From Candidatus Heimdallarchaeota archaeon (GTDB lineage: Archaea; Asgardarchaeota; Heimdallarchaeia; Heimdallarchaeales; Kariarchaeaceae), in assembly GCA_030149205.1 (NCBI GenBank), contig JASBSB010000007.1, forward strand, positions 422,473 to 486,472: DNA of 64,000 nt. Reading direction: 5' to 3'. Positions 1-64,000 of this stretch are shown here, piece after piece (positions within the stretch are counted from its first letter, which is position 1; every line of letters begins with the position of its first letter). Below the pieces are notes generated by a model, which was not told where the DNA came from, did no database searches, and saw only the letters and a list, made by a program, of their open reading frames with translations. The position numbers and the translations under genes are program-made.

Positions 1-1242
1 ACTCCTTTCAGGGGCAATCTTCAGTGCTTTTTCGAAAGTAGACTCCACAAAGCTTGTCACTATATAGGTTCCAGTAAACTTTCTAATCCCGAAAAACGAT
101 GTATCTGAGACATAACTGCTCTTGAGAGTCTGGGTTGACTTAAGAAAGAATTTTGCAAAAAGCTCTTTGACAAGGTTTTCTCTTGAAACATAGAGTTCCC
201 TGTTCATGCTAAGGACAATTGAAAGGTTGTACTTAGGATACAAAAACACCCCAGAAGAGTATCCAACCCCATCTCCTAATTGACTGTAAACATCTGTACC
301 ATTTTGAATCAAATGGCCCAAAAGCAATGTTCGAAGAAAAAAATCCTTGCTCACATTGAATGCAGGTGAATACAATACCTTGTTTGTAAATGAATCATTC
401 AAAAGCGGGAATCCATGCGGATTAACCAACTGCAGTGCTAAATGGGAGATATCAGACGGTGTTGCAACCAGATTCAACGATGGGTATAGCTCATAAAGTT
501 CATTCTTTATTGAAATACCTCTATAGTTTTGCCCTGGTATTAACCTTGCGGCAGCAGTAGAATTTAAAATAGGTTGCAGAAATGTGTTGCTAAGACCCAG
601 TGGCTTAAATATTTTATCTCTCATAAATTTTGTATAATTTCCAGTTTTGTTTTCGATCAGCATAGCCAAGATAGAATGGCTTACTGAAGTGTAACTCATT
701 AGTTCACCTGGCTCTTGTATCAACCGAGGATGTCTATGTTTGAAAAACTCTGTCAAATTCAGATAATTTTGTCTCTCCTGAACGTGAGTTCCTAAGATCA
801 TACTATCTAATCCAGCAGTGTAGGTTAGCAATTGCCTGACGCTAAAGTTCTTAGCTTCACCATCATATGAAATAGGAAGATTCTTTCCGAAATATCCATT
901 GACTGGTAAATCCAAGCTTAGGTTCCCCGTCGAAACCAATGAAAGTATTCCCAGCCCAGTAAATACATCACCAATCTGGCCAAACCTGAATAAGGATTGG
1001 TTTGTCCAACCTTTACCATAGACTCTGCTAATATTGTTTGTCCCATTTTGTGTGATTGAAACAGCCATTGCTGTCACCCCTTTGCTTGTCAAACTCTGAA
1101 ACTTCTGTTGTAGAAATTGGTCTATGCTTGTTGTTGCATGCTGCTGAACCTCTGTGGGACGTACACCCCCACCATTTATTGCTGTTGGTAAGGAACCTAA
1201 AATAAAAATCGACAGCAAAAGTGTAAGAACCAATGTTCTCAT
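1..1242 (-). CDS. Secreted beta-lactamase-fold (PBP/class-C-like) protein, probably non-catalytic; 3' partial, continues past window start
   Basis: Manual reverse-strand translation from ATG (rc of 1240-1242) is open to position 1 (414 codons). N-terminal signal peptide MRTLVLTLLLSIFILGSLP. 'LFRFGQIGDVFTG' aligns to the class-C 'LFRIGSVTKTFTA' SxxK motif with Ser->Gln and Lys->Asp. 'SYTSVSHSIL' aligns to the YSN motif. Many NxS/T sequons. Not in the supplied ORF track. Confidence 0.45.
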   Translation of the reverse strand, partial: MRTLVLTLLLSIFILGSLPTAINGGGVRPTEVQQHATTSIDQFLQQKFQSLTSKGVTAMAVSITQNGTNNISRVYGKGWTNQSLFRFGQIGDVFTGLGILSLVSTGNLSLDLPVNGYFGKNLPISYDGEAKNFSVRQLLTYTAGLDSMILGTHVQERQNYLNLTEFFKHRHPRLIQEPGELMSYTSVSHSILAMLIENKTGNYTKFMRDKIFKPLGLSNTFLQPILNSTAAARLIPGQNYRGISIKNELYELYPSLNLVATPSDISHLALQLVNPHGFPLLNDSFTNKVLYSPAFNVSKDFFLRTLLLGHLIQNGTDVYSQLGDGVGYSSGVFLYPKYNLSIVLSMNRELYVSRENLVKELFAKFFLKSTQTLKSSYVSDTSFFGIRKFTGTYIVTSFVESTFEKALKIAPERS

Positions 1243-1337
1243 TACTGTGTTTTCTGACAGATGTAGCAATAAAGATTTGCCTCTTTCTCCCTCTAATTGT
1301 TTGACAAATTAAGATGGTGATATCAATTCAGTTCGGT

Positions 1338-3146
1338 TTAACCAGGAATTTCATATAGAACAAATTTTTTCAGAAATCTTGAAATCCTTGGATACATGTC
1401 CTGTAAGGTTTCCCATTTGGAAAATCCATGCCCCTCCCCACTGTAAACCTTATATTCAACATGATTGTGTAACTTCTCAACGAGTCTGTCGGATTGAGAT
1501 TTAACAACTACTGGGTCATCCTCGCCTTGCAGAACAAGTAGAGGAACATCAATCTTTTCTGCATGAAATATTGGTGATCTCTCATAATACTCCTTGGCAT
1601 GTTCTGGTAAGTCCCCAACTAACATCTGATCATATTTTGCTTCCAGAAAATGGGTTTCTTCTCCAAGTGCAAACAAATCTGTAACACCGTATAAATTAAC
1701 ACCTGCTTTCATCTCAGTCGGGTAATCAACCAATGTTTTCAATGTTGTGTATCCACCAGCACTTCCTCCCATGATGGCACACTTGTCAGATGAAATAATT
1801 CCTTCATCTACCAGTTGTTTTTTCAACCAGATTGTATCCTTTACATCATAGATTCCCCAACTGTGTGTCAACTTCTGCCTGTATTCTCGACCATACCCGA
1901 CACTACCACGATGATTAACTAATGCAAGTGTCCAACCCAGTGATGCAAGATACTGTACCAGGGGTTCAAATTCATTTCTTCTCATGCCAGTTGGTCCGCC
2001 ATGAATAACAAAGATGCATGGATTGCCGGGAAGAGTCTTATCTGGTTTATACAGCAGTCCATAAGCCCTTTCCTCATCAAAGGTTGAGTATGAAATGTGT
2101 TTTGGGATAACACCTTCTCCTCTATATATTCCAGATCTGAGTTCATATTCCACTTCAAGTGAATTTAAATCAATGATCTGAATAGTCTGTGGGGTGTTGT
2201 ATGAGGTGAAATGAAGAAGAAGTCTGTTTTTCACAACCGATATTTTTGAAAATGAACCCTTTGGTGTTAATAACTCCTCTGTCTTCCCCGTCTCTACATT
2301 GACTCTTACCAAAGAATTTGCAGCCTCTCTGTATCTAATATAATAAATAAATTTAGAATCTGAGCTCCACGTGTAATCTTTGCCTCCGGTCACCCAGGTT
2401 GAATATTTACAGTCAAAGGGCTCATTTACGAGATGTCTTGGTTTCACTCCATCAACATCAAGTATCCAAAGATTCCAATAACCTGATCTGTCCGAAATAA
2501 AACTAATCCTGTTCCCGTCAGGAGAGTACATGGGTTGTCCAGTGGAGATATTCTCTCCGACCTCTAGCTCTTTAAACTCTCCGGAGTCAAGAATAAACTC
2601 TACTATTCTACTTCGATCCCAACTCATGAAGGGTGTATTCCATGCGTGTAACAACACTCTTTTGGAGTTGGGGTGAATAAATGGGTCGTACTGAAATTCT
2701 GCTTCATAAGTTATTAACTCAGCCCACTTTTTATCCGAGATGTTAAAGAAACCCACCTCCATATGATCCTCCTTCTCCAAACAGAAAACAATCATATCAT
2801 TTACACAATGGGGTGCAAAGGCTTTACCCTGTGGTATCCCCTCCAGCTTTAAGGGAGGTTCATCATTTAATTTAACTATAAATAACTCCCCATTAGAACT
2901 TACACACAAACCTGAAGAATCAGATAGCCAACAATATATCTTTCCCCCATAAGCAGTCCCAGTAGAAAGGGGAAGCTTTGCTGTGACCTGCTTAGGCACT
3001 TTAGAGGAAATATCTAACACAAAGAGATCAGATTCTCCGGATGCGCTTCGAATGTAAGAGATGTATCTTCCATCTGGTGAAAATAAAGCATCTTTGTATT
3101 GGTCTCCAGCTAAAAAAGGTACTAAGGTAAAATCAGTTTTTGGCAC
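1338..3146 (-). CDS. S9 family serine peptidase (prolyl oligopeptidase/acylaminoacyl-peptidase-like): beta-propeller + alpha/beta hydrolase
   Basis: N-terminal TolB-like propeller repeats (SPDGRYISYIRS..., YSPDGNRISFISDRSGYWNLW). C-terminal GxSxG nucleophile elbow 'MGGSAGGY', Asp 'GEDDPVV' and His 'EGHGF'. Confidence 0.8.
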   Translation of the reverse strand: MPKTDFTLVPFLAGDQYKDALFSPDGRYISYIRSASGESDLFVLDISSKVPKQVTAKLPLSTGTAYGGKIYCWLSDSSGLCVSSNGELFIVKLNDEPPLKLEGIPQGKAFAPHCVNDMIVFCLEKEDHMEVGFFNISDKKWAELITYEAEFQYDPFIHPNSKRVLLHAWNTPFMSWDRSRIVEFILDSGEFKELEVGENISTGQPMYSPDGNRISFISDRSGYWNLWILDVDGVKPRHLVNEPFDCKYSTWVTGGKDYTWSSDSKFIYYIRYREAANSLVRVNVETGKTEELLTPKGSFSKISVVKNRLLLHFTSYNTPQTIQIIDLNSLEVEYELRSGIYRGEGVIPKHISYSTFDEERAYGLLYKPDKTLPGNPCIFVIHGGPTGMRRNEFEPLVQYLASLGWTLALVNHRGSVGYGREYRQKLTHSWGIYDVKDTIWLKKQLVDEGIISSDKCAIMGGSAGGYTTLKTLVDYPTEMKAGVNLYGVTDLFALGEETHFLEAKYDQMLVGDLPEHAKEYYERSPIFHAEKIDVPLLVLQGEDDPVVVKSQSDRLVEKLHNHVEYKVYSGEGHGFSKWETLQDMYPRISRFLKKFVLYEIPG

Positions 3147-3184
3147 AATTAGGAATAAACAGTTGTATATTTAAATTATTAGGA

Positions 3185-3502
3185 TTAGCTTGCCTCAGCA
3201 GACACAGCATCTAGAATATCAATAAGACCTGCAAGATTTTTCTCAAGATCAATTCCAAGCATCCCCGCAAGGGCAAAGGAGGAAATGATATTCTCAATCA
3301 ACTCTTCTTGGATGTTCTCTTGCTGCTCAGCAAGTATGGCAGTCTCCGATATCCCACTAGCAAACCTGTTCAACAGACTCTCACCTATCATCCTTAATGG
3401 ACTGTTTGATGAGTGAGGAAGCTGTTGTATACTGCGAGAGTTTTGCCTTGCTTCTATTAATGAGCTTATTTTGTCAACAGTTGCGTTTATTCCTAACATC
3501 AT
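3185..3502 (-). CDS. Hypothetical small acidic protein
   Basis: ORF only; no recognisable motif. Confidence 0.3.
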   Translation of the reverse strand: MMLGINATVDKISSLIEARQNSRSIQQLPHSSNSPLRMIGESLLNRFASGISETAILAEQQENIQEELIENIISSFALAGMLGIDLEKNLAGLIDILDAVSAEAS

Positions 3503-3827
3503 ATGTTTCCCTTCTATACTAAATCTAAATAAAGCATTCTCCTATTTAAGATTAGGTGATATATTCATTAAATAAAATTTCTTATGGAGAATTAAGTAAT
3601 TGTTTGAATATTTGTTTTAGGCTTTGGAGGTGCTAAGAGTGACAAGTCTCCAAAAGTTCCATCGGAAACATTGGGGGTGTCGGTATGGTTGGTTGGGTAA
3701 AGACCGCGCCTTTTTTTGGTTCCTTCTATTTTATCACTCAGTTTGGTAATCGAACTTTATGTTCTTTGATTCTGCAACAGTATAACCCCATACGATAGGT
3801 ATAAAACATTTACCCAAAAGTTGTTGT

Positions 3828-4787
3828 ATGACGAAATTTGCGGTGCAGATTGAAAATCAATTTGGTTACACTTGGAAGGATACAAAAGAAATTATAGCAA
3901 AAACAGAGGATTTTGGGTATCACTCATTTTATATCTGTGATCATTTTTTCCTCGATGATAAATCTGAAACCCTTGATGCTTTGGAAGCATGGACGGTTTT
4001 GACTGCTGCTGCGACCCTAACCAAAAAAATCAAACTGGGAACACTGGTTTCTGGAAATAATTACCGTTCTCCAGCATTATTGGCTAAAATTGCTACCACC
4101 TTGGACCATATTTCTGCTGGAAGGATGGAGTTGGGGATTGGTGCTGGGTGGAAAAAGGTTGAGTATGAGGCATATGGTTTTGACTTCCCCTCAGTAAAAG
4201 AAAGGCTGGAAATGCTTGAAGAATCCATTCAGGTCATTAAACTTCTTTGGTCAGAATCTCGTGTAACATTCACTGGGAAATATTACAATTTGAAGGATGC
4301 TGTTTTCTCACCTAAGCCTTATCAATCAGAACCTTTGATAATGATTGGAGGAGGAGGAGAAAAAGTGACTATGAGATTGGTCGCAAAATATGCAGATTAC
4401 CTAAATCTTCCTTTTACCCCAATGGAACAGATTGAGCAGAAATTAAATGCCTTAAAGGGGCATTGTAGAGATGTTGGTAGGGATTACGAAGAGATTGGAA
4501 AGTCTTATTTTCATCCAATTTGGGTTGAAGATGATGAAAAAAGCCTTGAAATTTATTTATCAGAAGTAGCTAAGCTTCGAAACATGTCAGTCAATGATTT
4601 GAAGGGGAAAATTTTCGATGAGAGGTTTCCAGGATCATGGATTGGAACACCAGAACAGGTCAAAGAACGAATTGAATATATGCAGTCACTTGGCTTTGAT
4701 TATTTCTTCATTCAACAACCCTTTGATAGACGGACTGATGGAATTGAGAAATTCGCAAACTTGGTTATGAACAAATATTTTAGGTAA
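3828..4787 (+). CDS. LLM-class (luciferase-like) flavin/F420-dependent oxidoreductase
   Basis: N-terminal 'FGYHSFYICDHFF' and overall pattern typical of F420-dependent methylene-H4MPT reductase-like LLM proteins. Confidence 0.7.
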   Translation: MTKFAVQIENQFGYTWKDTKEIIAKTEDFGYHSFYICDHFFLDDKSETLDALEAWTVLTAAATLTKKIKLGTLVSGNNYRSPALLAKIATTLDHISAGRMELGIGAGWKKVEYEAYGFDFPSVKERLEMLEESIQVIKLLWSESRVTFTGKYYNLKDAVFSPKPYQSEPLIMIGGGGEKVTMRLVAKYADYLNLPFTPMEQIEQKLNALKGHCRDVGRDYEEIGKSYFHPIWVEDDEKSLEIYLSEVAKLRNMSVNDLKGKIFDERFPGSWIGTPEQVKERIEYMQSLGFDYFFIQQPFDRRTDGIEKFANLVMNKYFR

Positions 4788-4795
4788 CTTAATTT

Positions 4796-4810
4796 GGAGG
4801 TTTTACCTCC
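4796..4810 (+). terminator. Short hairpin GGAGG-TTTTA-CCTCC immediately after the LLM stop codon, followed by a T/A-rich tract
   Basis: Perfect 5-bp inverted repeat read directly in the sequence, lying between two convergent genes. Confidence 0.25.
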
Positions 4811-4995
4811 TACAAAATCCCGTTTCGTCTGAGCTATGGCACTAGATTCTATTTTTGTACTGGTCTGTTCTCAATAACAATAGGTACTAAGATCAATAGA
4901 TCCAACTAATGAGAGGTAATTGAGCAAATTTGCTTATGTTTTAAATAAACTTTGAAAATTATTGCCTTGTTGGGTTCTTTCCTCGATTTAATAAT

Positions 4996-6000
4996 TTAAA
5001 GATAAGGTTTAAAATGGTCAGGAAGTGCATGATTATACAGCATGTGCTTTTCTGGTTTGTTATCTAGTATTTCTTCTAACTGGGTGACTTCATCTTTCGA
5101 AAGTTCAATTTCCAATGCTTTAATATTTGATAGGACATGTTCAGGCTTGGTTGCACCTGTGATGAGTGATGAAACCTCTGGTCTTAATAATGCCCATGCA
5201 AGCGCAAGTTGACCTGGCTCAACACCTTTGTTCTTTGCAAATTCTGTAACTTTATTCACTTTCTCCATTAATTGTTTATCATCAAGATATCTCTTCATGA
5301 ACTCACTGGTTGTTGCTCTTGACCCCTCTGGGATTCCTTCATTGTATTTCCCTGTAAGGATTCCTCCCGCTAGTGGTGACCATGGGACGATACCCATTCC
5401 ATGATACTTAGTTGTTTCCATGACATCTAACTCTATGTGTCTGTCTAACATGTTGTATCTTGGTTGCTCAACTGAGGGTGGTGTTGCTCCAATTTCTTTC
5501 GCTATTCCCACGGCTCTTTCTAGTTGTGCAGCTGACCACACTGATGTTCCCCAATACCTTACTCTTCCGTCTCTTACAAGGTCATCCATTGCTTCAACTG
5601 TTTCTTCGAGTGGTGTTACACTGTCAAATCTATGTGCAAAGTAGATGTCAAGGTAGTCCAAATTCAGTCGATCCAAAGTTCCATCAATTGAATCATGTAT
5701 GTGTTTCCTTGATAGACCCCAGTCGTTGACATTTTCACTCATTGGCCAAAACACTTTTGAGGAGACAACAAAATCTTTTCGTTGATATGTTTCGCCCTCG
5801 AGTGCCTTTCCAACTACCTTTTCAGCTCCTCCTTTGGCATAGATGTCAGCAGCATCAATGAAATTGATTTTGTTATCCAGTGCAGTGTGAATGCAGTTGA
5901 TGGCAGTTTGATCTTCTACTGTTCCTCCATACGTTAACCATGCCCCGAGAGAAATTTCAGAAACCTTTATTCCATGTTTTCCTAGCTTGCGGTATCTCAT
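4996..6000 (-). CDS. Aldo/keto reductase family oxidoreductase
   Basis: MRYRKLGKHGIKVSEISLGAW... N-terminus and AKR-typical 334-aa length. Confidence 0.85.
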   Translation of the reverse strand: MRYRKLGKHGIKVSEISLGAWLTYGGTVEDQTAINCIHTALDNKINFIDAADIYAKGGAEKVVGKALEGETYQRKDFVVSSKVFWPMSENVNDWGLSRKHIHDSIDGTLDRLNLDYLDIYFAHRFDSVTPLEETVEAMDDLVRDGRVRYWGTSVWSAAQLERAVGIAKEIGATPPSVEQPRYNMLDRHIELDVMETTKYHGMGIVPWSPLAGGILTGKYNEGIPEGSRATTSEFMKRYLDDKQLMEKVNKVTEFAKNKGVEPGQLALAWALLRPEVSSLITGATKPEHVLSNIKALEIELSKDEVTQLEEILDNKPEKHMLYNHALPDHFKPYL

Positions 6001-6530
6001 GTTATGATACTTAAATCGGTTCTGGTTATTAAACTCGTTGTAGTGGCAATGACTTGGTGGTGTTAATCACTCTTACAATCTTATCATTGATGCATCTTTT
6101 ACTTGGTTGACATCACAAAGAAGTTTATGGTAAATCTGATGTTTTGGCAGTGATGACTTCTGATGTTTTCTTTGATCCTTTTCGACTTATCGAAGCTGTT
6201 TTCTAGGGGGCAGGTTAGGTCTTGCAATGTGGGTGGTGGTTTATGTGATCGTTTCTGATGGTTTTTGTTAACTTGTGGTGAGTTAGCTTGGTGATTTTTG
6301 ACAATTTCTTATTGTGATGTCGATTTTTTGATTGGATCTGTCTATTTTATATGGCTAAAATTCTCTTTTTCTCCTATTTTTCCTGCATTCTTGTCGGATA
6401 TTGTCGGAAGTTGTCCATGTTCTGTGTGCATGGTTACATCTGCTGATGTCATCAAAAGTTGTCTATCTGTTTGATGACTTCTGTATTGTGAACTCTAGAT
6501 AGAATTTCGTTAACACAAGCAAAAATTCAA

Positions 6531-7619
6531 ATGTCGGCAAACTTACAAGGTCTGATGACTTTACCACATATCATGATTGTAGGAATAGGCGGAACAATTG
6601 CCAGTCAAAGAACAGATGAGGGCTTTAAACCCAGTCTCTCTGTTAAGCGACTGTTATCTTATATCCCTGAGATCAACAATCACTGCACCTTTGAGACAAC
6701 ACAACTGATGAATGTGGACTCCTCAAACTTACAACCAGAAGATTGGGAGGAAATTGCAAATTACCTAATCACTCCTTTAAACTCTGAAAGGTTTGATGGC
6801 ATTATTGTCTTACATGGGACTGATACCATGGCTTATACCGCTTCAGCAGTTGCTATTTTAATTAGAGATGTCAACAAACCTATAATTTTCACTGGATCTC
6901 AAATTCCTTTTTCCGTCTTTGGTTCTGATGCAAGAAGGAACATCATTGATTCAATCAGGGTGATTCGTGAGACTGATTTTGCAGAATCACTTATTGTCTT
7001 TGATTCAAGAGTTTATCGGTCTGTAAGAACAACAAAGCTCAGAGAATATGATTTGAGTGCCTTTGAAACGGTAGATCCATTTCCGGTTGCTGAGATAGCT
7101 CGACGAATTGAGATAATTGATCAAACCATTAAAACCAGAAGCAAGAAGAAAAGTTATTTTGACGGGCCTTTGAACCCTCAGGTTGCATTGATTCGAATAT
7201 TTCCTGGGCTTGATCCCAAGTTTTTGGAGAGTCTATCTGAATTTGGGTACAAAGGTGTTGTAATACAGGGTTATGGGGCAGGAAACCTTCCAATGTTGAA
7301 TCGATCACTAATCTCCTCAGTCGGTTATCTGATTAAGCAGAATATTGCTGTGGTCATCACATCTCAATGTGTGTTTGGAAGAACTGAGCTCTTTCTTTAT
7401 GAGCCAGGGACAGAGCTAATTAAGCTTGGTGCAATTTCAGGGTTTGATATGATTTCAGAATCTGCAGTTATCAAGCTGATGTGGGCACTTGGAAAAACAG
7501 ATGAATTGTCAAAAATATCTGCTTTGATGCAAGAGAATCTTGTTGGTGAGATATATCCCTTTCAACATAAAAGCCTAAGAGAAGAACAACAAAGATACAG
7601 TTCAGAAAACAATCCTTAA
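6531..7619 (+). CDS. Asparaginase-family protein (L-asparaginase / GatD-like amidohydrolase domain)
   Basis: 'IVGIGGTIAS' Thr-containing active-site motif and 'HGTDTMAYTA' second asparaginase signature. Confidence 0.75.
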   Translation: MSANLQGLMTLPHIMIVGIGGTIASQRTDEGFKPSLSVKRLLSYIPEINNHCTFETTQLMNVDSSNLQPEDWEEIANYLITPLNSERFDGIIVLHGTDTMAYTASAVAILIRDVNKPIIFTGSQIPFSVFGSDARRNIIDSIRVIRETDFAESLIVFDSRVYRSVRTTKLREYDLSAFETVDPFPVAEIARRIEIIDQTIKTRSKKKSYFDGPLNPQVALIRIFPGLDPKFLESLSEFGYKGVVIQGYGAGNLPMLNRSLISSVGYLIKQNIAVVITSQCVFGRTELFLYEPGTELIKLGAISGFDMISESAVIKLMWALGKTDELSKISALMQENLVGEIYPFQHKSLREEQQRYSSENNP

Positions 7620-7671
7620 CAAGCTTGATTTTTAGAATTTCTTTTATTTCACTTTTAAACTAAGGCTATGC

Positions 7672-8256
7672 CTAGAGGAGGTAATCACTTAATCTCTTGA
7701 ATGAGTTTCTAGCACGTGGAAGAAATTTATTTTGAGTTGAAAATCCATTGAACAGGGCTTCGACTCTTAGCTTCTCTTCATCAGCAAAGAAATGAAGTGA
7801 TAGAAGATGATATAGGAAGTACAGGTACCCGACTGGAATGAACCTCAGATATTTATAAACAAACTCTGGTGAAAAGCTCTCCTTTTCCCTTTTAATTGTA
7901 ATTAACCCACGTAATCGAGAACAAATGTATTCGAGTTTCTGTTTATTCATGTTCCCTCTGTTGTAGATGGTATCTAAAATCCTCTCGTTTTCCTCAGATT
8001 CTTCAGTTAAGATGTGTTGAAGGAATTTTAGCAGAGTCTCAAGATCATAGATCACAATTTCTTTGTTCACAATCGTATATAACCCAGTTAATCTGTTGTA
8101 GGGGAGGGTCTGTCTAAGATTCTGTTTCTTTAGAACCTCACAATTTTGGCATAGTTTTGTTTCGTTGAGCTTGAGCATCTGAAAGCAGTAATTGCACCTT
8201 TTCCTCTGAAACTTTTCAGGTGTGGGCTTGAACTCTAACAGGTCTTCAAACATCAA
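7672..8256 (-). CDS. Hypothetical protein with N-terminal CxxC...CxxC zinc-ribbon
   Basis: CNYCF...CQNCE cysteine pairs; no further recognisable similarity. Confidence 0.35.
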   Translation of the reverse strand: MMFEDLLEFKPTPEKFQRKRCNYCFQMLKLNETKLCQNCEVLKKQNLRQTLPYNRLTGLYTIVNKEIVIYDLETLLKFLQHILTEESEENERILDTIYNRGNMNKQKLEYICSRLRGLITIKREKESFSPEFVYKYLRFIPVGYLYFLYHLLSLHFFADEEKLRVEALFNGFSTQNKFLPRARNSFKRLSDYLL

Positions 8257-8425
8257 CCTTCTAGCTGATTGTTATTATTTAAATTTAGAGGTTAGTGATT
8301 TGCATACTTTTAGGGTATTCTAATCTAAGCGACGACTATTCAATCATCAAATTAACTGGAAGGATTTGAGCAGATTTATCGATTAGAACAAATGAGTTTT
8401 AAAAGCAAAGTAAATACTAACGTCT

Positions 8426-8779
8426 ATGGATGAAACATTATTACAGGGGCTCATGGAGGTTTTTCCAAATGAGGGATCAGTTGTTCCTGAGATAGAGTTA
8501 CAATTTAGGTTTGGATCACAGGAAGGATTTAGCGAAGGTATTCAAGAGCTGCTTGATTCTAATTTTATGATCAAGTATGAATTTAACAAAGCTTGGTATT
8601 TTAAGTGTAAACGCTCATTAGCTGAGTTCAATGGTGGGGCATCTTCTTCTAAATCTGGTGGTTCAGATAATCAACTCTTGCAGGAGTTGGCAGAGGTAGT
8701 TAAGGTTTTAGCATCAAAATCTGATGACGGAGAATTAGTGGGGAGGATAGATAAAATCCTTCAGAAACTTGGGAACTAG
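8426..8779 (+). CDS. Hypothetical protein
   Basis: ORF; 11-nt overlap with the downstream membrane-protein gene suggests co-transcription. Confidence 0.35.
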   Translation: MDETLLQGLMEVFPNEGSVVPEIELQFRFGSQEGFSEGIQELLDSNFMIKYEFNKAWYFKCKRSLAEFNGGASSSKSGGSDNQLLQELAEVVKVLASKSDDGELVGRIDKILQKLGN

Positions 8780-9422
8780 CTTGAATTATTTATCAATTGG
8801 TTTAATTACGATCGCTCTAGTACTTATAATCTACCATTCCTATCATCCAGACAAACGCTTGTTTTTGTTTTCCAGTCTGACCCTGGTTGTTGCAGGATTA
8901 TCTCAATTATTTATCTCGTTCACGCTGTTGAAACTCTGGTTTGTTTTGGGGATCAGTTTTTCATTCTTAGGTGATCTGATGATGGCTAGGTGGCTAAAAG
9001 TCACAAGGAAGAAAATCATTGATGGTATCTTATTTTTTAGTGTTGCCCATCTCTCATATTTCTTTGGTGTAAACTCTGTTTTTCCTGTTGTATTTTCCCC
9101 ACTATACTTGGTTTCTTTGGTTTTGTTGACCTTTTTGTTCTTTTTACTAATTACATATGACCCCAATAAGAGATTGCTCTCAATTGCATCTGTTATCTAT
9201 ATTCTCCTTATTACCAATCTGTTCCTAAGTGTGGCGATACAGCTTTCTTCTTTCACTCTTCCTCTAATATTGTTATTTATTGGAGTAACGTTTTTCATGA
9301 TTTCTGATGGACAAATTGGATGGAGAGAGTTTAGGGGGGATTTTAAAAATTCTGAAATTTATATCTCTTTTTTCTATATCGTTGGGCAGTCATTTATTCT
9401 CTTATTTCCAATTTTTCACTAG
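8769..9422 (+). CDS. Polytopic integral membrane protein (hypothetical)
   Basis: Six or more hydrophobic helices across 217 aa. Confidence 0.4.
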   Translation: MGTSLNYLSIGLITIALVLIIYHSYHPDKRLFLFSSLTLVVAGLSQLFISFTLLKLWFVLGISFSFLGDLMMARWLKVTRKKIIDGILFFSVAHLSYFFGVNSVFPVVFSPLYLVSLVLLTFLFFLLITYDPNKRLLSIASVIYILLITNLFLSVAIQLSSFTLPLILLFIGVTFFMISDGQIGWREFRGDFKNSEIYISFFYIVGQSFILLFPIFH

Positions 9423-9489
9423 GTTTCTCACAAAATCAAGCTTTATTTTCCTAGAAATATTAATAATAAGAAAAACAACTTAACTTATT

Positions 9490-10353
9490 GTGATTCGTTT
9501 TTTTCTCTTAACTTTAGATGATTGGGTAATGGCAGTTTTTATTTTAATTTTAACCCTATTATTCATCCTGTTGTTAACCTTCAGGTTTAGCAAAAAAGAA
9601 TCCTGTGAGAAGGTTGAGAAGAAGAAAAAGGACTTGATAATATGGAGATTTGCACTTTATAGTGGTATTTACAGTGGGTTGTTTCTGACTTACTTTACCG
9701 TTGTTTACGCCACTCCGTTTCGGTTTTTCTTTCATATTATACTTTTGATTGCGATATTCACCACGTTAAATATTTCTCTTCCCTCTTGGATTTGCAAGAA
9801 AAGAAAACTTATCAAGAATTGTGTATGTGATGAATATCGTTATGCCGATTTTCCCCCAGCTATTGGGTTGGGTCTACTAGGGCCAATCACATTTTTGATA
9901 TTGCCTGACGGGGACAATTTACTTGCAAATCTCGTACTATTTACATTTTTTGCGACAATTGCTGCATTATACCTAATGAAACCTTACAAAAATATCAAGG
10001 CCTTAGACTATCCTGATGAACTTAAAATCTACACTATCACACAGTTGCAAGAGTTTTTGGTATCCGATTCTGCGAACAAGAAGTTAATTTCGATAGTTCA
10101 ATCCAGTTGTGATTTTTGTAAGCTTCAGTTAGAAGAAATGTCTGCGATTCTGGAACAGCATCCTGAGCTTGTTCGGATCATTGATCTGACTTTCCCTGAA
10201 AAAATTGAAGCGTTCGTGTTTGGATTTTTAAATCTAGAAGAACCTGATAATATTAAGACACCAACCAACCTGATTGTAAATCAAGGAATGAATTTTGACA
10301 GAAGAGATGGCATCATTACTCATGATGAAATAAATTATTATCTGTTTATGTAG
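9490..10353 (+). CDS. Integral membrane protein (hypothetical) with a C-terminal soluble domain
   Basis: N-terminal half hydrophobic; the C-terminal ~120 aa is hydrophilic and contains a CDFC pair. Confidence 0.4.
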   Translation: MIRFFLLTLDDWVMAVFILILTLLFILLLTFRFSKKESCEKVEKKKKDLIIWRFALYSGIYSGLFLTYFTVVYATPFRFFFHIILLIAIFTTLNISLPSWICKKRKLIKNCVCDEYRYADFPPAIGLGLLGPITFLILPDGDNLLANLVLFTFFATIAALYLMKPYKNIKALDYPDELKIYTITQLQEFLVSDSANKKLISIVQSSCDFCKLQLEEMSAILEQHPELVRIIDLTFPEKIEAFVFGFLNLEEPDNIKTPTNLIVNQGMNFDRRDGIITHDEINYYLFM

Positions 10354-10396
10354 GTTAGAAAACTAAGGTTTGTAAGGCATTTTTTGAGACTCATTT

Positions 10397-11224
10397 GTGG
10401 ATATTATTTTTCAAGTATCTATGGGTGTGCTCCTTAATCTCATTATTGGGGGTTTTGCCATGCAACGGCGTTCTTTGACATACCCCAGTGGATTCTTTGC
10501 AGCTGCTGTCGTTGGATTTACCATATATCTTGCTTCACCGTTGGGCTGGCTGTCGTTGATGATATTTTTTGTATCATCAACAATTTTGACCAAATTTAAG
10601 AGTTCAGATCCACATAAGACCGAGGTTTACACTTTTGCTGCAAAAGGTGGTGAAAGGGATGGATTTCAAGTTTTTGCAAATGGGGGCTCATCTTTCATTT
10701 TTGCAATATTTTTAATCATTTCCAAGGGTTTGTTTTCTTATAGCTTTACCTCGGCATTATTGCTTGCACTCATAACATCTATTGCGGCGAGTACTGCCGA
10801 TACTTGGTCTACAGAGATAGGGTCACTTTCGAAAAGTGAACCTGTTTCTATTCTAAATCCAAGAAAGAAGGTCTTGCGTGGTGAATCTGGGGGAGTGACA
10901 ATCTTAGGATTTTTTGGTGCTTTTCTTGGAAGTTCAATTATTGCTTTATCCTATCTTTTGATCACATTTAACTGGACTCAGGCGTTTTACATTGTCAGTT
11001 TTGGGTTTCTTGGCAGTATTATTGATTCTATACTTGGTATCATAGCTCAGGTTCAGTATTACTGTCCAACTTGTGAAAAATACACTGAACAGTCTCCTCA
11101 TAGCCGTTGTGGGACAATATTGAAAGCGAGCAAGGGTATACCATTTGTTAACAATGACGTGGTAAATTTCCTGGCTAGTTTTCTTTCAGGTTTGATGGTC
11201 TACATCCTCATATTATTACTTTGA
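10397..11224 (+). CDS. DUF92/TMEM19-family integral membrane protein
   Basis: 'GGERDGFQVFANGGSSFIFAIF' matches the conserved DUF92 core, plus multi-TM topology. A C-terminal Cys-rich stretch (CPTCEKY...SRCG) is an extra zinc-ribbon-like element. Confidence 0.5.
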   Translation: MDIIFQVSMGVLLNLIIGGFAMQRRSLTYPSGFFAAAVVGFTIYLASPLGWLSLMIFFVSSTILTKFKSSDPHKTEVYTFAAKGGERDGFQVFANGGSSFIFAIFLIISKGLFSYSFTSALLLALITSIAASTADTWSTEIGSLSKSEPVSILNPRKKVLRGESGGVTILGFFGAFLGSSIIALSYLLITFNWTQAFYIVSFGFLGSIIDSILGIIAQVQYYCPTCEKYTEQSPHSRCGTILKASKGIPFVNNDVVNFLASFLSGLMVYILILLL

Positions 11225-11304
11225 TAAGTTCCAGGTTAGATGATATATGTGATAAAATTTGTTGTTTAAACAAGAGATTTAAACTCTAATACAAACATTT
11301 TCTT

Positions 11305-12150
11305 GTGCTTGACTGGAAACAGCTAACTGAGAAAGTTATTGCTGAACATGAGATACGCCATTCACAGTTGCGGGGGAGAAAAGGTGCACATTTTCTTTAC
11401 AAGCCATCAATTGTTAAACGAATGGTTGACCTGTCTCCGGTCACTCAGGAAGACTCAGTTTTGGAGATTGGTGGGGGGATAGGGATTCTGAGTCATGAGT
11501 TACAATCTCGGGTTGCACAATTAGAGGTTATCGAGCAGGATCCTAGATTTGTAAGTCATCTTCGGGGATTACTCAATGATAGTGTGAAGGTCTCTGAAGG
11601 GGACGCATTAAGACCTCATTGGCCAGTAGTGGATCATCTTATTTCCAACCTTCCTTATTCTGCTGGAAGTATCATATATGCAAAAGCATTACACAGTGAC
11701 ATGAAATCTTTGACAGTGATGCTTCAAAAAGAAGTTGTTACTAGGATTTTAGCCTCACCAGGTGATAGAGCATACTCAAGAATCTCAATTTTGACCAGGC
11801 TACATGGGGAACCTAGGTGGTTATTTGATGTCCCTCCAGACTCTTTTATACCTCAACCTAAGGTTAATTCCTCTGTGGTTACTGTCGTTCTTCACCCTCC
11901 ACATCCGAATCATGAGGAATTAGAACTTCTGGCAAAGAATCTGTTTTTTCAAAAAAACAAGACTCTTCGTAGAGTGATCAAGGGTTACCTAAAAAGACAA
12001 TCAGATTTTCCGGTTTGGGATAAAATCCCTCATAAAGAACTGAGAATACGCCAGATGTCAATCGATCATCTTGAAGAAATTTATCAATTTCTGAAATCAG
12101 AAGGTTTCTTCCCCCTGACTCAAGCTAGTGGTGCTGTTAATGAAACTTGA
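11305..12150 (+). CDS. ksgA: 16S/18S rRNA (adenine-N6,N6)-dimethyltransferase KsgA/Dim1
   Basis: 'GAHFLYKPSIVKRMV', SAM-binding 'VLEIGGGIGILS', 'LEVIEQDPRF' and catalytic 'ISNLPYS' motifs in canonical order. Confidence 0.8.
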   Translation: MLDWKQLTEKVIAEHEIRHSQLRGRKGAHFLYKPSIVKRMVDLSPVTQEDSVLEIGGGIGILSHELQSRVAQLEVIEQDPRFVSHLRGLLNDSVKVSEGDALRPHWPVVDHLISNLPYSAGSIIYAKALHSDMKSLTVMLQKEVVTRILASPGDRAYSRISILTRLHGEPRWLFDVPPDSFIPQPKVNSSVVTVVLHPPHPNHEELELLAKNLFFQKNKTLRRVIKGYLKRQSDFPVWDKIPHKELRIRQMSIDHLEEIYQFLKSEGFFPLTQASGAVNET

Positions 12151-12739
12151 TGGGATACAATTGGATCTTAATGATCTAGTTTATGAGCCTAGGGAAGACA
12201 CCTTTATGTTTATTGATACACTTAAAGATGAACCTATTGGGTCAATTTTGGAAATTGGTTCTGGGAGTGGTGCTATTATTTTATCTTTAGCCGCTCATTC
12301 TCCAGGGCAATTTTATGTTGCAACAGATCTCAATTACCTGGCAGCTCTACAAACACAACAAAATTCAATAAAAAATGGATTATCAATTAATTGTGTAGCC
12401 ACAAGCTATGCATTTCCGTTTAGATACAAGGGTCTTCCTGAGACAATTGTGTTTAACCCCCCCTACCTTCCTTCAGATCCACCCACAGATAAATTTCTCA
12501 CACCAGAAGATAGATTAGCGTTAATAGGTGGAGACAAAGGGTATGAGAGTTTGATCAAAGCAATCGACCTGTTGTCATTCAAAACTCTCTATTCAATGGT
12601 GTCTTCTCTCGCTGTTGGGATATCCAAATTTAAACAGATGTTGAAAGAACGGGGGATTAATGTTATAATTTTAGATGAGAAAAAATTTAGCTTTGAGACA
12701 TTATGGCTTGTCAAACTTGTCAAGATAAACGTTATTTGA
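12128..12739 (+). CDS. HemK/Mtq2-family protein-(glutamine-N5) methyltransferase
   Basis: SAM-binding 'ILEIGSGSGAIILSLA' and catalytic 'VFNPPYLPSD' (NPPY) motif. Overlaps ksgA by 23 nt. Confidence 0.65.
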   Translation: MVLLMKLDGIQLDLNDLVYEPREDTFMFIDTLKDEPIGSILEIGSGSGAIILSLAAHSPGQFYVATDLNYLAALQTQQNSIKNGLSINCVATSYAFPFRYKGLPETIVFNPPYLPSDPPTDKFLTPEDRLALIGGDKGYESLIKAIDLLSFKTLYSMVSSLAVGISKFKQMLKERGINVIILDEKKFSFETLWLVKLVKINVI

Positions 12740-14003
12740 TATCTCTGTTAACAAGTTCTCCTGCGTTAATTCTACTGTTTGCTGCAATTTTTACCCCAGG
12801 GAGAATATTAACTCCTATCCCGGTTTTTGTGTTGTCCCCGATTACAGTACCAAGTTTTCTTCTTCCCGTATCTTGCTTTTCGCCCTTTACTCTCATGACA
12901 ACAGACTGATTGTCATGCCTAAGGTTTGCTGTTATTGTACCTGCTCCAAAGTTACATCTCTCCCCAAGTATCGAATCACCTACATAACTAAGATGTGCAG
13001 CATGAGTCCCACTGTAAATAATTGAATTTTTGATTTCACAGGCGTTTCCCACCTTAGAGTTCTTTCCGAAATAAGATTTTCCTCTGATATAGCAGTTTGG
13101 GCCTATATCTGCTCCCTCATCAAAATAAGCTGGGCCTTCGATATACACTCCAGATCTTATTCTTGCAGTTTTTGCCACATGAATTTTTCCCTTGACTTGG
13201 ACATTTGGTTCAATTGTTCCCAACAGTTGGTAGTTTTCTTGCTCAGTTTCCATGAGGTATTCATTTGCATTTAAAAGAGACCATGGTGTTCCAGCATCAA
13301 ACCACTCTCCCTCACAAAGTCGGACATTTATTTTTCCACCCTGATCAACAAAGGCAGAAATCGCACTTGTAAGCTCTATCTCTCCTCTTTCAGAGACAGG
13401 GATATCTCTTACAAACTTTGCAAATCTGGATTCGAACTGGTAGCATCCAGCATTCACAGCCACACTCGTAGTTTCTGATCCTATCTCTTCTGCGTGATTA
13501 CTTGGTTTTTCAATGAGTGAGGTCATAAGTCCATCTTTAGAGGTAACCACCCCAAAATTTTTTAGATTCTTCGGTTTTGCACCCACAAGCAGATTTTTTA
13601 TCTTCTCGTCTTTCATCTGTGTAGAAATAGCTGATCTTACGAACCCCTTTTTGAAAATAACATCCCCGTAAACAACAACAAAATCTTCATCATTTGGATC
13701 TAAAGCACATTGGACAGCATGCCCAGTTCCTTTAGGTTCATCTTGAAACACAAATGTAATTTTTTGAAATTCTTCTGTGGAAAGGTGTTCCTCAAGATGA
13801 TTTTTCACAAGGTCTGCGAAGCTGTGAATAACTACCTTGATTTTCCTGATTTGATCAACAGCCAGGAGCTCATTGACTATCCTTAGTAGGATTGAGGTGC
13901 CAGCGAGTTCAAGTATGGGTTTCGGTCTTAAGGACGTGAGGGGCTCTAATCTAGTGCCTTTTCCTGCTGCTAATACTATAGCATACACAGTTTGTTTGTG
14001 CAA
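12732..14003 (-). CDS. Bifunctional sugar-1-phosphate nucleotidyltransferase / acetyltransferase (GlmU-like)
   Basis: N-terminal 'AIVLAAGKGTRLEPLT' nucleotidyltransferase motif. C-terminal hexapeptide-repeat left-handed beta-helix (IGDNTKTGIGVNILPGVKIAANSRI...). Confidence 0.75.
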   Translation of the reverse strand: MHKQTVYAIVLAAGKGTRLEPLTSLRPKPILELAGTSILLRIVNELLAVDQIRKIKVVIHSFADLVKNHLEEHLSTEEFQKITFVFQDEPKGTGHAVQCALDPNDEDFVVVYGDVIFKKGFVRSAISTQMKDEKIKNLLVGAKPKNLKNFGVVTSKDGLMTSLIEKPSNHAEEIGSETTSVAVNAGCYQFESRFAKFVRDIPVSERGEIELTSAISAFVDQGGKINVRLCEGEWFDAGTPWSLLNANEYLMETEQENYQLLGTIEPNVQVKGKIHVAKTARIRSGVYIEGPAYFDEGADIGPNCYIRGKSYFGKNSKVGNACEIKNSIIYSGTHAAHLSYVGDSILGERCNFGAGTITANLRHDNQSVVMRVKGEKQDTGRRKLGTVIGDNTKTGIGVNILPGVKIAANSRINAGELVNRDIK

Positions 14004-14156
14004 TACTTTACTTAATAGTCTTGTTTTCTTCCTTCAAATTTCAACTAAGATTCTCCAGTGAATTTCTTGATATCTAAAACAATGGTTTTTAACTGAGGGA
14101 TTTAGCTCAGTTTAGAAGCCATTGGTGGATGCTGGTGGCTGTCAGGTGAAATTCTT

Positions 14157-14612
14157 ATGGCAAGAATGCATACTCGAAGAAAAGGAAAAGCAAAAAGTAG
14201 AAAACCTTATGTGACTGAAGTACCAGAATGGGTACCATTATCTGCAACTGAAGTAGAGGAAATGGTTGTCCAGCTCTACCGTAGAGGTACAACTATGGCT
14301 CATATCGGAATCGTGTTAAGAGATCAATATGGTGTCCCCAGTATTAAACTTGTAACTGGTAAAAAAGTGGGAGATATCTTGGAACAAAATAAACTTCAAC
14401 CAAGTTTCCCAGAGGATCTAATAAATCTTATACGAAGAGCAATGAACCTTCGAAACCACATTGTTGATAATAAGAAAGACAAAAGCTCTCGAAGAGGGTT
14501 AAATCTGATTGAATCTAAAATAAGAAGATATTCTAAGCAGCTCAGAGAATCTGGACGCATACCAAAAGATTGGAAGTACGATCCCAGTAAAGCATCTGTA
14601 TTATTACGTTAA
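14157..14612 (+). CDS. rps15: 30S ribosomal protein S15 (uS15 / S13e)
   Basis: MARMHTRRKGKAKSRKPY... archaeal/eukaryotic S15/S13e N-terminus; 151 aa. 'aggtga' RBS about 9 nt upstream. Confidence 0.9.
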   Translation: MARMHTRRKGKAKSRKPYVTEVPEWVPLSATEVEEMVVQLYRRGTTMAHIGIVLRDQYGVPSIKLVTGKKVGDILEQNKLQPSFPEDLINLIRRAMNLRNHIVDNKKDKSSRRGLNLIESKIRRYSKQLRESGRIPKDWKYDPSKASVLLR

Positions 14613-14675
14613 GTTTCTTCAGATTTAGTGTCCTCTTAGGGTAAAGATAATAAAATTAGATACATTTGTGATTCA

Positions 14676-16067
14676 GTGAGTGATGATGCGCTAATTCAAT
14701 ACTTTGATGATCTGTTAACAAAATGTATTGAAATTTCTGAGTTTATTGCATCAAGAGATGCTACAGCTATGATATTTTATGAGAGGGGAAACTTGGATGC
14801 AATTGTAGCCAGCACTCTGCTTGCAAGATTATATTTTGAGAGACAAAGAGCCTGTATGATCAGAGGTGTTAGTCTTGAAGAACTATCTGTTGAACTTGAA
14901 AATAAGGAACTTTTTTTCATAACCCTTGGTTTTTCCCTGAAAGCTGTTAACCCATTTCATGATCCTGAAACACAGATTGTATCAGTTATACCGGCAGAGC
15001 CAGAAAGTTTGGAATCTTCCCCATATTTGTTAAATTCTGGGGTATTTGGGTATTTTGATCAACAGACCAGCATATCTGCATGTGTTTATTTTGTGGTGTC
15101 AAATCTTGTGAAGAAATCTCCCAGTATCTATTACCTCCCACTTCTTGCCAGTTATGCTATCTACAAAGGTGAAAAGGTAGAGGGTCTTCATGAGGTGATA
15201 CTTCACGATGGGATAGAGGCAAAGGTGATTGAGGAGAAACACAATCTCTCTCTTCCTGGCATTAATTATTTTACCCTTGCAGATTCTCTACTCTATTCTA
15301 CAGATCCAATTTTTCCTGGGATTTCTGGGGTACAACCCAATATCAACAAAGTTATTCAAAAAAGTGGTATTGAGTTGGAATCTACCGCAGGGAAAAGAAA
15401 AATTATTGACCTGCAGGAAAATGAGGTCAACAAACTCGCATCCACTCTAGTTATTACCTTGTCACAACTGGCATATCAGGAATTCCTTCCACCTTTAGTA
15501 AGGCAGGAGATTTTGATCAAATCTGAGAAGAAATCCCTGTTAACCCACTTTCTAAGAGATTTCAGCTTAGCTATATCGACTGCAGTGGAGTCTGGAAACG
15601 GTTCTAAAGCCCTTTCTGTCTTAATTGGAGAACGTTCCGAATCATTGAAATCGATCAGAGTTGACTATTATAACTATTTAAGACAATTACACTCAGTCTT
15701 AAATCTTTTACTCCAGGATGAACCAGACCTTACCACCCTTTCTAAATTACAATACTTTGAGTTGACTGAAAAAATTAATCCTGGGTTACTTTCTAAACTT
15801 GGCTCACTATTAAACGCCTCTGGGAAAATTAACATTTCACTCCCTCTACTGATCTATTATTCACCTAACCCTGAGACCACTAGAATTGGACTAAGAGGCT
15901 CAAAAACGGTTTTACCACCAAATAAACTTGAAAAGTTAGCCAGATTTCTCACCAAGCAATCGATCTATTTCGAGCATGACAGGAACCATGGTTTTTTAGT
16001 CTTTTCAACACCAGAGAATGTTATCAATGATATTGAAACGATTAACACATTTCTTGAGACAGAATGA
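14676..16067 (+). CDS. Hypothetical 463-aa protein, possibly a degenerate DHH/RecJ/Cdc45-like fold
   Basis: 'MIFYERGNLDAIVASTLLARL' resembles DHH motif II (H.D.DG..S) with His->Asn. Two-domain size is consistent with DHH + DHHA1. No intact catalytic motifs. The fold assignment is low-confidence. Confidence 0.3.
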   Translation: MSDDALIQYFDDLLTKCIEISEFIASRDATAMIFYERGNLDAIVASTLLARLYFERQRACMIRGVSLEELSVELENKELFFITLGFSLKAVNPFHDPETQIVSVIPAEPESLESSPYLLNSGVFGYFDQQTSISACVYFVVSNLVKKSPSIYYLPLLASYAIYKGEKVEGLHEVILHDGIEAKVIEEKHNLSLPGINYFTLADSLLYSTDPIFPGISGVQPNINKVIQKSGIELESTAGKRKIIDLQENEVNKLASTLVITLSQLAYQEFLPPLVRQEILIKSEKKSLLTHFLRDFSLAISTAVESGNGSKALSVLIGERSESLKSIRVDYYNYLRQLHSVLNLLLQDEPDLTTLSKLQYFELTEKINPGLLSKLGSLLNASGKINISLPLLIYYSPNPETTRIGLRGSKTVLPPNKLEKLARFLTKQSIYFEHDRNHGFLVFSTPENVINDIETINTFLETE

Positions 16068-16684
16068 AGCGCAAAACTCTTGAAATCTATCTTGAACAGC
16101 ATGTTCACTCCTTTTCCAAACCAAAGGTTGCACTTGAGCAGTATGTTACCTCAGCTGAACTAGCAAGTCTTATCATACACAGAGCCTACACCTTGGGGGA
16201 TATAGCTGAAAAGGAGATTCTTGACCTATGTGCTGGGACAGGCATATTTGGCATCAGTGCTTCGTTGTTAGGGGCAAGCACTGTCACATTTGTAGAAATT
16301 GATCCAGATGCAGCTATAGACCTTCAAGGTAATTTAGATGAAACAGGGCTTAACAACACAAAGCTTATTATAAAAGATGCTTTAAATTGGGATCCTGAGG
16401 TTCAGTTTGACACGGTTTTTTTGAATCCACCCTTTGGTATTCAACAGAAGGTGCATAGGGATGTTGAATTTTTAGAAAAGGCTTATTCAATTTCAAAGGT
16501 TGTGTATTCTATTCATGATGGAAACAGTAGTCTCGAATTTTTTCACAGATTTGCTAAATTACATGGGTTCGAATTAACAGAGTATTATAAGGGTGAGTTC
16601 AAGCTTCCAAAAATATTTAATTTTCAACAAAAATCAGTGTTGAAGCTTCCTGTTATCATATTACGATCTATGCAAGTCAAATAA
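16064..16684 (+). CDS. METTL5-like small RNA (m6A) methyltransferase
   Basis: SAM motif 'ILDLCAGTGIFGISASLLGA', 'VTFVEIDPDA', catalytic 'VFLNPPFG' (NPPF). 4-nt overlap with the upstream gene. Confidence 0.65.
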   Translation: MKRKTLEIYLEQHVHSFSKPKVALEQYVTSAELASLIIHRAYTLGDIAEKEILDLCAGTGIFGISASLLGASTVTFVEIDPDAAIDLQGNLDETGLNNTKLIIKDALNWDPEVQFDTVFLNPPFGIQQKVHRDVEFLEKAYSISKVVYSIHDGNSSLEFFHRFAKLHGFELTEYYKGEFKLPKIFNFQQKSVLKLPVIILRSMQVK

Positions 16685-16734
16685 CGCACAAACACAATCT
16701 CTATCCTTTTATGTAAACTGAGCAATAATTAATT

Positions 16735-17535
16735 ATGAGTAACCAAAAGAAACTACCCGAAAAAGGAGAGCTTGTCCTAGGGAGAGTTTACCGGATAACC
16801 GAGCACGGTGTATATGTAAAATTGATAGAATATGAGGGGGTAGACGCATATTGCCATATATCTGAGATTGCAAATGCATGGATTCGTAAAATTCGTAATT
16901 TCGTCACACAAGGACAGCAGGTTGTCGGGAAGGTTGTAAAGGTCCAGCGCAACACAAACCAGGTTGATATCAGTTTAAAACGATTATCACCCCAACAAAA
17001 AAAGGAGAAAACCCTGGAATATAAACGAACAATGGCTGCGAAAGCAATATTAAGTCTTTTAGCAGAGAAACTTGAAACCACCCCTCTTGAAATTGAAGAG
17101 AAATTGGCTGAACCTTTAATAGAGAATTATTATACTTTATTTAATGCCTTTGAAGCAATCGCTGCAGAGGGTAAGGAAGCACTTGCTGATATCAATATCT
17201 CCGCAAAATACAAGAATGCACTTGTTGAGGTTACAAAGGCAAGTGTCAAACTAAGCAATGCAGAGACAGAGGTTATTATTGGATTACGTTCGTTTGCCCC
17301 AGATGGATTAGAACAGGTCAAATCGGTTCTCTTTACTGCTGAAAATTCAATCACAGAAAATAAAAAAATAGGTTTTACCCTCACTACAATTGGATCACCG
17401 AGATATAGGTTGCTTGTCTCAGGAAAGTATTTTGAAGATGTTGATGAGGCAGTACAGTCCACAATAAGAGCGGTAAACCAGAAAGCAGAGGAACTTGAGG
17501 TAGACTGTGCAATAGAAATTAAGGAAACACAATGA
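16735..17535 (+). CDS. eif2a: Translation initiation factor 2 subunit alpha (aIF2-alpha)
   Basis: N-terminal S1 domain 'LPEKGELVLGRVYRITEHGVYVKLIEYEGVDAYCHISEI...' followed by helical and alpha/beta domains; 266 aa. Confidence 0.9.
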   Translation: MSNQKKLPEKGELVLGRVYRITEHGVYVKLIEYEGVDAYCHISEIANAWIRKIRNFVTQGQQVVGKVVKVQRNTNQVDISLKRLSPQQKKEKTLEYKRTMAAKAILSLLAEKLETTPLEIEEKLAEPLIENYYTLFNAFEAIAAEGKEALADINISAKYKNALVEVTKASVKLSNAETEVIIGLRSFAPDGLEQVKSVLFTAENSITENKKIGFTLTTIGSPRYRLLVSGKYFEDVDEAVQSTIRAVNQKAEELEVDCAIEIKETQ

Positions 17536-17711
17536 AATCTCTCAAAAGGTGTCTAAACAAGGGTTGTAAGAGGTATAAACGTTATACTCTTTATGCAAAA
17601 TGTAGTTTATGCAAACATAAGACCTTCTCTCCTCACCCCCCTAAATTTTCACTTATTAAAGAAATTAACCTCAGACCTTACACAAGAAAACTTAAGAACA
17701 ATTCTGAATAA
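17532..17711 (+). CDS. nop10: H/ACA ribonucleoprotein subunit Nop10 (59 aa; absent from the supplied ORF track)
   Basis: Hand-translated MKSLKRCLNKGCKRYKRYTLYAKCSLCKHKTFSPHPPKFSLIKEINLRPYTRKLKNNSE. Zinc-ribbon C..C/C..C plus the hallmark 'HPP(K/R)FS' motif. ATGA start/stop overlap with aIF2-alpha. The aIF2alpha-Nop10 pair is a conserved archaeal neighbourhood. Confidence 0.75.
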   Translation: MKSLKRCLNKGCKRYKRYTLYAKCSLCKHKTFSPHPPKFSLIKEINLRPYTRKLKNNSE

Positions 17712-17762
17712 GTGGGTATTCATACCTAGATTTTTAGTTATCCTAAACATCCAAGAACATAG

Positions 17763-18293
17763 ATGAGAATTTCCCCGTCACAATATTTTTCTGATATTCA
17801 TTCTAGAGAATCTGGTGCAAAATCTCCATCAGTTCCGACTGAAATGTTCATCGTGAAGGGTGAAGGACAAAGTAATCATTCTTTTTTGAATGCTTTTGAT
17901 AAAAGTCTTATGAACGCAGGTATAGGACATCTAAATCTCATCCAATACTCTTCTATCCTCCCTCACCCTATCCAGTTTTATGACCAACCTTTCTCTATTC
18001 AACCTGGAAGTCAGACAGGAGTTATTCTGTCAAAAATGTCAGGTAAGCAAGGTGAGACCATCAGCGCAGGACTTATAGTCGGTAAGGCAGAAGGTTATTC
18101 TGTGGTTTATGAGGGAACAGGAAAATCAAAGGAAGATCTGAATAAATTTTTAGTCTCAAGTATTACTGAAGCGTTGAACGCCAGAGGAATCTTAAACCCA
18201 AATTTTTTTCTGGAGAGTTGCCAAATGGAAGTAACAGACAAATTTGGGTCAATCATAGTTGCAATTGTGTTTAATCCCAAGACTTTTGTTTGA
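17763..18293 (+). CDS. pdaD: Pyruvoyl-dependent arginine decarboxylase PdaD
   Basis: 'NAFDKSLMNAGIGHLNLIQYSSILP' and 'GETISAGLIVG' align closely with the M. jannaschii PdaD core, including the Ser-Ser self-cleavage site. Confidence 0.85.
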   Translation: MRISPSQYFSDIHSRESGAKSPSVPTEMFIVKGEGQSNHSFLNAFDKSLMNAGIGHLNLIQYSSILPHPIQFYDQPFSIQPGSQTGVILSKMSGKQGETISAGLIVGKAEGYSVVYEGTGKSKEDLNKFLVSSITEALNARGILNPNFFLESCQMEVTDKFGSIIVAIVFNPKTFV

Positions 18294-18348
18294 ACATTCA
18301 TGAGATTCAGCACAGTATTTATATATCTATGATACACGTATTATTATA

Positions 18349-19101
18349 GTGGTCGACACAGAAAATATTGATGTGACAAAAATACTTGAGCTGGTTGCAA
18401 ATAAGTACCGCAGGGAAATTTTAAGGTTACTTAGCCTTGATGATCGGTATGCTTATGAGTTGGCTAAATCCTTAAACATAACACCCCGTGCTGTCACGAA
18501 CCACCTGAAGAGTCTCGAAGATTATGATCTGGTCTATTCCGAAAAAAAGTCATCAGGAATAGGACCAGATAGGGAATACTTCTCCTTGGATAAAGATATC
18601 TCGATTAGGATAACCTTTGGTCAGAATCTTTTTGCTACTAGGGTGACAATGCTGGAGCATGAAGAGGGAGATATGGTGGATGCAAATCTGCAACTTGCTG
18701 CCCCAGACAAAAGTTATAAACTCATGGACATTTTAGATGGAGCATTAGGTGAACTACCTCAGATCAGAAAACAGATAGATATTCTAGAAAAAGAAACGAA
18801 TAGGTACTTACGAAAATATCAAGGGTTGATGTTACACTTTAGTTCATTATTGAAGGATAAGGGATTGGAGACAGATGAGATTGAATTTCTGTTAAAATTG
18901 ATAGAGCAGGGTGGTAGGGCAACCCTCAACAAACTCTGTGAACTCTTAAACAAAACAGAGGTTACCATTAATCCAACAATTACACGACTCAAGGATAAAT
19001 CACTGATCTCAACAGTATTTATTTTTGATGAGGATGCTCAGAGTGAAGAAATTGCATATGAGATTAATACTCCCTCTGTAAAGGATGTTATTTATCAGTA
19101 G
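18349..19101 (+). CDS. Winged-helix (ArsR-like) transcriptional regulator with a second C-terminal wHTH
   Basis: 'YRREILRLLSLDDRYAYELAKSLNITPRAVTNHLKSLEDYDLV' ArsR-type HTH. C-terminal 'RATLNKLCELLNKTEVTINPTITRLKDKSLI' is a second HTH. Confidence 0.55.
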   Translation: MVDTENIDVTKILELVANKYRREILRLLSLDDRYAYELAKSLNITPRAVTNHLKSLEDYDLVYSEKKSSGIGPDREYFSLDKDISIRITFGQNLFATRVTMLEHEEGDMVDANLQLAAPDKSYKLMDILDGALGELPQIRKQIDILEKETNRYLRKYQGLMLHFSSLLKDKGLETDEIEFLLKLIEQGGRATLNKLCELLNKTEVTINPTITRLKDKSLISTVFIFDEDAQSEEIAYEINTPSVKDVIYQ

Positions 19102-19360
19102 TCTCTTTTATATCTTTAATTACATCAACTATTTTTTGATTGATCTGAGCAGCTTTGAGTATATCATCAATAGTGTTTTTTAATGTGCCTATCCCCATCT
19201 CCCCCTTTATTTCACATACGATGCCTGTTTCAGTCTGTTTCGCAACTATCTGCATGTTTTTTGGAACAGTCTTATTCTCTGGTTCAACCGCAAGAAATAG
19301 ACTATCTGGCTCCCCACTTATCTCAATTGTTACATCACATTGAAACTTTGGTTCTTTCAC
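19088..19360 (-). CDS. pcc1: KEOPS complex subunit Pcc1-like
   Basis: 'VTIEISGEPDSLFLAVEPEN' and 'GTLKNTIDDILKAAQI' parallel the Pyrococcus Pcc1 'ATLEFETENPEVIVKALEPDN' and 'SLGTLRAAVNSYLRWVRL' segments; 90 aa. Confidence 0.55.
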   Translation of the reverse strand: MKEPKFQCDVTIEISGEPDSLFLAVEPENKTVPKNMQIVAKQTETGIVCEIKGEMGIGTLKNTIDDILKAAQINQKIVDVIKDIKETTDK

Positions 19361-19390
19361 ACCCTGAATTATCTCTGTCTAATAAAAGAA

Positions 19391-20347
19391 TTAAGATCGT
19401 AAATCATACTGTGGATCCTCCTCAATTAGAGTAAATCCTAACTGGTTCAAGACAGTGTCAGTCAGATTAGATTTTATCACCTGAAGATCAACTGACTCAA
19501 ATCCTCTGCGATACAATAAATCCACTAATATACTCACAAATTCTTTTAAAAGCTCTTCAGATGGGGTTTTAGACACATAAATTCTGGAGTATTGTGTCAC
19601 AATTGCAACGATCTGAGTTTCTGAGACATTTATTGCCAGAATCTCAAACGGTGTTGTTTCGCCCCAGATATACGGTTGGGCTATTGTATCAATTGAGCCA
19701 ATTAATTGGTTTAGATCATAAATCTGCAACCCGTACTCTCCAATGATCCTTTCTCCTGTTCTCATTACATCCAATATATCACTTTCCAATTGATCAAAGG
19801 TGCCTAATTTTATCTGATATTCTCTTGGGGTTCTTTGTATTATTTTCGGCTCTCCTTCTGGAAAAATTAAGGTTTCAGATTCTTTGATACTAGCAATGAA
19901 ATTTAGATCAAGCCACCAATTTTGCAAGATTCTTGTGTTTTTAGCTAATTTGCCGTAAATGTGCTCGGTAACCTCATCCTCAGCTTCAGTTAAAATTCTC
20001 TGTGAATCAACAGTCTTAATTAAATGCTCCAAAAGTGATTTTGCTACTCCCCCTCCTCGATATTGGACTCTCACTAATAACCAAATGACATAAGTCGTGT
20101 CTTCCTCAGTGACAAAATCTAGCTGACCAATTATTCTTCCCTCTGATTCTGCAATCAGGATATCTCCACCAGATTTGTTCAATTGGTCAAAGTACCATTG
20201 AAAGAGGGATTCATCTCCCCACCATCTGACTTCCTCAAATATCTCTTCAATTGGTTCAGATTTTGTGAAACCATATGCCTCCCTATTCATAGAAACCAGT
20301 TCTGGGAGGTCTTTCTTTTGAAATCTTCTGATAATCATTTCAATCAC
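19391..20347 (-). CDS. GNAT-family N-acetyltransferase with a C-terminal extra domain
   Basis: 'IIGQLDF...VRVQYRGGGVAKSLLEHLI' acetyl-CoA-binding motif A (R/Q-x-x-G-x-G/A). Confidence 0.6.
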   Translation of the reverse strand: MIEMIIRRFQKKDLPELVSMNREAYGFTKSEPIEEIFEEVRWWGDESLFQWYFDQLNKSGGDILIAESEGRIIGQLDFVTEEDTTYVIWLLVRVQYRGGGVAKSLLEHLIKTVDSQRILTEAEDEVTEHIYGKLAKNTRILQNWWLDLNFIASIKESETLIFPEGEPKIIQRTPREYQIKLGTFDQLESDILDVMRTGERIIGEYGLQIYDLNQLIGSIDTIAQPYIWGETTPFEILAINVSETQIVAIVTQYSRIYVSKTPSEELLKEFVSILVDLLYRRGFESVDLQVIKSNLTDTVLNQLGFTLIEEDPQYDLRS

Positions 20348-21704
20348 TAATCAGACTCAGTCTTGCATCTTTTCTCATGTGCCAAATTCTTTCAAGATTA
20401 AAAACATTTAACAAAAGCAGGCGTACGTCTGGATTTTTGGGATACCTTTCCTTCAACCTCCTAATCGATTGCAATGTGGTCTCTCGTATCTTTTTGTCGG
20501 GATCTGTGATTAAGGTTTCTAATAAGTTAACAAGTTCTTTTGAAGGTTGTAAAACTCTTAGTGCTCTAACTGCCACATTTTTATAACTTGAATCTAAAAC
20601 TGCTGTAATTGTCTTAATCGATGGATTTGTTATAAGTCTAAATTCTGTAACCTCAAAATCAAAGTTTGTTAGTCTAGATGTATCCGTATTGTGAAGAACA
20701 AATTCTAGGACTGCTTGAGACAAAACACATCTATATCTCGCAGAAATTGACCCTACTATTAGTCCTTTGAAAAAAGACTCAGGTGGGTTATGAGTTAATA
20801 GCTCTCTTAGTTCCACAGTTTTACCAGCTTCAGCCAAAGTGGCAGTTATCCCAATTTGAACATCTCCATCTAAATCTTTGTAGGTATCATAAGATATTTC
20901 TCCCCACTGGCTTATATAACTATAATATAACAGTCTTTGTTGTGTGTTTTCCAATTTCTCCTTCACCCCTTGTTTTTGGAAAATCTCGAGTACCTGCTTG
21001 TTGACCTTAGGATTTTGTGAGGTTATAGCAGTGAAAAGCTGAAGTATTGTTAGAATGGTTACCCTGCGTTCAGTCTTTGATAGTAGTTTTGATCCTTCCT
21101 CAATCCAAAATTCATGGTCTTTTGAACTAAGCTGTTTAACCTGGTTGGTAACCGCTCTCAGAGTATCGTTAATGACTCTGATTTCAGTCCCCATTTCTCC
21201 ATCTCTTAACAAAGTTTTGCTGTAAAACTCCTTTAAAATAGAAACTGCCATTTTCGAATTTATCCTTCCGAGAGACTTAGCTACCCATCTCCTACTCATC
21301 TCATATTCATCATTTTGACATTTTGCAAGAATATCAATTCCAGCTTCAGCTCCGATTTGACCAACTGACCATATCGAGGTTCTTCTGAGTTCCTTATCCT
21401 TTGCAAAGACAGTCTCACCCAAGAATTTTAGACCCCTTATATCCCCCAGTTTCCCGATTGATTCTGCGCATTCATTTCTTAATGCAACTGGTTCTGTTGG
21501 GTCAGTTAGAACTCTTCCAAGGTGTGGCACTGCTACCCAATCCCCCATTTTTGCAAGTTTGTCTGGGATATATTTTCTCTTGTTGAAATCTGGCTCTGTG
21601 TAAAGTTCTTGTATCAGCTCATAAACACTGTACTCAGGTTTTAATGATGAAGGTTCCACCAAGTTTGTATTTTGATATCTCCTTGAAATACCCTCTGTTA
21701 ACAC
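20340..21704 (-). CDS. HEAT/PBS-lyase-repeat protein
   Basis: Repeated 'P..R..A..ALG.IGD...L..L' units (VPHLGRVLTDPTEPVALRNECAESIGKLGD...). 8-nt overlap with the GNAT gene suggests an operon. Confidence 0.6.
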   Translation of the reverse strand: MLTEGISRRYQNTNLVEPSSLKPEYSVYELIQELYTEPDFNKRKYIPDKLAKMGDWVAVPHLGRVLTDPTEPVALRNECAESIGKLGDIRGLKFLGETVFAKDKELRRTSIWSVGQIGAEAGIDILAKCQNDEYEMSRRWVAKSLGRINSKMAVSILKEFYSKTLLRDGEMGTEIRVINDTLRAVTNQVKQLSSKDHEFWIEEGSKLLSKTERRVTILTILQLFTAITSQNPKVNKQVLEIFQKQGVKEKLENTQQRLLYYSYISQWGEISYDTYKDLDGDVQIGITATLAEAGKTVELRELLTHNPPESFFKGLIVGSISARYRCVLSQAVLEFVLHNTDTSRLTNFDFEVTEFRLITNPSIKTITAVLDSSYKNVAVRALRVLQPSKELVNLLETLITDPDKKIRETTLQSIRRLKERYPKNPDVRLLLLNVFNLERIWHMRKDARLSLISD

Positions 21705-21762
21705 TCATTATTTATGAAAGGTCATATGATTATATTTTTATTTCTTGAGATGAATCTTCGAT

Positions 21763-22326
21763 GTGAACGAAGCAAACTTTGAGGAGGTTGAACTTTCAGA
21801 GACCCGTGATCCTTTAACCTCTTTAATTTTGGCCATATCTGCCTCGGTTCTTCTCTGGATACTTCTTCTTTCAATTCCCACGTTATCAAATGACTATCTT
21901 CTGGCAGTTCTTCTGATCTCCATTTTTTCGATATTGTTGTTTTACAAAATTTTAAGAATCCCCAGAGCCAAGGTCTTGTTTCGGAAGGGGTACCGGCTGG
22001 TTGGATACTCTTACAAAGACTCCAGTGGGAAGACCATCCCTCTAACAATGATCCCCTTCGATAAAGTGGAACGAATATTTGTGGTTCCACGGGAAAGGTT
22101 TACTAAGGAGGTAAAGGGAAAATCATTGGTTGAATTAGAGCTCTGGAAGACGGAGCTACATTTTCTGTTTAAGGTAAAAATTCCAAAGAAAAATGTGGAA
22201 AAAACAGAGGAAATTATAATTTCTGGAAAGGGATATGATTACGAGGAAAATCTGCTCACTTTATTAAATTGGGGCGTATTAAAACCCTCAGTCAATTCAG
22301 AAGAAATCTACACTTTCAGCAGATGA
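21763..22326 (+). CDS. Membrane protein (hypothetical); two N-terminal TM helices and a soluble C-terminus
   Basis: Hydrophobic segments LILAISASVLLWILLLSI and LLAVLLISIFSILLFY. Confidence 0.4.
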   Translation: MNEANFEEVELSETRDPLTSLILAISASVLLWILLLSIPTLSNDYLLAVLLISIFSILLFYKILRIPRAKVLFRKGYRLVGYSYKDSSGKTIPLTMIPFDKVERIFVVPRERFTKEVKGKSLVELELWKTELHFLFKVKIPKKNVEKTEEIIISGKGYDYEENLLTLLNWGVLKPSVNSEEIYTFSR

Positions 22327-22424
22327 TGAGTCAAAATTCTAAACCATCTCGAAAGTTGCAGGTTTTTGTGTCTTGTTAAGAACCCATAAATAGTATTGCT
22401 AATTATTTAACTTATTGATAAAAT

Positions 22425-23612
22425 ATGACCCAGCAAAAAAATACCAATACTAGCTGGGTACCAAGAAATTCTGCATTAATATTTGCTGATGAGGATGTTG
22501 ATGGTCTGATGTCAGCAGTGATTGTTGCAAAACAGTATGCAGAAAGCTATCAAATCAAGTTTGTGACCGCTCGGTCATTGACTGATGCTATGAAGAGATC
22601 CCTTCACAAGATCGAATCAAAGTATAGCCCTGATGAATGTGCTAACTTGGATGCTTATATCGTTGATGTAGGGATAAATCAAGGGTCAATTGATGAATTT
22701 GCATTTGTTGCTGAAAGGTTTATAGAGCTCGGTGTAAGAGTACTCTACTTTGATAGCCATTCCAACAAATTCAATGGAGAACCCTTGGTACACAAATTAG
22801 AAGAGATAGGTGTCCTGGTTCATACAGGACAAATTGGTACCGCTGCAGCCTCAATAATTCAAAATTACCTTGGAACACCAGATACTGTTCGATTGCGTAA
22901 GCTAGGTGCCTTATCAGACAGAGAAGCCAACTTCTCTGATATGAAAGACATGTATTATGAAAGAGATGGTCTTCGTCTACTTCAAGCAGCTGTTGCCTGG
23001 GGAGCATGGAAAGAAAGATCGTTCTTACACATGATCTCACGCCAGCTTGTAAATAACCCCGAGATCGATTTCACTTCACACTCAAAGATAAACAACCTTG
23101 CTAAAAAGGCAAACAAACACCGAGATAGACTTTTCAAGCATGTCTTAAAGCACTCAAAGGTCTTGGAGGTTTCACACAACCCCAGAATCTTGGCAGTCTT
23201 CTCTCTTGACCGAAGCGATTTTGGAAAAGCAAGAGGGACAATTGCAGGACATTTGGCAGGTGAATGGGGTGCAGTAATTATGTTAATCACTCCAGATGAG
23301 CTTCCTAATTATTACAGTATCAGTGTGAGAAATCATTACCGAATCAAAGTAGACCTTGAACGGTTAGGGCAGCTTGCTATGGCAGAGACAGCAGGTGGTT
23401 CTAAAGGAGCCTATAGGATAACTCTTGAGAAAGATAGGATCCTAGATTTTATAATTAAGGTTCAACAGTGGACTTATTACCTAAGGCCCCCATGGATACA
23501 ACAAAAAGTCAAACAAAAGAAACCAGAACTCTTAAAATCTCAATCAAGTCATTATTTTGAGGAACAAGCAACAGTTATCAAAAGCAAAGACAAAGAATCA
23601 GTGGCTGAATAA
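22425..23612 (+). CDS. DHH-superfamily phosphoesterase-like protein (RecJ/GAN-like), with non-canonical motifs
   Basis: 'ALIFADEDVDGLMSAVIV' fits DHH motif I/II (D.D...DG..S). 'VLYFDSHSN' sits in the DHH motif III position with DHH->DSH. Confidence 0.5.
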   Translation: MTQQKNTNTSWVPRNSALIFADEDVDGLMSAVIVAKQYAESYQIKFVTARSLTDAMKRSLHKIESKYSPDECANLDAYIVDVGINQGSIDEFAFVAERFIELGVRVLYFDSHSNKFNGEPLVHKLEEIGVLVHTGQIGTAAASIIQNYLGTPDTVRLRKLGALSDREANFSDMKDMYYERDGLRLLQAAVAWGAWKERSFLHMISRQLVNNPEIDFTSHSKINNLAKKANKHRDRLFKHVLKHSKVLEVSHNPRILAVFSLDRSDFGKARGTIAGHLAGEWGAVIMLITPDELPNYYSISVRNHYRIKVDLERLGQLAMAETAGGSKGAYRITLEKDRILDFIIKVQQWTYYLRPPWIQQKVKQKKPELLKSQSSHYFEEQATVIKSKDKESVAE

Positions 23613-23813
23613 CTAGTTGAACTAGTTTTTCAAATTAAATTTACCAACAAACTTCTAAATTCACAACTTATTTGATCAAATGCATCATAAAGGTTAAAAT
23701 TATTGTAATTTTCCCGATTTTTTTTTAAGCTAATTCGGAATATGTGAAAAAGACTTTTAAATGAACCATGTTCATAATAATTTATTGAACATCGTTCAAA
23801 ATGGTGCCTAGTT

Positions 23814-26800
23814 ATGAAAGATAACACCCCAACTAAAGTAATTTTTATTTCTCTGCTGTTCATGGCATTGCTAACAACAAATGTGTTTGCAAATGCCAGT
23901 CTCAGTACGAATATTACAGATCAAGTTAAGGTGTCTATGCAACAGGGAATGCATTACTACACCTACGACTCAAATAAAGTGGTCATATTTTATGACTATA
24001 AGGAGTCGTTGGCTGTTAGCACAGCAAAATCCTTGACTAGCTCTTTGAATCTCTTTACGCCGAATGCGATAGGAATTCCAATTGGTAGTCTTGATGTAAT
24101 AGAACCTATTCTGATGAAAAACAACTACAAAGCCGCAATTTTAGTTTTTCCCTCTTCCCCTTCGGGGATGAAAATTACCTCCCTTAGTGGATCGGTAAGT
24201 GAATACAGCTGGAAGACGGTCGCAAAATTCATAGAAAATAAAAGAGATCAGTTCAAAGGAACCAACTTTATTTTTGCTATGGGTAACACAATGCAGCTTG
24301 TCTCTCATATCTCAAATGTAGAGCGAATCTATGCTTCAAACGAGGAAGCTGTAGAGTCAGAACATATCTATGTTTACACGTTGTGGACTTTGGCAGATAT
24401 CTTTGAATCCGATGATGATGCACAATACAGGGCATTAGGTAAGGATCTAAGAAAAGCTACCCTCAAATATTTTGCTAACAATTTCAACAGGATTGCAGCC
24501 AGTAGCATATCTCCTCAGAATCCAATGGGGAAGGAATCAGATGCAACTGTTGAGGCTCGTAAAAAGAAGTTTTTTGATGACCATCAACCGGTGGTAGTAA
24601 AACAGGCTAGACCAGGATATATAATTGACCCCAAAACAAATCGAGAGGTGGATCCCGCAACAGGAAAACCCACCACTGATTATGGGATCGATATCTTTCC
24701 ACAAAACACTAGCACAGTAACAGATTTTATTTTGCAGCTCTTGCCGATTGGCAGTGGCTTAAGGGGGCCAGTAGGGGGAATAGTTGACAATCTTCTCTCT
24801 TATCTTTTCAATGAAATTGGAGGGGCCATCGGGCTTTCTAATGACACAGTCACACAGATATTCGATGTGATTACTCAGATCCCAGATCTTATTGCATCAT
24901 TCTCAAACCCCTCTGCAAGTGCCATAAAGGCATTGGTGGAAAAACTAAAACCTATGCTTCCAATTGGTGAAGAATTTTATCCATACATAAATCTCTTTAT
25001 CGATGGTCTCTTTCTCTTAAGAGGGAGCAAGGATGATATTGTTAATTTTATTCAACAGGCAGTCAGTCTATTAATCCCTGATTCGCTCTCAATTGGTTCA
25101 ATTAGTGTCAAGGCTCTTCTAAGCCAACTTACGACATTAGGAGCATCAGTTTTTGATAAAATCCAACAGGGAGGAAATGTATTAGATATCATATTTAGTG
25201 TTCTAAACGAACAGATTGTGGCTAATCTAACTGCTACAGTGATGGGAAATGGGACCGTATTTGGGTTATCTGCCCCAGAACTCACTAAGTTTATAAACAA
25301 GACAACAACAACAATTAATTTTGTTATCCAATACTTGTCATCAAAAAGTCTAAAAGACCTTGCATTTGAATATGGTGACAAATTGTTACGTTTTGCCTTC
25401 TCAGAATTTGGGTTGAGTGAAAACACCTCTGAAACCATTATTCTATCGTTAACCACCGTTTTAACTGCGATGGGTGTGATTAATGATCCAGATGTAAATC
25501 TTGAGAATCAAATAACTGAGATTCTTAAGCGTGTAACAAATTTGAATATTGACCTAATTAAAGAAAAGGCTAAGGATATACTTAAAGTAATCAGTGATGC
25601 GTCTGAGGGTAAATTTACCTCAATTTCAAATTTAAACACCAATCTTCAGCCTATTCTTGATACATTAGGTATTTCTACCAATATCAAAAACAGTCTTCGC
25701 GATTTGATTGAAATAATTGCTACTATCTCCAGCTCAAATCTCTCGTTTAGCTCTGTGAAGAAAGTTTCTTTAATGATCGCAGATTTTGCAACAAGCTTGG
25801 GATTAAACTCCCAATACAAAACCTTTGTAGGGCAGTTATTTGAGTCATTAACCAGGATCATTAACTTTGTCAAAAACCCACCAAAGCTTTCAGACCTCCT
25901 TAATCTCAATTTTGGAGGAGTCATTGACATTTATCATGAAATTAAAAACCTGTTTGATCTGGTTGTAAACTTTGTTAAAGGTGTTTTGCCGCCTGCTCCA
26001 ACCACTACCAATTCTGTATCACCTCAGGCAACCGGTCTGAGTAATTTAGCAAACAATCTCTTTGCAAACGCTTCAGAAATAATTGGTGTTGTATTTCAAG
26101 TTGTAAACTCTGTTCAGGGCAATTCTATGGAAGGCGTTATGCTCGCCCTTCTTCAAAGTTCAACTCAAATCTTGGGGAGCTTCCTCCCAGTTGATAATAT
26201 TCAACCAATTGTTGAGGTAACAAAGTATCTCTTCAGCACAATTGCTGGATTGAACACCACCATCTCAGTTGACCAGTTGATCAGTCAGATTCTTCCCCTA
26301 TTTCCATCTAGCTTACAATCAGGGGTCAAAACAGTCCTTGATATTATCTTTAGTATTAAGGATGTATTCACTAATGGACTTCAGACGTTAATAAACAGGT
26401 TATTGGAATGGATTTCTGGGAAGATATTTGGGCTAATTGATCAGCTACTTGGAGCGCTGAACCCCTCAGTTGATTCTTCAGGCATATCGATAAATTTTGA
26501 TGTGCCAATAGGGATCGGCAGTTTCTCACTGTTTACCATGAAGTTTCGGCTAGGTTTATCCTTTGGCTTTGAATTTGATAACGACGCCTTTGCCACCTTT
26601 ATTTCCGATATCATCTTTCGAGGGGCAAAGGTATTACAAGGGTTAGATGTTGGAGGTGTCTTCAAAAAACTTTTCAGCTTTATGTCTATCACACCAATCT
26701 TTGAAGCTGGATTTGAGTTAAGCACCTTTGGTTCTGGATCTCAAAGCTTCCTGAACTACATGCTAGCAGCACTTGGAGTTGAGCTTAACTTTTCTGGGGA

Positions 26801-29800
26801 AGGCTGGTTTAAACTCTTGCTTTTCAGCTTTAAAAATGGAGTATTCTCTCTGGATAACTTCTTTAAGGTGATTGAATGGGGCTTTAAGTTCACAATTGGA
26901 ATAAGCCGCACATTTACATTACTTGATTTTCTAACTGGTGGGGCCGGAGGAAGCCTAAATTCAATTGGACAATATATAGGTCTTGATGCAATTTCAATAA
27001 CGATTGCCTTTATTTTGACCCTCTCTATTGTGAAACGAGCAGCGACGGCGAACAAACCTGAGACTGGATCCATGACAATAACAATTGGAATAAACTTTAC
27101 AGTTTCACTAGGAATAGATATAACCATCGCGAGACTTCTCCTAAAGGGAACGTTAGAGGTGACCCTGACCCTACTACAGGATCTGGTGGCTCCGACACCG
27201 CTTCAGGTGTACATTGCGATTCAACTCGTGATTACTGTCACAATAGGTTTCCTGTTCTTCAACTGGAACTTTGATTTCAAATGGTCACCAGATGGTTTTG
27301 CACCGCCCTTGGGTAAGAATATCTCAGGAAACTCACCACAAGATGCTGTTAAGAAAGGGGCACTTGGTGGTGACACAGACAATGATGGTCTCTCAGATCA
27401 GTATGAAAACAGTACCTCTGGTCTTAAATTTAACAGCCCTGACAGTGATGGGGATGGATTAACAGATAAATTTGAGACACAGACATTAAAAACAGACCCA
27501 TCTAAAAAGGATACAGATGGTGATGGTTTGGATGACAATGTTGAATATTCACTCAAGACCAATCCATTAAAGGCTGATAGTGACTATGACCAGGTGTCTG
27601 ACTATAAAGAAACCACAATTTATGGAACTAACCCATTGTCTGCTGATACAGACCAAGATGGTTTGGATGATTACTATGAGATTAATCATGCTTGGAATAT
27701 AACTGGTGTTACTACCTCAGTTTCACAGATAAAAATTGGTGGAAAGTTCTATGATGATCATACAGATCCACTCAACCCAGATACGGATGGAGATGGGTTG
27801 CTTGACGGTCAAGAAGGTGAAAGAGGTGTCTATTACGGACCTCAGCTCACTGGAACAGCCAAAGATTATGGATACACCCCAGACCCACCATTGATTTTTA
27901 ATGGTGGATACACTCATCCACTGGATAATGACACAGATGATGATTCATATTGGCAGCTTTATGATGGCTCTATAGCCCCTGTTAGTTCTCCCTATATAAT
28001 GAACCTAAATGATTATGTGGAGACCCATGGGCTTGAGGTTGTACTTATAGATCCTCTTACTGGTGAACCTGAGGCTCCTAGATTAATAAGGACCAATCCA
28101 GTTAATCCAGATTCCGATGGTGACACAGGTGTAACAGCCTCACAAAGGAAAGTTCCTCCACCAGGGTTCTTCTTAAACTCTGATGGATATGAACTCGGTA
28201 TTGCACACACAGATCCACTAAATGGAGACACAGATCAGGACGGATTAATTGATGGTTTAGAAGGTATTCTTAGACCAGATTCTAACCACACAGATCCATT
28301 AAATCCTGACACAGATGGAGATGGGCTGGGTGACATGCAGGAAACACTCCTGGGGTTAAACCCAAGAGGTATAGATACAGATCATGATGGGGTAACAGAC
28401 AGTGATGAGTTCTTCAAATATGGAACAAACCCCTTCCTTAATGATACAGACTTTGATGGATTGGAAGACGGAGAAGAACTCTTCTTATATCACTCAAATC
28501 CCTTCATGTCTGACAGTGATGCCGATGGTCTCTCTGATTATGCAGAAGTCTGGAAATATTTCTCATCTCCTTCAGACGAGGACTCAGATAATGATGGACT
28601 CACAGATTATGAGGAAGTGATGATACATTATACAGACCCCTTTGTAGCAGACACCGATGGTGATGGACTTCTCGATGGTGATGAGGTTTTAGGGCTTCCA
28701 TTTACAGATTCATTGAACCGAACACACCTTGTCTTTACAGACCCAACTAAATGGGATACAGATGGTGATTCTTTGACAACCTTGGATCAGTATGGCAAAA
28801 TGAGTATGCCAATGTCCGATGGACAAGAATTTGCAATGGGTACAGACCCATCAAGACGAGATACTGATCTGGATGGAATTGAAGACGGATGGGAACTTTG
28901 GTTAGGAAAAGGTATAATCCCTGGAATGGATCCAATTAAGCTTGATCCACTAAATAATGATACAGATGGTGATGACCTCCTTGATGGGCAAGAAGTTGCT
29001 ATAATGAATATGAGTACACTTCTTAACCCCTACATAGGATTTACACTTGTCCGACCGTACAACACCTCAGCCACAAACCCAGATACAGACGGTGATCAAA
29101 TCCCTGATCATGTGGAACTGTTAAATGGAACCCGTCCAGATAATCCCGACAGTGACAACGATACATTGACAGATTATGAGGAAATTAATGTCTACAAGAC
29201 GGATCCAACACGAAATGACACAGATGGAGATGGACTGCTGGATCAAGAAGAGGTATTTGGATATCAGTTCCCCTCAAACACCAGTTCAGCTATCACCCTC
29301 CATGCATTGATAAGAACCGACGCTAACAATCCAGACAGTGACTTTGATCTGTTACCTGATGGGGCAGAGGTACATTTCTATAACACAGACCCAAGAAATG
29401 GGGATGTCAATGGAAATGGTATTGTTGATGGTATGGAAATTGATACAGACGGTGACGGACTCTATGATGGAGAAGAATTTATGGTCTACAAGACTGTTCA
29501 ATCACCTGATGGAGGTGGTGTACTTAACCCAGACTCAGATCATGATGGTCTCTTTGATGGGTTTGAAGTGTACCAAACCCTGACTAATGCATCTCGCTGG
29601 GACTCAGATAACGATACATATTCCGATGGACTTGAATTCTATTGTAACACAAACCCATTAGATAATTCAACAACACAATCAGAGATCAATGCCTGCTTTA
29701 CTGGGTTGGATAAGGTTGTAATTCTCTCACCAGCTCCAACAAAATATAGAACAAATAGTATACCTGTCATTGTATTTGATGCAACCAAGAATATGACAGC

Positions 29801-30440
29801 TATGTCTTACCAGTTCAGAGCTCATAATGGCACATGGAGTGGATCAGTTCCTATGACCCCCTCTGTTGGTAAACCTGGACAATGGGAAGGAGCTGCATTA
29901 GGCATCCCACTCAAAAATGGAACTTATGAAGTTAAAGTTACAATACAAAGACCTGATGGGACAACCTTTGAAAGGAAAAGACTTTTCTCCTTGTTACTTG
30001 GACCCACTTTAATTCAGGTACAAACCCCTGAGTCAAGGAGGTATGACTTCAACGAGTTTACCACTCCTTCTCTTCCAATAAAGGTAAAGGCTGGGTTGGA
30101 TTTCAATTCCACCTGGTATCGTATGAGAATGGAGAATGGGACAATTATGAAGGATAACACCACCCTTCAGTATGACTCAGGTCTTAGTGCCTACTATCAG
30201 GACAAATTCGAATTTCCAAAGTTACGTGGGACACACAATTACACCATTGAGGTTTTCGGGATGAAGACCAATGGACAGGTGTATGTCTCAGTGGTGAACT
30301 TTCAAATCAAAACCCCCACCATCATTGAAAATGTGGCTATTGTGGGTACAGGTGTTGCAGCAACCATAGGTGTAGGTGGTGGAACCATAATAGGTGTGAG
30401 AAAGGGCATCTTCAAGAATCCTTTCAAAAAGAGGAGTTAA
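23814..30440 (+). CDS. Giant (2208 aa) secreted surface protein: signal peptide, ~1100-aa novel Leu/Ile-rich helical N-domain, ~26 thrombospondin type-3 Ca2+-binding repeats, beta-sandwich domains, C-terminal TM anchor
   Basis: Signal peptide MKDNTPTKVIFISLLFMALLTTNVFANA. Tandem D.D.DG..D..E units (NPDTDGDGLLDGQE, SDSDADGLSDYAE, NDTDGDGLLDQEE, ...) from roughly aa 1150 to 1850. C-terminal Gly-rich TM 'VAIVGTGVAATIGVGGGTIIGV' plus basic tail KKRS. Confidence 0.8.
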   Translation: MKDNTPTKVIFISLLFMALLTTNVFANASLSTNITDQVKVSMQQGMHYYTYDSNKVVIFYDYKESLAVSTAKSLTSSLNLFTPNAIGIPIGSLDVIEPILMKNNYKAAILVFPSSPSGMKITSLSGSVSEYSWKTVAKFIENKRDQFKGTNFIFAMGNTMQLVSHISNVERIYASNEEAVESEHIYVYTLWTLADIFESDDDAQYRALGKDLRKATLKYFANNFNRIAASSISPQNPMGKESDATVEARKKKFFDDHQPVVVKQARPGYIIDPKTNREVDPATGKPTTDYGIDIFPQNTSTVTDFILQLLPIGSGLRGPVGGIVDNLLSYLFNEIGGAIGLSNDTVTQIFDVITQIPDLIASFSNPSASAIKALVEKLKPMLPIGEEFYPYINLFIDGLFLLRGSKDDIVNFIQQAVSLLIPDSLSIGSISVKALLSQLTTLGASVFDKIQQGGNVLDIIFSVLNEQIVANLTATVMGNGTVFGLSAPELTKFINKTTTTINFVIQYLSSKSLKDLAFEYGDKLLRFAFSEFGLSENTSETIILSLTTVLTAMGVINDPDVNLENQITEILKRVTNLNIDLIKEKAKDILKVISDASEGKFTSISNLNTNLQPILDTLGISTNIKNSLRDLIEIIATISSSNLSFSSVKKVSLMIADFATSLGLNSQYKTFVGQLFESLTRIINFVKNPPKLSDLLNLNFGGVIDIYHEIKNLFDLVVNFVKGVLPPAPTTTNSVSPQATGLSNLANNLFANASEIIGVVFQVVNSVQGNSMEGVMLALLQSSTQILGSFLPVDNIQPIVEVTKYLFSTIAGLNTTISVDQLISQILPLFPSSLQSGVKTVLDIIFSIKDVFTNGLQTLINRLLEWISGKIFGLIDQLLGALNPSVDSSGISINFDVPIGIGSFSLFTMKFRLGLSFGFEFDNDAFATFISDIIFRGAKVLQGLDVGGVFKKLFSFMSITPIFEAGFELSTFGSGSQSFLNYMLAALGVELNFSGEGWFKLLLFSFKNGVFSLDNFFKVIEWGFKFTIGISRTFTLLDFLTGGAGGSLNSIGQYIGLDAISITIAFILTLSIVKRAATANKPETGSMTITIGINFTVSLGIDITIARLLLKGTLEVTLTLLQDLVAPTPLQVYIAIQLVITVTIGFLFFNWNFDFKWSPDGFAPPLGKNISGNSPQDAVKKGALGGDTDNDGLSDQYENSTSGLKFNSPDSDGDGLTDKFETQTLKTDPSKKDTDGDGLDDNVEYSLKTNPLKADSDYDQVSDYKETTIYGTNPLSADTDQDGLDDYYEINHAWNITGVTTSVSQIKIGGKFYDDHTDPLNPDTDGDGLLDGQEGERGVYYGPQLTGTAKDYGYTPDPPLIFNGGYTHPLDNDTDDDSYWQLYDGSIAPVSSPYIMNLNDYVETHGLEVVLIDPLTGEPEAPRLIRTNPVNPDSDGDTGVTASQRKVPPPGFFLNSDGYELGIAHTDPLNGDTDQDGLIDGLEGILRPDSNHTDPLNPDTDGDGLGDMQETLLGLNPRGIDTDHDGVTDSDEFFKYGTNPFLNDTDFDGLEDGEELFLYHSNPFMSDSDADGLSDYAEVWKYFSSPSDEDSDNDGLTDYEEVMIHYTDPFVADTDGDGLLDGDEVLGLPFTDSLNRTHLVFTDPTKWDTDGDSLTTLDQYGKMSMPMSDGQEFAMGTDPSRRDTDLDGIEDGWELWLGKGIIPGMDPIKLDPLNNDTDGDDLLDGQEVAIMNMSTLLNPYIGFTLVRPYNTSATNPDTDGDQIPDHVELLNGTRPDNPDSDNDTLTDYEEINVYKTDPTRNDTDGDGLLDQEEVFGYQFPSNTSSAITLHALIRTDANNPDSDFDLLPDGAEVHFYNTDPRNGDVNGNGIVDGMEIDTDGDGLYDGEEFMVYKTVQSPDGGGVLNPDSDHDGLFDGFEVYQTLTNASRWDSDNDTYSDGLEFYCNTNPLDNSTTQSEINACFTGLDKVVILSPAPTKYRTNSIPVIVFDATKNMTAMSYQFRAHNGTWSGSVPMTPSVGKPGQWEGAALGIPLKNGTYEVKVTIQRPDGTTFERKRLFSLLLGPTLIQVQTPESRRYDFNEFTTPSLPIKVKAGLDFNSTWYRMRMENGTIMKDNTTLQYDSGLSAYYQDKFEFPKLRGTHNYTIEVFGMKTNGQVYVSVVNFQIKTPTIIENVAIVGTGVAATIGVGGGTIIGVRKGIFKNPFKKRS

Positions 30441-33400
30441 GTGATTAAAATGAAGAAATTTACAATTTCAATACTTTCTGTTATCTTGCTTCTTATGCTG
30501 GTCTCTAACCCATTGGTAAGCATCCATGGATTGAGCAGCTCAGATGTAACCTCAAAACCAGAACTTACTCCTTTGAAGGACTGGAAAGATGGCATAGTGA
30601 AGGATAACGGGACAAACCTAAATCCAAACGGAGTCTACGATCAAAACACAGATCTTGGAAAATTTCTGTCAGATCAGAAATCGACATTTGATAAAAAATG
30701 GGATCCATGGCTCACTCAAGGTGCAGTTCATGCTGTGGCATCAACTGCTGACGGAGACATGATGGCAATAGCAACTGGATATCTCTATGATAACCAGATA
30801 CATGTGTACAGATACAACCACAAAACACTGCAATATGATCACGTATGGGAAGTAGGCGGTGGAGTGTTTCAGTCTGATGTATTTACATTGGATTTTGCAG
30901 ACACAGACTACAACAATCTTACTGAGATAATTGCCGGTGGAAATGACGGAAGAATCTATGTGTTTGAGCAAAGGCATCTTTATGATCCAGTTACAAATAT
31001 GGAAAACATGTTTGATCTGGTTTGGACAAGCCCTCGTCTTGGAAGAATCTTTAGTGTGACTGTGGACGACACAGATATGGACTTCCGGAAAGATATTGTG
31101 ATTGGAACTGGTGATACAGTCAGATGGTATGAATATGATAACCACTCCAACTATCCCTTCACAAAGGATCACTGGATGACATTCAGAGAGGTAAGCACCT
31201 TTAAAGCAAACTCACAGATTACCGCCTTAGGTGTGTCTGATGTAAACAGCAACGGGTTGAAAGAGGTTGCAGTGGGTCAAAAGTCTGGAGAGATTCAACT
31301 GCTTGAGAATGCTGGGGTTGTAATCCCCATCAACGGGAAAAAATTCCCCTATTATCAAGATAACACCTATAGACAAATCTGGAGCTCGAATAACACCCTT
31401 AGAAGAGGTATAAGCTCTATGAGTGGTGGAGACCTGGATAATGATGGGTATCGAGAACTCTTGATTGCAGTTCAAGGTCAAGGAGCCTATGTTCTTGATC
31501 AATTAGACGGGCAGCTTGGCACATACAGAATCGAAAGACCATTTGCACCATGGGAATCCAACATGACTGCGTTTTATTCATTGGATTACTATATAGACTC
31601 AATGGTCAACTCATCTAGCATGTTCAATGGAACGTGGCTACCACTTGCCTCTGCTAATGTGTATTACAAGAACATTACAAACAGCTATCAGGAGCCATTC
31701 AACATAAGTAAATATGTCTATGATAACTATCCCTACAACTCAGAGACTGTCAGAGTTCCTGATAATAAATACACAACCTTGGATGGAACCAAGGTTCCAG
31801 GAAAAGCAGCATGGGCAGTTTATGATTTTGGGCATGATGAAGAGGCAGCTGGTAATGGCGTGCCTACTCAGTATGACCTATCAATACTTCTGCACTCTAC
31901 AAGCACAGCAGTTAATCCAACAGATATTGAGATCTCAATTTCGGCAGATAATGTAAACTTTCACAAGATTGATTCTAAGTACATTAAGTTTAACTCAAGC
32001 GTTCCATTGAATACTTACTACCGTGCATTCAATGTTGAGGTTGATCCAACCCTGATAAATGCATCTTTGGATTATTACAGATATATTAACATCACGGTGT
32101 TTAGTAAAAAACTGGTCATAGATTCAATGAAGACCCTCTCAATAAATAACCCGATTTATGATGCACAATCAACAGAGGTTGGTCCTCTTCTCTTCAAGGG
32201 AGAGACTGTCGCAGAGAAGGCAGGGTTTATTGGAACAATTGACGGTACAATCTTGGCCGTTACCTGGAACCCAACCATGAAACGATACACAATTTCATGG
32301 GACAGTTGGGTAAATGAAAGATTTAAGCTGAAGAAAAACATCTTTGATATGGAGCTGGTTCATAAGTCTGGTAGATTCCCATCTATCATCGGAAACAAGT
32401 TCCTTGCTTCGATTGCTGATTTTACATCTGGGTTAATCAATCCTTTCAATGGCTTCACAGAGAAAGTAGTGTCCTATTCTGCAGAAAACTTCTATAACTA
32501 TCAACAGGAGCCTCGAGCAGAGTTTGTTATCTCAACTGATAGCGGGAGATTATTAATTTACAGACAGCAGGCAGATAACTCACCTCTGGTTTTAGATAAA
32601 GCCCTGTCTAAGCAAATGTTTGACACACCCATGGTGTATTCAAGTAAACTTGCAAACAATTTGACAACGGTGATGCAATACATAAATCAGAGGAAGGCTC
32701 TAGCTAATGGACCAAAATATTTTACGGTTTCATTCGTTCCGTTAGAAAATGGTATTATGGATGGATTTCTTGGAACCCAATTAAACATAATCAACACACC
32801 GTTTTTGATGCTCTTAGGTGAATGGACTGGTTCATTAGGTGATCTACAAGCACAATTGACAGGAGTCCCTGATTCACCCGTTCAAAATAATGATCTGACC
32901 ATGTGGTATGTATACAACTTCCCATTAGGGAACGCTGCCTGTGATCCAGCATTAGAACAATGTACAACCGTTGTACCTTATATGAATGACCGTACAAATG
33001 CGCCTTACAGTCTGAAGGACTTGGATCTGACTGGACAAATGCTTGGATATTTCAGACAATCCAGTTGGATGCCAAAAATTGCTGGCGGTGATTTTATTGG
33101 CTCCTCTTCGAAAGATCTCGTTCTAACAAATGGAAAATTGATGCTGTTGGAGGTAAGTTATTCGGCAGACCCGAATTATATTCCCACTAAACCCAAAAAT
33201 CAATTCGTAGCTGGGCCATCAGTTTGGGGATCGTTTAGCCCCACAAGTCAGATTATCTACACAGCTAACCCCTCCTATTTCTCACAAATCAATGAGATGT
33301 CTAATGGAAGGCAATGGACGAATCCATATCCAGTGGACTTTGATAATGATGGTGATCTTGATCTTATTCTTAGCTTTGCAAGGTATGATACAACCACGTT

Positions 33401-36400
33401 CACAGTTGATCTGAAGAAGTACGGAATGACATATTTCGAGAACGCAGGAACCCGAAACAATCCAATCTGGATTGAAAGGAAGAAGGCTGTGACAAACAAT
33501 GACCCAGATTCAAATCTTAGAGTTAACTTGTACACAGATCCAGTTTTCATTAACGATAACTATGATCTAAAGTTTGGGTATTATCCTACAGTTGGATACC
33601 ATCCTTACTTTAAGACAGGTTTACCTTCCAGATTGGTCATGTTCAATCTCCCAAGCATCTCTGCCGGAGTGTTTGACGGAAAGTTAAACTCCTTCAAGCT
33701 TAATTATGAACCTGGAACCTCACTGATGGTGGCAACCTACCCAGAGACAAAAAGACTTGATATAAATCTCATGGACTATAATATGGGGTTGCTTGGGCAG
33801 ACTAACTTTGGGTACCATATCTTTGAAAGTTGGAACAATGGTCGAGAGCTAAATAACTGGACTCTCTCCCTCAGTACAGCAGATATGGATCAAGATGGAA
33901 AGAATGAGGTAATTGTTGGTGATTTTAACAACAATGCGTATGTATTTGAACATCTCACAAACAACACCTACAAGAGAGCCTACAAGACACCTGATATCAA
34001 TCGAACAGTGGTCACAGATCAAAGTCCATATGCCAGTAACCTATTTACGGGTATTAGTGGAAACTTTAACAGGACAATCTTTAACCACGCAACATTTACG
34101 ATGGCAGGGGTAGACTTAAACAATAACACACTCCAAGAATTCATCATTGCAACTGACTCTGTCTTGTATGTATTTGAATCCTATCTTACAAGAGCAGGAA
34201 GGATAAGGGATGACTCATACAGGTTAATCGCACAGATTGATCTTTATTCCCTTCCAGCCCTCTCAAGGATGGATCGTAGCTTGATCAAGGTCAGCTCACT
34301 GACATGGGCAAACGACATCACCAATGATGGCAACAGAGAATTAGTTGTCGCTGTTGGTCCCGCATTGTTAATTTTTGATATTCAATCACTTAATCATGAC
34401 ACAAGCCTTGCCTTTGTAAAACAGGTGTTTATGAATAGATTAGACTCAAATCTGTTCAACTGGAATGAAATTTTCTTCAAAGACACCTACAATGCCACCG
34501 GAAAGTACAACATGCCAGGAAACTACCTGATATCATTGAATCAGGTAATCTCTTCAGTCCTTGTTGAAGACATCAACAAGAATGGAAAGATGAATATAGT
34601 CATTGCAGGAAAAGATCTTGATACAGCTAAGCCTATAAGGGACGGCTTCATCAGAATCTATGAATGGACTGGTGTGAACTTTGATCAGATTATTGCTCCT
34701 GAGGTGTTTAAAAAGACAACCCAGTTCAATATGATTACTGATCTAGAGACAGATGACGCAGACCATGATGGTTTAACAGAACTAATAATTGGACATCAAA
34801 ATGGAATTGATATCTATGAGGTTACGGGTAGTAACACAGTTGAATATCGTGAGACAATCACCTCGAACCCTCATTATCAAGTGCCAAAGCATAATTATCT
34901 AGGTTTGGGAAGAACTCCCACCACATTCACAAACGCAAAGGATGTAGTGCTACTTTCCAATGGGACTCTATTGATGGCATATGTTGTACAAGTGACCAAA
35001 GGAAACTTTGAGATAAGGGTTGCAGGATCAAACGATGATGGAGCAACTTGGATCCAATATGGTGCAATAACCTATTCTGGAACAGCATCTGCGAGCTATC
35101 CTGGTGCTTTGGTTGCAATCGAAAGTATAGACCTATTGATCAAAGGTGGATTATTGTGGTTATCTTTTGCGGAAAGACGCAGTGACACACCTACTACCGA
35201 TGTGGCTGTGTTTTACGTAATTAGAAACCTACAGTTCAAAACATCAAACACCGCATACTTTGTTAGTGCAACCTCAGTAACACGAAACAGTGAGCAATCT
35301 GCCTCACCACAAATGTTTAACTTTCCAAATGCATCTACTACAGAGGTTGGGTTTGTTTACTTTAACTTCCAAAACTCAAGCTTATGGTTCTTAAGAGCAG
35401 ATACAGCCTATGCAGGGATTTTTGGAACATACTTTTCCGCAAGCACAAGAGTCCTATGGGCTAACGGGTCAGTTTTAGGGGAAAAATTCCTTGTTCACTC
35501 ACTCAGCGTCTATGATCAACCTAGAGGAAACTCACTCGATTTCGCATTTGCTGGATACCCCCGAAACGAATCCCTCTCACTTGCAGTGAACCTGTACTAT
35601 GTGTCTGTGGATATATTTCGAGCTTCTAGCTGGATGTTTAACTTTACAAAACAACCAACCAAGGTGTTACAGGGTAACCTGCCAATTAAGTTCCCATCTA
35701 TTATTCGAATGCAGGATACTGGGGCATTACTCATCTCCTTTGAGCAGCTATCCCTGAAGCCATTTGGTGGACTTTATGCTGCTTGGTCAAATGATCTTGG
35801 AACCTCATGGAATGGACCATATTCTATGACTCATCCTTATGGTTTGGATCTCCCTCTACTCACAGCATTACCGACCCCATCCAAAGAATCCTACAGAGTT
35901 GGAACATATGATGGCAGAATCATGCTTGATTTCTTTGATGTCAGAAGACCTGTCCTTGTACCTACAAAAGGAAGTGGATTTACTCAAGTTTATAATGTGT
36001 ACTTCACCACAAACCTGAGGAGAGAGGGTTCTATTGGGTATTGTGCTTCTTACACCTTCAATTTTGGGGATATTGCACAAACCATCTCTGGCACCTGTGA
36101 TCCATACTCAGGCACTTCCAGGGTTTTGGCTTCTTTCCACAATCCGTGGAGTAACTTCACCACGTATTCCCTGAGAGGAGTTACTGATCTTACAGTTGGG
36201 GACACAGATAATGATGGTAGACATGAGATACTTGCACTTAGCGGAAATCAGGCATATCTGTATGAATTTGCACACAACAGTAAGACATTCATTAGACATG
36301 TTGAGACCTGGATATCTGATCCATATGATCAGCAACTACGTAAAGGTGCAATCTCAGATGCAAACGGAAATGGTATCCCTGAAATTATTCTCGAAACAGC

Positions 36401-39173
36401 AAGGGGTGTTGTAAACTCTTTTGAGTTGGTCAAAGCCAACAAAGAGGCACCAAATCTGAAGTATCCAATACTTGACGCCACAATCTCTACAACCGCAGGG
36501 ATGAATAATTTAGTTCGTGAGATAATCCCAGTGGATGTAAACGCTGATGGTGTGGATGATATACTTTACAACACTCAGAATGGTGAACTAGTTGCAATTA
36601 ACGGTAAGGACAACACACTCATCTATAATGTGTTAAGTCCTTCACTGCCTCTAAGGTCAACGAGTCATGCAATATTTAACGATGTGAATCTTGTCCTTAT
36701 CTCTCACAAGGCGACAGGAAAGGCAGAATTTGTTGTTATGCCATATAACAACCTTCTGTATATCTACAAGTTGGATGGAACCTATGTGGGGTCCAAGATA
36801 CTTGGTATCAATGGAACAGACTTCATTTCAGGGATACAGGCGATAAACTTAGATAACTCAGGTTTTGATGAGCTCGTTGTATCTGTCTCAAACGGAACAA
36901 TCGTTGCCTATGATATGTCAAATCTTGTGGTTAGATTCTCTGTTCCCAGCAGTAAAAGCTTCATCACAAATGAATACATTGAGACCTTTAGAGTTGCCCA
37001 CTATCTGAGTAATTCCAGCTTCAGTCTTGTAACAGTAACCAACAATGGTTTCTTTGAGATGTTTGACCTCACAACATTAACGTCTGTCTGGACAAAGCAA
37101 ACAGCTGTCTCATTTGGTCGTATGGATGTGTCAACCTCTACCGACTGGAATGTCCTAAATGTGGGAGATTTCAATGGTGATGGGTTAGATGATTTGGCAG
37201 GAGGTCTTAATACCACAATCGTCCTCAAAGGTTCCAACGGTGACCAGCTCTGGAACCAAACTAACTCAAATCAAGTAATTCAAAGTGAGGCAATTGTTGA
37301 GGACATTAACGGAGATGGTATCGTCGATTTTATCATCACCTATTACTCCTCTTTAACACCAAACGCTTTGATAATGAAAGCTGTCTCTGGATTAACAGGT
37401 ACTGTGCTTTGGTCTTACCAACTTAAAGATCAGGCTGGACTCGTGATTCCAGAATCATTTGTCTCATCTTTACTTGCCCCTGGTAAGAGGTTAATAACCG
37501 CTGGACTGTATGCCTTCGATTCCTATGGCTTAGTGAGTTCTGCAGAAACTGGACAGGTGATGCTTGGAGTCAAGAACCCCATTTCTCTGCTCAGTTCTGC
37601 ACTTCTGGAGAAAGGTCAAGCAGAGCCAAAATTTGTCACTGGTGATCTCAATGGGACAGTCAGAATATACTCAATCTATGATGGTACCCCACCAGTCAAC
37701 CGTGTAAAAACACCTCAGCTTCAAAAAACACCATTCATCAGAGTGGGTTCTGATTTCACAGAGCGAACCAAATTCTTTGTACAGGATGTTTTTGGAGGAG
37801 ATGGGATTGATGACATATTTGTGGTCGATGATAATTACATTGGTGGTGCAGATACAAACAGACTCCTCAATGACCCAAGCTATAACACAGTTGAATGGTC
37901 TAAGGATCTCAAATTCAGTGGGAAGCTGTTAACTGCCATTCACGGTGACTTCAACAAGGATGGGAAAGCTGAAATTGTGGTAGCATTTGAAAATTACTGG
38001 ATGTCCGTTGATATGAGAACTGGCTCAGTTCTCTGGAACAAAACACTTCCAATCAGCTCTGGGAATATTGCACTCTCAATGTCTTTACAGAATGCATCTC
38101 TCAACAAAAACTTGCCAGGAACCCAAATTGCATTCTCTCTGGTTGAGAAAAACCCAACCTCAGGAGACAACATTACCTCCTTTGGGTATATTAACCCTGC
38201 TACAGGTGATCTATTGGATCTGTACTTCTTCACTGATTTCAAGAACCCCTCATTCACACTGGTTGATATTGACAAAGATGGATACGCTGAGTTTGTTGGA
38301 GCAATCAACCATCAGACAAACCCACTGGTAAACCGATATGTCATTTACCAGATTGACCAGGTAACTGGAAAGTTCATCATCATCAAAGATGCATACGTAA
38401 CAGGATATCCTCCCATCAGTCAAGTCATTGGTGGTGAGTTTGATCTGAGTAACACCAAAAGAGAGTTCACATTCGTTTTTGACTACTCTAGAATCAAAAT
38501 TCCATTCCCAATGTATGATTTCTCAAGAGTTCCATCCATCATGTTTACTCTCACAGCAGACCTGACCACCAAGGTGCTTCAGGCAACCAACAACACCATT
38601 GGTGTGGCACCCTTTGGTGGTGAAGCCCGACGCTATATGCTGACTGATTACAACAAGGATGGACTTAATGAGGTTATCATTCAGACCGGATTTGGAGACC
38701 TTTATCAGATACAATATGGCAATTCTGGAATTTACATCAAAACTGGTGGAAAAATTGCAAGTGTGGCAGTGCCCTACGCAGAGACACCTTTCCTTGTTGG
38801 AAATTTCTTTGCTGGTGTATCCAATGCAATGGCTGTGGTCATAAGTAGCGATGCAATGTCTCTCTATGATAATGCGAAACTTGACCCAACTGCAACGCCA
38901 AAGGGAAGTGTGGTATTAGCGATTGACACTATTCAGGATATCATCCCTGGGCACTATGACAAAGATACTATTACCGATATAATGGTGATCAGTAAGGCTG
39001 GATATGTGTGGGTGGTAAACTCAGTTAACCTCAGTCCACTTCAGCTAAACGAAAAAGGCATAGTAAAACCTGAACAGCAAAGCACAGTAACAGACAGAGT
39101 TGAAGTCATACCTGGGTTAATGCTTACTATCTTTGTGATGATCATTATCCTGAGAAGAAAAAAGAAGAACTAG
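30441..39173 (+). CDS. Giant (2910 aa) secreted integrin-alpha-like protein: more than a dozen FG-GAP/VCBS beta-propeller repeats plus a BNR (sialidase-like) propeller and a C-terminal TM anchor
   Basis: Signal peptide. Recurring 'D.N.DG..E/D..(I/V)G' FG-GAP Ca-loop motifs (DLDNDGYRELLIAV, DFDNDGDLDLILSF, DMDQDGKNEVIVGDF, DTDNDGRHEILAL, DVNADGVDDILYN, DFNGDGLDDLAGG, DINGDGIVDFIIT, DFNKDGKAEIVVAF, DIDKDGYAEFVGA, DYNKDGLNEVIIQ). BNR motifs 'SNDDGATWIQ' and 'SNDLGTSWNG'. C-terminal 'IPGLMLTIFVMIIIL-RRKKKN'. Track start is GTG at 30441; ATG at 30450 (MKKFT) is more likely. Abuts the upstream stop codon. Confidence 0.8.
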   Translation: MIKMKKFTISILSVILLLMLVSNPLVSIHGLSSSDVTSKPELTPLKDWKDGIVKDNGTNLNPNGVYDQNTDLGKFLSDQKSTFDKKWDPWLTQGAVHAVASTADGDMMAIATGYLYDNQIHVYRYNHKTLQYDHVWEVGGGVFQSDVFTLDFADTDYNNLTEIIAGGNDGRIYVFEQRHLYDPVTNMENMFDLVWTSPRLGRIFSVTVDDTDMDFRKDIVIGTGDTVRWYEYDNHSNYPFTKDHWMTFREVSTFKANSQITALGVSDVNSNGLKEVAVGQKSGEIQLLENAGVVIPINGKKFPYYQDNTYRQIWSSNNTLRRGISSMSGGDLDNDGYRELLIAVQGQGAYVLDQLDGQLGTYRIERPFAPWESNMTAFYSLDYYIDSMVNSSSMFNGTWLPLASANVYYKNITNSYQEPFNISKYVYDNYPYNSETVRVPDNKYTTLDGTKVPGKAAWAVYDFGHDEEAAGNGVPTQYDLSILLHSTSTAVNPTDIEISISADNVNFHKIDSKYIKFNSSVPLNTYYRAFNVEVDPTLINASLDYYRYINITVFSKKLVIDSMKTLSINNPIYDAQSTEVGPLLFKGETVAEKAGFIGTIDGTILAVTWNPTMKRYTISWDSWVNERFKLKKNIFDMELVHKSGRFPSIIGNKFLASIADFTSGLINPFNGFTEKVVSYSAENFYNYQQEPRAEFVISTDSGRLLIYRQQADNSPLVLDKALSKQMFDTPMVYSSKLANNLTTVMQYINQRKALANGPKYFTVSFVPLENGIMDGFLGTQLNIINTPFLMLLGEWTGSLGDLQAQLTGVPDSPVQNNDLTMWYVYNFPLGNAACDPALEQCTTVVPYMNDRTNAPYSLKDLDLTGQMLGYFRQSSWMPKIAGGDFIGSSSKDLVLTNGKLMLLEVSYSADPNYIPTKPKNQFVAGPSVWGSFSPTSQIIYTANPSYFSQINEMSNGRQWTNPYPVDFDNDGDLDLILSFARYDTTTFTVDLKKYGMTYFENAGTRNNPIWIERKKAVTNNDPDSNLRVNLYTDPVFINDNYDLKFGYYPTVGYHPYFKTGLPSRLVMFNLPSISAGVFDGKLNSFKLNYEPGTSLMVATYPETKRLDINLMDYNMGLLGQTNFGYHIFESWNNGRELNNWTLSLSTADMDQDGKNEVIVGDFNNNAYVFEHLTNNTYKRAYKTPDINRTVVTDQSPYASNLFTGISGNFNRTIFNHATFTMAGVDLNNNTLQEFIIATDSVLYVFESYLTRAGRIRDDSYRLIAQIDLYSLPALSRMDRSLIKVSSLTWANDITNDGNRELVVAVGPALLIFDIQSLNHDTSLAFVKQVFMNRLDSNLFNWNEIFFKDTYNATGKYNMPGNYLISLNQVISSVLVEDINKNGKMNIVIAGKDLDTAKPIRDGFIRIYEWTGVNFDQIIAPEVFKKTTQFNMITDLETDDADHDGLTELIIGHQNGIDIYEVTGSNTVEYRETITSNPHYQVPKHNYLGLGRTPTTFTNAKDVVLLSNGTLLMAYVVQVTKGNFEIRVAGSNDDGATWIQYGAITYSGTASASYPGALVAIESIDLLIKGGLLWLSFAERRSDTPTTDVAVFYVIRNLQFKTSNTAYFVSATSVTRNSEQSASPQMFNFPNASTTEVGFVYFNFQNSSLWFLRADTAYAGIFGTYFSASTRVLWANGSVLGEKFLVHSLSVYDQPRGNSLDFAFAGYPRNESLSLAVNLYYVSVDIFRASSWMFNFTKQPTKVLQGNLPIKFPSIIRMQDTGALLISFEQLSLKPFGGLYAAWSNDLGTSWNGPYSMTHPYGLDLPLLTALPTPSKESYRVGTYDGRIMLDFFDVRRPVLVPTKGSGFTQVYNVYFTTNLRREGSIGYCASYTFNFGDIAQTISGTCDPYSGTSRVLASFHNPWSNFTTYSLRGVTDLTVGDTDNDGRHEILALSGNQAYLYEFAHNSKTFIRHVETWISDPYDQQLRKGAISDANGNGIPEIILETARGVVNSFELVKANKEAPNLKYPILDATISTTAGMNNLVREIIPVDVNADGVDDILYNTQNGELVAINGKDNTLIYNVLSPSLPLRSTSHAIFNDVNLVLISHKATGKAEFVVMPYNNLLYIYKLDGTYVGSKILGINGTDFISGIQAINLDNSGFDELVVSVSNGTIVAYDMSNLVVRFSVPSSKSFITNEYIETFRVAHYLSNSSFSLVTVTNNGFFEMFDLTTLTSVWTKQTAVSFGRMDVSTSTDWNVLNVGDFNGDGLDDLAGGLNTTIVLKGSNGDQLWNQTNSNQVIQSEAIVEDINGDGIVDFIITYYSSLTPNALIMKAVSGLTGTVLWSYQLKDQAGLVIPESFVSSLLAPGKRLITAGLYAFDSYGLVSSAETGQVMLGVKNPISLLSSALLEKGQAEPKFVTGDLNGTVRIYSIYDGTPPVNRVKTPQLQKTPFIRVGSDFTERTKFFVQDVFGGDGIDDIFVVDDNYIGGADTNRLLNDPSYNTVEWSKDLKFSGKLLTAIHGDFNKDGKAEIVVAFENYWMSVDMRTGSVLWNKTLPISSGNIALSMSLQNASLNKNLPGTQIAFSLVEKNPTSGDNITSFGYINPATGDLLDLYFFTDFKNPSFTLVDIDKDGYAEFVGAINHQTNPLVNRYVIYQIDQVTGKFIIIKDAYVTGYPPISQVIGGEFDLSNTKREFTFVFDYSRIKIPFPMYDFSRVPSIMFTLTADLTTKVLQATNNTIGVAPFGGEARRYMLTDYNKDGLNEVIIQTGFGDLYQIQYGNSGIYIKTGGKIASVAVPYAETPFLVGNFFAGVSNAMAVVISSDAMSLYDNAKLDPTATPKGSVVLAIDTIQDIIPGHYDKDTITDIMVISKAGYVWVVNSVNLSPLQLNEKGIVKPEQQSTVTDRVEVIPGLMLTIFVMIIILRRKKKN

Positions 39174-39293
39174 TTAAATTAATCAATCCAAGATCTTTAC
39201 AAATTATAAAAATTTAAACAAACAAATAATTAACAACAAATAAGATATTTCACAGTAAAATTTTAATACGGTAAAAATTAACATATATGTACT

Positions 39294-41792
39294 ATGACTA
39301 ATGGTAAGAGTATATCAACTCTGTTATTTATCTCATTGTTTTCTCTACTAATTTTGTCTAATCTGACAAATGCAAATAGTGTAACATTGACTTCAGAGGA
39401 TTTAAGTGAATTAAAAAGTTTTAGAGGGGATACTTCACTAACTAAGATGGCAAAATCCCCCGTATACCCTTCTTTAACACCTCAGGCTTTGACTTCGATA
39501 TCAGTCACAAAAGATTCTGATCTTTCAACTTTTCCTGGTTCAGGAACTGTCCTTGATCCCTATAGGATCGAAAATAAGGCTGATGTATCTATTTCCATAG
39601 GGAACACTCGTTCTTATTTTGTTGTTCAAAATGTGCGAACCACAGCATCAATTTCGATGTACAATGTTAGTAATGCAATTGTACGAAACGTTACAACATC
39701 CGGTTTCAGTCTCACGATGGGGATAAGCAACACTTTGATTGAGAATAACACCATTTCGGCTGGATATGATGCTTTAACCTTAAATGGGGGTTTAAACACG
39801 ATAATCAATAATAATAGTTTTAGCCTACCTATAATTGGTGCTTCTTCAGGGATTAAAGTTGATGCAAGCAAAAATATCATCATTTCTAATAATTCGATTA
39901 ATGGAGCTATCGGAATTAATATAGGTTCAAATTCCGAAAATATCACTATCGCTGACAATCAGATACAAAATGCATCTCGAAATGGGATTCAGATGGGTCC
40001 ATTGTTCTCTAGTATTGTCAGCATTACGAACATCACCTTGAAATCAAACAATATTAGCAATTCTGGTTACAGCGGAGTCTGGATTGGATACGTAAGTAAT
40101 GTGACTTTAATTGGTAATTATATCAAAGATTCAGTACAGGCATCGCTCTCCCTCTATTCGTCATCTAACGTAACTCTACTTACAAATAAATTTGTTAATG
40201 GGACGTTTCTATTTGACATGTCCTCCCTAAAAAATTTTAAGTTATTTGGAAACACTATGGATGGATTCCCTATGGTTTTTCTAAATAATGCAAATAATTC
40301 TATAATTAATACACAAAATTCATTCTTGTTCATTGTTAATTCAACAAATATTCTTGTTAAAAATTCTATTCAATCAATAATCAAATTTTACTCGTCACAG
40401 AATATCACGATAATCAATAATTTGCAGATAGATTCGCTTGAAGTTTACAACTCTAAGAACCTTACTGTCACACAGAACGTTTTTTCTTCAATTGGTGATG
40501 TAATAATTCAAGGGACCTCTCACGGGTTCATCTCTAATAACACCTTTTCAACGGGTAAAGCTACATCGATTTTTCTGCAAGACGGAGACACCTTTACACT
40601 TTCTCATAATTCGTTCCAAGGAGGTTTATCTGGAACAAGTCTCAATAATGTGTCTTCAAGCACAATTAAAGGAAATTTATACAAAAACTTTGCATCTACA
40701 GCTTTAGTGGTACAATCCTCAACAAACAACACCATAGCTGACAATTCATTTTTCAATACGTCGACAGGCATAAGTTTAACCCACACGACAACCAATCTTA
40801 TATCAAATAACAGTCTAAATCTTTTCGGCACTGGTATCTCTCTTTCCACTTCAGGGAAGAATAATATTACTAAGAACAACCTTCAAAATTCTAACAATGA
40901 CGGAATTTATCTCTACGCTTCAGATGGAGTAAGGGTATTAAAAAACACAATCTCAAAAACAAGCACAGGAATTAACGAATTTGGGTCTAAAAACCTGTTA
41001 ATTCAACAGAATCATATCAAAGATTCAACCTTATATGGGTTGTTTCTTTATTCAGTAAGTGTTAGTCAGGTCAAAGAAAATACCATAACAAGCAGTAAAT
41101 TATATGCAATAAAATTAGGTTCAAGCTCATATCTAAATGAAATCTCCTCCAATAATTTCTTAGGTAATAATGTTGGAGGCACACAGGCTATAGATGATGG
41201 AACTGAAAACCACTTTATTGGAAATTACTGGAGCGATTGGATATCTCCAGATGCTAATCATGATCGAATTGTAGACTCACCTTATATTATAGATGGGACT
41301 GCTAAATCTAATGACTCTTCTCCTTCAGTGTACTTTATTCCCACCTATGATTATCAGGCACCAGTTATCACAGCAGCACAATCGTCAATCAATATGACTG
41401 AGGGAGATAACACAAAAGCAGTTATTTGGACAATTGGAGATAAGCATCCTGCAACCTTCTTGATAATTATTGATGGAGTAATTTCTGGAAATCGTACTTG
41501 GACTAATACAACCGTACAATTTTTCTTATCAGGGGAAATGCCTGGGTTTCATAACTATACTATCGTGGTTTGGGATGAATTTGGGAATTTTGCCAGTAAC
41601 ACAGTATTTGTAACGATTAATGCAAAACCAACACCTGTGTCATCTATTGCTACAACATCTGTAACACCAACACCAACACCTCCATTAACATCACCAGGAT
41701 CACCTATTCCATTGCCAAATCTTTGGGTGATCATTTCCGGTATGATATCTATAGCTCTAATAATTCGAATTAAAAAGCACAGGATAAAGTAA
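39294..41792 (+). CDS. Secreted right-handed parallel beta-helix (PbH1-repeat) surface protein with Thr/Pro linker and C-terminal TM anchor
   Basis: Signal peptide. Approximately 22-residue periodic 'N.I..N.I.....GI.L' repeats (NNTISAGYDALTLNGGLNTIINNNSFS, ...). 'TPTPTPPLTSPGSP' linker, then TM 'WVIISGMISIALII' plus KKHRIK. Confidence 0.75.
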   Translation: MTNGKSISTLLFISLFSLLILSNLTNANSVTLTSEDLSELKSFRGDTSLTKMAKSPVYPSLTPQALTSISVTKDSDLSTFPGSGTVLDPYRIENKADVSISIGNTRSYFVVQNVRTTASISMYNVSNAIVRNVTTSGFSLTMGISNTLIENNTISAGYDALTLNGGLNTIINNNSFSLPIIGASSGIKVDASKNIIISNNSINGAIGINIGSNSENITIADNQIQNASRNGIQMGPLFSSIVSITNITLKSNNISNSGYSGVWIGYVSNVTLIGNYIKDSVQASLSLYSSSNVTLLTNKFVNGTFLFDMSSLKNFKLFGNTMDGFPMVFLNNANNSIINTQNSFLFIVNSTNILVKNSIQSIIKFYSSQNITIINNLQIDSLEVYNSKNLTVTQNVFSSIGDVIIQGTSHGFISNNTFSTGKATSIFLQDGDTFTLSHNSFQGGLSGTSLNNVSSSTIKGNLYKNFASTALVVQSSTNNTIADNSFFNTSTGISLTHTTTNLISNNSLNLFGTGISLSTSGKNNITKNNLQNSNNDGIYLYASDGVRVLKNTISKTSTGINEFGSKNLLIQQNHIKDSTLYGLFLYSVSVSQVKENTITSSKLYAIKLGSSSYLNEISSNNFLGNNVGGTQAIDDGTENHFIGNYWSDWISPDANHDRIVDSPYIIDGTAKSNDSSPSVYFIPTYDYQAPVITAAQSSINMTEGDNTKAVIWTIGDKHPATFLIIIDGVISGNRTWTNTTVQFFLSGEMPGFHNYTIVVWDEFGNFASNTVFVTINAKPTPVSSIATTSVTPTPTPPLTSPGSPIPLPNLWVIISGMISIALIIRIKKHRIK

Positions 41793-50339: not shown

Positions 50340-51272
50340 ATGAGGGTTGTCAGAGCCTATGCACCTGCATCATTGGCAAACTTTGCTGTAGGCTTTGATA
50401 TCATTGGAGCAGCAATACAAGGCATGGGAGATGAGGTGACCTTAGAGAAGGCAGAAGATGGGGTAAAAATTACCTCAATTTCTGGAGATGCAACCATCCC
50501 CATGAATCCTGAGAAAAATACAGCAGGAAAGGCTTTACTTGAATTTATTGAGCTCAACAATTTAGAATATGGGTTTAATATGTCTATCAAGAAGGGAATT
50601 CCTTTGGCTTCTGGATTGGGTGGGAGTGCAGCCTCTGCAGTAGCTGCAACAATTGCAGCAGATAGACTTTCAGGATTGAAACTTTCAAAAGAAACCCTTT
50701 TAAGGATTTCACTCAGTGGTGAGCTAATTTCAAGTGGTTCTGTTCACACTGACAATGTGGCTCCTTCCCTTTATGGGGGAATCACAGTTAGTCTTAAAGA
50801 TAAAAATCAAAACTACATCATCCAGAAAATACCCAGCTTAACCTCGCTGAAAATGGTAATGATTCATCCTCATCTAGAAATCTCAACCAAGGAGGCACGA
50901 GATATTCTAAGACAGGATGTTCCTCTTAATCTTCATGTTCAACAATCCATGAATCTTGCTGCTTTTATTATCTCAGTCTATACTGCTCAGATAGATCTAT
51001 TAAAAAAGACCTTTGATGATTTGATAATTGAACCTCAGCGTGCCTCTCTAATTCCAGACTTTAGTCAAATTAAATCAGTTTGCCAAAACTCTGGTGCAAT
51101 AGGGTGCTCAATCTCTGGTGCTGGTCCAACAATGTTTGCTGTATGTGATAATGCTGAGGTAACCCAAAAGATTGAATCTTCTCTTAAAGAACTTAAGACC
51201 TCTGTGAAACTTGATGTATGGACAACAAATATAGATACAATAGGTGCAAGAATTTTGGAGGTTAAATCATGA
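50340..51272 (+). CDS. thrB: Homoserine kinase (GHMP kinase family)
   Basis: 'RAYAPASLANFAVGFD' N-terminus and GHMP ATP-binding motif 'PLASGLGGSAASAVAA'. Directly upstream of threonine synthase with a 4-nt overlap. Confidence 0.75.
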   Translation: MRVVRAYAPASLANFAVGFDIIGAAIQGMGDEVTLEKAEDGVKITSISGDATIPMNPEKNTAGKALLEFIELNNLEYGFNMSIKKGIPLASGLGGSAASAVAATIAADRLSGLKLSKETLLRISLSGELISSGSVHTDNVAPSLYGGITVSLKDKNQNYIIQKIPSLTSLKMVMIHPHLEISTKEARDILRQDVPLNLHVQQSMNLAAFIISVYTAQIDLLKKTFDDLIIEPQRASLIPDFSQIKSVCQNSGAIGCSISGAGPTMFAVCDNAEVTQKIESSLKELKTSVKLDVWTTNIDTIGARILEVKS

Positions 51273-52540
51273 AATTTAGGAGCACAAGAAGTAAATCTGA
51301 GGTTGTGAATCTCAGTGACGCAATAATCAAAGGCTTGGCATCTGATGGGGGATTATACGTTCCTGTAAATTTTCCCAAATTTAAAGTGGATGAGTTTATC
51401 CCACTTGATTCAAATGTCGAGATTGCATACAAGTTTTTACTGCCTTTTTTCAAAAATGATTTGCTCTCTGATAAGTTGAAAGAGATTTGTGAGAGCTCGT
51501 TTACTTTTCCTCTGCCCCTGAAGACACTAAATGAACGTCTCTCTGTTCTAGAACTATTTCATGGACCTACAGGTGCTTTCAAGGATGTTGGTGCAAGGTT
51601 TCTTGCTAACACACTAGAAAAGCTTCCTGGAAAGCGAACAATTTTGGTTGCAACTTCTGGAGATACGGGAAGTGCTGTCGCATCTGCGTTTTATAAACGA
51701 CAAAGGTCTCAAATTGGGATATTATATCCATCTGGGAAAATTTCAGAGTTTCAAGAAATGCAACTGACATGTTGGGATACAAACGTTATATCGTATAGAG
51801 TTGATGCAGATTTTGATTCTTGTCAATCATTGGTGAAACAGGCCTTTTCAGATGAGGGATTAAGACGGAACATGAACCTAAGCTCAGCTAACTCTATAAA
51901 CATTGGGAGGTTGTTGCCACAATGCGTTTATTATGTCAAAGCATCAGTAGAGCACTATGCTAAATATGGTAGGTATGCCAATTTTATCATCCCAACAGGT
52001 AACATGGGAAATGCTTTGGCTTGTATATGGGTTCGCAAGATGGGCTTTCCAATCAAAAAAATTATTCTGAGCTGTAATTCAAATCTTACAATTCCAGAAT
52101 ATTTTCAGACAAGGATATTTCATGGGAGACCATCAGTTAAGACTCTAGCTAATGCCATGGATGTTGGAAATCCAAGTAACATGGAGCGATTTCTTGATCT
52201 TGAAGAACAAAATCCTCAAAAAGATCTTTCTTCTATCAGTGTATCAGACACAGAGATCAAGACTGCAATTCTTGAATGCTATGAGAGGTTAGGCTACATA
52301 ATTTGTCCTCACACTGCAACAGCCTATCATGCTTTTAGAAACTCAGATATTGAAGAGGCTATCATAGTATCCACAGCAATGCCAGTTAAGTTTAAAGAAG
52401 TAATTGAACCTATTGTGAGAAAGTCAATTCCAATCCCAGTAAAGTTTAATGAGATGATGAACCGACCACGAAACTATGTTGAAATCCAACCACTCTATGA
52501 ACTGCTAAAAAAGTCAATTCTTGAGAAATTTTCAGTCTGA
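51269..52540 (+). CDS. thrC: Threonine synthase
   Basis: PLP-lysine motif 'FHGPTGAFKDVGARF', 'TSGDTGSA' glycine-rich loop; 423 aa. Confidence 0.8.
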   Translation: MKFRSTRSKSEVVNLSDAIIKGLASDGGLYVPVNFPKFKVDEFIPLDSNVEIAYKFLLPFFKNDLLSDKLKEICESSFTFPLPLKTLNERLSVLELFHGPTGAFKDVGARFLANTLEKLPGKRTILVATSGDTGSAVASAFYKRQRSQIGILYPSGKISEFQEMQLTCWDTNVISYRVDADFDSCQSLVKQAFSDEGLRRNMNLSSANSINIGRLLPQCVYYVKASVEHYAKYGRYANFIIPTGNMGNALACIWVRKMGFPIKKIILSCNSNLTIPEYFQTRIFHGRPSVKTLANAMDVGNPSNMERFLDLEEQNPQKDLSSISVSDTEIKTAILECYERLGYIICPHTATAYHAFRNSDIEEAIIVSTAMPVKFKEVIEPIVRKSIPIPVKFNEMMNRPRNYVEIQPLYELLKKSILEKFSV

Positions 52541-52870
52541 ATTTTTGAAGTTGAACATTTCTTCGATCGTAACATTAAATAATTTTGCAATTCTATAGGC
52601 TAAACCCAATGATGGGTTGTAGCTTCCCTTCTCAATCGCAGATATAGTCTGTCTGGTCACACCCAATGAGCTTGCAACCTCCTCCTGTGTAAGGCTCTTC
52701 TCAGCCCTAAATACACGTAATCTGCACTCCCAGGATACATTGTAATCTTCAACAGTTTTTTTACGACGCAAGGTTCCTACCTCATTGCCCCTTCTTCGTT
52801 TGTTGCCAAAATCAGATGCAAATAGACCAAGACAAGTACTGAAACAATCAGTGTTGCTCCCACTTCCCAA
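52532..52870 (-). CDS. XRE-family (Cro/C1-type) HTH transcriptional regulator
   Basis: 'LTQEEVASSLGVTRQTISAIEKGSYNPSLGLAYRIAKLFNVTIEEMF' is a canonical XRE HTH. The annotated N-terminal ~40 aa overlaps the upstream gene, so the true start is probably an internal GTG/TTG. Confidence 0.6.
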   Translation of the reverse strand: MGSGSNTDCFSTCLGLFASDFGNKRRRGNEVGTLRRKKTVEDYNVSWECRLRVFRAEKSLTQEEVASSLGVTRQTISAIEKGSYNPSLGLAYRIAKLFNVTIEEMFNFKNSD

Positions 52871-53232
52871 AAATTCAGTGAAAACACATCACTGATTATC
52901 AGAAGGAGAATCCCGAGAGTTGATGCAATTATCACAAAAAGATTTATTGTTGATCTTGCACTGGCATCCAGAGCAGTGTCTGTTCTTTCATCTTTATTCC
53001 AAATCCTGTGAACACCAATAATTCCAACAATAGCCAGGGTTAGCATTGCATACAGGATCAATGAATACTTCTGGGTTACGCTGTAAATTATAAGAAGGGA
53101 GTCTACAATCAGAGTCACAAGGAAGAGCAAAATGTAGAATATTTTCTTGCGTTTGATTTCCACAACTCTTGATATAATACCTAAATAAGAACACTCGTCT
53201 TTGAATTCTGAATGAATGTGAAGGAATGTCAA
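52777..53232 (-). CDS. Small membrane protein (4 TM), likely co-transcribed with the XRE regulator
   Basis: Hydrophobic helices. The pairing resembles the common 'HTH regulator + small membrane protein' cassettes. Confidence 0.4.
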   Translation of the reverse strand: MTFLHIHSEFKDECSYLGIISRVVEIKRKKIFYILLFLVTLIVDSLLIIYSVTQKYSLILYAMLTLAIVGIIGVHRIWNKDERTDTALDASARSTINLFVIIASTLGILLLIISDVFSLNFWEVGATLIVSVLVLVYLHLILATNEEGAMR

Positions 53233-53347
53233 ATTTATATTACATGGTTCGAAATTATAATCCAGAGATAAAGATTCACCACAAATTATGTCAATTAAAG
53301 TTTACTGTAAGTTAAGTTTAAATTACATTATGTAATATAAACTTACC

Positions 53348-53797
53348 ATGAAATTCGTTGATTATCATAAACAGTTTCTGATCCTTGGATTTATCATCAT
53401 GATTCTTGGAGATCTACTATATTTCGGGGTCTATCTGTTCCCTGAATTTATGCTCTCGCTTTTTGCCACACTTTCTTCTACTCTCACAATCGGAGACATG
53501 ACTGGTCATTTGAAGACAGTCTCATTATTCTACCTTGCTACTCTTGGAACACTAATGTATTTGGTAAGTTTTCTCCTTTTAGCTTTTGTACCACGAGATG
53601 GGAAAAAACAGAGATACATAATATTGGCAGGGATTTCTGTTTGGTTTCTCACTGACAGTATTGCTTCCTACATCTTTAGTTTTGAGTTAAATATTCTATC
53701 TAATGTTCTTTTTCTCCTCATAGGATTTATTTTTGTGTATTTACCAATATTTACAAAGGTTGAACGTTCCGAAAAACAACCCTCATTAATGTCTTGA
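53348..53797 (+). CDS. Small polytopic membrane protein (hypothetical)
   Basis: Four predicted TM helices; 4-nt overlap with the downstream dehydrogenase gene. Confidence 0.4.
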   Translation: MKFVDYHKQFLILGFIIMILGDLLYFGVYLFPEFMLSLFATLSSTLTIGDMTGHLKTVSLFYLATLGTLMYLVSFLLLAFVPRDGKKQRYIILAGISVWFLTDSIASYIFSFELNILSNVLFLLIGFIFVYLPIFTKVERSEKQPSLMS

Positions 53798-54948
53798 ATC
53801 TAAACAAAGACGTGGCAAGAAAAAATGTGACAGCAATTGCTGTTATTATATTGCTTATCTCAACTATATTTTTAGGGATGTATTTTTTTACTCTAAACAT
53901 TTCCAACCAATCAAGAGTTGGGCATTTTAGGCTAGATTCAGCCCTAAACAGTGCACGGTTTCAAAGTCCTGTAGGTATATTCTTTGAACCAAGCACTCCA
54001 GACATCTATTATATTTTGGAACAAGCTGGGAGAGTCATCTCCTTCAATAATAAAACTTTAGAACAGAAGGTGTTCCTAGATATCCGAGACAAGGTAACCT
54101 CGGGTGGTGAAACTGGGCTACTTGGTCTTGCATTTCACCCAGATTATAAATCCAATGGGAGGCTATTTCTAGATTATACAGCCTCTAATCCCCTGCGAAC
54201 AAAGGTGGTTGAATACGACATGAATTCTGCTCAACCTAAAGAGAAAGTGATTTTGGAGGTTAATCAGCCATATTCAAACCATAATGGTGGGGCTATCGTC
54301 TTTGGTCCAGATGGATATTTGTATATCAGTCTAGGTGATGGAGGGTCTGGAGGAGACCCGCATAATAATGCACAGAACCTAAAGGTTTTGTTAGGAAAGA
54401 TCTTACGAATTAACGTAGATGCAGGGACTCCTTACACCATTCCTAATGATAATCCATTTTATGGTAACAAAGATGGCTATCGTGAGGAAATTTTCGCATA
54501 CGGTCTTAGAAATGTATGGAAGTTCACATTTGATGGTTCTGTTATTTGGGCTGGTGATGTAGGACAGGGAAAGTATGAGGAAGTGGATATCATCACTGCT
54601 GGAGGGAATTATGGATGGAACATCATGGAGGGAAACCATTGCTTTTTGGCTTCCAGTTGCAATCAAACTGGCTTAATTCCTCCAGTTGCAGAATATAACC
54701 ATGATCATGGGCAGTCGATTACTGGCGGTTACGTGTATAGGGGAAAGATAAGTGAAATTAATGGTCAATATATCTACGCAGACTATGTCACTGGTAAAAT
54801 CTGGGGTCTCCAAAAACATCAAAATTCAACATACTCAAGCAGCCTTCTTTTTGATAGTCCCTTTCTTGTATCATCATTTGGCTTAACCCCAGCAGGAGAG
54901 TTGTTGGTCGTTGATCATCAGGGCTTTATTTATATTATGAAAAAATAA
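53794..54948 (+). CDS. PQQ-dependent soluble sugar (glucose/sorbosone) dehydrogenase-like beta-propeller, membrane-anchored/secreted
   Basis: 'ETGLLGLAFHPDY', 'HNGGAIVFGPDGYLYISLGDGGSGGDP', 'NPFYGN...EIFAYGLRNVWKFTFD' match SGDH/YliI-family signatures. N-terminal TM/signal. Confidence 0.75.
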   Translation: MNLNKDVARKNVTAIAVIILLISTIFLGMYFFTLNISNQSRVGHFRLDSALNSARFQSPVGIFFEPSTPDIYYILEQAGRVISFNNKTLEQKVFLDIRDKVTSGGETGLLGLAFHPDYKSNGRLFLDYTASNPLRTKVVEYDMNSAQPKEKVILEVNQPYSNHNGGAIVFGPDGYLYISLGDGGSGGDPHNNAQNLKVLLGKILRINVDAGTPYTIPNDNPFYGNKDGYREEIFAYGLRNVWKFTFDGSVIWAGDVGQGKYEEVDIITAGGNYGWNIMEGNHCFLASSCNQTGLIPPVAEYNHDHGQSITGGYVYRGKISEINGQYIYADYVTGKIWGLQKHQNSTYSSSLLFDSPFLVSSFGLTPAGELLVVDHQGFIYIMKK

Positions 54949-54954
54949 TGTCTA

Positions 54955-55692
54955 TTATTCAGATAATAATTTTATGACATGAATGAAATCTGGGGATGGT
55001 AATGCAACAAAGTTTGGGTCTTCGTAAGGGAAGGTCTTAAAAGTGCTGGGGAAGCCGATAACCTTGGTTCCGGCATTCAATGCACTTTGAACTCCTGGAA
55101 AAGAGTCTTCAATAACTAGACATGTATCAGCTCTTACACCAAGTCTCTGAACTGCCAGTTTATAGATGTCTGGATGGGGCTTACCGACCTCCACCTCAGT
55201 CCCAGATGTTATCTGACTTTGATTGAAAAATTTAGAAATCTTTACACTTTCTAAGGAAAAGTTGATCTTTTCTATCGAGCCTGATGAACAGATGGCAAGT
55301 TTTACACCCTCCTTCTTCAGGAAATTCAATAATTCTAGTAAGTGTGGAAACGTTGTTAATTTCGCCTCAGCCAATACGAAGTACCTTTTCGCCTTTTTCT
55401 GATGAAATTCTTCCAGATTTTGAATGTCTTTTCTTAAGACTCCCTTTTCTCGAAAATGAGTAAGTGTGTCTTTAATTGACATTCCAATCACATCATCATA
55501 ATCTTCACCAATATCCTCACCTGTTTCTTCAATTATGGTCTCCCTTAATGCCATACAAGAATATATCTCACTATCAACGAGAACCCCATCACAATCAAAG
55601 ATAACAGCTTTAATATCTTTGAGACCATTTACCGTCTCAAAATTACCCATGTATCTTACTTTAGGGTTTTGTTTAATGTTTTTTGGTTGCAC
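54955..55692 (-). CDS. HAD-superfamily hydrolase (beta-phosphoglucomutase-like subfamily IA)
   Basis: Motif I 'VIFDCDGVLVDSE', motif II 'ICSSGS', motif III/IV 'K...EDSFPGVQSALNAG'. Confidence 0.75.
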   Translation of the reverse strand: MQPKNIKQNPKVRYMGNFETVNGLKDIKAVIFDCDGVLVDSEIYSCMALRETIIEETGEDIGEDYDDVIGMSIKDTLTHFREKGVLRKDIQNLEEFHQKKAKRYFVLAEAKLTTFPHLLELLNFLKKEGVKLAICSSGSIEKINFSLESVKISKFFNQSQITSGTEVEVGKPHPDIYKLAVQRLGVRADTCLVIEDSFPGVQSALNAGTKVIGFPSTFKTFPYEDPNFVALPSPDFIHVIKLLSE

Positions 55693-55995
55693 ATCAAAAC
55701 GGTGTGGATTATAGGGAAGAAATAATTTAATCGACTCAATTAAGTGTTAAGTGGATTTTCTGCAATGCTGAAACTTTAAAAAAAGAATGAATTTATTTCG
55801 ATAAATAGACTATTGACTAAAATAATATGTGAACATAAGGTTAATATGTTTGCACTAAATAATCATTTTTCCCAAAAAATGCCATATTATTTGGATTATT
55901 GCCCTCAATCAATGATAATCTTTTAATACCTTGAAAGCTATACTTAATATAGTTGTGTGGATTGCTTCAATTTGTGTTTTAGCATCACACAATAG

Positions 55996-56238
55996 GTGTC
56001 AAAAATGGTTACTGCTGATCAAGAAATAGATACTAGTGGAATGAACTGTCCAATGCCTGTGCTTAAGAGTAAAAAGGCATTGAAGAAATTAGAGGTTGGT
56101 CAGATTCTCAAGATCATCTCTACAGATGTTGGAAGTATGAAAGATATCCCTTCATGGGCAAATACAACCGGTCAAGAGATTCTAGAATCCACAGAAGAAG
56201 GTGGAAAATATGTCTTCTTTGTTAAGAGGAGGAAATGA
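55996..56238 (+). CDS. tusA: TusA-like sulfurtransferase / sulfur-carrier protein
   Basis: 'DTSGMNCPMPVLKSKKAL' CPxP motif and two-layer sandwich length. Track start is GTG at 55996; ATG at 56005 is an alternative. Confidence 0.75.
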   Translation: MSKMVTADQEIDTSGMNCPMPVLKSKKALKKLEVGQILKIISTDVGSMKDIPSWANTTGQEILESTEEGGKYVFFVKRRK

Positions 56239-56717
56239 ATATGAGTGAGGATCGACCTAAAAGGGTGGCAATTATTGCAGCTCATGGGACATTAGATGCT
56301 GCTTACCCTCCTCTCATAATAGCTTCAACTGCAGCTGCATTAGATATGGAGGTGGCAATCTTCTTCACCTTCTATGGCCTGGATATAATCAACAAGAAGA
56401 AATTAAATAACCTGAAGGTTCCTTCAGTGGGAAATCCAGCAATGCCAGTTCCAGTTCCAAATGTTGTGGGAATGCTCCCAGGGATGACTAGCATGGCAAC
56501 TGGAATGATGAAAGGCAAGATGAAAAAGGCGAACGTGGCAACTATTCCTGAACTTCTTGAAATCTGTGAAGAGGCAGAAGTTAGGCTTATTGCCTGTCAA
56601 ATGACGTTAGATGTGCTTGGAATAAAAAATGAGGATATCATGGATGGTGTTGAATTTGCTGGGGCATCTACATTCCTCGAATTTGCCAAAGATGCAGACA
56701 TTACATTGACTTTTTAG
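56235..56717 (+). CDS. DsrE/DsrF-family protein (sulfur relay)
   Basis: 'RVAIIAAHGTLDAAYPPLIIASTAAALDMEVAIFFTFYGLDII' DsrE-fold N-terminus; 4-nt overlap with tusA. Confidence 0.65.
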   Translation: MNMSEDRPKRVAIIAAHGTLDAAYPPLIIASTAAALDMEVAIFFTFYGLDIINKKKLNNLKVPSVGNPAMPVPVPNVVGMLPGMTSMATGMMKGKMKKANVATIPELLEICEEAEVRLIACQMTLDVLGIKNEDIMDGVEFAGASTFLEFAKDADITLTF

Positions 56718-56727
56718 GAGAACTAAT

Positions 56728-57141
56728 ATGACAACCATGTTGATATTACTAAAGAATGGAGATTATAACAGCCTAATGACGGCAGCAATGATTGCTTCTG
56801 GGGCTGTTGTGTCTGATATTGAAGTCAAGATTTTTGCTATGGAAGGTGCTGTCTTTGCCCTTAAAAAAGATGTATATAAGACAATAACTGGGTTTGATTC
56901 ACCCTTTCCTGAGTACAACGAGAAGATGTCCAAGGCAAGAGATGAGGGGAAGTTACAGCCTTGGTATGACCTGATCAATGATTTAAAGGATTTAGGTGAG
57001 TTAACATTTACTGTCTGTGCTCTTGTCACTGATCTTCTTGAATTAGAACTAGAGGATTTTGCTGATGTGGTGGATGATATCACTGGCGTAGCCAGTTACG
57101 CAGCAGATGCTGCAGAGGCAGACATATTTTTAACAGTTTAA
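56728..57141 (+). CDS. DsrE/DsrF/DsrH-like protein (second paralog)
   Basis: 'MLILLKNGDYNSLMTAAMIASGAV...' DsrE-like topology; 137 aa. Confidence 0.5.
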   Translation: MTTMLILLKNGDYNSLMTAAMIASGAVVSDIEVKIFAMEGAVFALKKDVYKTITGFDSPFPEYNEKMSKARDEGKLQPWYDLINDLKDLGELTFTVCALVTDLLELELEDFADVVDDITGVASYAADAAEADIFLTV

Positions 57142-57153
57142 GGTGGAAACAAA

Positions 57154-57417
57154 ATGAGTTATACAGTCACGAAGAAAGTTGATGCAGTTGGTAGTTTCTG
57201 TCCGGGTCCACTAATGGAGCTAGTCAGAGGTATTAAAGAGGTAGAGGTAGGAGAGATTGTTGAATTGCTCTCCTCAGATAAGGGTTCAGCAGCAGAAGTA
57301 CAGAAATGGTGCGAGAAGTCTGGAAATGAGCTCTTAGAGATCAAACAATATGATGGGGACACACAGGGATTTGTAATAAAGAAAGGTGAACGTAAGAGGA
57401 GGAGAAGACGTGAGTAA
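57154..57417 (+). CDS. TusA-like protein (second copy)
   Basis: 'VGSFCPGPLMELVRGIKEVEVGEIV' CPxP-type motif; basic C-terminal tail. Confidence 0.7.
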   Translation: MSYTVTKKVDAVGSFCPGPLMELVRGIKEVEVGEIVELLSSDKGSAAEVQKWCEKSGNELLEIKQYDGDTQGFVIKKGERKRRRRRE

Positions 57418-58561
57418 TAACACAGTAAATGTGGTTATCCTTGGTGCCGGGACTGGAGGAACCATCGTGGCCAATAAGCTGAACAAGAAACTAAAGAAAA
57501 CAAAAAAGCCATTTCAGTTAACAGTCATAGATCCATCATTTAAGCACGTTTATCAACCTGGATTCCTCTTTACTATGTTTAAGAAAGATAAAACTCACAG
57601 TATCGTCAAGGATGGGAAAAAACTTCTTCCAAAGAACACAAACATGATTGAAGAGAAGGTCAAAAAGGTAGAGACAAAGGATAAGGTTGTTATTACAGAA
57701 AGTGGAACAAAGGTTCCTTACGATTATTTAGTCATTGCAACCGGTGCTAAACTCTCACCAGAAAAGGTGGATTGGTGGGATGACAGTCTCTATCATTATT
57801 ACTCTCCCGAGGCAGCAGATCGTCTTTCAGAAAAAATTGAGAATTTCAGAGAAGGAAAGATAATCATCGCCATCGGTGAAATTCCATATAAGTGTCCTCC
57901 TGCCCCAATTGAAGGTGCATTGTTGTTAGATGATTATTTCAAAAAGAAAGGGATCAGAGACAAGGTGGAGATACAGTACTGCTCTCCCTTGGATCGAGCC
58001 TTCAGTATTAAAACCGTGAATGAGGTTATTGAACCAATCATGAATGAAAAAGGAATTGAAGTTGAAACCTTTTTCAATGTTGATGATGTGGATACAGAAG
58101 AGAAGGTTTTGTACAGCCTTGAAGGGTCGGACTTAGATTATGATCTTCTAATCATGATCCCCCCACACACGGGACAACCTTTCTTACATGAGTCAGGTAT
58201 TGCCGGGAAATCTGGATGGGTACCGACTGATAGAGAGACATTAAGAGTGCAGGATCAGGAAAACATGTACGCTTTAGGAGACACAACAGATATACCCACC
58301 TCCAAGGCAGGATCAACAGCACACTATGAAGCACCAATCATTGCAGAGAACATCTACAAAGATATTATCGGCGACACAAACCTTACTAAATATGATGGGC
58401 ATGTTCAATGTTTCTTCCTAACAGAATTTGGAAAATCATTATTCATTGATTTTAACTTTGAACATCCTCCCAAACCAGGAAAACCCTCAAGGTTCTGGTG
58501 GTGGTTTAAGCTTTTCTTTAAACCCTTTTATTTCAGAGCAGTTGCCAAGGGATTGGTTTAA
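57386..58561 (+). CDS. FAD-dependent pyridine-nucleotide-disulfide oxidoreductase, sulfide:quinone oxidoreductase (SQR)-like
   Basis: FAD-binding 'VVILGAGTGGTIVANKL', Cys motif 'YKCPPAPIEGALL' in the position of the SQR redox cysteine, second Rossmann 'LVIATGA'. Overlaps the upstream tusA-like gene by 32 nt. Confidence 0.6.
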   Translation: MNVRGGEDVSNNTVNVVILGAGTGGTIVANKLNKKLKKTKKPFQLTVIDPSFKHVYQPGFLFTMFKKDKTHSIVKDGKKLLPKNTNMIEEKVKKVETKDKVVITESGTKVPYDYLVIATGAKLSPEKVDWWDDSLYHYYSPEAADRLSEKIENFREGKIIIAIGEIPYKCPPAPIEGALLLDDYFKKKGIRDKVEIQYCSPLDRAFSIKTVNEVIEPIMNEKGIEVETFFNVDDVDTEEKVLYSLEGSDLDYDLLIMIPPHTGQPFLHESGIAGKSGWVPTDRETLRVQDQENMYALGDTTDIPTSKAGSTAHYEAPIIAENIYKDIIGDTNLTKYDGHVQCFFLTEFGKSLFIDFNFEHPPKPGKPSRFWWWFKLFFKPFYFRAVAKGLV

Positions 58562-58625
58562 CTTCAATGTATCAAAATTAATTTAAGAAAAACACAAAAT
58601 TAAATTAAAAATCAAAATTTAACCA

Positions 58626-59396
58626 TTAAAATTCTAATGTTATACTTATTGGGCAGTGATCGCTTCCCATCACAGAAGAATGAATTTCTGCGGCTTTTAA
58701 ATGTGGAAGAAGGTCCTTATCTACAAAGAAATAGTCTATTCTCCACCCTACATTTCTCTCTCTTGCCCCAGATCTTACTGACCACCATGTGTATAATTCA
58801 GGTTCTTCGGTAAAATTTCTTAAACTGTCTACCCACCCTTCTGAAATCAAATTATCTATCCACTCTCTTTCTTGAGGAAGAAATCCAGAGTATTTGGAAT
58901 TTGGCTTTGGATTGGCCAGGTCTTTCTCTTTATGCGCTGTGTTAACATCACCACAAACTATGGTTTTTTCACCAGCTTTTCTGAGTCTCTTAAGAAGATC
59001 TAAGGTGTGTTGGTAGAAATCCATCTTAAATTGGAGTCTCTCATCGTCTTTCTTTCCATTTGGGAAGTACACATTAATAAGAGTAAACTCTTCATATTTT
59101 GTGATGATGACTCTTCCTTCCTTCTCATATTCTTTAACGCCTATCCCAAATTTCACCTCCTTTGGTTTGATTTTTGAGTATGTCAAAACTCCTGAGTATC
59201 CTTTCTTCTCTGCAGCATTATGTATGAGCTCATACCCTTCAAATTTTATATTCTTGGGAATTTGTTCATCTTGCGCTTTTGTCTCTTGAAGACAAAGGAT
59301 GTCTGGTTTGGTTGATTCAAACCAATCTGAGAACCCCTTCTTTGCAACTGCTCTAATCCCATTAACATTCCATGAGAATATCTTATAAGTCGACAT
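58626..59396 (-). CDS. xth: Exodeoxyribonuclease III (Xth) / AP endonuclease
   Basis: 'KIFSWNVNGIRA', 'DILCLQETK', 'GDVNTAHKEKD', 'SDHCPISITL' ExoIII-family catalytic motifs. Confidence 0.85.
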   Translation of the reverse strand: MSTYKIFSWNVNGIRAVAKKGFSDWFESTKPDILCLQETKAQDEQIPKNIKFEGYELIHNAAEKKGYSGVLTYSKIKPKEVKFGIGVKEYEKEGRVIITKYEEFTLINVYFPNGKKDDERLQFKMDFYQHTLDLLKRLRKAGEKTIVCGDVNTAHKEKDLANPKPNSKYSGFLPQEREWIDNLISEGWVDSLRNFTEEPELYTWWSVRSGARERNVGWRIDYFFVDKDLLPHLKAAEIHSSVMGSDHCPISITLEF

Positions 59397-59524
59397 GAAA
59401 GAGAGTTTGTAGTCAGTTTATAGACTTTGAGGAACTATTAGATAAAATTGTTAACTACAAATTTGAATAGTATACCACCACATATGTTAGCAAGATTGAA
59501 ATAACGTACTGTGAAAGAATTCTT

Positions 59525-59803
59525 ATGGAGGCATTTGTCTATATCCTGGAATGCCAGGATAACAGCTTCTATACTGGATACACAACGAACCTTCGGAGGA
59601 GAATCCTTCAGCACACTAAAGGAGTTGGTAGTAAATATGTAAGATCAAGGGGGTTTAAACGGCTCCTGTATTGTGAGATGCTTCTATCCAAAAGTATGGC
59701 AATGAAGCGAGAAAAACAGATAAAATCTTTCTCAAGATTGAGAAAATCTCAGCTAATCAGTTCATCACAAAACTTTATTGACACAATAAATATAGGAAAA
59801 TAA
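59525..59803 (+). CDS. GIY-YIG nuclease-domain protein (UPF0213-like)
   Basis: 'FVYILECQDNSFYTGYTTNLRRRILQH' with GIY/YIG and the Arg-containing helix; 92 aa. Confidence 0.7.
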   Translation: MEAFVYILECQDNSFYTGYTTNLRRRILQHTKGVGSKYVRSRGFKRLLYCEMLLSKSMAMKREKQIKSFSRLRKSQLISSSQNFIDTINIGK

Positions 59804-59804
59804 C

Positions 59805-59821
59805 TTTTTTTTTTTTTTTTT
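59805..59821 (+). terminator. Oligo-T tract (17 consecutive T), intrinsic archaeal termination signal immediately after the GIY-YIG gene
   Basis: T17 read directly 1 nt after the TAA stop at 59801-59803. Oligo-T tracts are the established archaeal RNAP termination signal. Confidence 0.4.
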
Positions 59822-59913
59822 AGAAAGGCTACAAACTATGATCTTAAACTGAGGAAACATCAATCAATTTTTTTTGTTAATTTTCAGTTTCTCGACTCTC
59901 AAAGGTTAAATAT

Positions 59914-60750
59914 TTGTGTATAAACCGTTATTCGATGATTTTGCCAAAGCTTGTGGAGATGGAGTCAAAAAAAATCTCTAATAACTATGTATTTGTTGTA
60001 ACCCCACAATCAACCTTAGCAGAATCAATTAGTCTGTTCTTAGATTTTGATATTGATCATCTTCCAGTGTTACGAGGGTCTTCAATAGAGGGTGTTATAA
60101 CACCTAAATCGATTCTTTCATATCTTTCAAAAAATAATGATGTGCTCTCTCTCAATCATACAGTAGACGCAGTTCCATTACAAAAACCCGCAGTCCTACG
60201 TCCTGAGGCACCAATAGCAGAATCTATTATGAAATTACAAAAAGGACATGAAATGGTGGTTCTGTCATCTGAACACATAATCAGGGGATCTATTACCTGC
60301 CACGATATACTAGATACCAATTTTCTCTGGTTAAACAAAGAGAACCATCACTTAGATGAAAGTTTTCTTCTTCCTTTGAAAACTATGTTCGAGCAGCAAG
60401 TAAGCCTTGAAACATCGCTCTCTGAGGTCATTACAAGGATATCACGGTCCCCCTTTAGATTCATACCAGTATTCGATGCAGAGACTCAACTTTGGCAGGG
60501 CTTTATCAGTGGAAAAATGATTCTGCACCAGATTAGCAATTTGCTTTCATACTCTGAATTAGAACAATTTGATAATATCGACACCATAACTGTGGTTGAA
60601 ATGCATCCAATCATGCTTAAAAAACCAATTTTGATAAAGCAGGTTAGATATGCCCTCTTAGAAACATTAACTGTGCCCATTTTAGATGAAGATAATTTTC
60701 CATCTGATTTTGTTATCCCCAGGTCTCTTCTTAACTATTTACACATTTAA
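59914..60750 (+). CDS. CBS-domain-pair protein (two Bateman modules)
   Basis: 'VTPQSTLAESISLFLDFDIDHLPVL...VITPKSILSYL' and repeated similar units. Confidence 0.5.
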   Translation: MCINRYSMILPKLVEMESKKISNNYVFVVTPQSTLAESISLFLDFDIDHLPVLRGSSIEGVITPKSILSYLSKNNDVLSLNHTVDAVPLQKPAVLRPEAPIAESIMKLQKGHEMVVLSSEHIIRGSITCHDILDTNFLWLNKENHHLDESFLLPLKTMFEQQVSLETSLSEVITRISRSPFRFIPVFDAETQLWQGFISGKMILHQISNLLSYSELEQFDNIDTITVVEMHPIMLKKPILIKQVRYALLETLTVPILDEDNFPSDFVIPRSLLNYLHI

Positions 60751-61016
60751 AAAATTAAAGTCTGTTTAAATTAGTTAGTTCTATTCTTTTCATATTACTG
60801 ATACTTTGTAAACTATTAATTTGGTTTTGGGATCAGATGATTTGAGTTTATTATTCTGTTAATCATTTCTTTTTCTGAGACAGGATTTTCTTCATGTGTA
60901 CTCCCAAAATTGATTCAGCTCAACGTTAATGCCCTCATTCAATTTGTACTAAAACAGAACCTTGAGAATAAAACTCATATCCCAACTCTAATAAGAGTAA
61001 ACGGGTGTGGTGAATT

Positions 61017-61466
61017 ATGTCTAAAGAAGTAGAGATTCTAAGCCAATTCATTGGTAGTAAATTGGATTTTGTTCCCTCTAAACTTACAAGATGGTTAAAT
61101 GGAACGCTTACCGAGGTAAAGAAGGGCTCAATTGTAATTGAATACAAAGTTACAGAGGATATGCTTAATCCATTCCAGGTCTTGCATGGAGGCGTCATTG
61201 CTGCCATGTTAGATGACACTGTTGGTCTGACAATTTTTACGTCTGGAGAATCATATTTCTATACCACCATTAATCTAAATGTGGACTATTTCTCATCATT
61301 AAAGGTCGGTGACATAGCACTCGCAGAGTCTGAACTTATAAAACACGGTTCAAAGGTCTCAAATCTGATCCTGAGATTAAAAGACTCAAATGAGAAATTA
61401 ATTGCAATGGCTCATACCAATCTTATTCGTACCAACATACCTGTAAGCAAATTTTTTCCCGTCTAA
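61017..61466 (+). CDS. PaaI/YbgC-type hotdog-fold acyl-CoA thioesterase
   Basis: 'NPFQVLHGGVIAAMLDDTVG' hotdog thioesterase signature; 149 aa. Confidence 0.75.
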   Translation: MSKEVEILSQFIGSKLDFVPSKLTRWLNGTLTEVKKGSIVIEYKVTEDMLNPFQVLHGGVIAAMLDDTVGLTIFTSGESYFYTTINLNVDYFSSLKVGDIALAESELIKHGSKVSNLILRLKDSNEKLIAMAHTNLIRTNIPVSKFFPV

Positions 61467-61491
61467 GCTGGTGTAGAAAAGATAAAATAGA

Positions 61492-62388
61492 TTGTCGCAT
61501 TCTTTCAGTTACTTGATATCAAATTTAGAAGAAGGATTTGCGAATGTAAATGAACTCACACTCCATTATGTCAGTCTTGGTGAAAAGGGTGACCCTCTAT
61601 TAATTCTCCTGCATGGGTTTCCAGAATATTGGACGGGATGGCTCAAGGTAGCGGAGAAGTTGGTTATAGAGGGCTTCTTTGTCGTCCTTCCCGATCAAAG
61701 GGGATACAATCTAAGTAGCAAACCAAAAGGAGTAAAAAACTATCAAATTTCGAATTTGGTTTCAGATGTTGTAGAACTTGCAAAACAATTGGGGTACAGT
61801 CAGTTTATCCTAGGTGGCCATGATTGGGGCGCAGGTGTTGCTTGGGCAACTGCATTACTCAAACCAGAGCATGTAACCAAGCTAATAATTGTGAATGTGC
61901 CGCATCCAGTATCCATGGTTAAATACCTTAGAAGGAGCTGGAGACAGAAGTTAAAGTCATGGTACATGTTCATGTTTCAGATCCCTTGGATACCTGAGTT
62001 CCTTTCCCAAAGGTTCAACTATTATGTGTTCCGCAGAACAATCACCAGGTCTTCACTCCCTGAAACTTTTTCACAAGAGGAGATTGAAGAATTAACTCAA
62101 ACCTGGGGAAAGAAAGGTGCGTTATCCTCAATAATTAATTGGTATCGAGCCGCATTTAGATTTCCAGCCAAATATGAAAACAAGATCGTTGAGATTCCTA
62201 CGCTCATCATTTGGGGTAAAAATGACAGGTTTTTACTAGAAGAAGCTGGAAGAGATAGCCTGAATTACTGTTCTGAGGGGAAGTTTCATCTAATTGAAGA
62301 TGCAACCCACTGGGTTTTGCATGAGAGACCAGAACAGGTAAGAATGGCAATTGTTGATTTTTTGTCCTCTGAAAGAAAACAGAATTGA
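61492..62388 (+). CDS. Alpha/beta hydrolase, epoxide-hydrolase-like
   Basis: 'LLILLHGFPEYW' oxyanion HGxP, nucleophile elbow 'GGHDWGAGVAW' (Asp nucleophile as in epoxide hydrolases/haloalkane dehalogenases), C-terminal 'DATHW' His. Confidence 0.8.
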   Translation: MSHSFSYLISNLEEGFANVNELTLHYVSLGEKGDPLLILLHGFPEYWTGWLKVAEKLVIEGFFVVLPDQRGYNLSSKPKGVKNYQISNLVSDVVELAKQLGYSQFILGGHDWGAGVAWATALLKPEHVTKLIIVNVPHPVSMVKYLRRSWRQKLKSWYMFMFQIPWIPEFLSQRFNYYVFRRTITRSSLPETFSQEEIEELTQTWGKKGALSSIINWYRAAFRFPAKYENKIVEIPTLIIWGKNDRFLLEEAGRDSLNYCSEGKFHLIEDATHWVLHERPEQVRMAIVDFLSSERKQN

Positions 62389-62393
62389 ACAAA

Positions 62394-63515
62394 TTATCTA
62401 AATCTAATATTTTTTCTTCTGATAATTGGAATGATAAGGACAAAAATTAATTGAACTGAGACAAAGGGGTAATCTAGAAATTGCGCCTTGGGAAAAGGTG
62501 GTGCTGTGAATGTGCTCAGAGCACCACCATAAGAGTCCAACAGTGTCCCGTTGATGGTAGAATACTGGAAGAAACTTGAATTACTGCTTGTGACCAACAC
62601 TGAAGTGCCTCTCCAATCAAAGTTGTGAATTCTATAAGATGGTGTCTTAAATTCTAGCCTCTTTGTGAGGTCTGTTTTGTTCCAGACACTCACCACCCCT
62701 CCTTCATCCCCAAGAATCAGCTCAGAGTGGTTGAAATTAAAGGCGAAAGCGGTCACATTTTTTGAGTTCTTCAACACCGTGCTTTTACCATCAAAAAACC
62801 GTATCTCGTTGCGAACACTAACTACCAAGGTTTGATTATCCCATCCGATTGCCTTCGGTATGTGCTGGAACCCATAGGATTGTTGCTGGGTGCCATTTAT
62901 GATGACAACCGTGCTGTTTTTTAAAAGGAGTGCCACCTGATTGTTTGTGTTCACCTTGATGTCTAAGATTGTGGCATTGGTTTTCAGGATTGGAGTTATA
63001 CTCCCATTCATCATGTTAGGTCTTGCAAGAACCGCGGTTTTGTTTAGTGATAAATATGGGTCAACTAAGTTCTCCCCCACCAGTAACCCAAGCAGGAAGC
63101 CATCTTTAAACCACGACATAGCACTAAAAGAGTAACCTGCAGGATGGAATGTTGTCTTTTTGTGGTAACTTGCATTCCAGATATGTAATCCATCTAACCA
63201 GCTCATTCCCGCAAGATAAGTTCCATTTGATGACCAGGCTAATCCTGAAACTCTATCACGGGGGAGACTATCCATAAGTGGTGATTTGTAGAGACCAGTG
63301 CCTGAAGAAGAGTTTTTCACGCTCCAAATGATTATATTTGAATCACCACCCCCAGAGACTATCGTTGACCCATCTGGGCTCCATACAGCAAAAATGACGG
63401 GGCCGATATGTCCATATCTGTATACAATTCCTGGAATTGAGGCAAAAGAACCTGTGGTAAGGGAAATTACTAGTATTGAGACTAATATCAGTTTATTTTT
63501 CTGAGATAATTTCAA
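62394..63515 (-). CDS. Secreted/membrane-anchored WD40-like beta-propeller protein
   Basis: N-terminal TM/signal 'LILVSILVISLTTGSFA'. WD-like units 'WSPDGSTIVSGGGDSNIIIWSV', 'VSGLAWSSNGTYLA'. Many NxS/T sequons. Confidence 0.55.
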   Translation of the reverse strand: MKLSQKNKLILVSILVISLTTGSFASIPGIVYRYGHIGPVIFAVWSPDGSTIVSGGGDSNIIIWSVKNSSSGTGLYKSPLMDSLPRDRVSGLAWSSNGTYLAGMSWLDGLHIWNASYHKKTTFHPAGYSFSAMSWFKDGFLLGLLVGENLVDPYLSLNKTAVLARPNMMNGSITPILKTNATILDIKVNTNNQVALLLKNSTVVIINGTQQQSYGFQHIPKAIGWDNQTLVVSVRNEIRFFDGKSTVLKNSKNVTAFAFNFNHSELILGDEGGVVSVWNKTDLTKRLEFKTPSYRIHNFDWRGTSVLVTSSNSSFFQYSTINGTLLDSYGGALSTFTAPPFPKAQFLDYPFVSVQLIFVLIIPIIRRKNIRFR

Positions 63516-64000
63516 ATGTTCACCTCACTCATGAGCTTAGGTGTGATTGATTCAAAAACTTGATCCAGTATTCTGAGTTCCCACCATTTACCATCACCTA
63601 CCCACCAAAACTTTGAATAAAATGAATTGGGACCTGAATTTTTCCAAGAAAATGTAAACATTACAGAGTAAGGTCTATTACCCCAATCGTACGCTTCCCC
63701 TTTCCCAGAAATGTACCATTTCAAAATGGTAAACGTATGTCCTAATTCATGTAAAGCAACAGACTTGATTTTCTCATCATCTGTACGCCAATTGTTCCAT
63801 GTAGGGAGGTCTCGGATAGCCTGAACTGCGATAAACGCGACAGGATAAAACTCATAGTGGGTTCCATTATCATCTAATGCTAAATTCCATCCTAACGCCC
63901 CATCATCCTGTTTGTTACCAAAAAGCATGTATCTGTGGTTATCTGGGTGACCTGTTTTTACCCAGCTCTTGGTGTCATAGTAAGATCTAAGTGTTGGTTG
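63512..64000 (-). CDS. Zinc metalloprotease (metzincin/matrixin-like, HExxH); 5' partial, reading frame open to the window end
   Basis: 'VALHELGHTF' HExxH zinc-binding motif. Hand translation of 63929-64000 (minus) shows no stop, so the gene starts beyond the window; the ORF-track Met at 63928 is internal. 4-nt overlap with the WD40 gene. Confidence 0.55.
   Translation of the reverse strand, partial: QPTLRSYYDTKSWVKTGHPDNHRYMLFGNKQDDGALGWNLALDDNGTHYEFYPVAFIAVQAIRDLPTWNNWRTDDEKIKSVALHELGHTFTILKWYISGKGEAYDWGNRPYSVMFTFSWKNSGPNSFYSKFWWVGDGKWWELRILDQVFESITPKLMSEVNI

Follow-up and report, generated by a model that had tools for sequence, protein, structure and literature searches.

Extracellular proteins built from tandem β-propellers can be read as receptors, adhesins, enzymes or structural elements of the cell envelope. 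The locus described here, which encodes a chain of FG-GAP-type propellers combined with a sialidase-fold domain in a Heimdallarchaeota genome, raises the question of which of these descriptions fits the protein, and whether it acts alone.

Gene structure and start codon

In silico analysis of the window (the whole 64,000-nt stretch of DNA analysed) revealed an uninterrupted open reading frame (ORF) on the + strand at 30441-39173, with its stop codon at 39171-39173. The GTG at 30441 is the first codon past the TAA (30438-30440) of an upstream ORF in the same frame, and the ATG at 30450, which gives MKKFTISILSVILLLMLVSNPLVS and 2,907 aa, is the likeliest start of the propeller protein. The public protein P0001/P0107 (P0001 being the NCBI version) is 100% identical to the propeller protein, and 2,907 aa is also the length in the independent gene call P0107, a member of the same 90% cluster. 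The ORF of 2910 aa reported by the first-pass annotation is thus real, but the shorter product is the likelier one. The two starts differ by three signal-peptide residues only. A putative Shine-Dalgarno-like motif lies 13 nt ahead of the ATG and 4 nt ahead of the GTG. The scans of the window for tRNA genes and Rfam families gave no matches.

30450..39173 (+): coding sequence of the multi-propeller protein, 2,907 aa (ORF list, translation, 100%-identical public protein, 106 colinear homologues)
30433..30436 (+): GGAG, putative Shine-Dalgarno-like motif, read from the sequence within the 3' end of the upstream ORF

Membrane anchoring

The computed topology signals define a type-I membrane-anchored protein that is almost entirely extracellular. 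The anchoring noticed at first pass was borne out by a hydrophobic signal at the N-terminus and a helix at the C-terminus, followed by a short basic tail.

30450..30524 (+): signal peptide or signal anchor, aa 1-25; MKK, then a 15-residue hydrophobic core (hydropathy scan)
39102..39170 (+): C-terminal membrane helix, aa ~2885-2901, with the six-residue tail RRKKKN (hydropathy scan)

All homologues inspected end in a helix and 5-8 basic residues, none of them with GFFKR, and in fused homologues aa 1-25 correspond to the second of the two helices in a membrane hairpin. The shortness of the cytoplasmic tail, with its six residues, speaks against a receptor that signals on its own. A PGF-CTERM/archaeosortase signal, considered for the 'IPGL' ahead of the helix, was rejected, as no NCBIfam match was obtained and the motif is not conserved.

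Propeller architecture and calcium loops

The ectodomain (~2,850 residues) strings together about five β-propellers, namely about four FG-GAP-type regions and one BNR propeller, in place of the two or three propellers originally counted. Structure models, built from 30-sequence alignments, span 1,872 of the 2,907 residues; the AF2 models contain propeller blades, in agreement with the β-propeller fold expected at first pass, and the computation supports propeller folds for the modelled part. Two further propeller regions (aa 1904-2860) are predicted from profile matches.

30723..32309 (+): N-terminal FG-GAP-like propeller, aa ~92-620; six confident modelled blades, Ca loops at aa 264 and 328
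31599..32144 (+): inserted β-sandwich, aa ~384-565; modelled as ~11 strands that separate blade 5 from blade 6
32310..33074 (+): variable region, aa ~621-875; homologue coverage falls, pLDDT <50 for much of it, no Pfam match
33075..34871 (+): second FG-GAP propeller, aa ~876-1474; ~seven blades in AF2 model m7650e7cab5aa, Pfam FG-GAP and FG-GAP_3
34893..36149 (+): six-bladed BNR/sialidase-fold propeller, aa ~1482-1900, without the conserved arginine triad
36159..37709 (+): third FG-GAP/PQQ(BamB)-like propeller region, aa ~1904-2420 (Pfam, family profile, blade HMM)
37767..39029 (+): fourth FG-GAP propeller region, aa ~2440-2860 (Pfam FG-GAP and FG-GAP_3; blade HMM with five positions)

No other part of the family proteins is as well conserved as the N-terminal propeller module. 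In the model, five of its blades precede the inserted domain and one follows it. The inserted β-sandwich may be a CBM32/discoidin-like, carbohydrate-binding domain; this assignment is tentative because of marginal scores, its profile matching a CBM32 domain (5zu6) at E 0.026 only and Pfam F5_F8_type_C being matched by one member in 18 (E 1.6e-5). The variable region behind it may comprise a seventh blade and short helices. The second propeller, with Ca loops at aa 963, 1145, 1289, 1374 and 1436 and a β-rich insertion at aa ~1020-1130, shows six blades by the blade HMM in 16/16 close relatives, as well as many invariant residues.

Behind the BNR propeller, the third region carries Ca loops at aa 1918, 1970, 2029, 2240 and 2285, its aa 1918-1980 are the best Pfam FG-GAP_3 stretch, and the blade HMM gives 7-8 positions. 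The family profile matches BamB at aa 2084-2394 (E 5e-7, almost the whole BamB chain aligned), and both ITFG2 and the integrin alpha-V propeller are matched in this region at E ~1e-3 to 1e-4; Pfam PQQ_2 reaches 18.6 bits on the propeller protein (cut-off 27.6). The fourth region (Ca loops at aa 2500, 2606 and 2733) is the least conserved part and aligns at full length in the 16 closest relatives only. Single-sequence phmmer against the PDB gave no matches, and profiles were needed for them; the best ITFG2 match by profile search against PDB sequences has E 3e-9. Foldseek with a two-domain model retrieved mainly tandem-propeller proteins (DDB1, SF3B130, Elp2, GH74) at poor global TM-scores.

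The claim of more than a dozen calcium-loop motifs was confirmed, all of the quoted ones being present. A regular-expression search of the whole propeller protein found 13 strict loops (D-x-[DNS]-x-[DN]-G-x(2,3)-[DE]) and 16 loose ones, compared with 0.10 and 1.5 expected by chance from residue shuffling; none of 2,000 shuffles reached the observed counts. The proposed Pfam check gave the same picture, both FG-GAP_3 (E 2.5e-34; 118.1 bits, cut-off 26.9; eight stretches) and FG-GAP (E 2.2e-16; 59.7 bits, cut-off 22.1) being above their gathering scores, with FG-GAP matches in six of the ten segments searched separately. From what is known of the family, the D-x-D/N-x-D/N-G loops would be expected to bind calcium and to stiffen the blades. 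N-glycosylation sequons are not enriched, with 37 observed and, by our own estimate from residue composition, ~34 expected.

The BNR/sialidase-fold propeller

Both BNR/Asp-box motifs pointed out at first pass are present and conserved:

35028..35051 (+): Asp box 1, SNDDGATW, aa 1527-1534 (regular expression; W 93% conserved)
35787..35810 (+): Asp box 2, SNDLGTSW, aa 1780-1787 (regular expression; W invariant in 106 sequences)

By chance 0.04 such motifs are expected, and two were reached in 2 of 2,000 shuffles. Both sites read SxDxGxTW in the family consensus. The family profile matches sialidases at E 3.7e-12 in the search against PDB sequences. The protein's own BNR domain scores 14.8 bits with Pfam BNR_2, below the cut-off of 31.4, and 13 of 21 aligned relatives match this model at E≤0.01 (best 1.3e-12).

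In the 106-sequence alignment of the BNR domain no column has ≥80% R/K and no FRIP-like motif is found; the lack of a conserved basic residue indicates the lack of the arginine triad. The sialidase fold proposed initially is therefore present, in six-bladed form, but the domain is probably not a sialidase. Compared with GH33 sialidases and the GH93 exo-arabinanase, the Asgard domain has neither the arginine triad nor FRIP, and it is embedded in a giant non-enzymatic scaffold. Three of the five acidic positions conserved in the family are replaced here (I1557, A1712 and N1714), so that a role of these residues elsewhere may not apply to this protein. In the family as a whole, this domain counts as one of the less well conserved parts.

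Distribution and conservation of the family

The protein had been called unusual for an archaeon, which is misleading: Asgard archaea carry it as a rule, and they are the only group in which it was found. All 106 homologues are colinear, and all named ones are Asgard. Among 185,579 species genomes 71 loci were found, all archaeal, and those with a lineage label are Asgard except four (labelled Bathyarchaeota or Nitrososphaerota). The architecture is colinear over ~2,600-3,300 aa in the Heimdall, Loki, Thor, Odin, Njord, Hermod and Hod lineages. This restriction to Asgard archaea, together with the colinearity across lineages, goes beyond the first-pass annotation. The whole N-terminal core (N-core, aa 79-620) is matched by only ~100 clusters among 1.84 billion representatives (named members Thor, Loki and Odin), whereas parts of its profile are matched by 4,835 representatives at E≤1e-3.

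Among the closest relatives, N-core identity is 64% in Heimdallarchaeota MAGs, and overall identity is 41-44% to Kariarchaeaceae MAGs and to mislabelled 'Methanobacteriota' MAGs. Public annotations of the relatives are generic ('VCBS repeat-containing', 'PQQ-binding-like', 'BamB family'), and nothing on the propeller family was found in the literature on Asgard FG-GAP, VCBS, BBSome or thrombospondin proteins.

Across the lineages named above, column identity of the N-core is 53% on average, which is unusually high for an adhesin meeting variable targets. Such conservation is easier to reconcile with an internal partner that is itself conserved than with external ligands.

The upstream TSP3-repeat partner gene

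A second large surface protein is encoded immediately upstream:

23814..30440 (+): partner gene, 2,208-aa surface protein with a signal peptide and a C-terminal membrane helix plus basic tail

The partner consists of a conserved N-terminal stretch of ~1,150 aa without a family match and ~800 aa of TSP3-type calcium repeats (Pfam TSP3_bac, E 4.4e-34), and it has an Ig-like region towards the C-terminus. Matches to the CglD gliding adhesin and the MtsC/MtsD cohesion proteins of Myxococcus are sub-threshold, all of them far below the NCBIfam cut-offs. The gene lies directly upstream of the propeller gene in 51/51 orthologous loci, including loci of Loki, Odin, Heimdall and Njord, and the two are fused in 4 of 44 loci. 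In L. ossiferum the orthologues are NEF87_004126 and the gene preceding it. In some Thorarchaeota both proteins form one polypeptide of 4,300-4,900 aa, and the partner can be aligned along its entire length with the N-terminal half of each of four fused homologues (P0083, P0026, P0058 and P0073). The junction of the fusions is a membrane hairpin, i.e. a helix, 60-80 basic residues as a cytoplasmic loop, and a second helix.

This conserved and sometimes fused partner is likewise new relative to the first-pass annotation. The computed synteny and fusion show a functional linkage rather than physical contact. Fusion through a hairpin places both ectodomains side by side outside the same membrane, so that the partner and the propeller protein most likely form one complex.

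The combination of TSP3 repeats and an FG-GAP propeller recalls thrombospondin and integrin of animals. In contrast to the animal ligand-receptor pairs, the two Asgard proteins share one membrane as their anchoring site and in some cases form a single chain, which points to association in cis and not to a ligand meeting its receptor. The RGD motif is absent from both the propeller protein and the partner.

Comparison with integrins and other propeller proteins

The label 'integrin-alpha-like' can be retained for the FG-GAP repeat only. Integrin alpha and the Asgard protein have in common FG-GAP repeats with calcium-binding hairpins, type-I topology, a large ectodomain and a short tail; integrin alpha works with a second membrane protein, and the Asgard protein presumably does likewise. 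However, integrin alpha is composed of one FG-GAP propeller and legs, with GFFKR and a beta-I/VWA partner, whereas the Asgard protein has four FG-GAP-type regions, neither legs nor GFFKR, and no beta-I/VWA gene in its neighbourhood. The leg domains (thigh, calf-1 and calf-2; Pfam Integrin_alpha2) gave no match at E≤1 for the whole protein or at E≤0.1 for its segments. GFF[KR]R is absent from the propeller protein and from the last 80 residues of 106/106 homologues, and no VWA/Integrin_beta gene is present among the neighbours, the conserved neighbour being the TSP3-repeat protein and not a beta subunit. The sequence similarity to integrins is also weaker than that to ITFG2 or BamB.

The eukaryotic FG-GAP-like proteins ITFG2 and kaptin (KICSTOR) and BBS2/BBS7 (BBSome) reside in the cytosol, each as a subunit with a single propeller and different domains at the C-terminus. 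The Asgard protein is extracellular, and its matches to them cover two or three blades only. For Beta-prop_BBS7 (46 bits) the best stretch is model positions 205-288 of 299, and for BBS2_Mid positions 74-107 of 108. The Pfam search of the whole protein found no other BBS domains and no full-length BBS propeller match, as would be expected of a BBSome subunit. As the PDB contains few bacterial FG-GAP structures, the rankings of the ITFG2/BBS matches say nothing on ancestry.

The prokaryotic FG-GAP/VCBS proteins (PF01839, PF13517) share with the Asgard family the repeat, the D-x-D/N-x-D/N-G loop, the seven-bladed fold and the extracellular location, and tandem propellers are common among them. 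The differences relate to (i) a fixed order of five propellers; (ii) a strongly conserved N-core, found in Asgard archaea only, with the signature GGYLYDNEIH...YVFEQRH; (iii) an embedded sialidase-fold propeller; (iv) a β-sandwich inserted in a propeller; (v) an obligate TSP3-repeat partner gene.

Alternative explanations

Taken as a true integrin alpha homologue, the protein would pair with an integrin-beta-like subunit into a heterodimeric receptor for adhesion and signalling, its cytoplasmic tail transmitting the signal; the failed leg-domain and GFFKR tests refute this membership, and we give it next to no credence. It could also be a generic, fast-evolving VCBS/FG-GAP adhesin with no special Asgard link, the upstream gene being merely another clustered surface protein. 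FG-GAP/VCBS multi-propeller proteins are indeed common in bacteria, and both the 4,835 partial matches to the N-core profile and the generic public annotations of the relatives agree with this. A colinear architecture in seven Asgard lineages, the N-core identity, and a partner gene that is present in every orthologous locus and fused in several are together the opposite of what a fast-evolving accessory adhesin would show, which leaves this explanation a slim chance. A small but real probability is assigned to a surface-anchored carbohydrate-active enzyme, in which the BNR domain would be a GH33-/GH93-like hydrolase, the β-sandwich a CBM and the other propellers spacers, perhaps acting on extracellular polysaccharides together with the neighbouring β-helix protein. 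Against it stand the missing conserved Arg/Lys and FRIP motif, the replaced acidic positions, the lower conservation of the BNR domain, whereas the non-enzymatic N-core is conserved best, and a downstream neighbour that is not kept in other lineages.

The remaining alternative concerns the gene boundary itself. The ORFs at 23814-30440 and 30441-39173 share a frame with one stop codon between them, and other lineages have fused versions, so the TAA might reflect a sequencing error or be subject to read-through, both ORFs then being one gene for a protein of ~5,100 aa as in Thorarchaeota. Such a joining was judged very unlikely. The stop sits at a topologically neutral split, after a helix and basic tail and before MKK and a signal helix, and the cytoplasmic loop typical of the fusions is missing at this junction. 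GGAG stands ahead of the second ORF. Furthermore, 40/44 loci are split, and split genes elsewhere are out of frame or overlapping (14-nt gap in Odin, 19-nt gap in Heimdall CP070695, 8-nt overlap in Njord).

Proposed role

The reading preferred here, which we hold to be fairly probable as a whole, is that the two proteins form a surface complex which is stabilised by calcium, serves in coating or adhesion and possibly binds glycans. The propeller chain would stand outside the Asgard cell, anchored in the membrane and with its blades stiffened by calcium, as the second half of a two-gene module whose first half would be the membrane-anchored TSP3-repeat protein, rich in calcium sites. Side by side on the same membrane, both ectodomains would join into one two-protein complex, and this complex may serve as a structural and adhesive element of a non-crystalline Asgard surface coat, in which lectin-like domains would make contact with glycans, whether of the cell's own envelope, of partner cells or of substrates. 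The 'receptor or glycan-binding adhesin' suggested at first pass is compatible with this in its glycan-binding or adhesive part, but not as a self-contained signalling receptor. A bolder version, in which the pair is the main building block of an amorphous non-S-layer coat that mediates calcium-dependent syntrophic cell-cell or cell-substrate contacts and, in addition, the N-core is, on the archaeal side, sister to the eukaryotic propellers of ITFG2, kaptin, BBS2/7 and integrin alpha, is considered doubtful.

Models of eukaryogenesis depend on intimate contact of the Asgard surface with partner bacteria. Asgard archaea in culture reportedly have no ordered S-layer, and their surface bears unidentified 'complex surface proteins' or an amorphous coat of protein. 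In three cultured strains, cryo-ET showed a layer of unidentified 'complex surface proteins' in place of an S-layer, and predicted S-layer candidates were not detected by proteomics (PMC9834061; PMC11284389; bioRxiv 10.1101/2025.11.06.686947).

The pair described here is a candidate for this coat of the cell surface and is better described in this way than as an integrin or an active sialidase. The 'integrin repeat' statement reportedly goes back to Liu et al. 2021, as quoted in citing papers; the loose label 'integrin repeats in Asgard' can now be corrected, the FG-GAP blade being shared and the integrin-specific features not. The module of ~5,000 residues is present in every orthologous locus examined, was found in Asgard archaea only and is far more conserved than ordinary adhesins, and is for these reasons a concrete candidate for the Asgard surface layer, offering experimenters a specific target to tag, deplete or average in tomograms.

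Gene start and topology

Two giant genes lie one behind the other in the window:

23814-30440, +, partner: TSP3-repeat protein of 2,208 aa, made up of a signal peptide, about 1,150 residues without a family match, TSP3-type calcium repeats over about 800 residues, and finally a helix and a basic tail at the C terminus
30433-30436, +, GGAG upstream of the target start
30441-39173, +, target: open reading frame as listed, encoding the multi-propeller, membrane-anchored protein

The partner reading frame is in the same frame as that of the target and terminates with TAA at 30438-30440, so that the listed GTG start of the target is merely the next codon. Initiation at ATG 30450, from which residues are numbered here, gives a protein of 2,907 aa beginning with MKKFTISILSVILLLMLVSNPLVS..., a typical signal sequence. 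An independent gene call for P0107, a member of the same 90% cluster, has an equal length (2,907 aa); the NCBI call of the target (P0001, 2,892 aa) begins within the signal helix. At the C-terminal end a hydrophobic helix (aa ~2885-2901) is followed by RRKKKN, and the protein is predicted to consist of a big ectodomain, a single membrane helix and a cytoplasmic tail of six residues. Between the two in-frame giants lie one TAA and three codons (30438-30452). The shared frame looks coincidental rather than a sign of programmed read-through, because in other lineages the genes overlap or are separated by an out-of-frame gap.

Propeller architecture of the target

The first-pass annotation described an integrin-alpha-like chain of FG-GAP propellers with a BNR/sialidase-like propeller. 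Every calcium-loop motif that it quoted was found in the target, as were its two Asp boxes, at aa 1527 and aa 1780. The D-x-D/N-x-D/N-G loops number 13 in the strict and 16 in the loose form, against shuffle expectations of 0.10 and 1.5 (counts equalled by 0 of 2,000 shuffles), and the two Asp boxes compare with 0.04 expected by chance (2 of 2,000 shuffles reach two). Together with the Pfam matches to FG-GAP_3 (E 2.5e-34, eight stretches) and FG-GAP (E 2.2e-16), these results bear out the observation as a whole. In segment-wise Pfam scans, FG-GAP matches appeared at aa 200-480, 850-1500 and 1900-2870; aa 450-880 gave no match and aa 1480-1910 a sub-threshold BNR_2 match only.

The profile of the conserved N-terminal propeller part (N-core, aa 79-439), whose mean column identity across phyla is 53%, matches ITFG2 (E 3e-9), kaptin (2e-3), BBS2 (3e-3) and integrin alpha-6 (0.03). 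The full-length family profile matches BamB (E 5e-7), aligning target aa 2084-2394 with nearly the entire BamB chain, and also ITFG2 and the integrin alpha-V propeller. A blade HMM derived from loops of the target itself marks 12 FG-GAP-like blade positions in the C-terminal 970 residues (seven at aa 1926-2291, five at aa 2510-2840), and 22 positions over the whole protein in 16 full-length relatives. Pfam FG-GAP matches also extend over these 970 residues, and the three lines of sequence evidence together point to two further propellers in this region. The architecture as a whole can be put forward with considerable confidence.

The target belongs to the FG-GAP/VCBS propeller class, showing each of the three defining features that were tested. 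Identity with integrin alpha was rejected: leg domains and the GFFKR motif were looked for in the target and neither was found, and the conserved partner is no beta subunit. The earlier interpretation is thus borne out in part. The matches to Beta-prop_BBS7 (46 bits) and BBS2_Mid (28.3 bits) exceed the Pfam cut-offs, each spanning just two or three blades; they reflect FG-GAP-like blades in common, and BBSome membership was likewise rejected.

Sialidase-fold domain

The sialidase-fold propeller (aa ~1482-1900) is real, since a 21-sequence profile of the domain matches PDB sialidases (E 3.7e-12), BNR_2 is matched individually by 13 of the 21 aligned members (best 1.3e-12), and the family consensus at both Asp boxes is SxDxGxTW. 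The fold and the Asp boxes are common to the target and the sialidase/BNR proteins, but the catalytic residues are not. In the 106-sequence alignment of the domain no column reaches at least 80% Arg/Lys and no FRIP motif was found; judged from sequence, the arginine triad defining sialidase catalysis is absent. Acidic residues are retained in the family at positions equivalent to D1498, 1557, 1712/1714 and E1765; the target itself carries I1557, A1712 and N1714. The domain is probably non-catalytic and perhaps lectin-like. The beta-sandwich inserted in the N-terminal propeller (aa ~384-565) shows a weak profile match to a CBM32 domain (E 0.026), and one of 18 members matches Pfam F5_F8_type_C there (1.6e-5); its reading as a carbohydrate-binding domain is tentative.

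Family and distribution

A protein search with the target yielded 106 homologues, 1,666-4,887 aa long and mostly in the range of 2,200-3,400 aa. All those with a named source are Asgard (Heimdall, Kari, Hod, Loki, Thor, Odin, Njord, Promethearchaeota), including one MAG mislabelled 'Methanobacteriota'. They align colinearly with the target: all of them conserve the N-terminal ~650 aa and aa 850-1500, the middle domain keeps its size, and full-length alignment of the C-terminal part is limited to the 16 closest relatives. A genome scan with two N-core signature peptides, A[LVF][GA]GGYLYD and DGx[VIL]YVFEQ, covering 185,579 species with one genome apiece, returned 71 loci, all archaeal; those with a named lineage are Asgard, save four records, two of them labelled Bathyarchaeota and the other two Nitrososphaerota. 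Run exhaustively against 1.84 billion cluster representatives, the N-core HMM matched about 100 clusters over the entire core. Lower-ranked matches were partial and multi-stretch only, as expected of generic FG-GAP repeats; ten further clusters have named members from Thor, Loki and Odin.

A paralogue group of ~1,950 aa (L064-L071, L075; P0160-P0172) shares the N-core at ~30% identity and is present alongside the main pair in Thor and Loki genomes. Asgard genomes seem to encode several multi-propeller surface giants with differing lectin modules.

The TSP3-repeat partner

The partner's repeats match TSP3_bac (E 4.4e-34), and its NCBIfam matches (CglD, MtsC, MtsD) are all sub-threshold. Residues 1-1150 (23814-27260) gave no Pfam, NCBIfam or PDB match and show conservation between Asgard lineages (tblastn E as low as ~1e-141). 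By eye, the N-terminal half contains a long, seemingly helical stretch of low complexity; aa ~1000-1150 are very hydrophobic and appear beta-rich by eye, helix-like in a hydropathy scan of fused homologues.

The partner lies directly upstream of the target orthologue in Lokiarchaeum ossiferum, an Odinarchaeota MAG, Heimdallarchaeota CP070695 and a Njordarchaeia MAG, with gaps of -8 to +19 nt. By tblastn, its N-terminal part was found at a fixed distance in 51 of 51 orthologue-level loci (those whose upstream sequence spans 4.5 kb or more), and upstream of 0 of 6 paralogue-level loci. Uninterrupted fusions occur at 4 of 44 loci, three labelled Thorarchaeota and one 'uncultured archaeon'. Four fused proteins of 4,348-4,887 aa (P0083, P0058, P0026, P0073) carry a target homologue as their C-terminal half. 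Their N-terminal halves align with the partner, from its aa 8 to ~2,024-2,072 in P0083 and P0058, starting at aa 38 in P0026 and at aa 217 in P0073. At the junction of the fusions, a membrane helix leads into 60-80 residues, most of them basic, and then into another helix. From this membrane hairpin it follows that the split between partner and target falls in a cytoplasmic loop, with both ectodomains facing outward from the same membrane.

Neighbouring genes

The gene content of the window is archaeal and Asgard-like, including aIF2-alpha and HEAT proteins besides the genes below; GC content is 0.33-0.42.

39294-41792, downstream neighbour of the target: NosD/beta-helix surface protein of 832 aa, its right-handed beta-helix repeats (E 1.5e-39) lying between a signal peptide and a C-terminal membrane helix
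42291-43940: 549-aa protein with an endonuclease/exonuclease/phosphatase domain, then fibronectin type III domains
44010-45649 and 50340-51272: adjacent aconitase X large and swivel subunits, and a GHMP-family kinase nearby
45716-49113, -: LRR protein (555 aa), TFB/TFIIB and Ras-family small GTPase (Ras E 1.3e-32), in a row
62394-63515, -: WD40 propeller protein of 372 aa that weakly matches many WD40 propeller families of eukaryotes

Domain content suggests that the four consecutive genes at 23814-43940 encode surface or secreted proteins. The NosD/beta-helix gene does not keep its place next to the target in Loki, Odin or Njord; a similar beta-helix domain is fused at the C terminus of a few homologues (P0017, P0018, P0022, P0024; ~3,300 aa). 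Aconitase X and the GHMP kinase are consistent with the archaeal modified mevalonate pathway (phosphomevalonate dehydratase). The LRR protein and the GTPase are among the 'eukaryotic signature' genes typically found in Asgard archaea. The WD40 protein is apparently cytosolic and unrelated to the target. In CP070695, an FG-GAP giant of ~3,144 aa with C-type lectin and lamin-tail domains (L003, 22521-29462) sits two genes downstream of the orthologous pair; its Odin relative is annotated 'lamin tail domain-containing'.

Proposed role

The computed features of the target are export and anchoring signals, a propeller chain, an arginine-less sialidase fold, restriction to one lineage, and obligate pairing with the TSP3 protein, to which it is sometimes fused. 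By analogy with known FG-GAP and TSP3 repeats, both proteins would bind many calcium ions, which would rigidify them. Synteny, fusion and topology suggest that they form one cell-surface complex, and a physical association is likely. The strong conservation of the N-core is easier to reconcile with a conserved internal contact, be it to the partner or to the envelope of the cell itself, than with external ligands that vary. Glycan binding is suggested by the sandwich insert and by the sialidase fold without arginines.

No S-layer is present in cultured Asgard archaea, whose cells bear unidentified 'complex surface proteins' or an amorphous coat of protein (PMC9834061; PMC11284389; bioRxiv 10.1101/2025.11.06.686947). 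The pair is a plausible candidate component of this coat, the chances of a coat or adhesion role being about even. The target represents a lineage-defining new variant within a known protein class; it is of interest chiefly for its conserved partner and for the Asgard cell surface.
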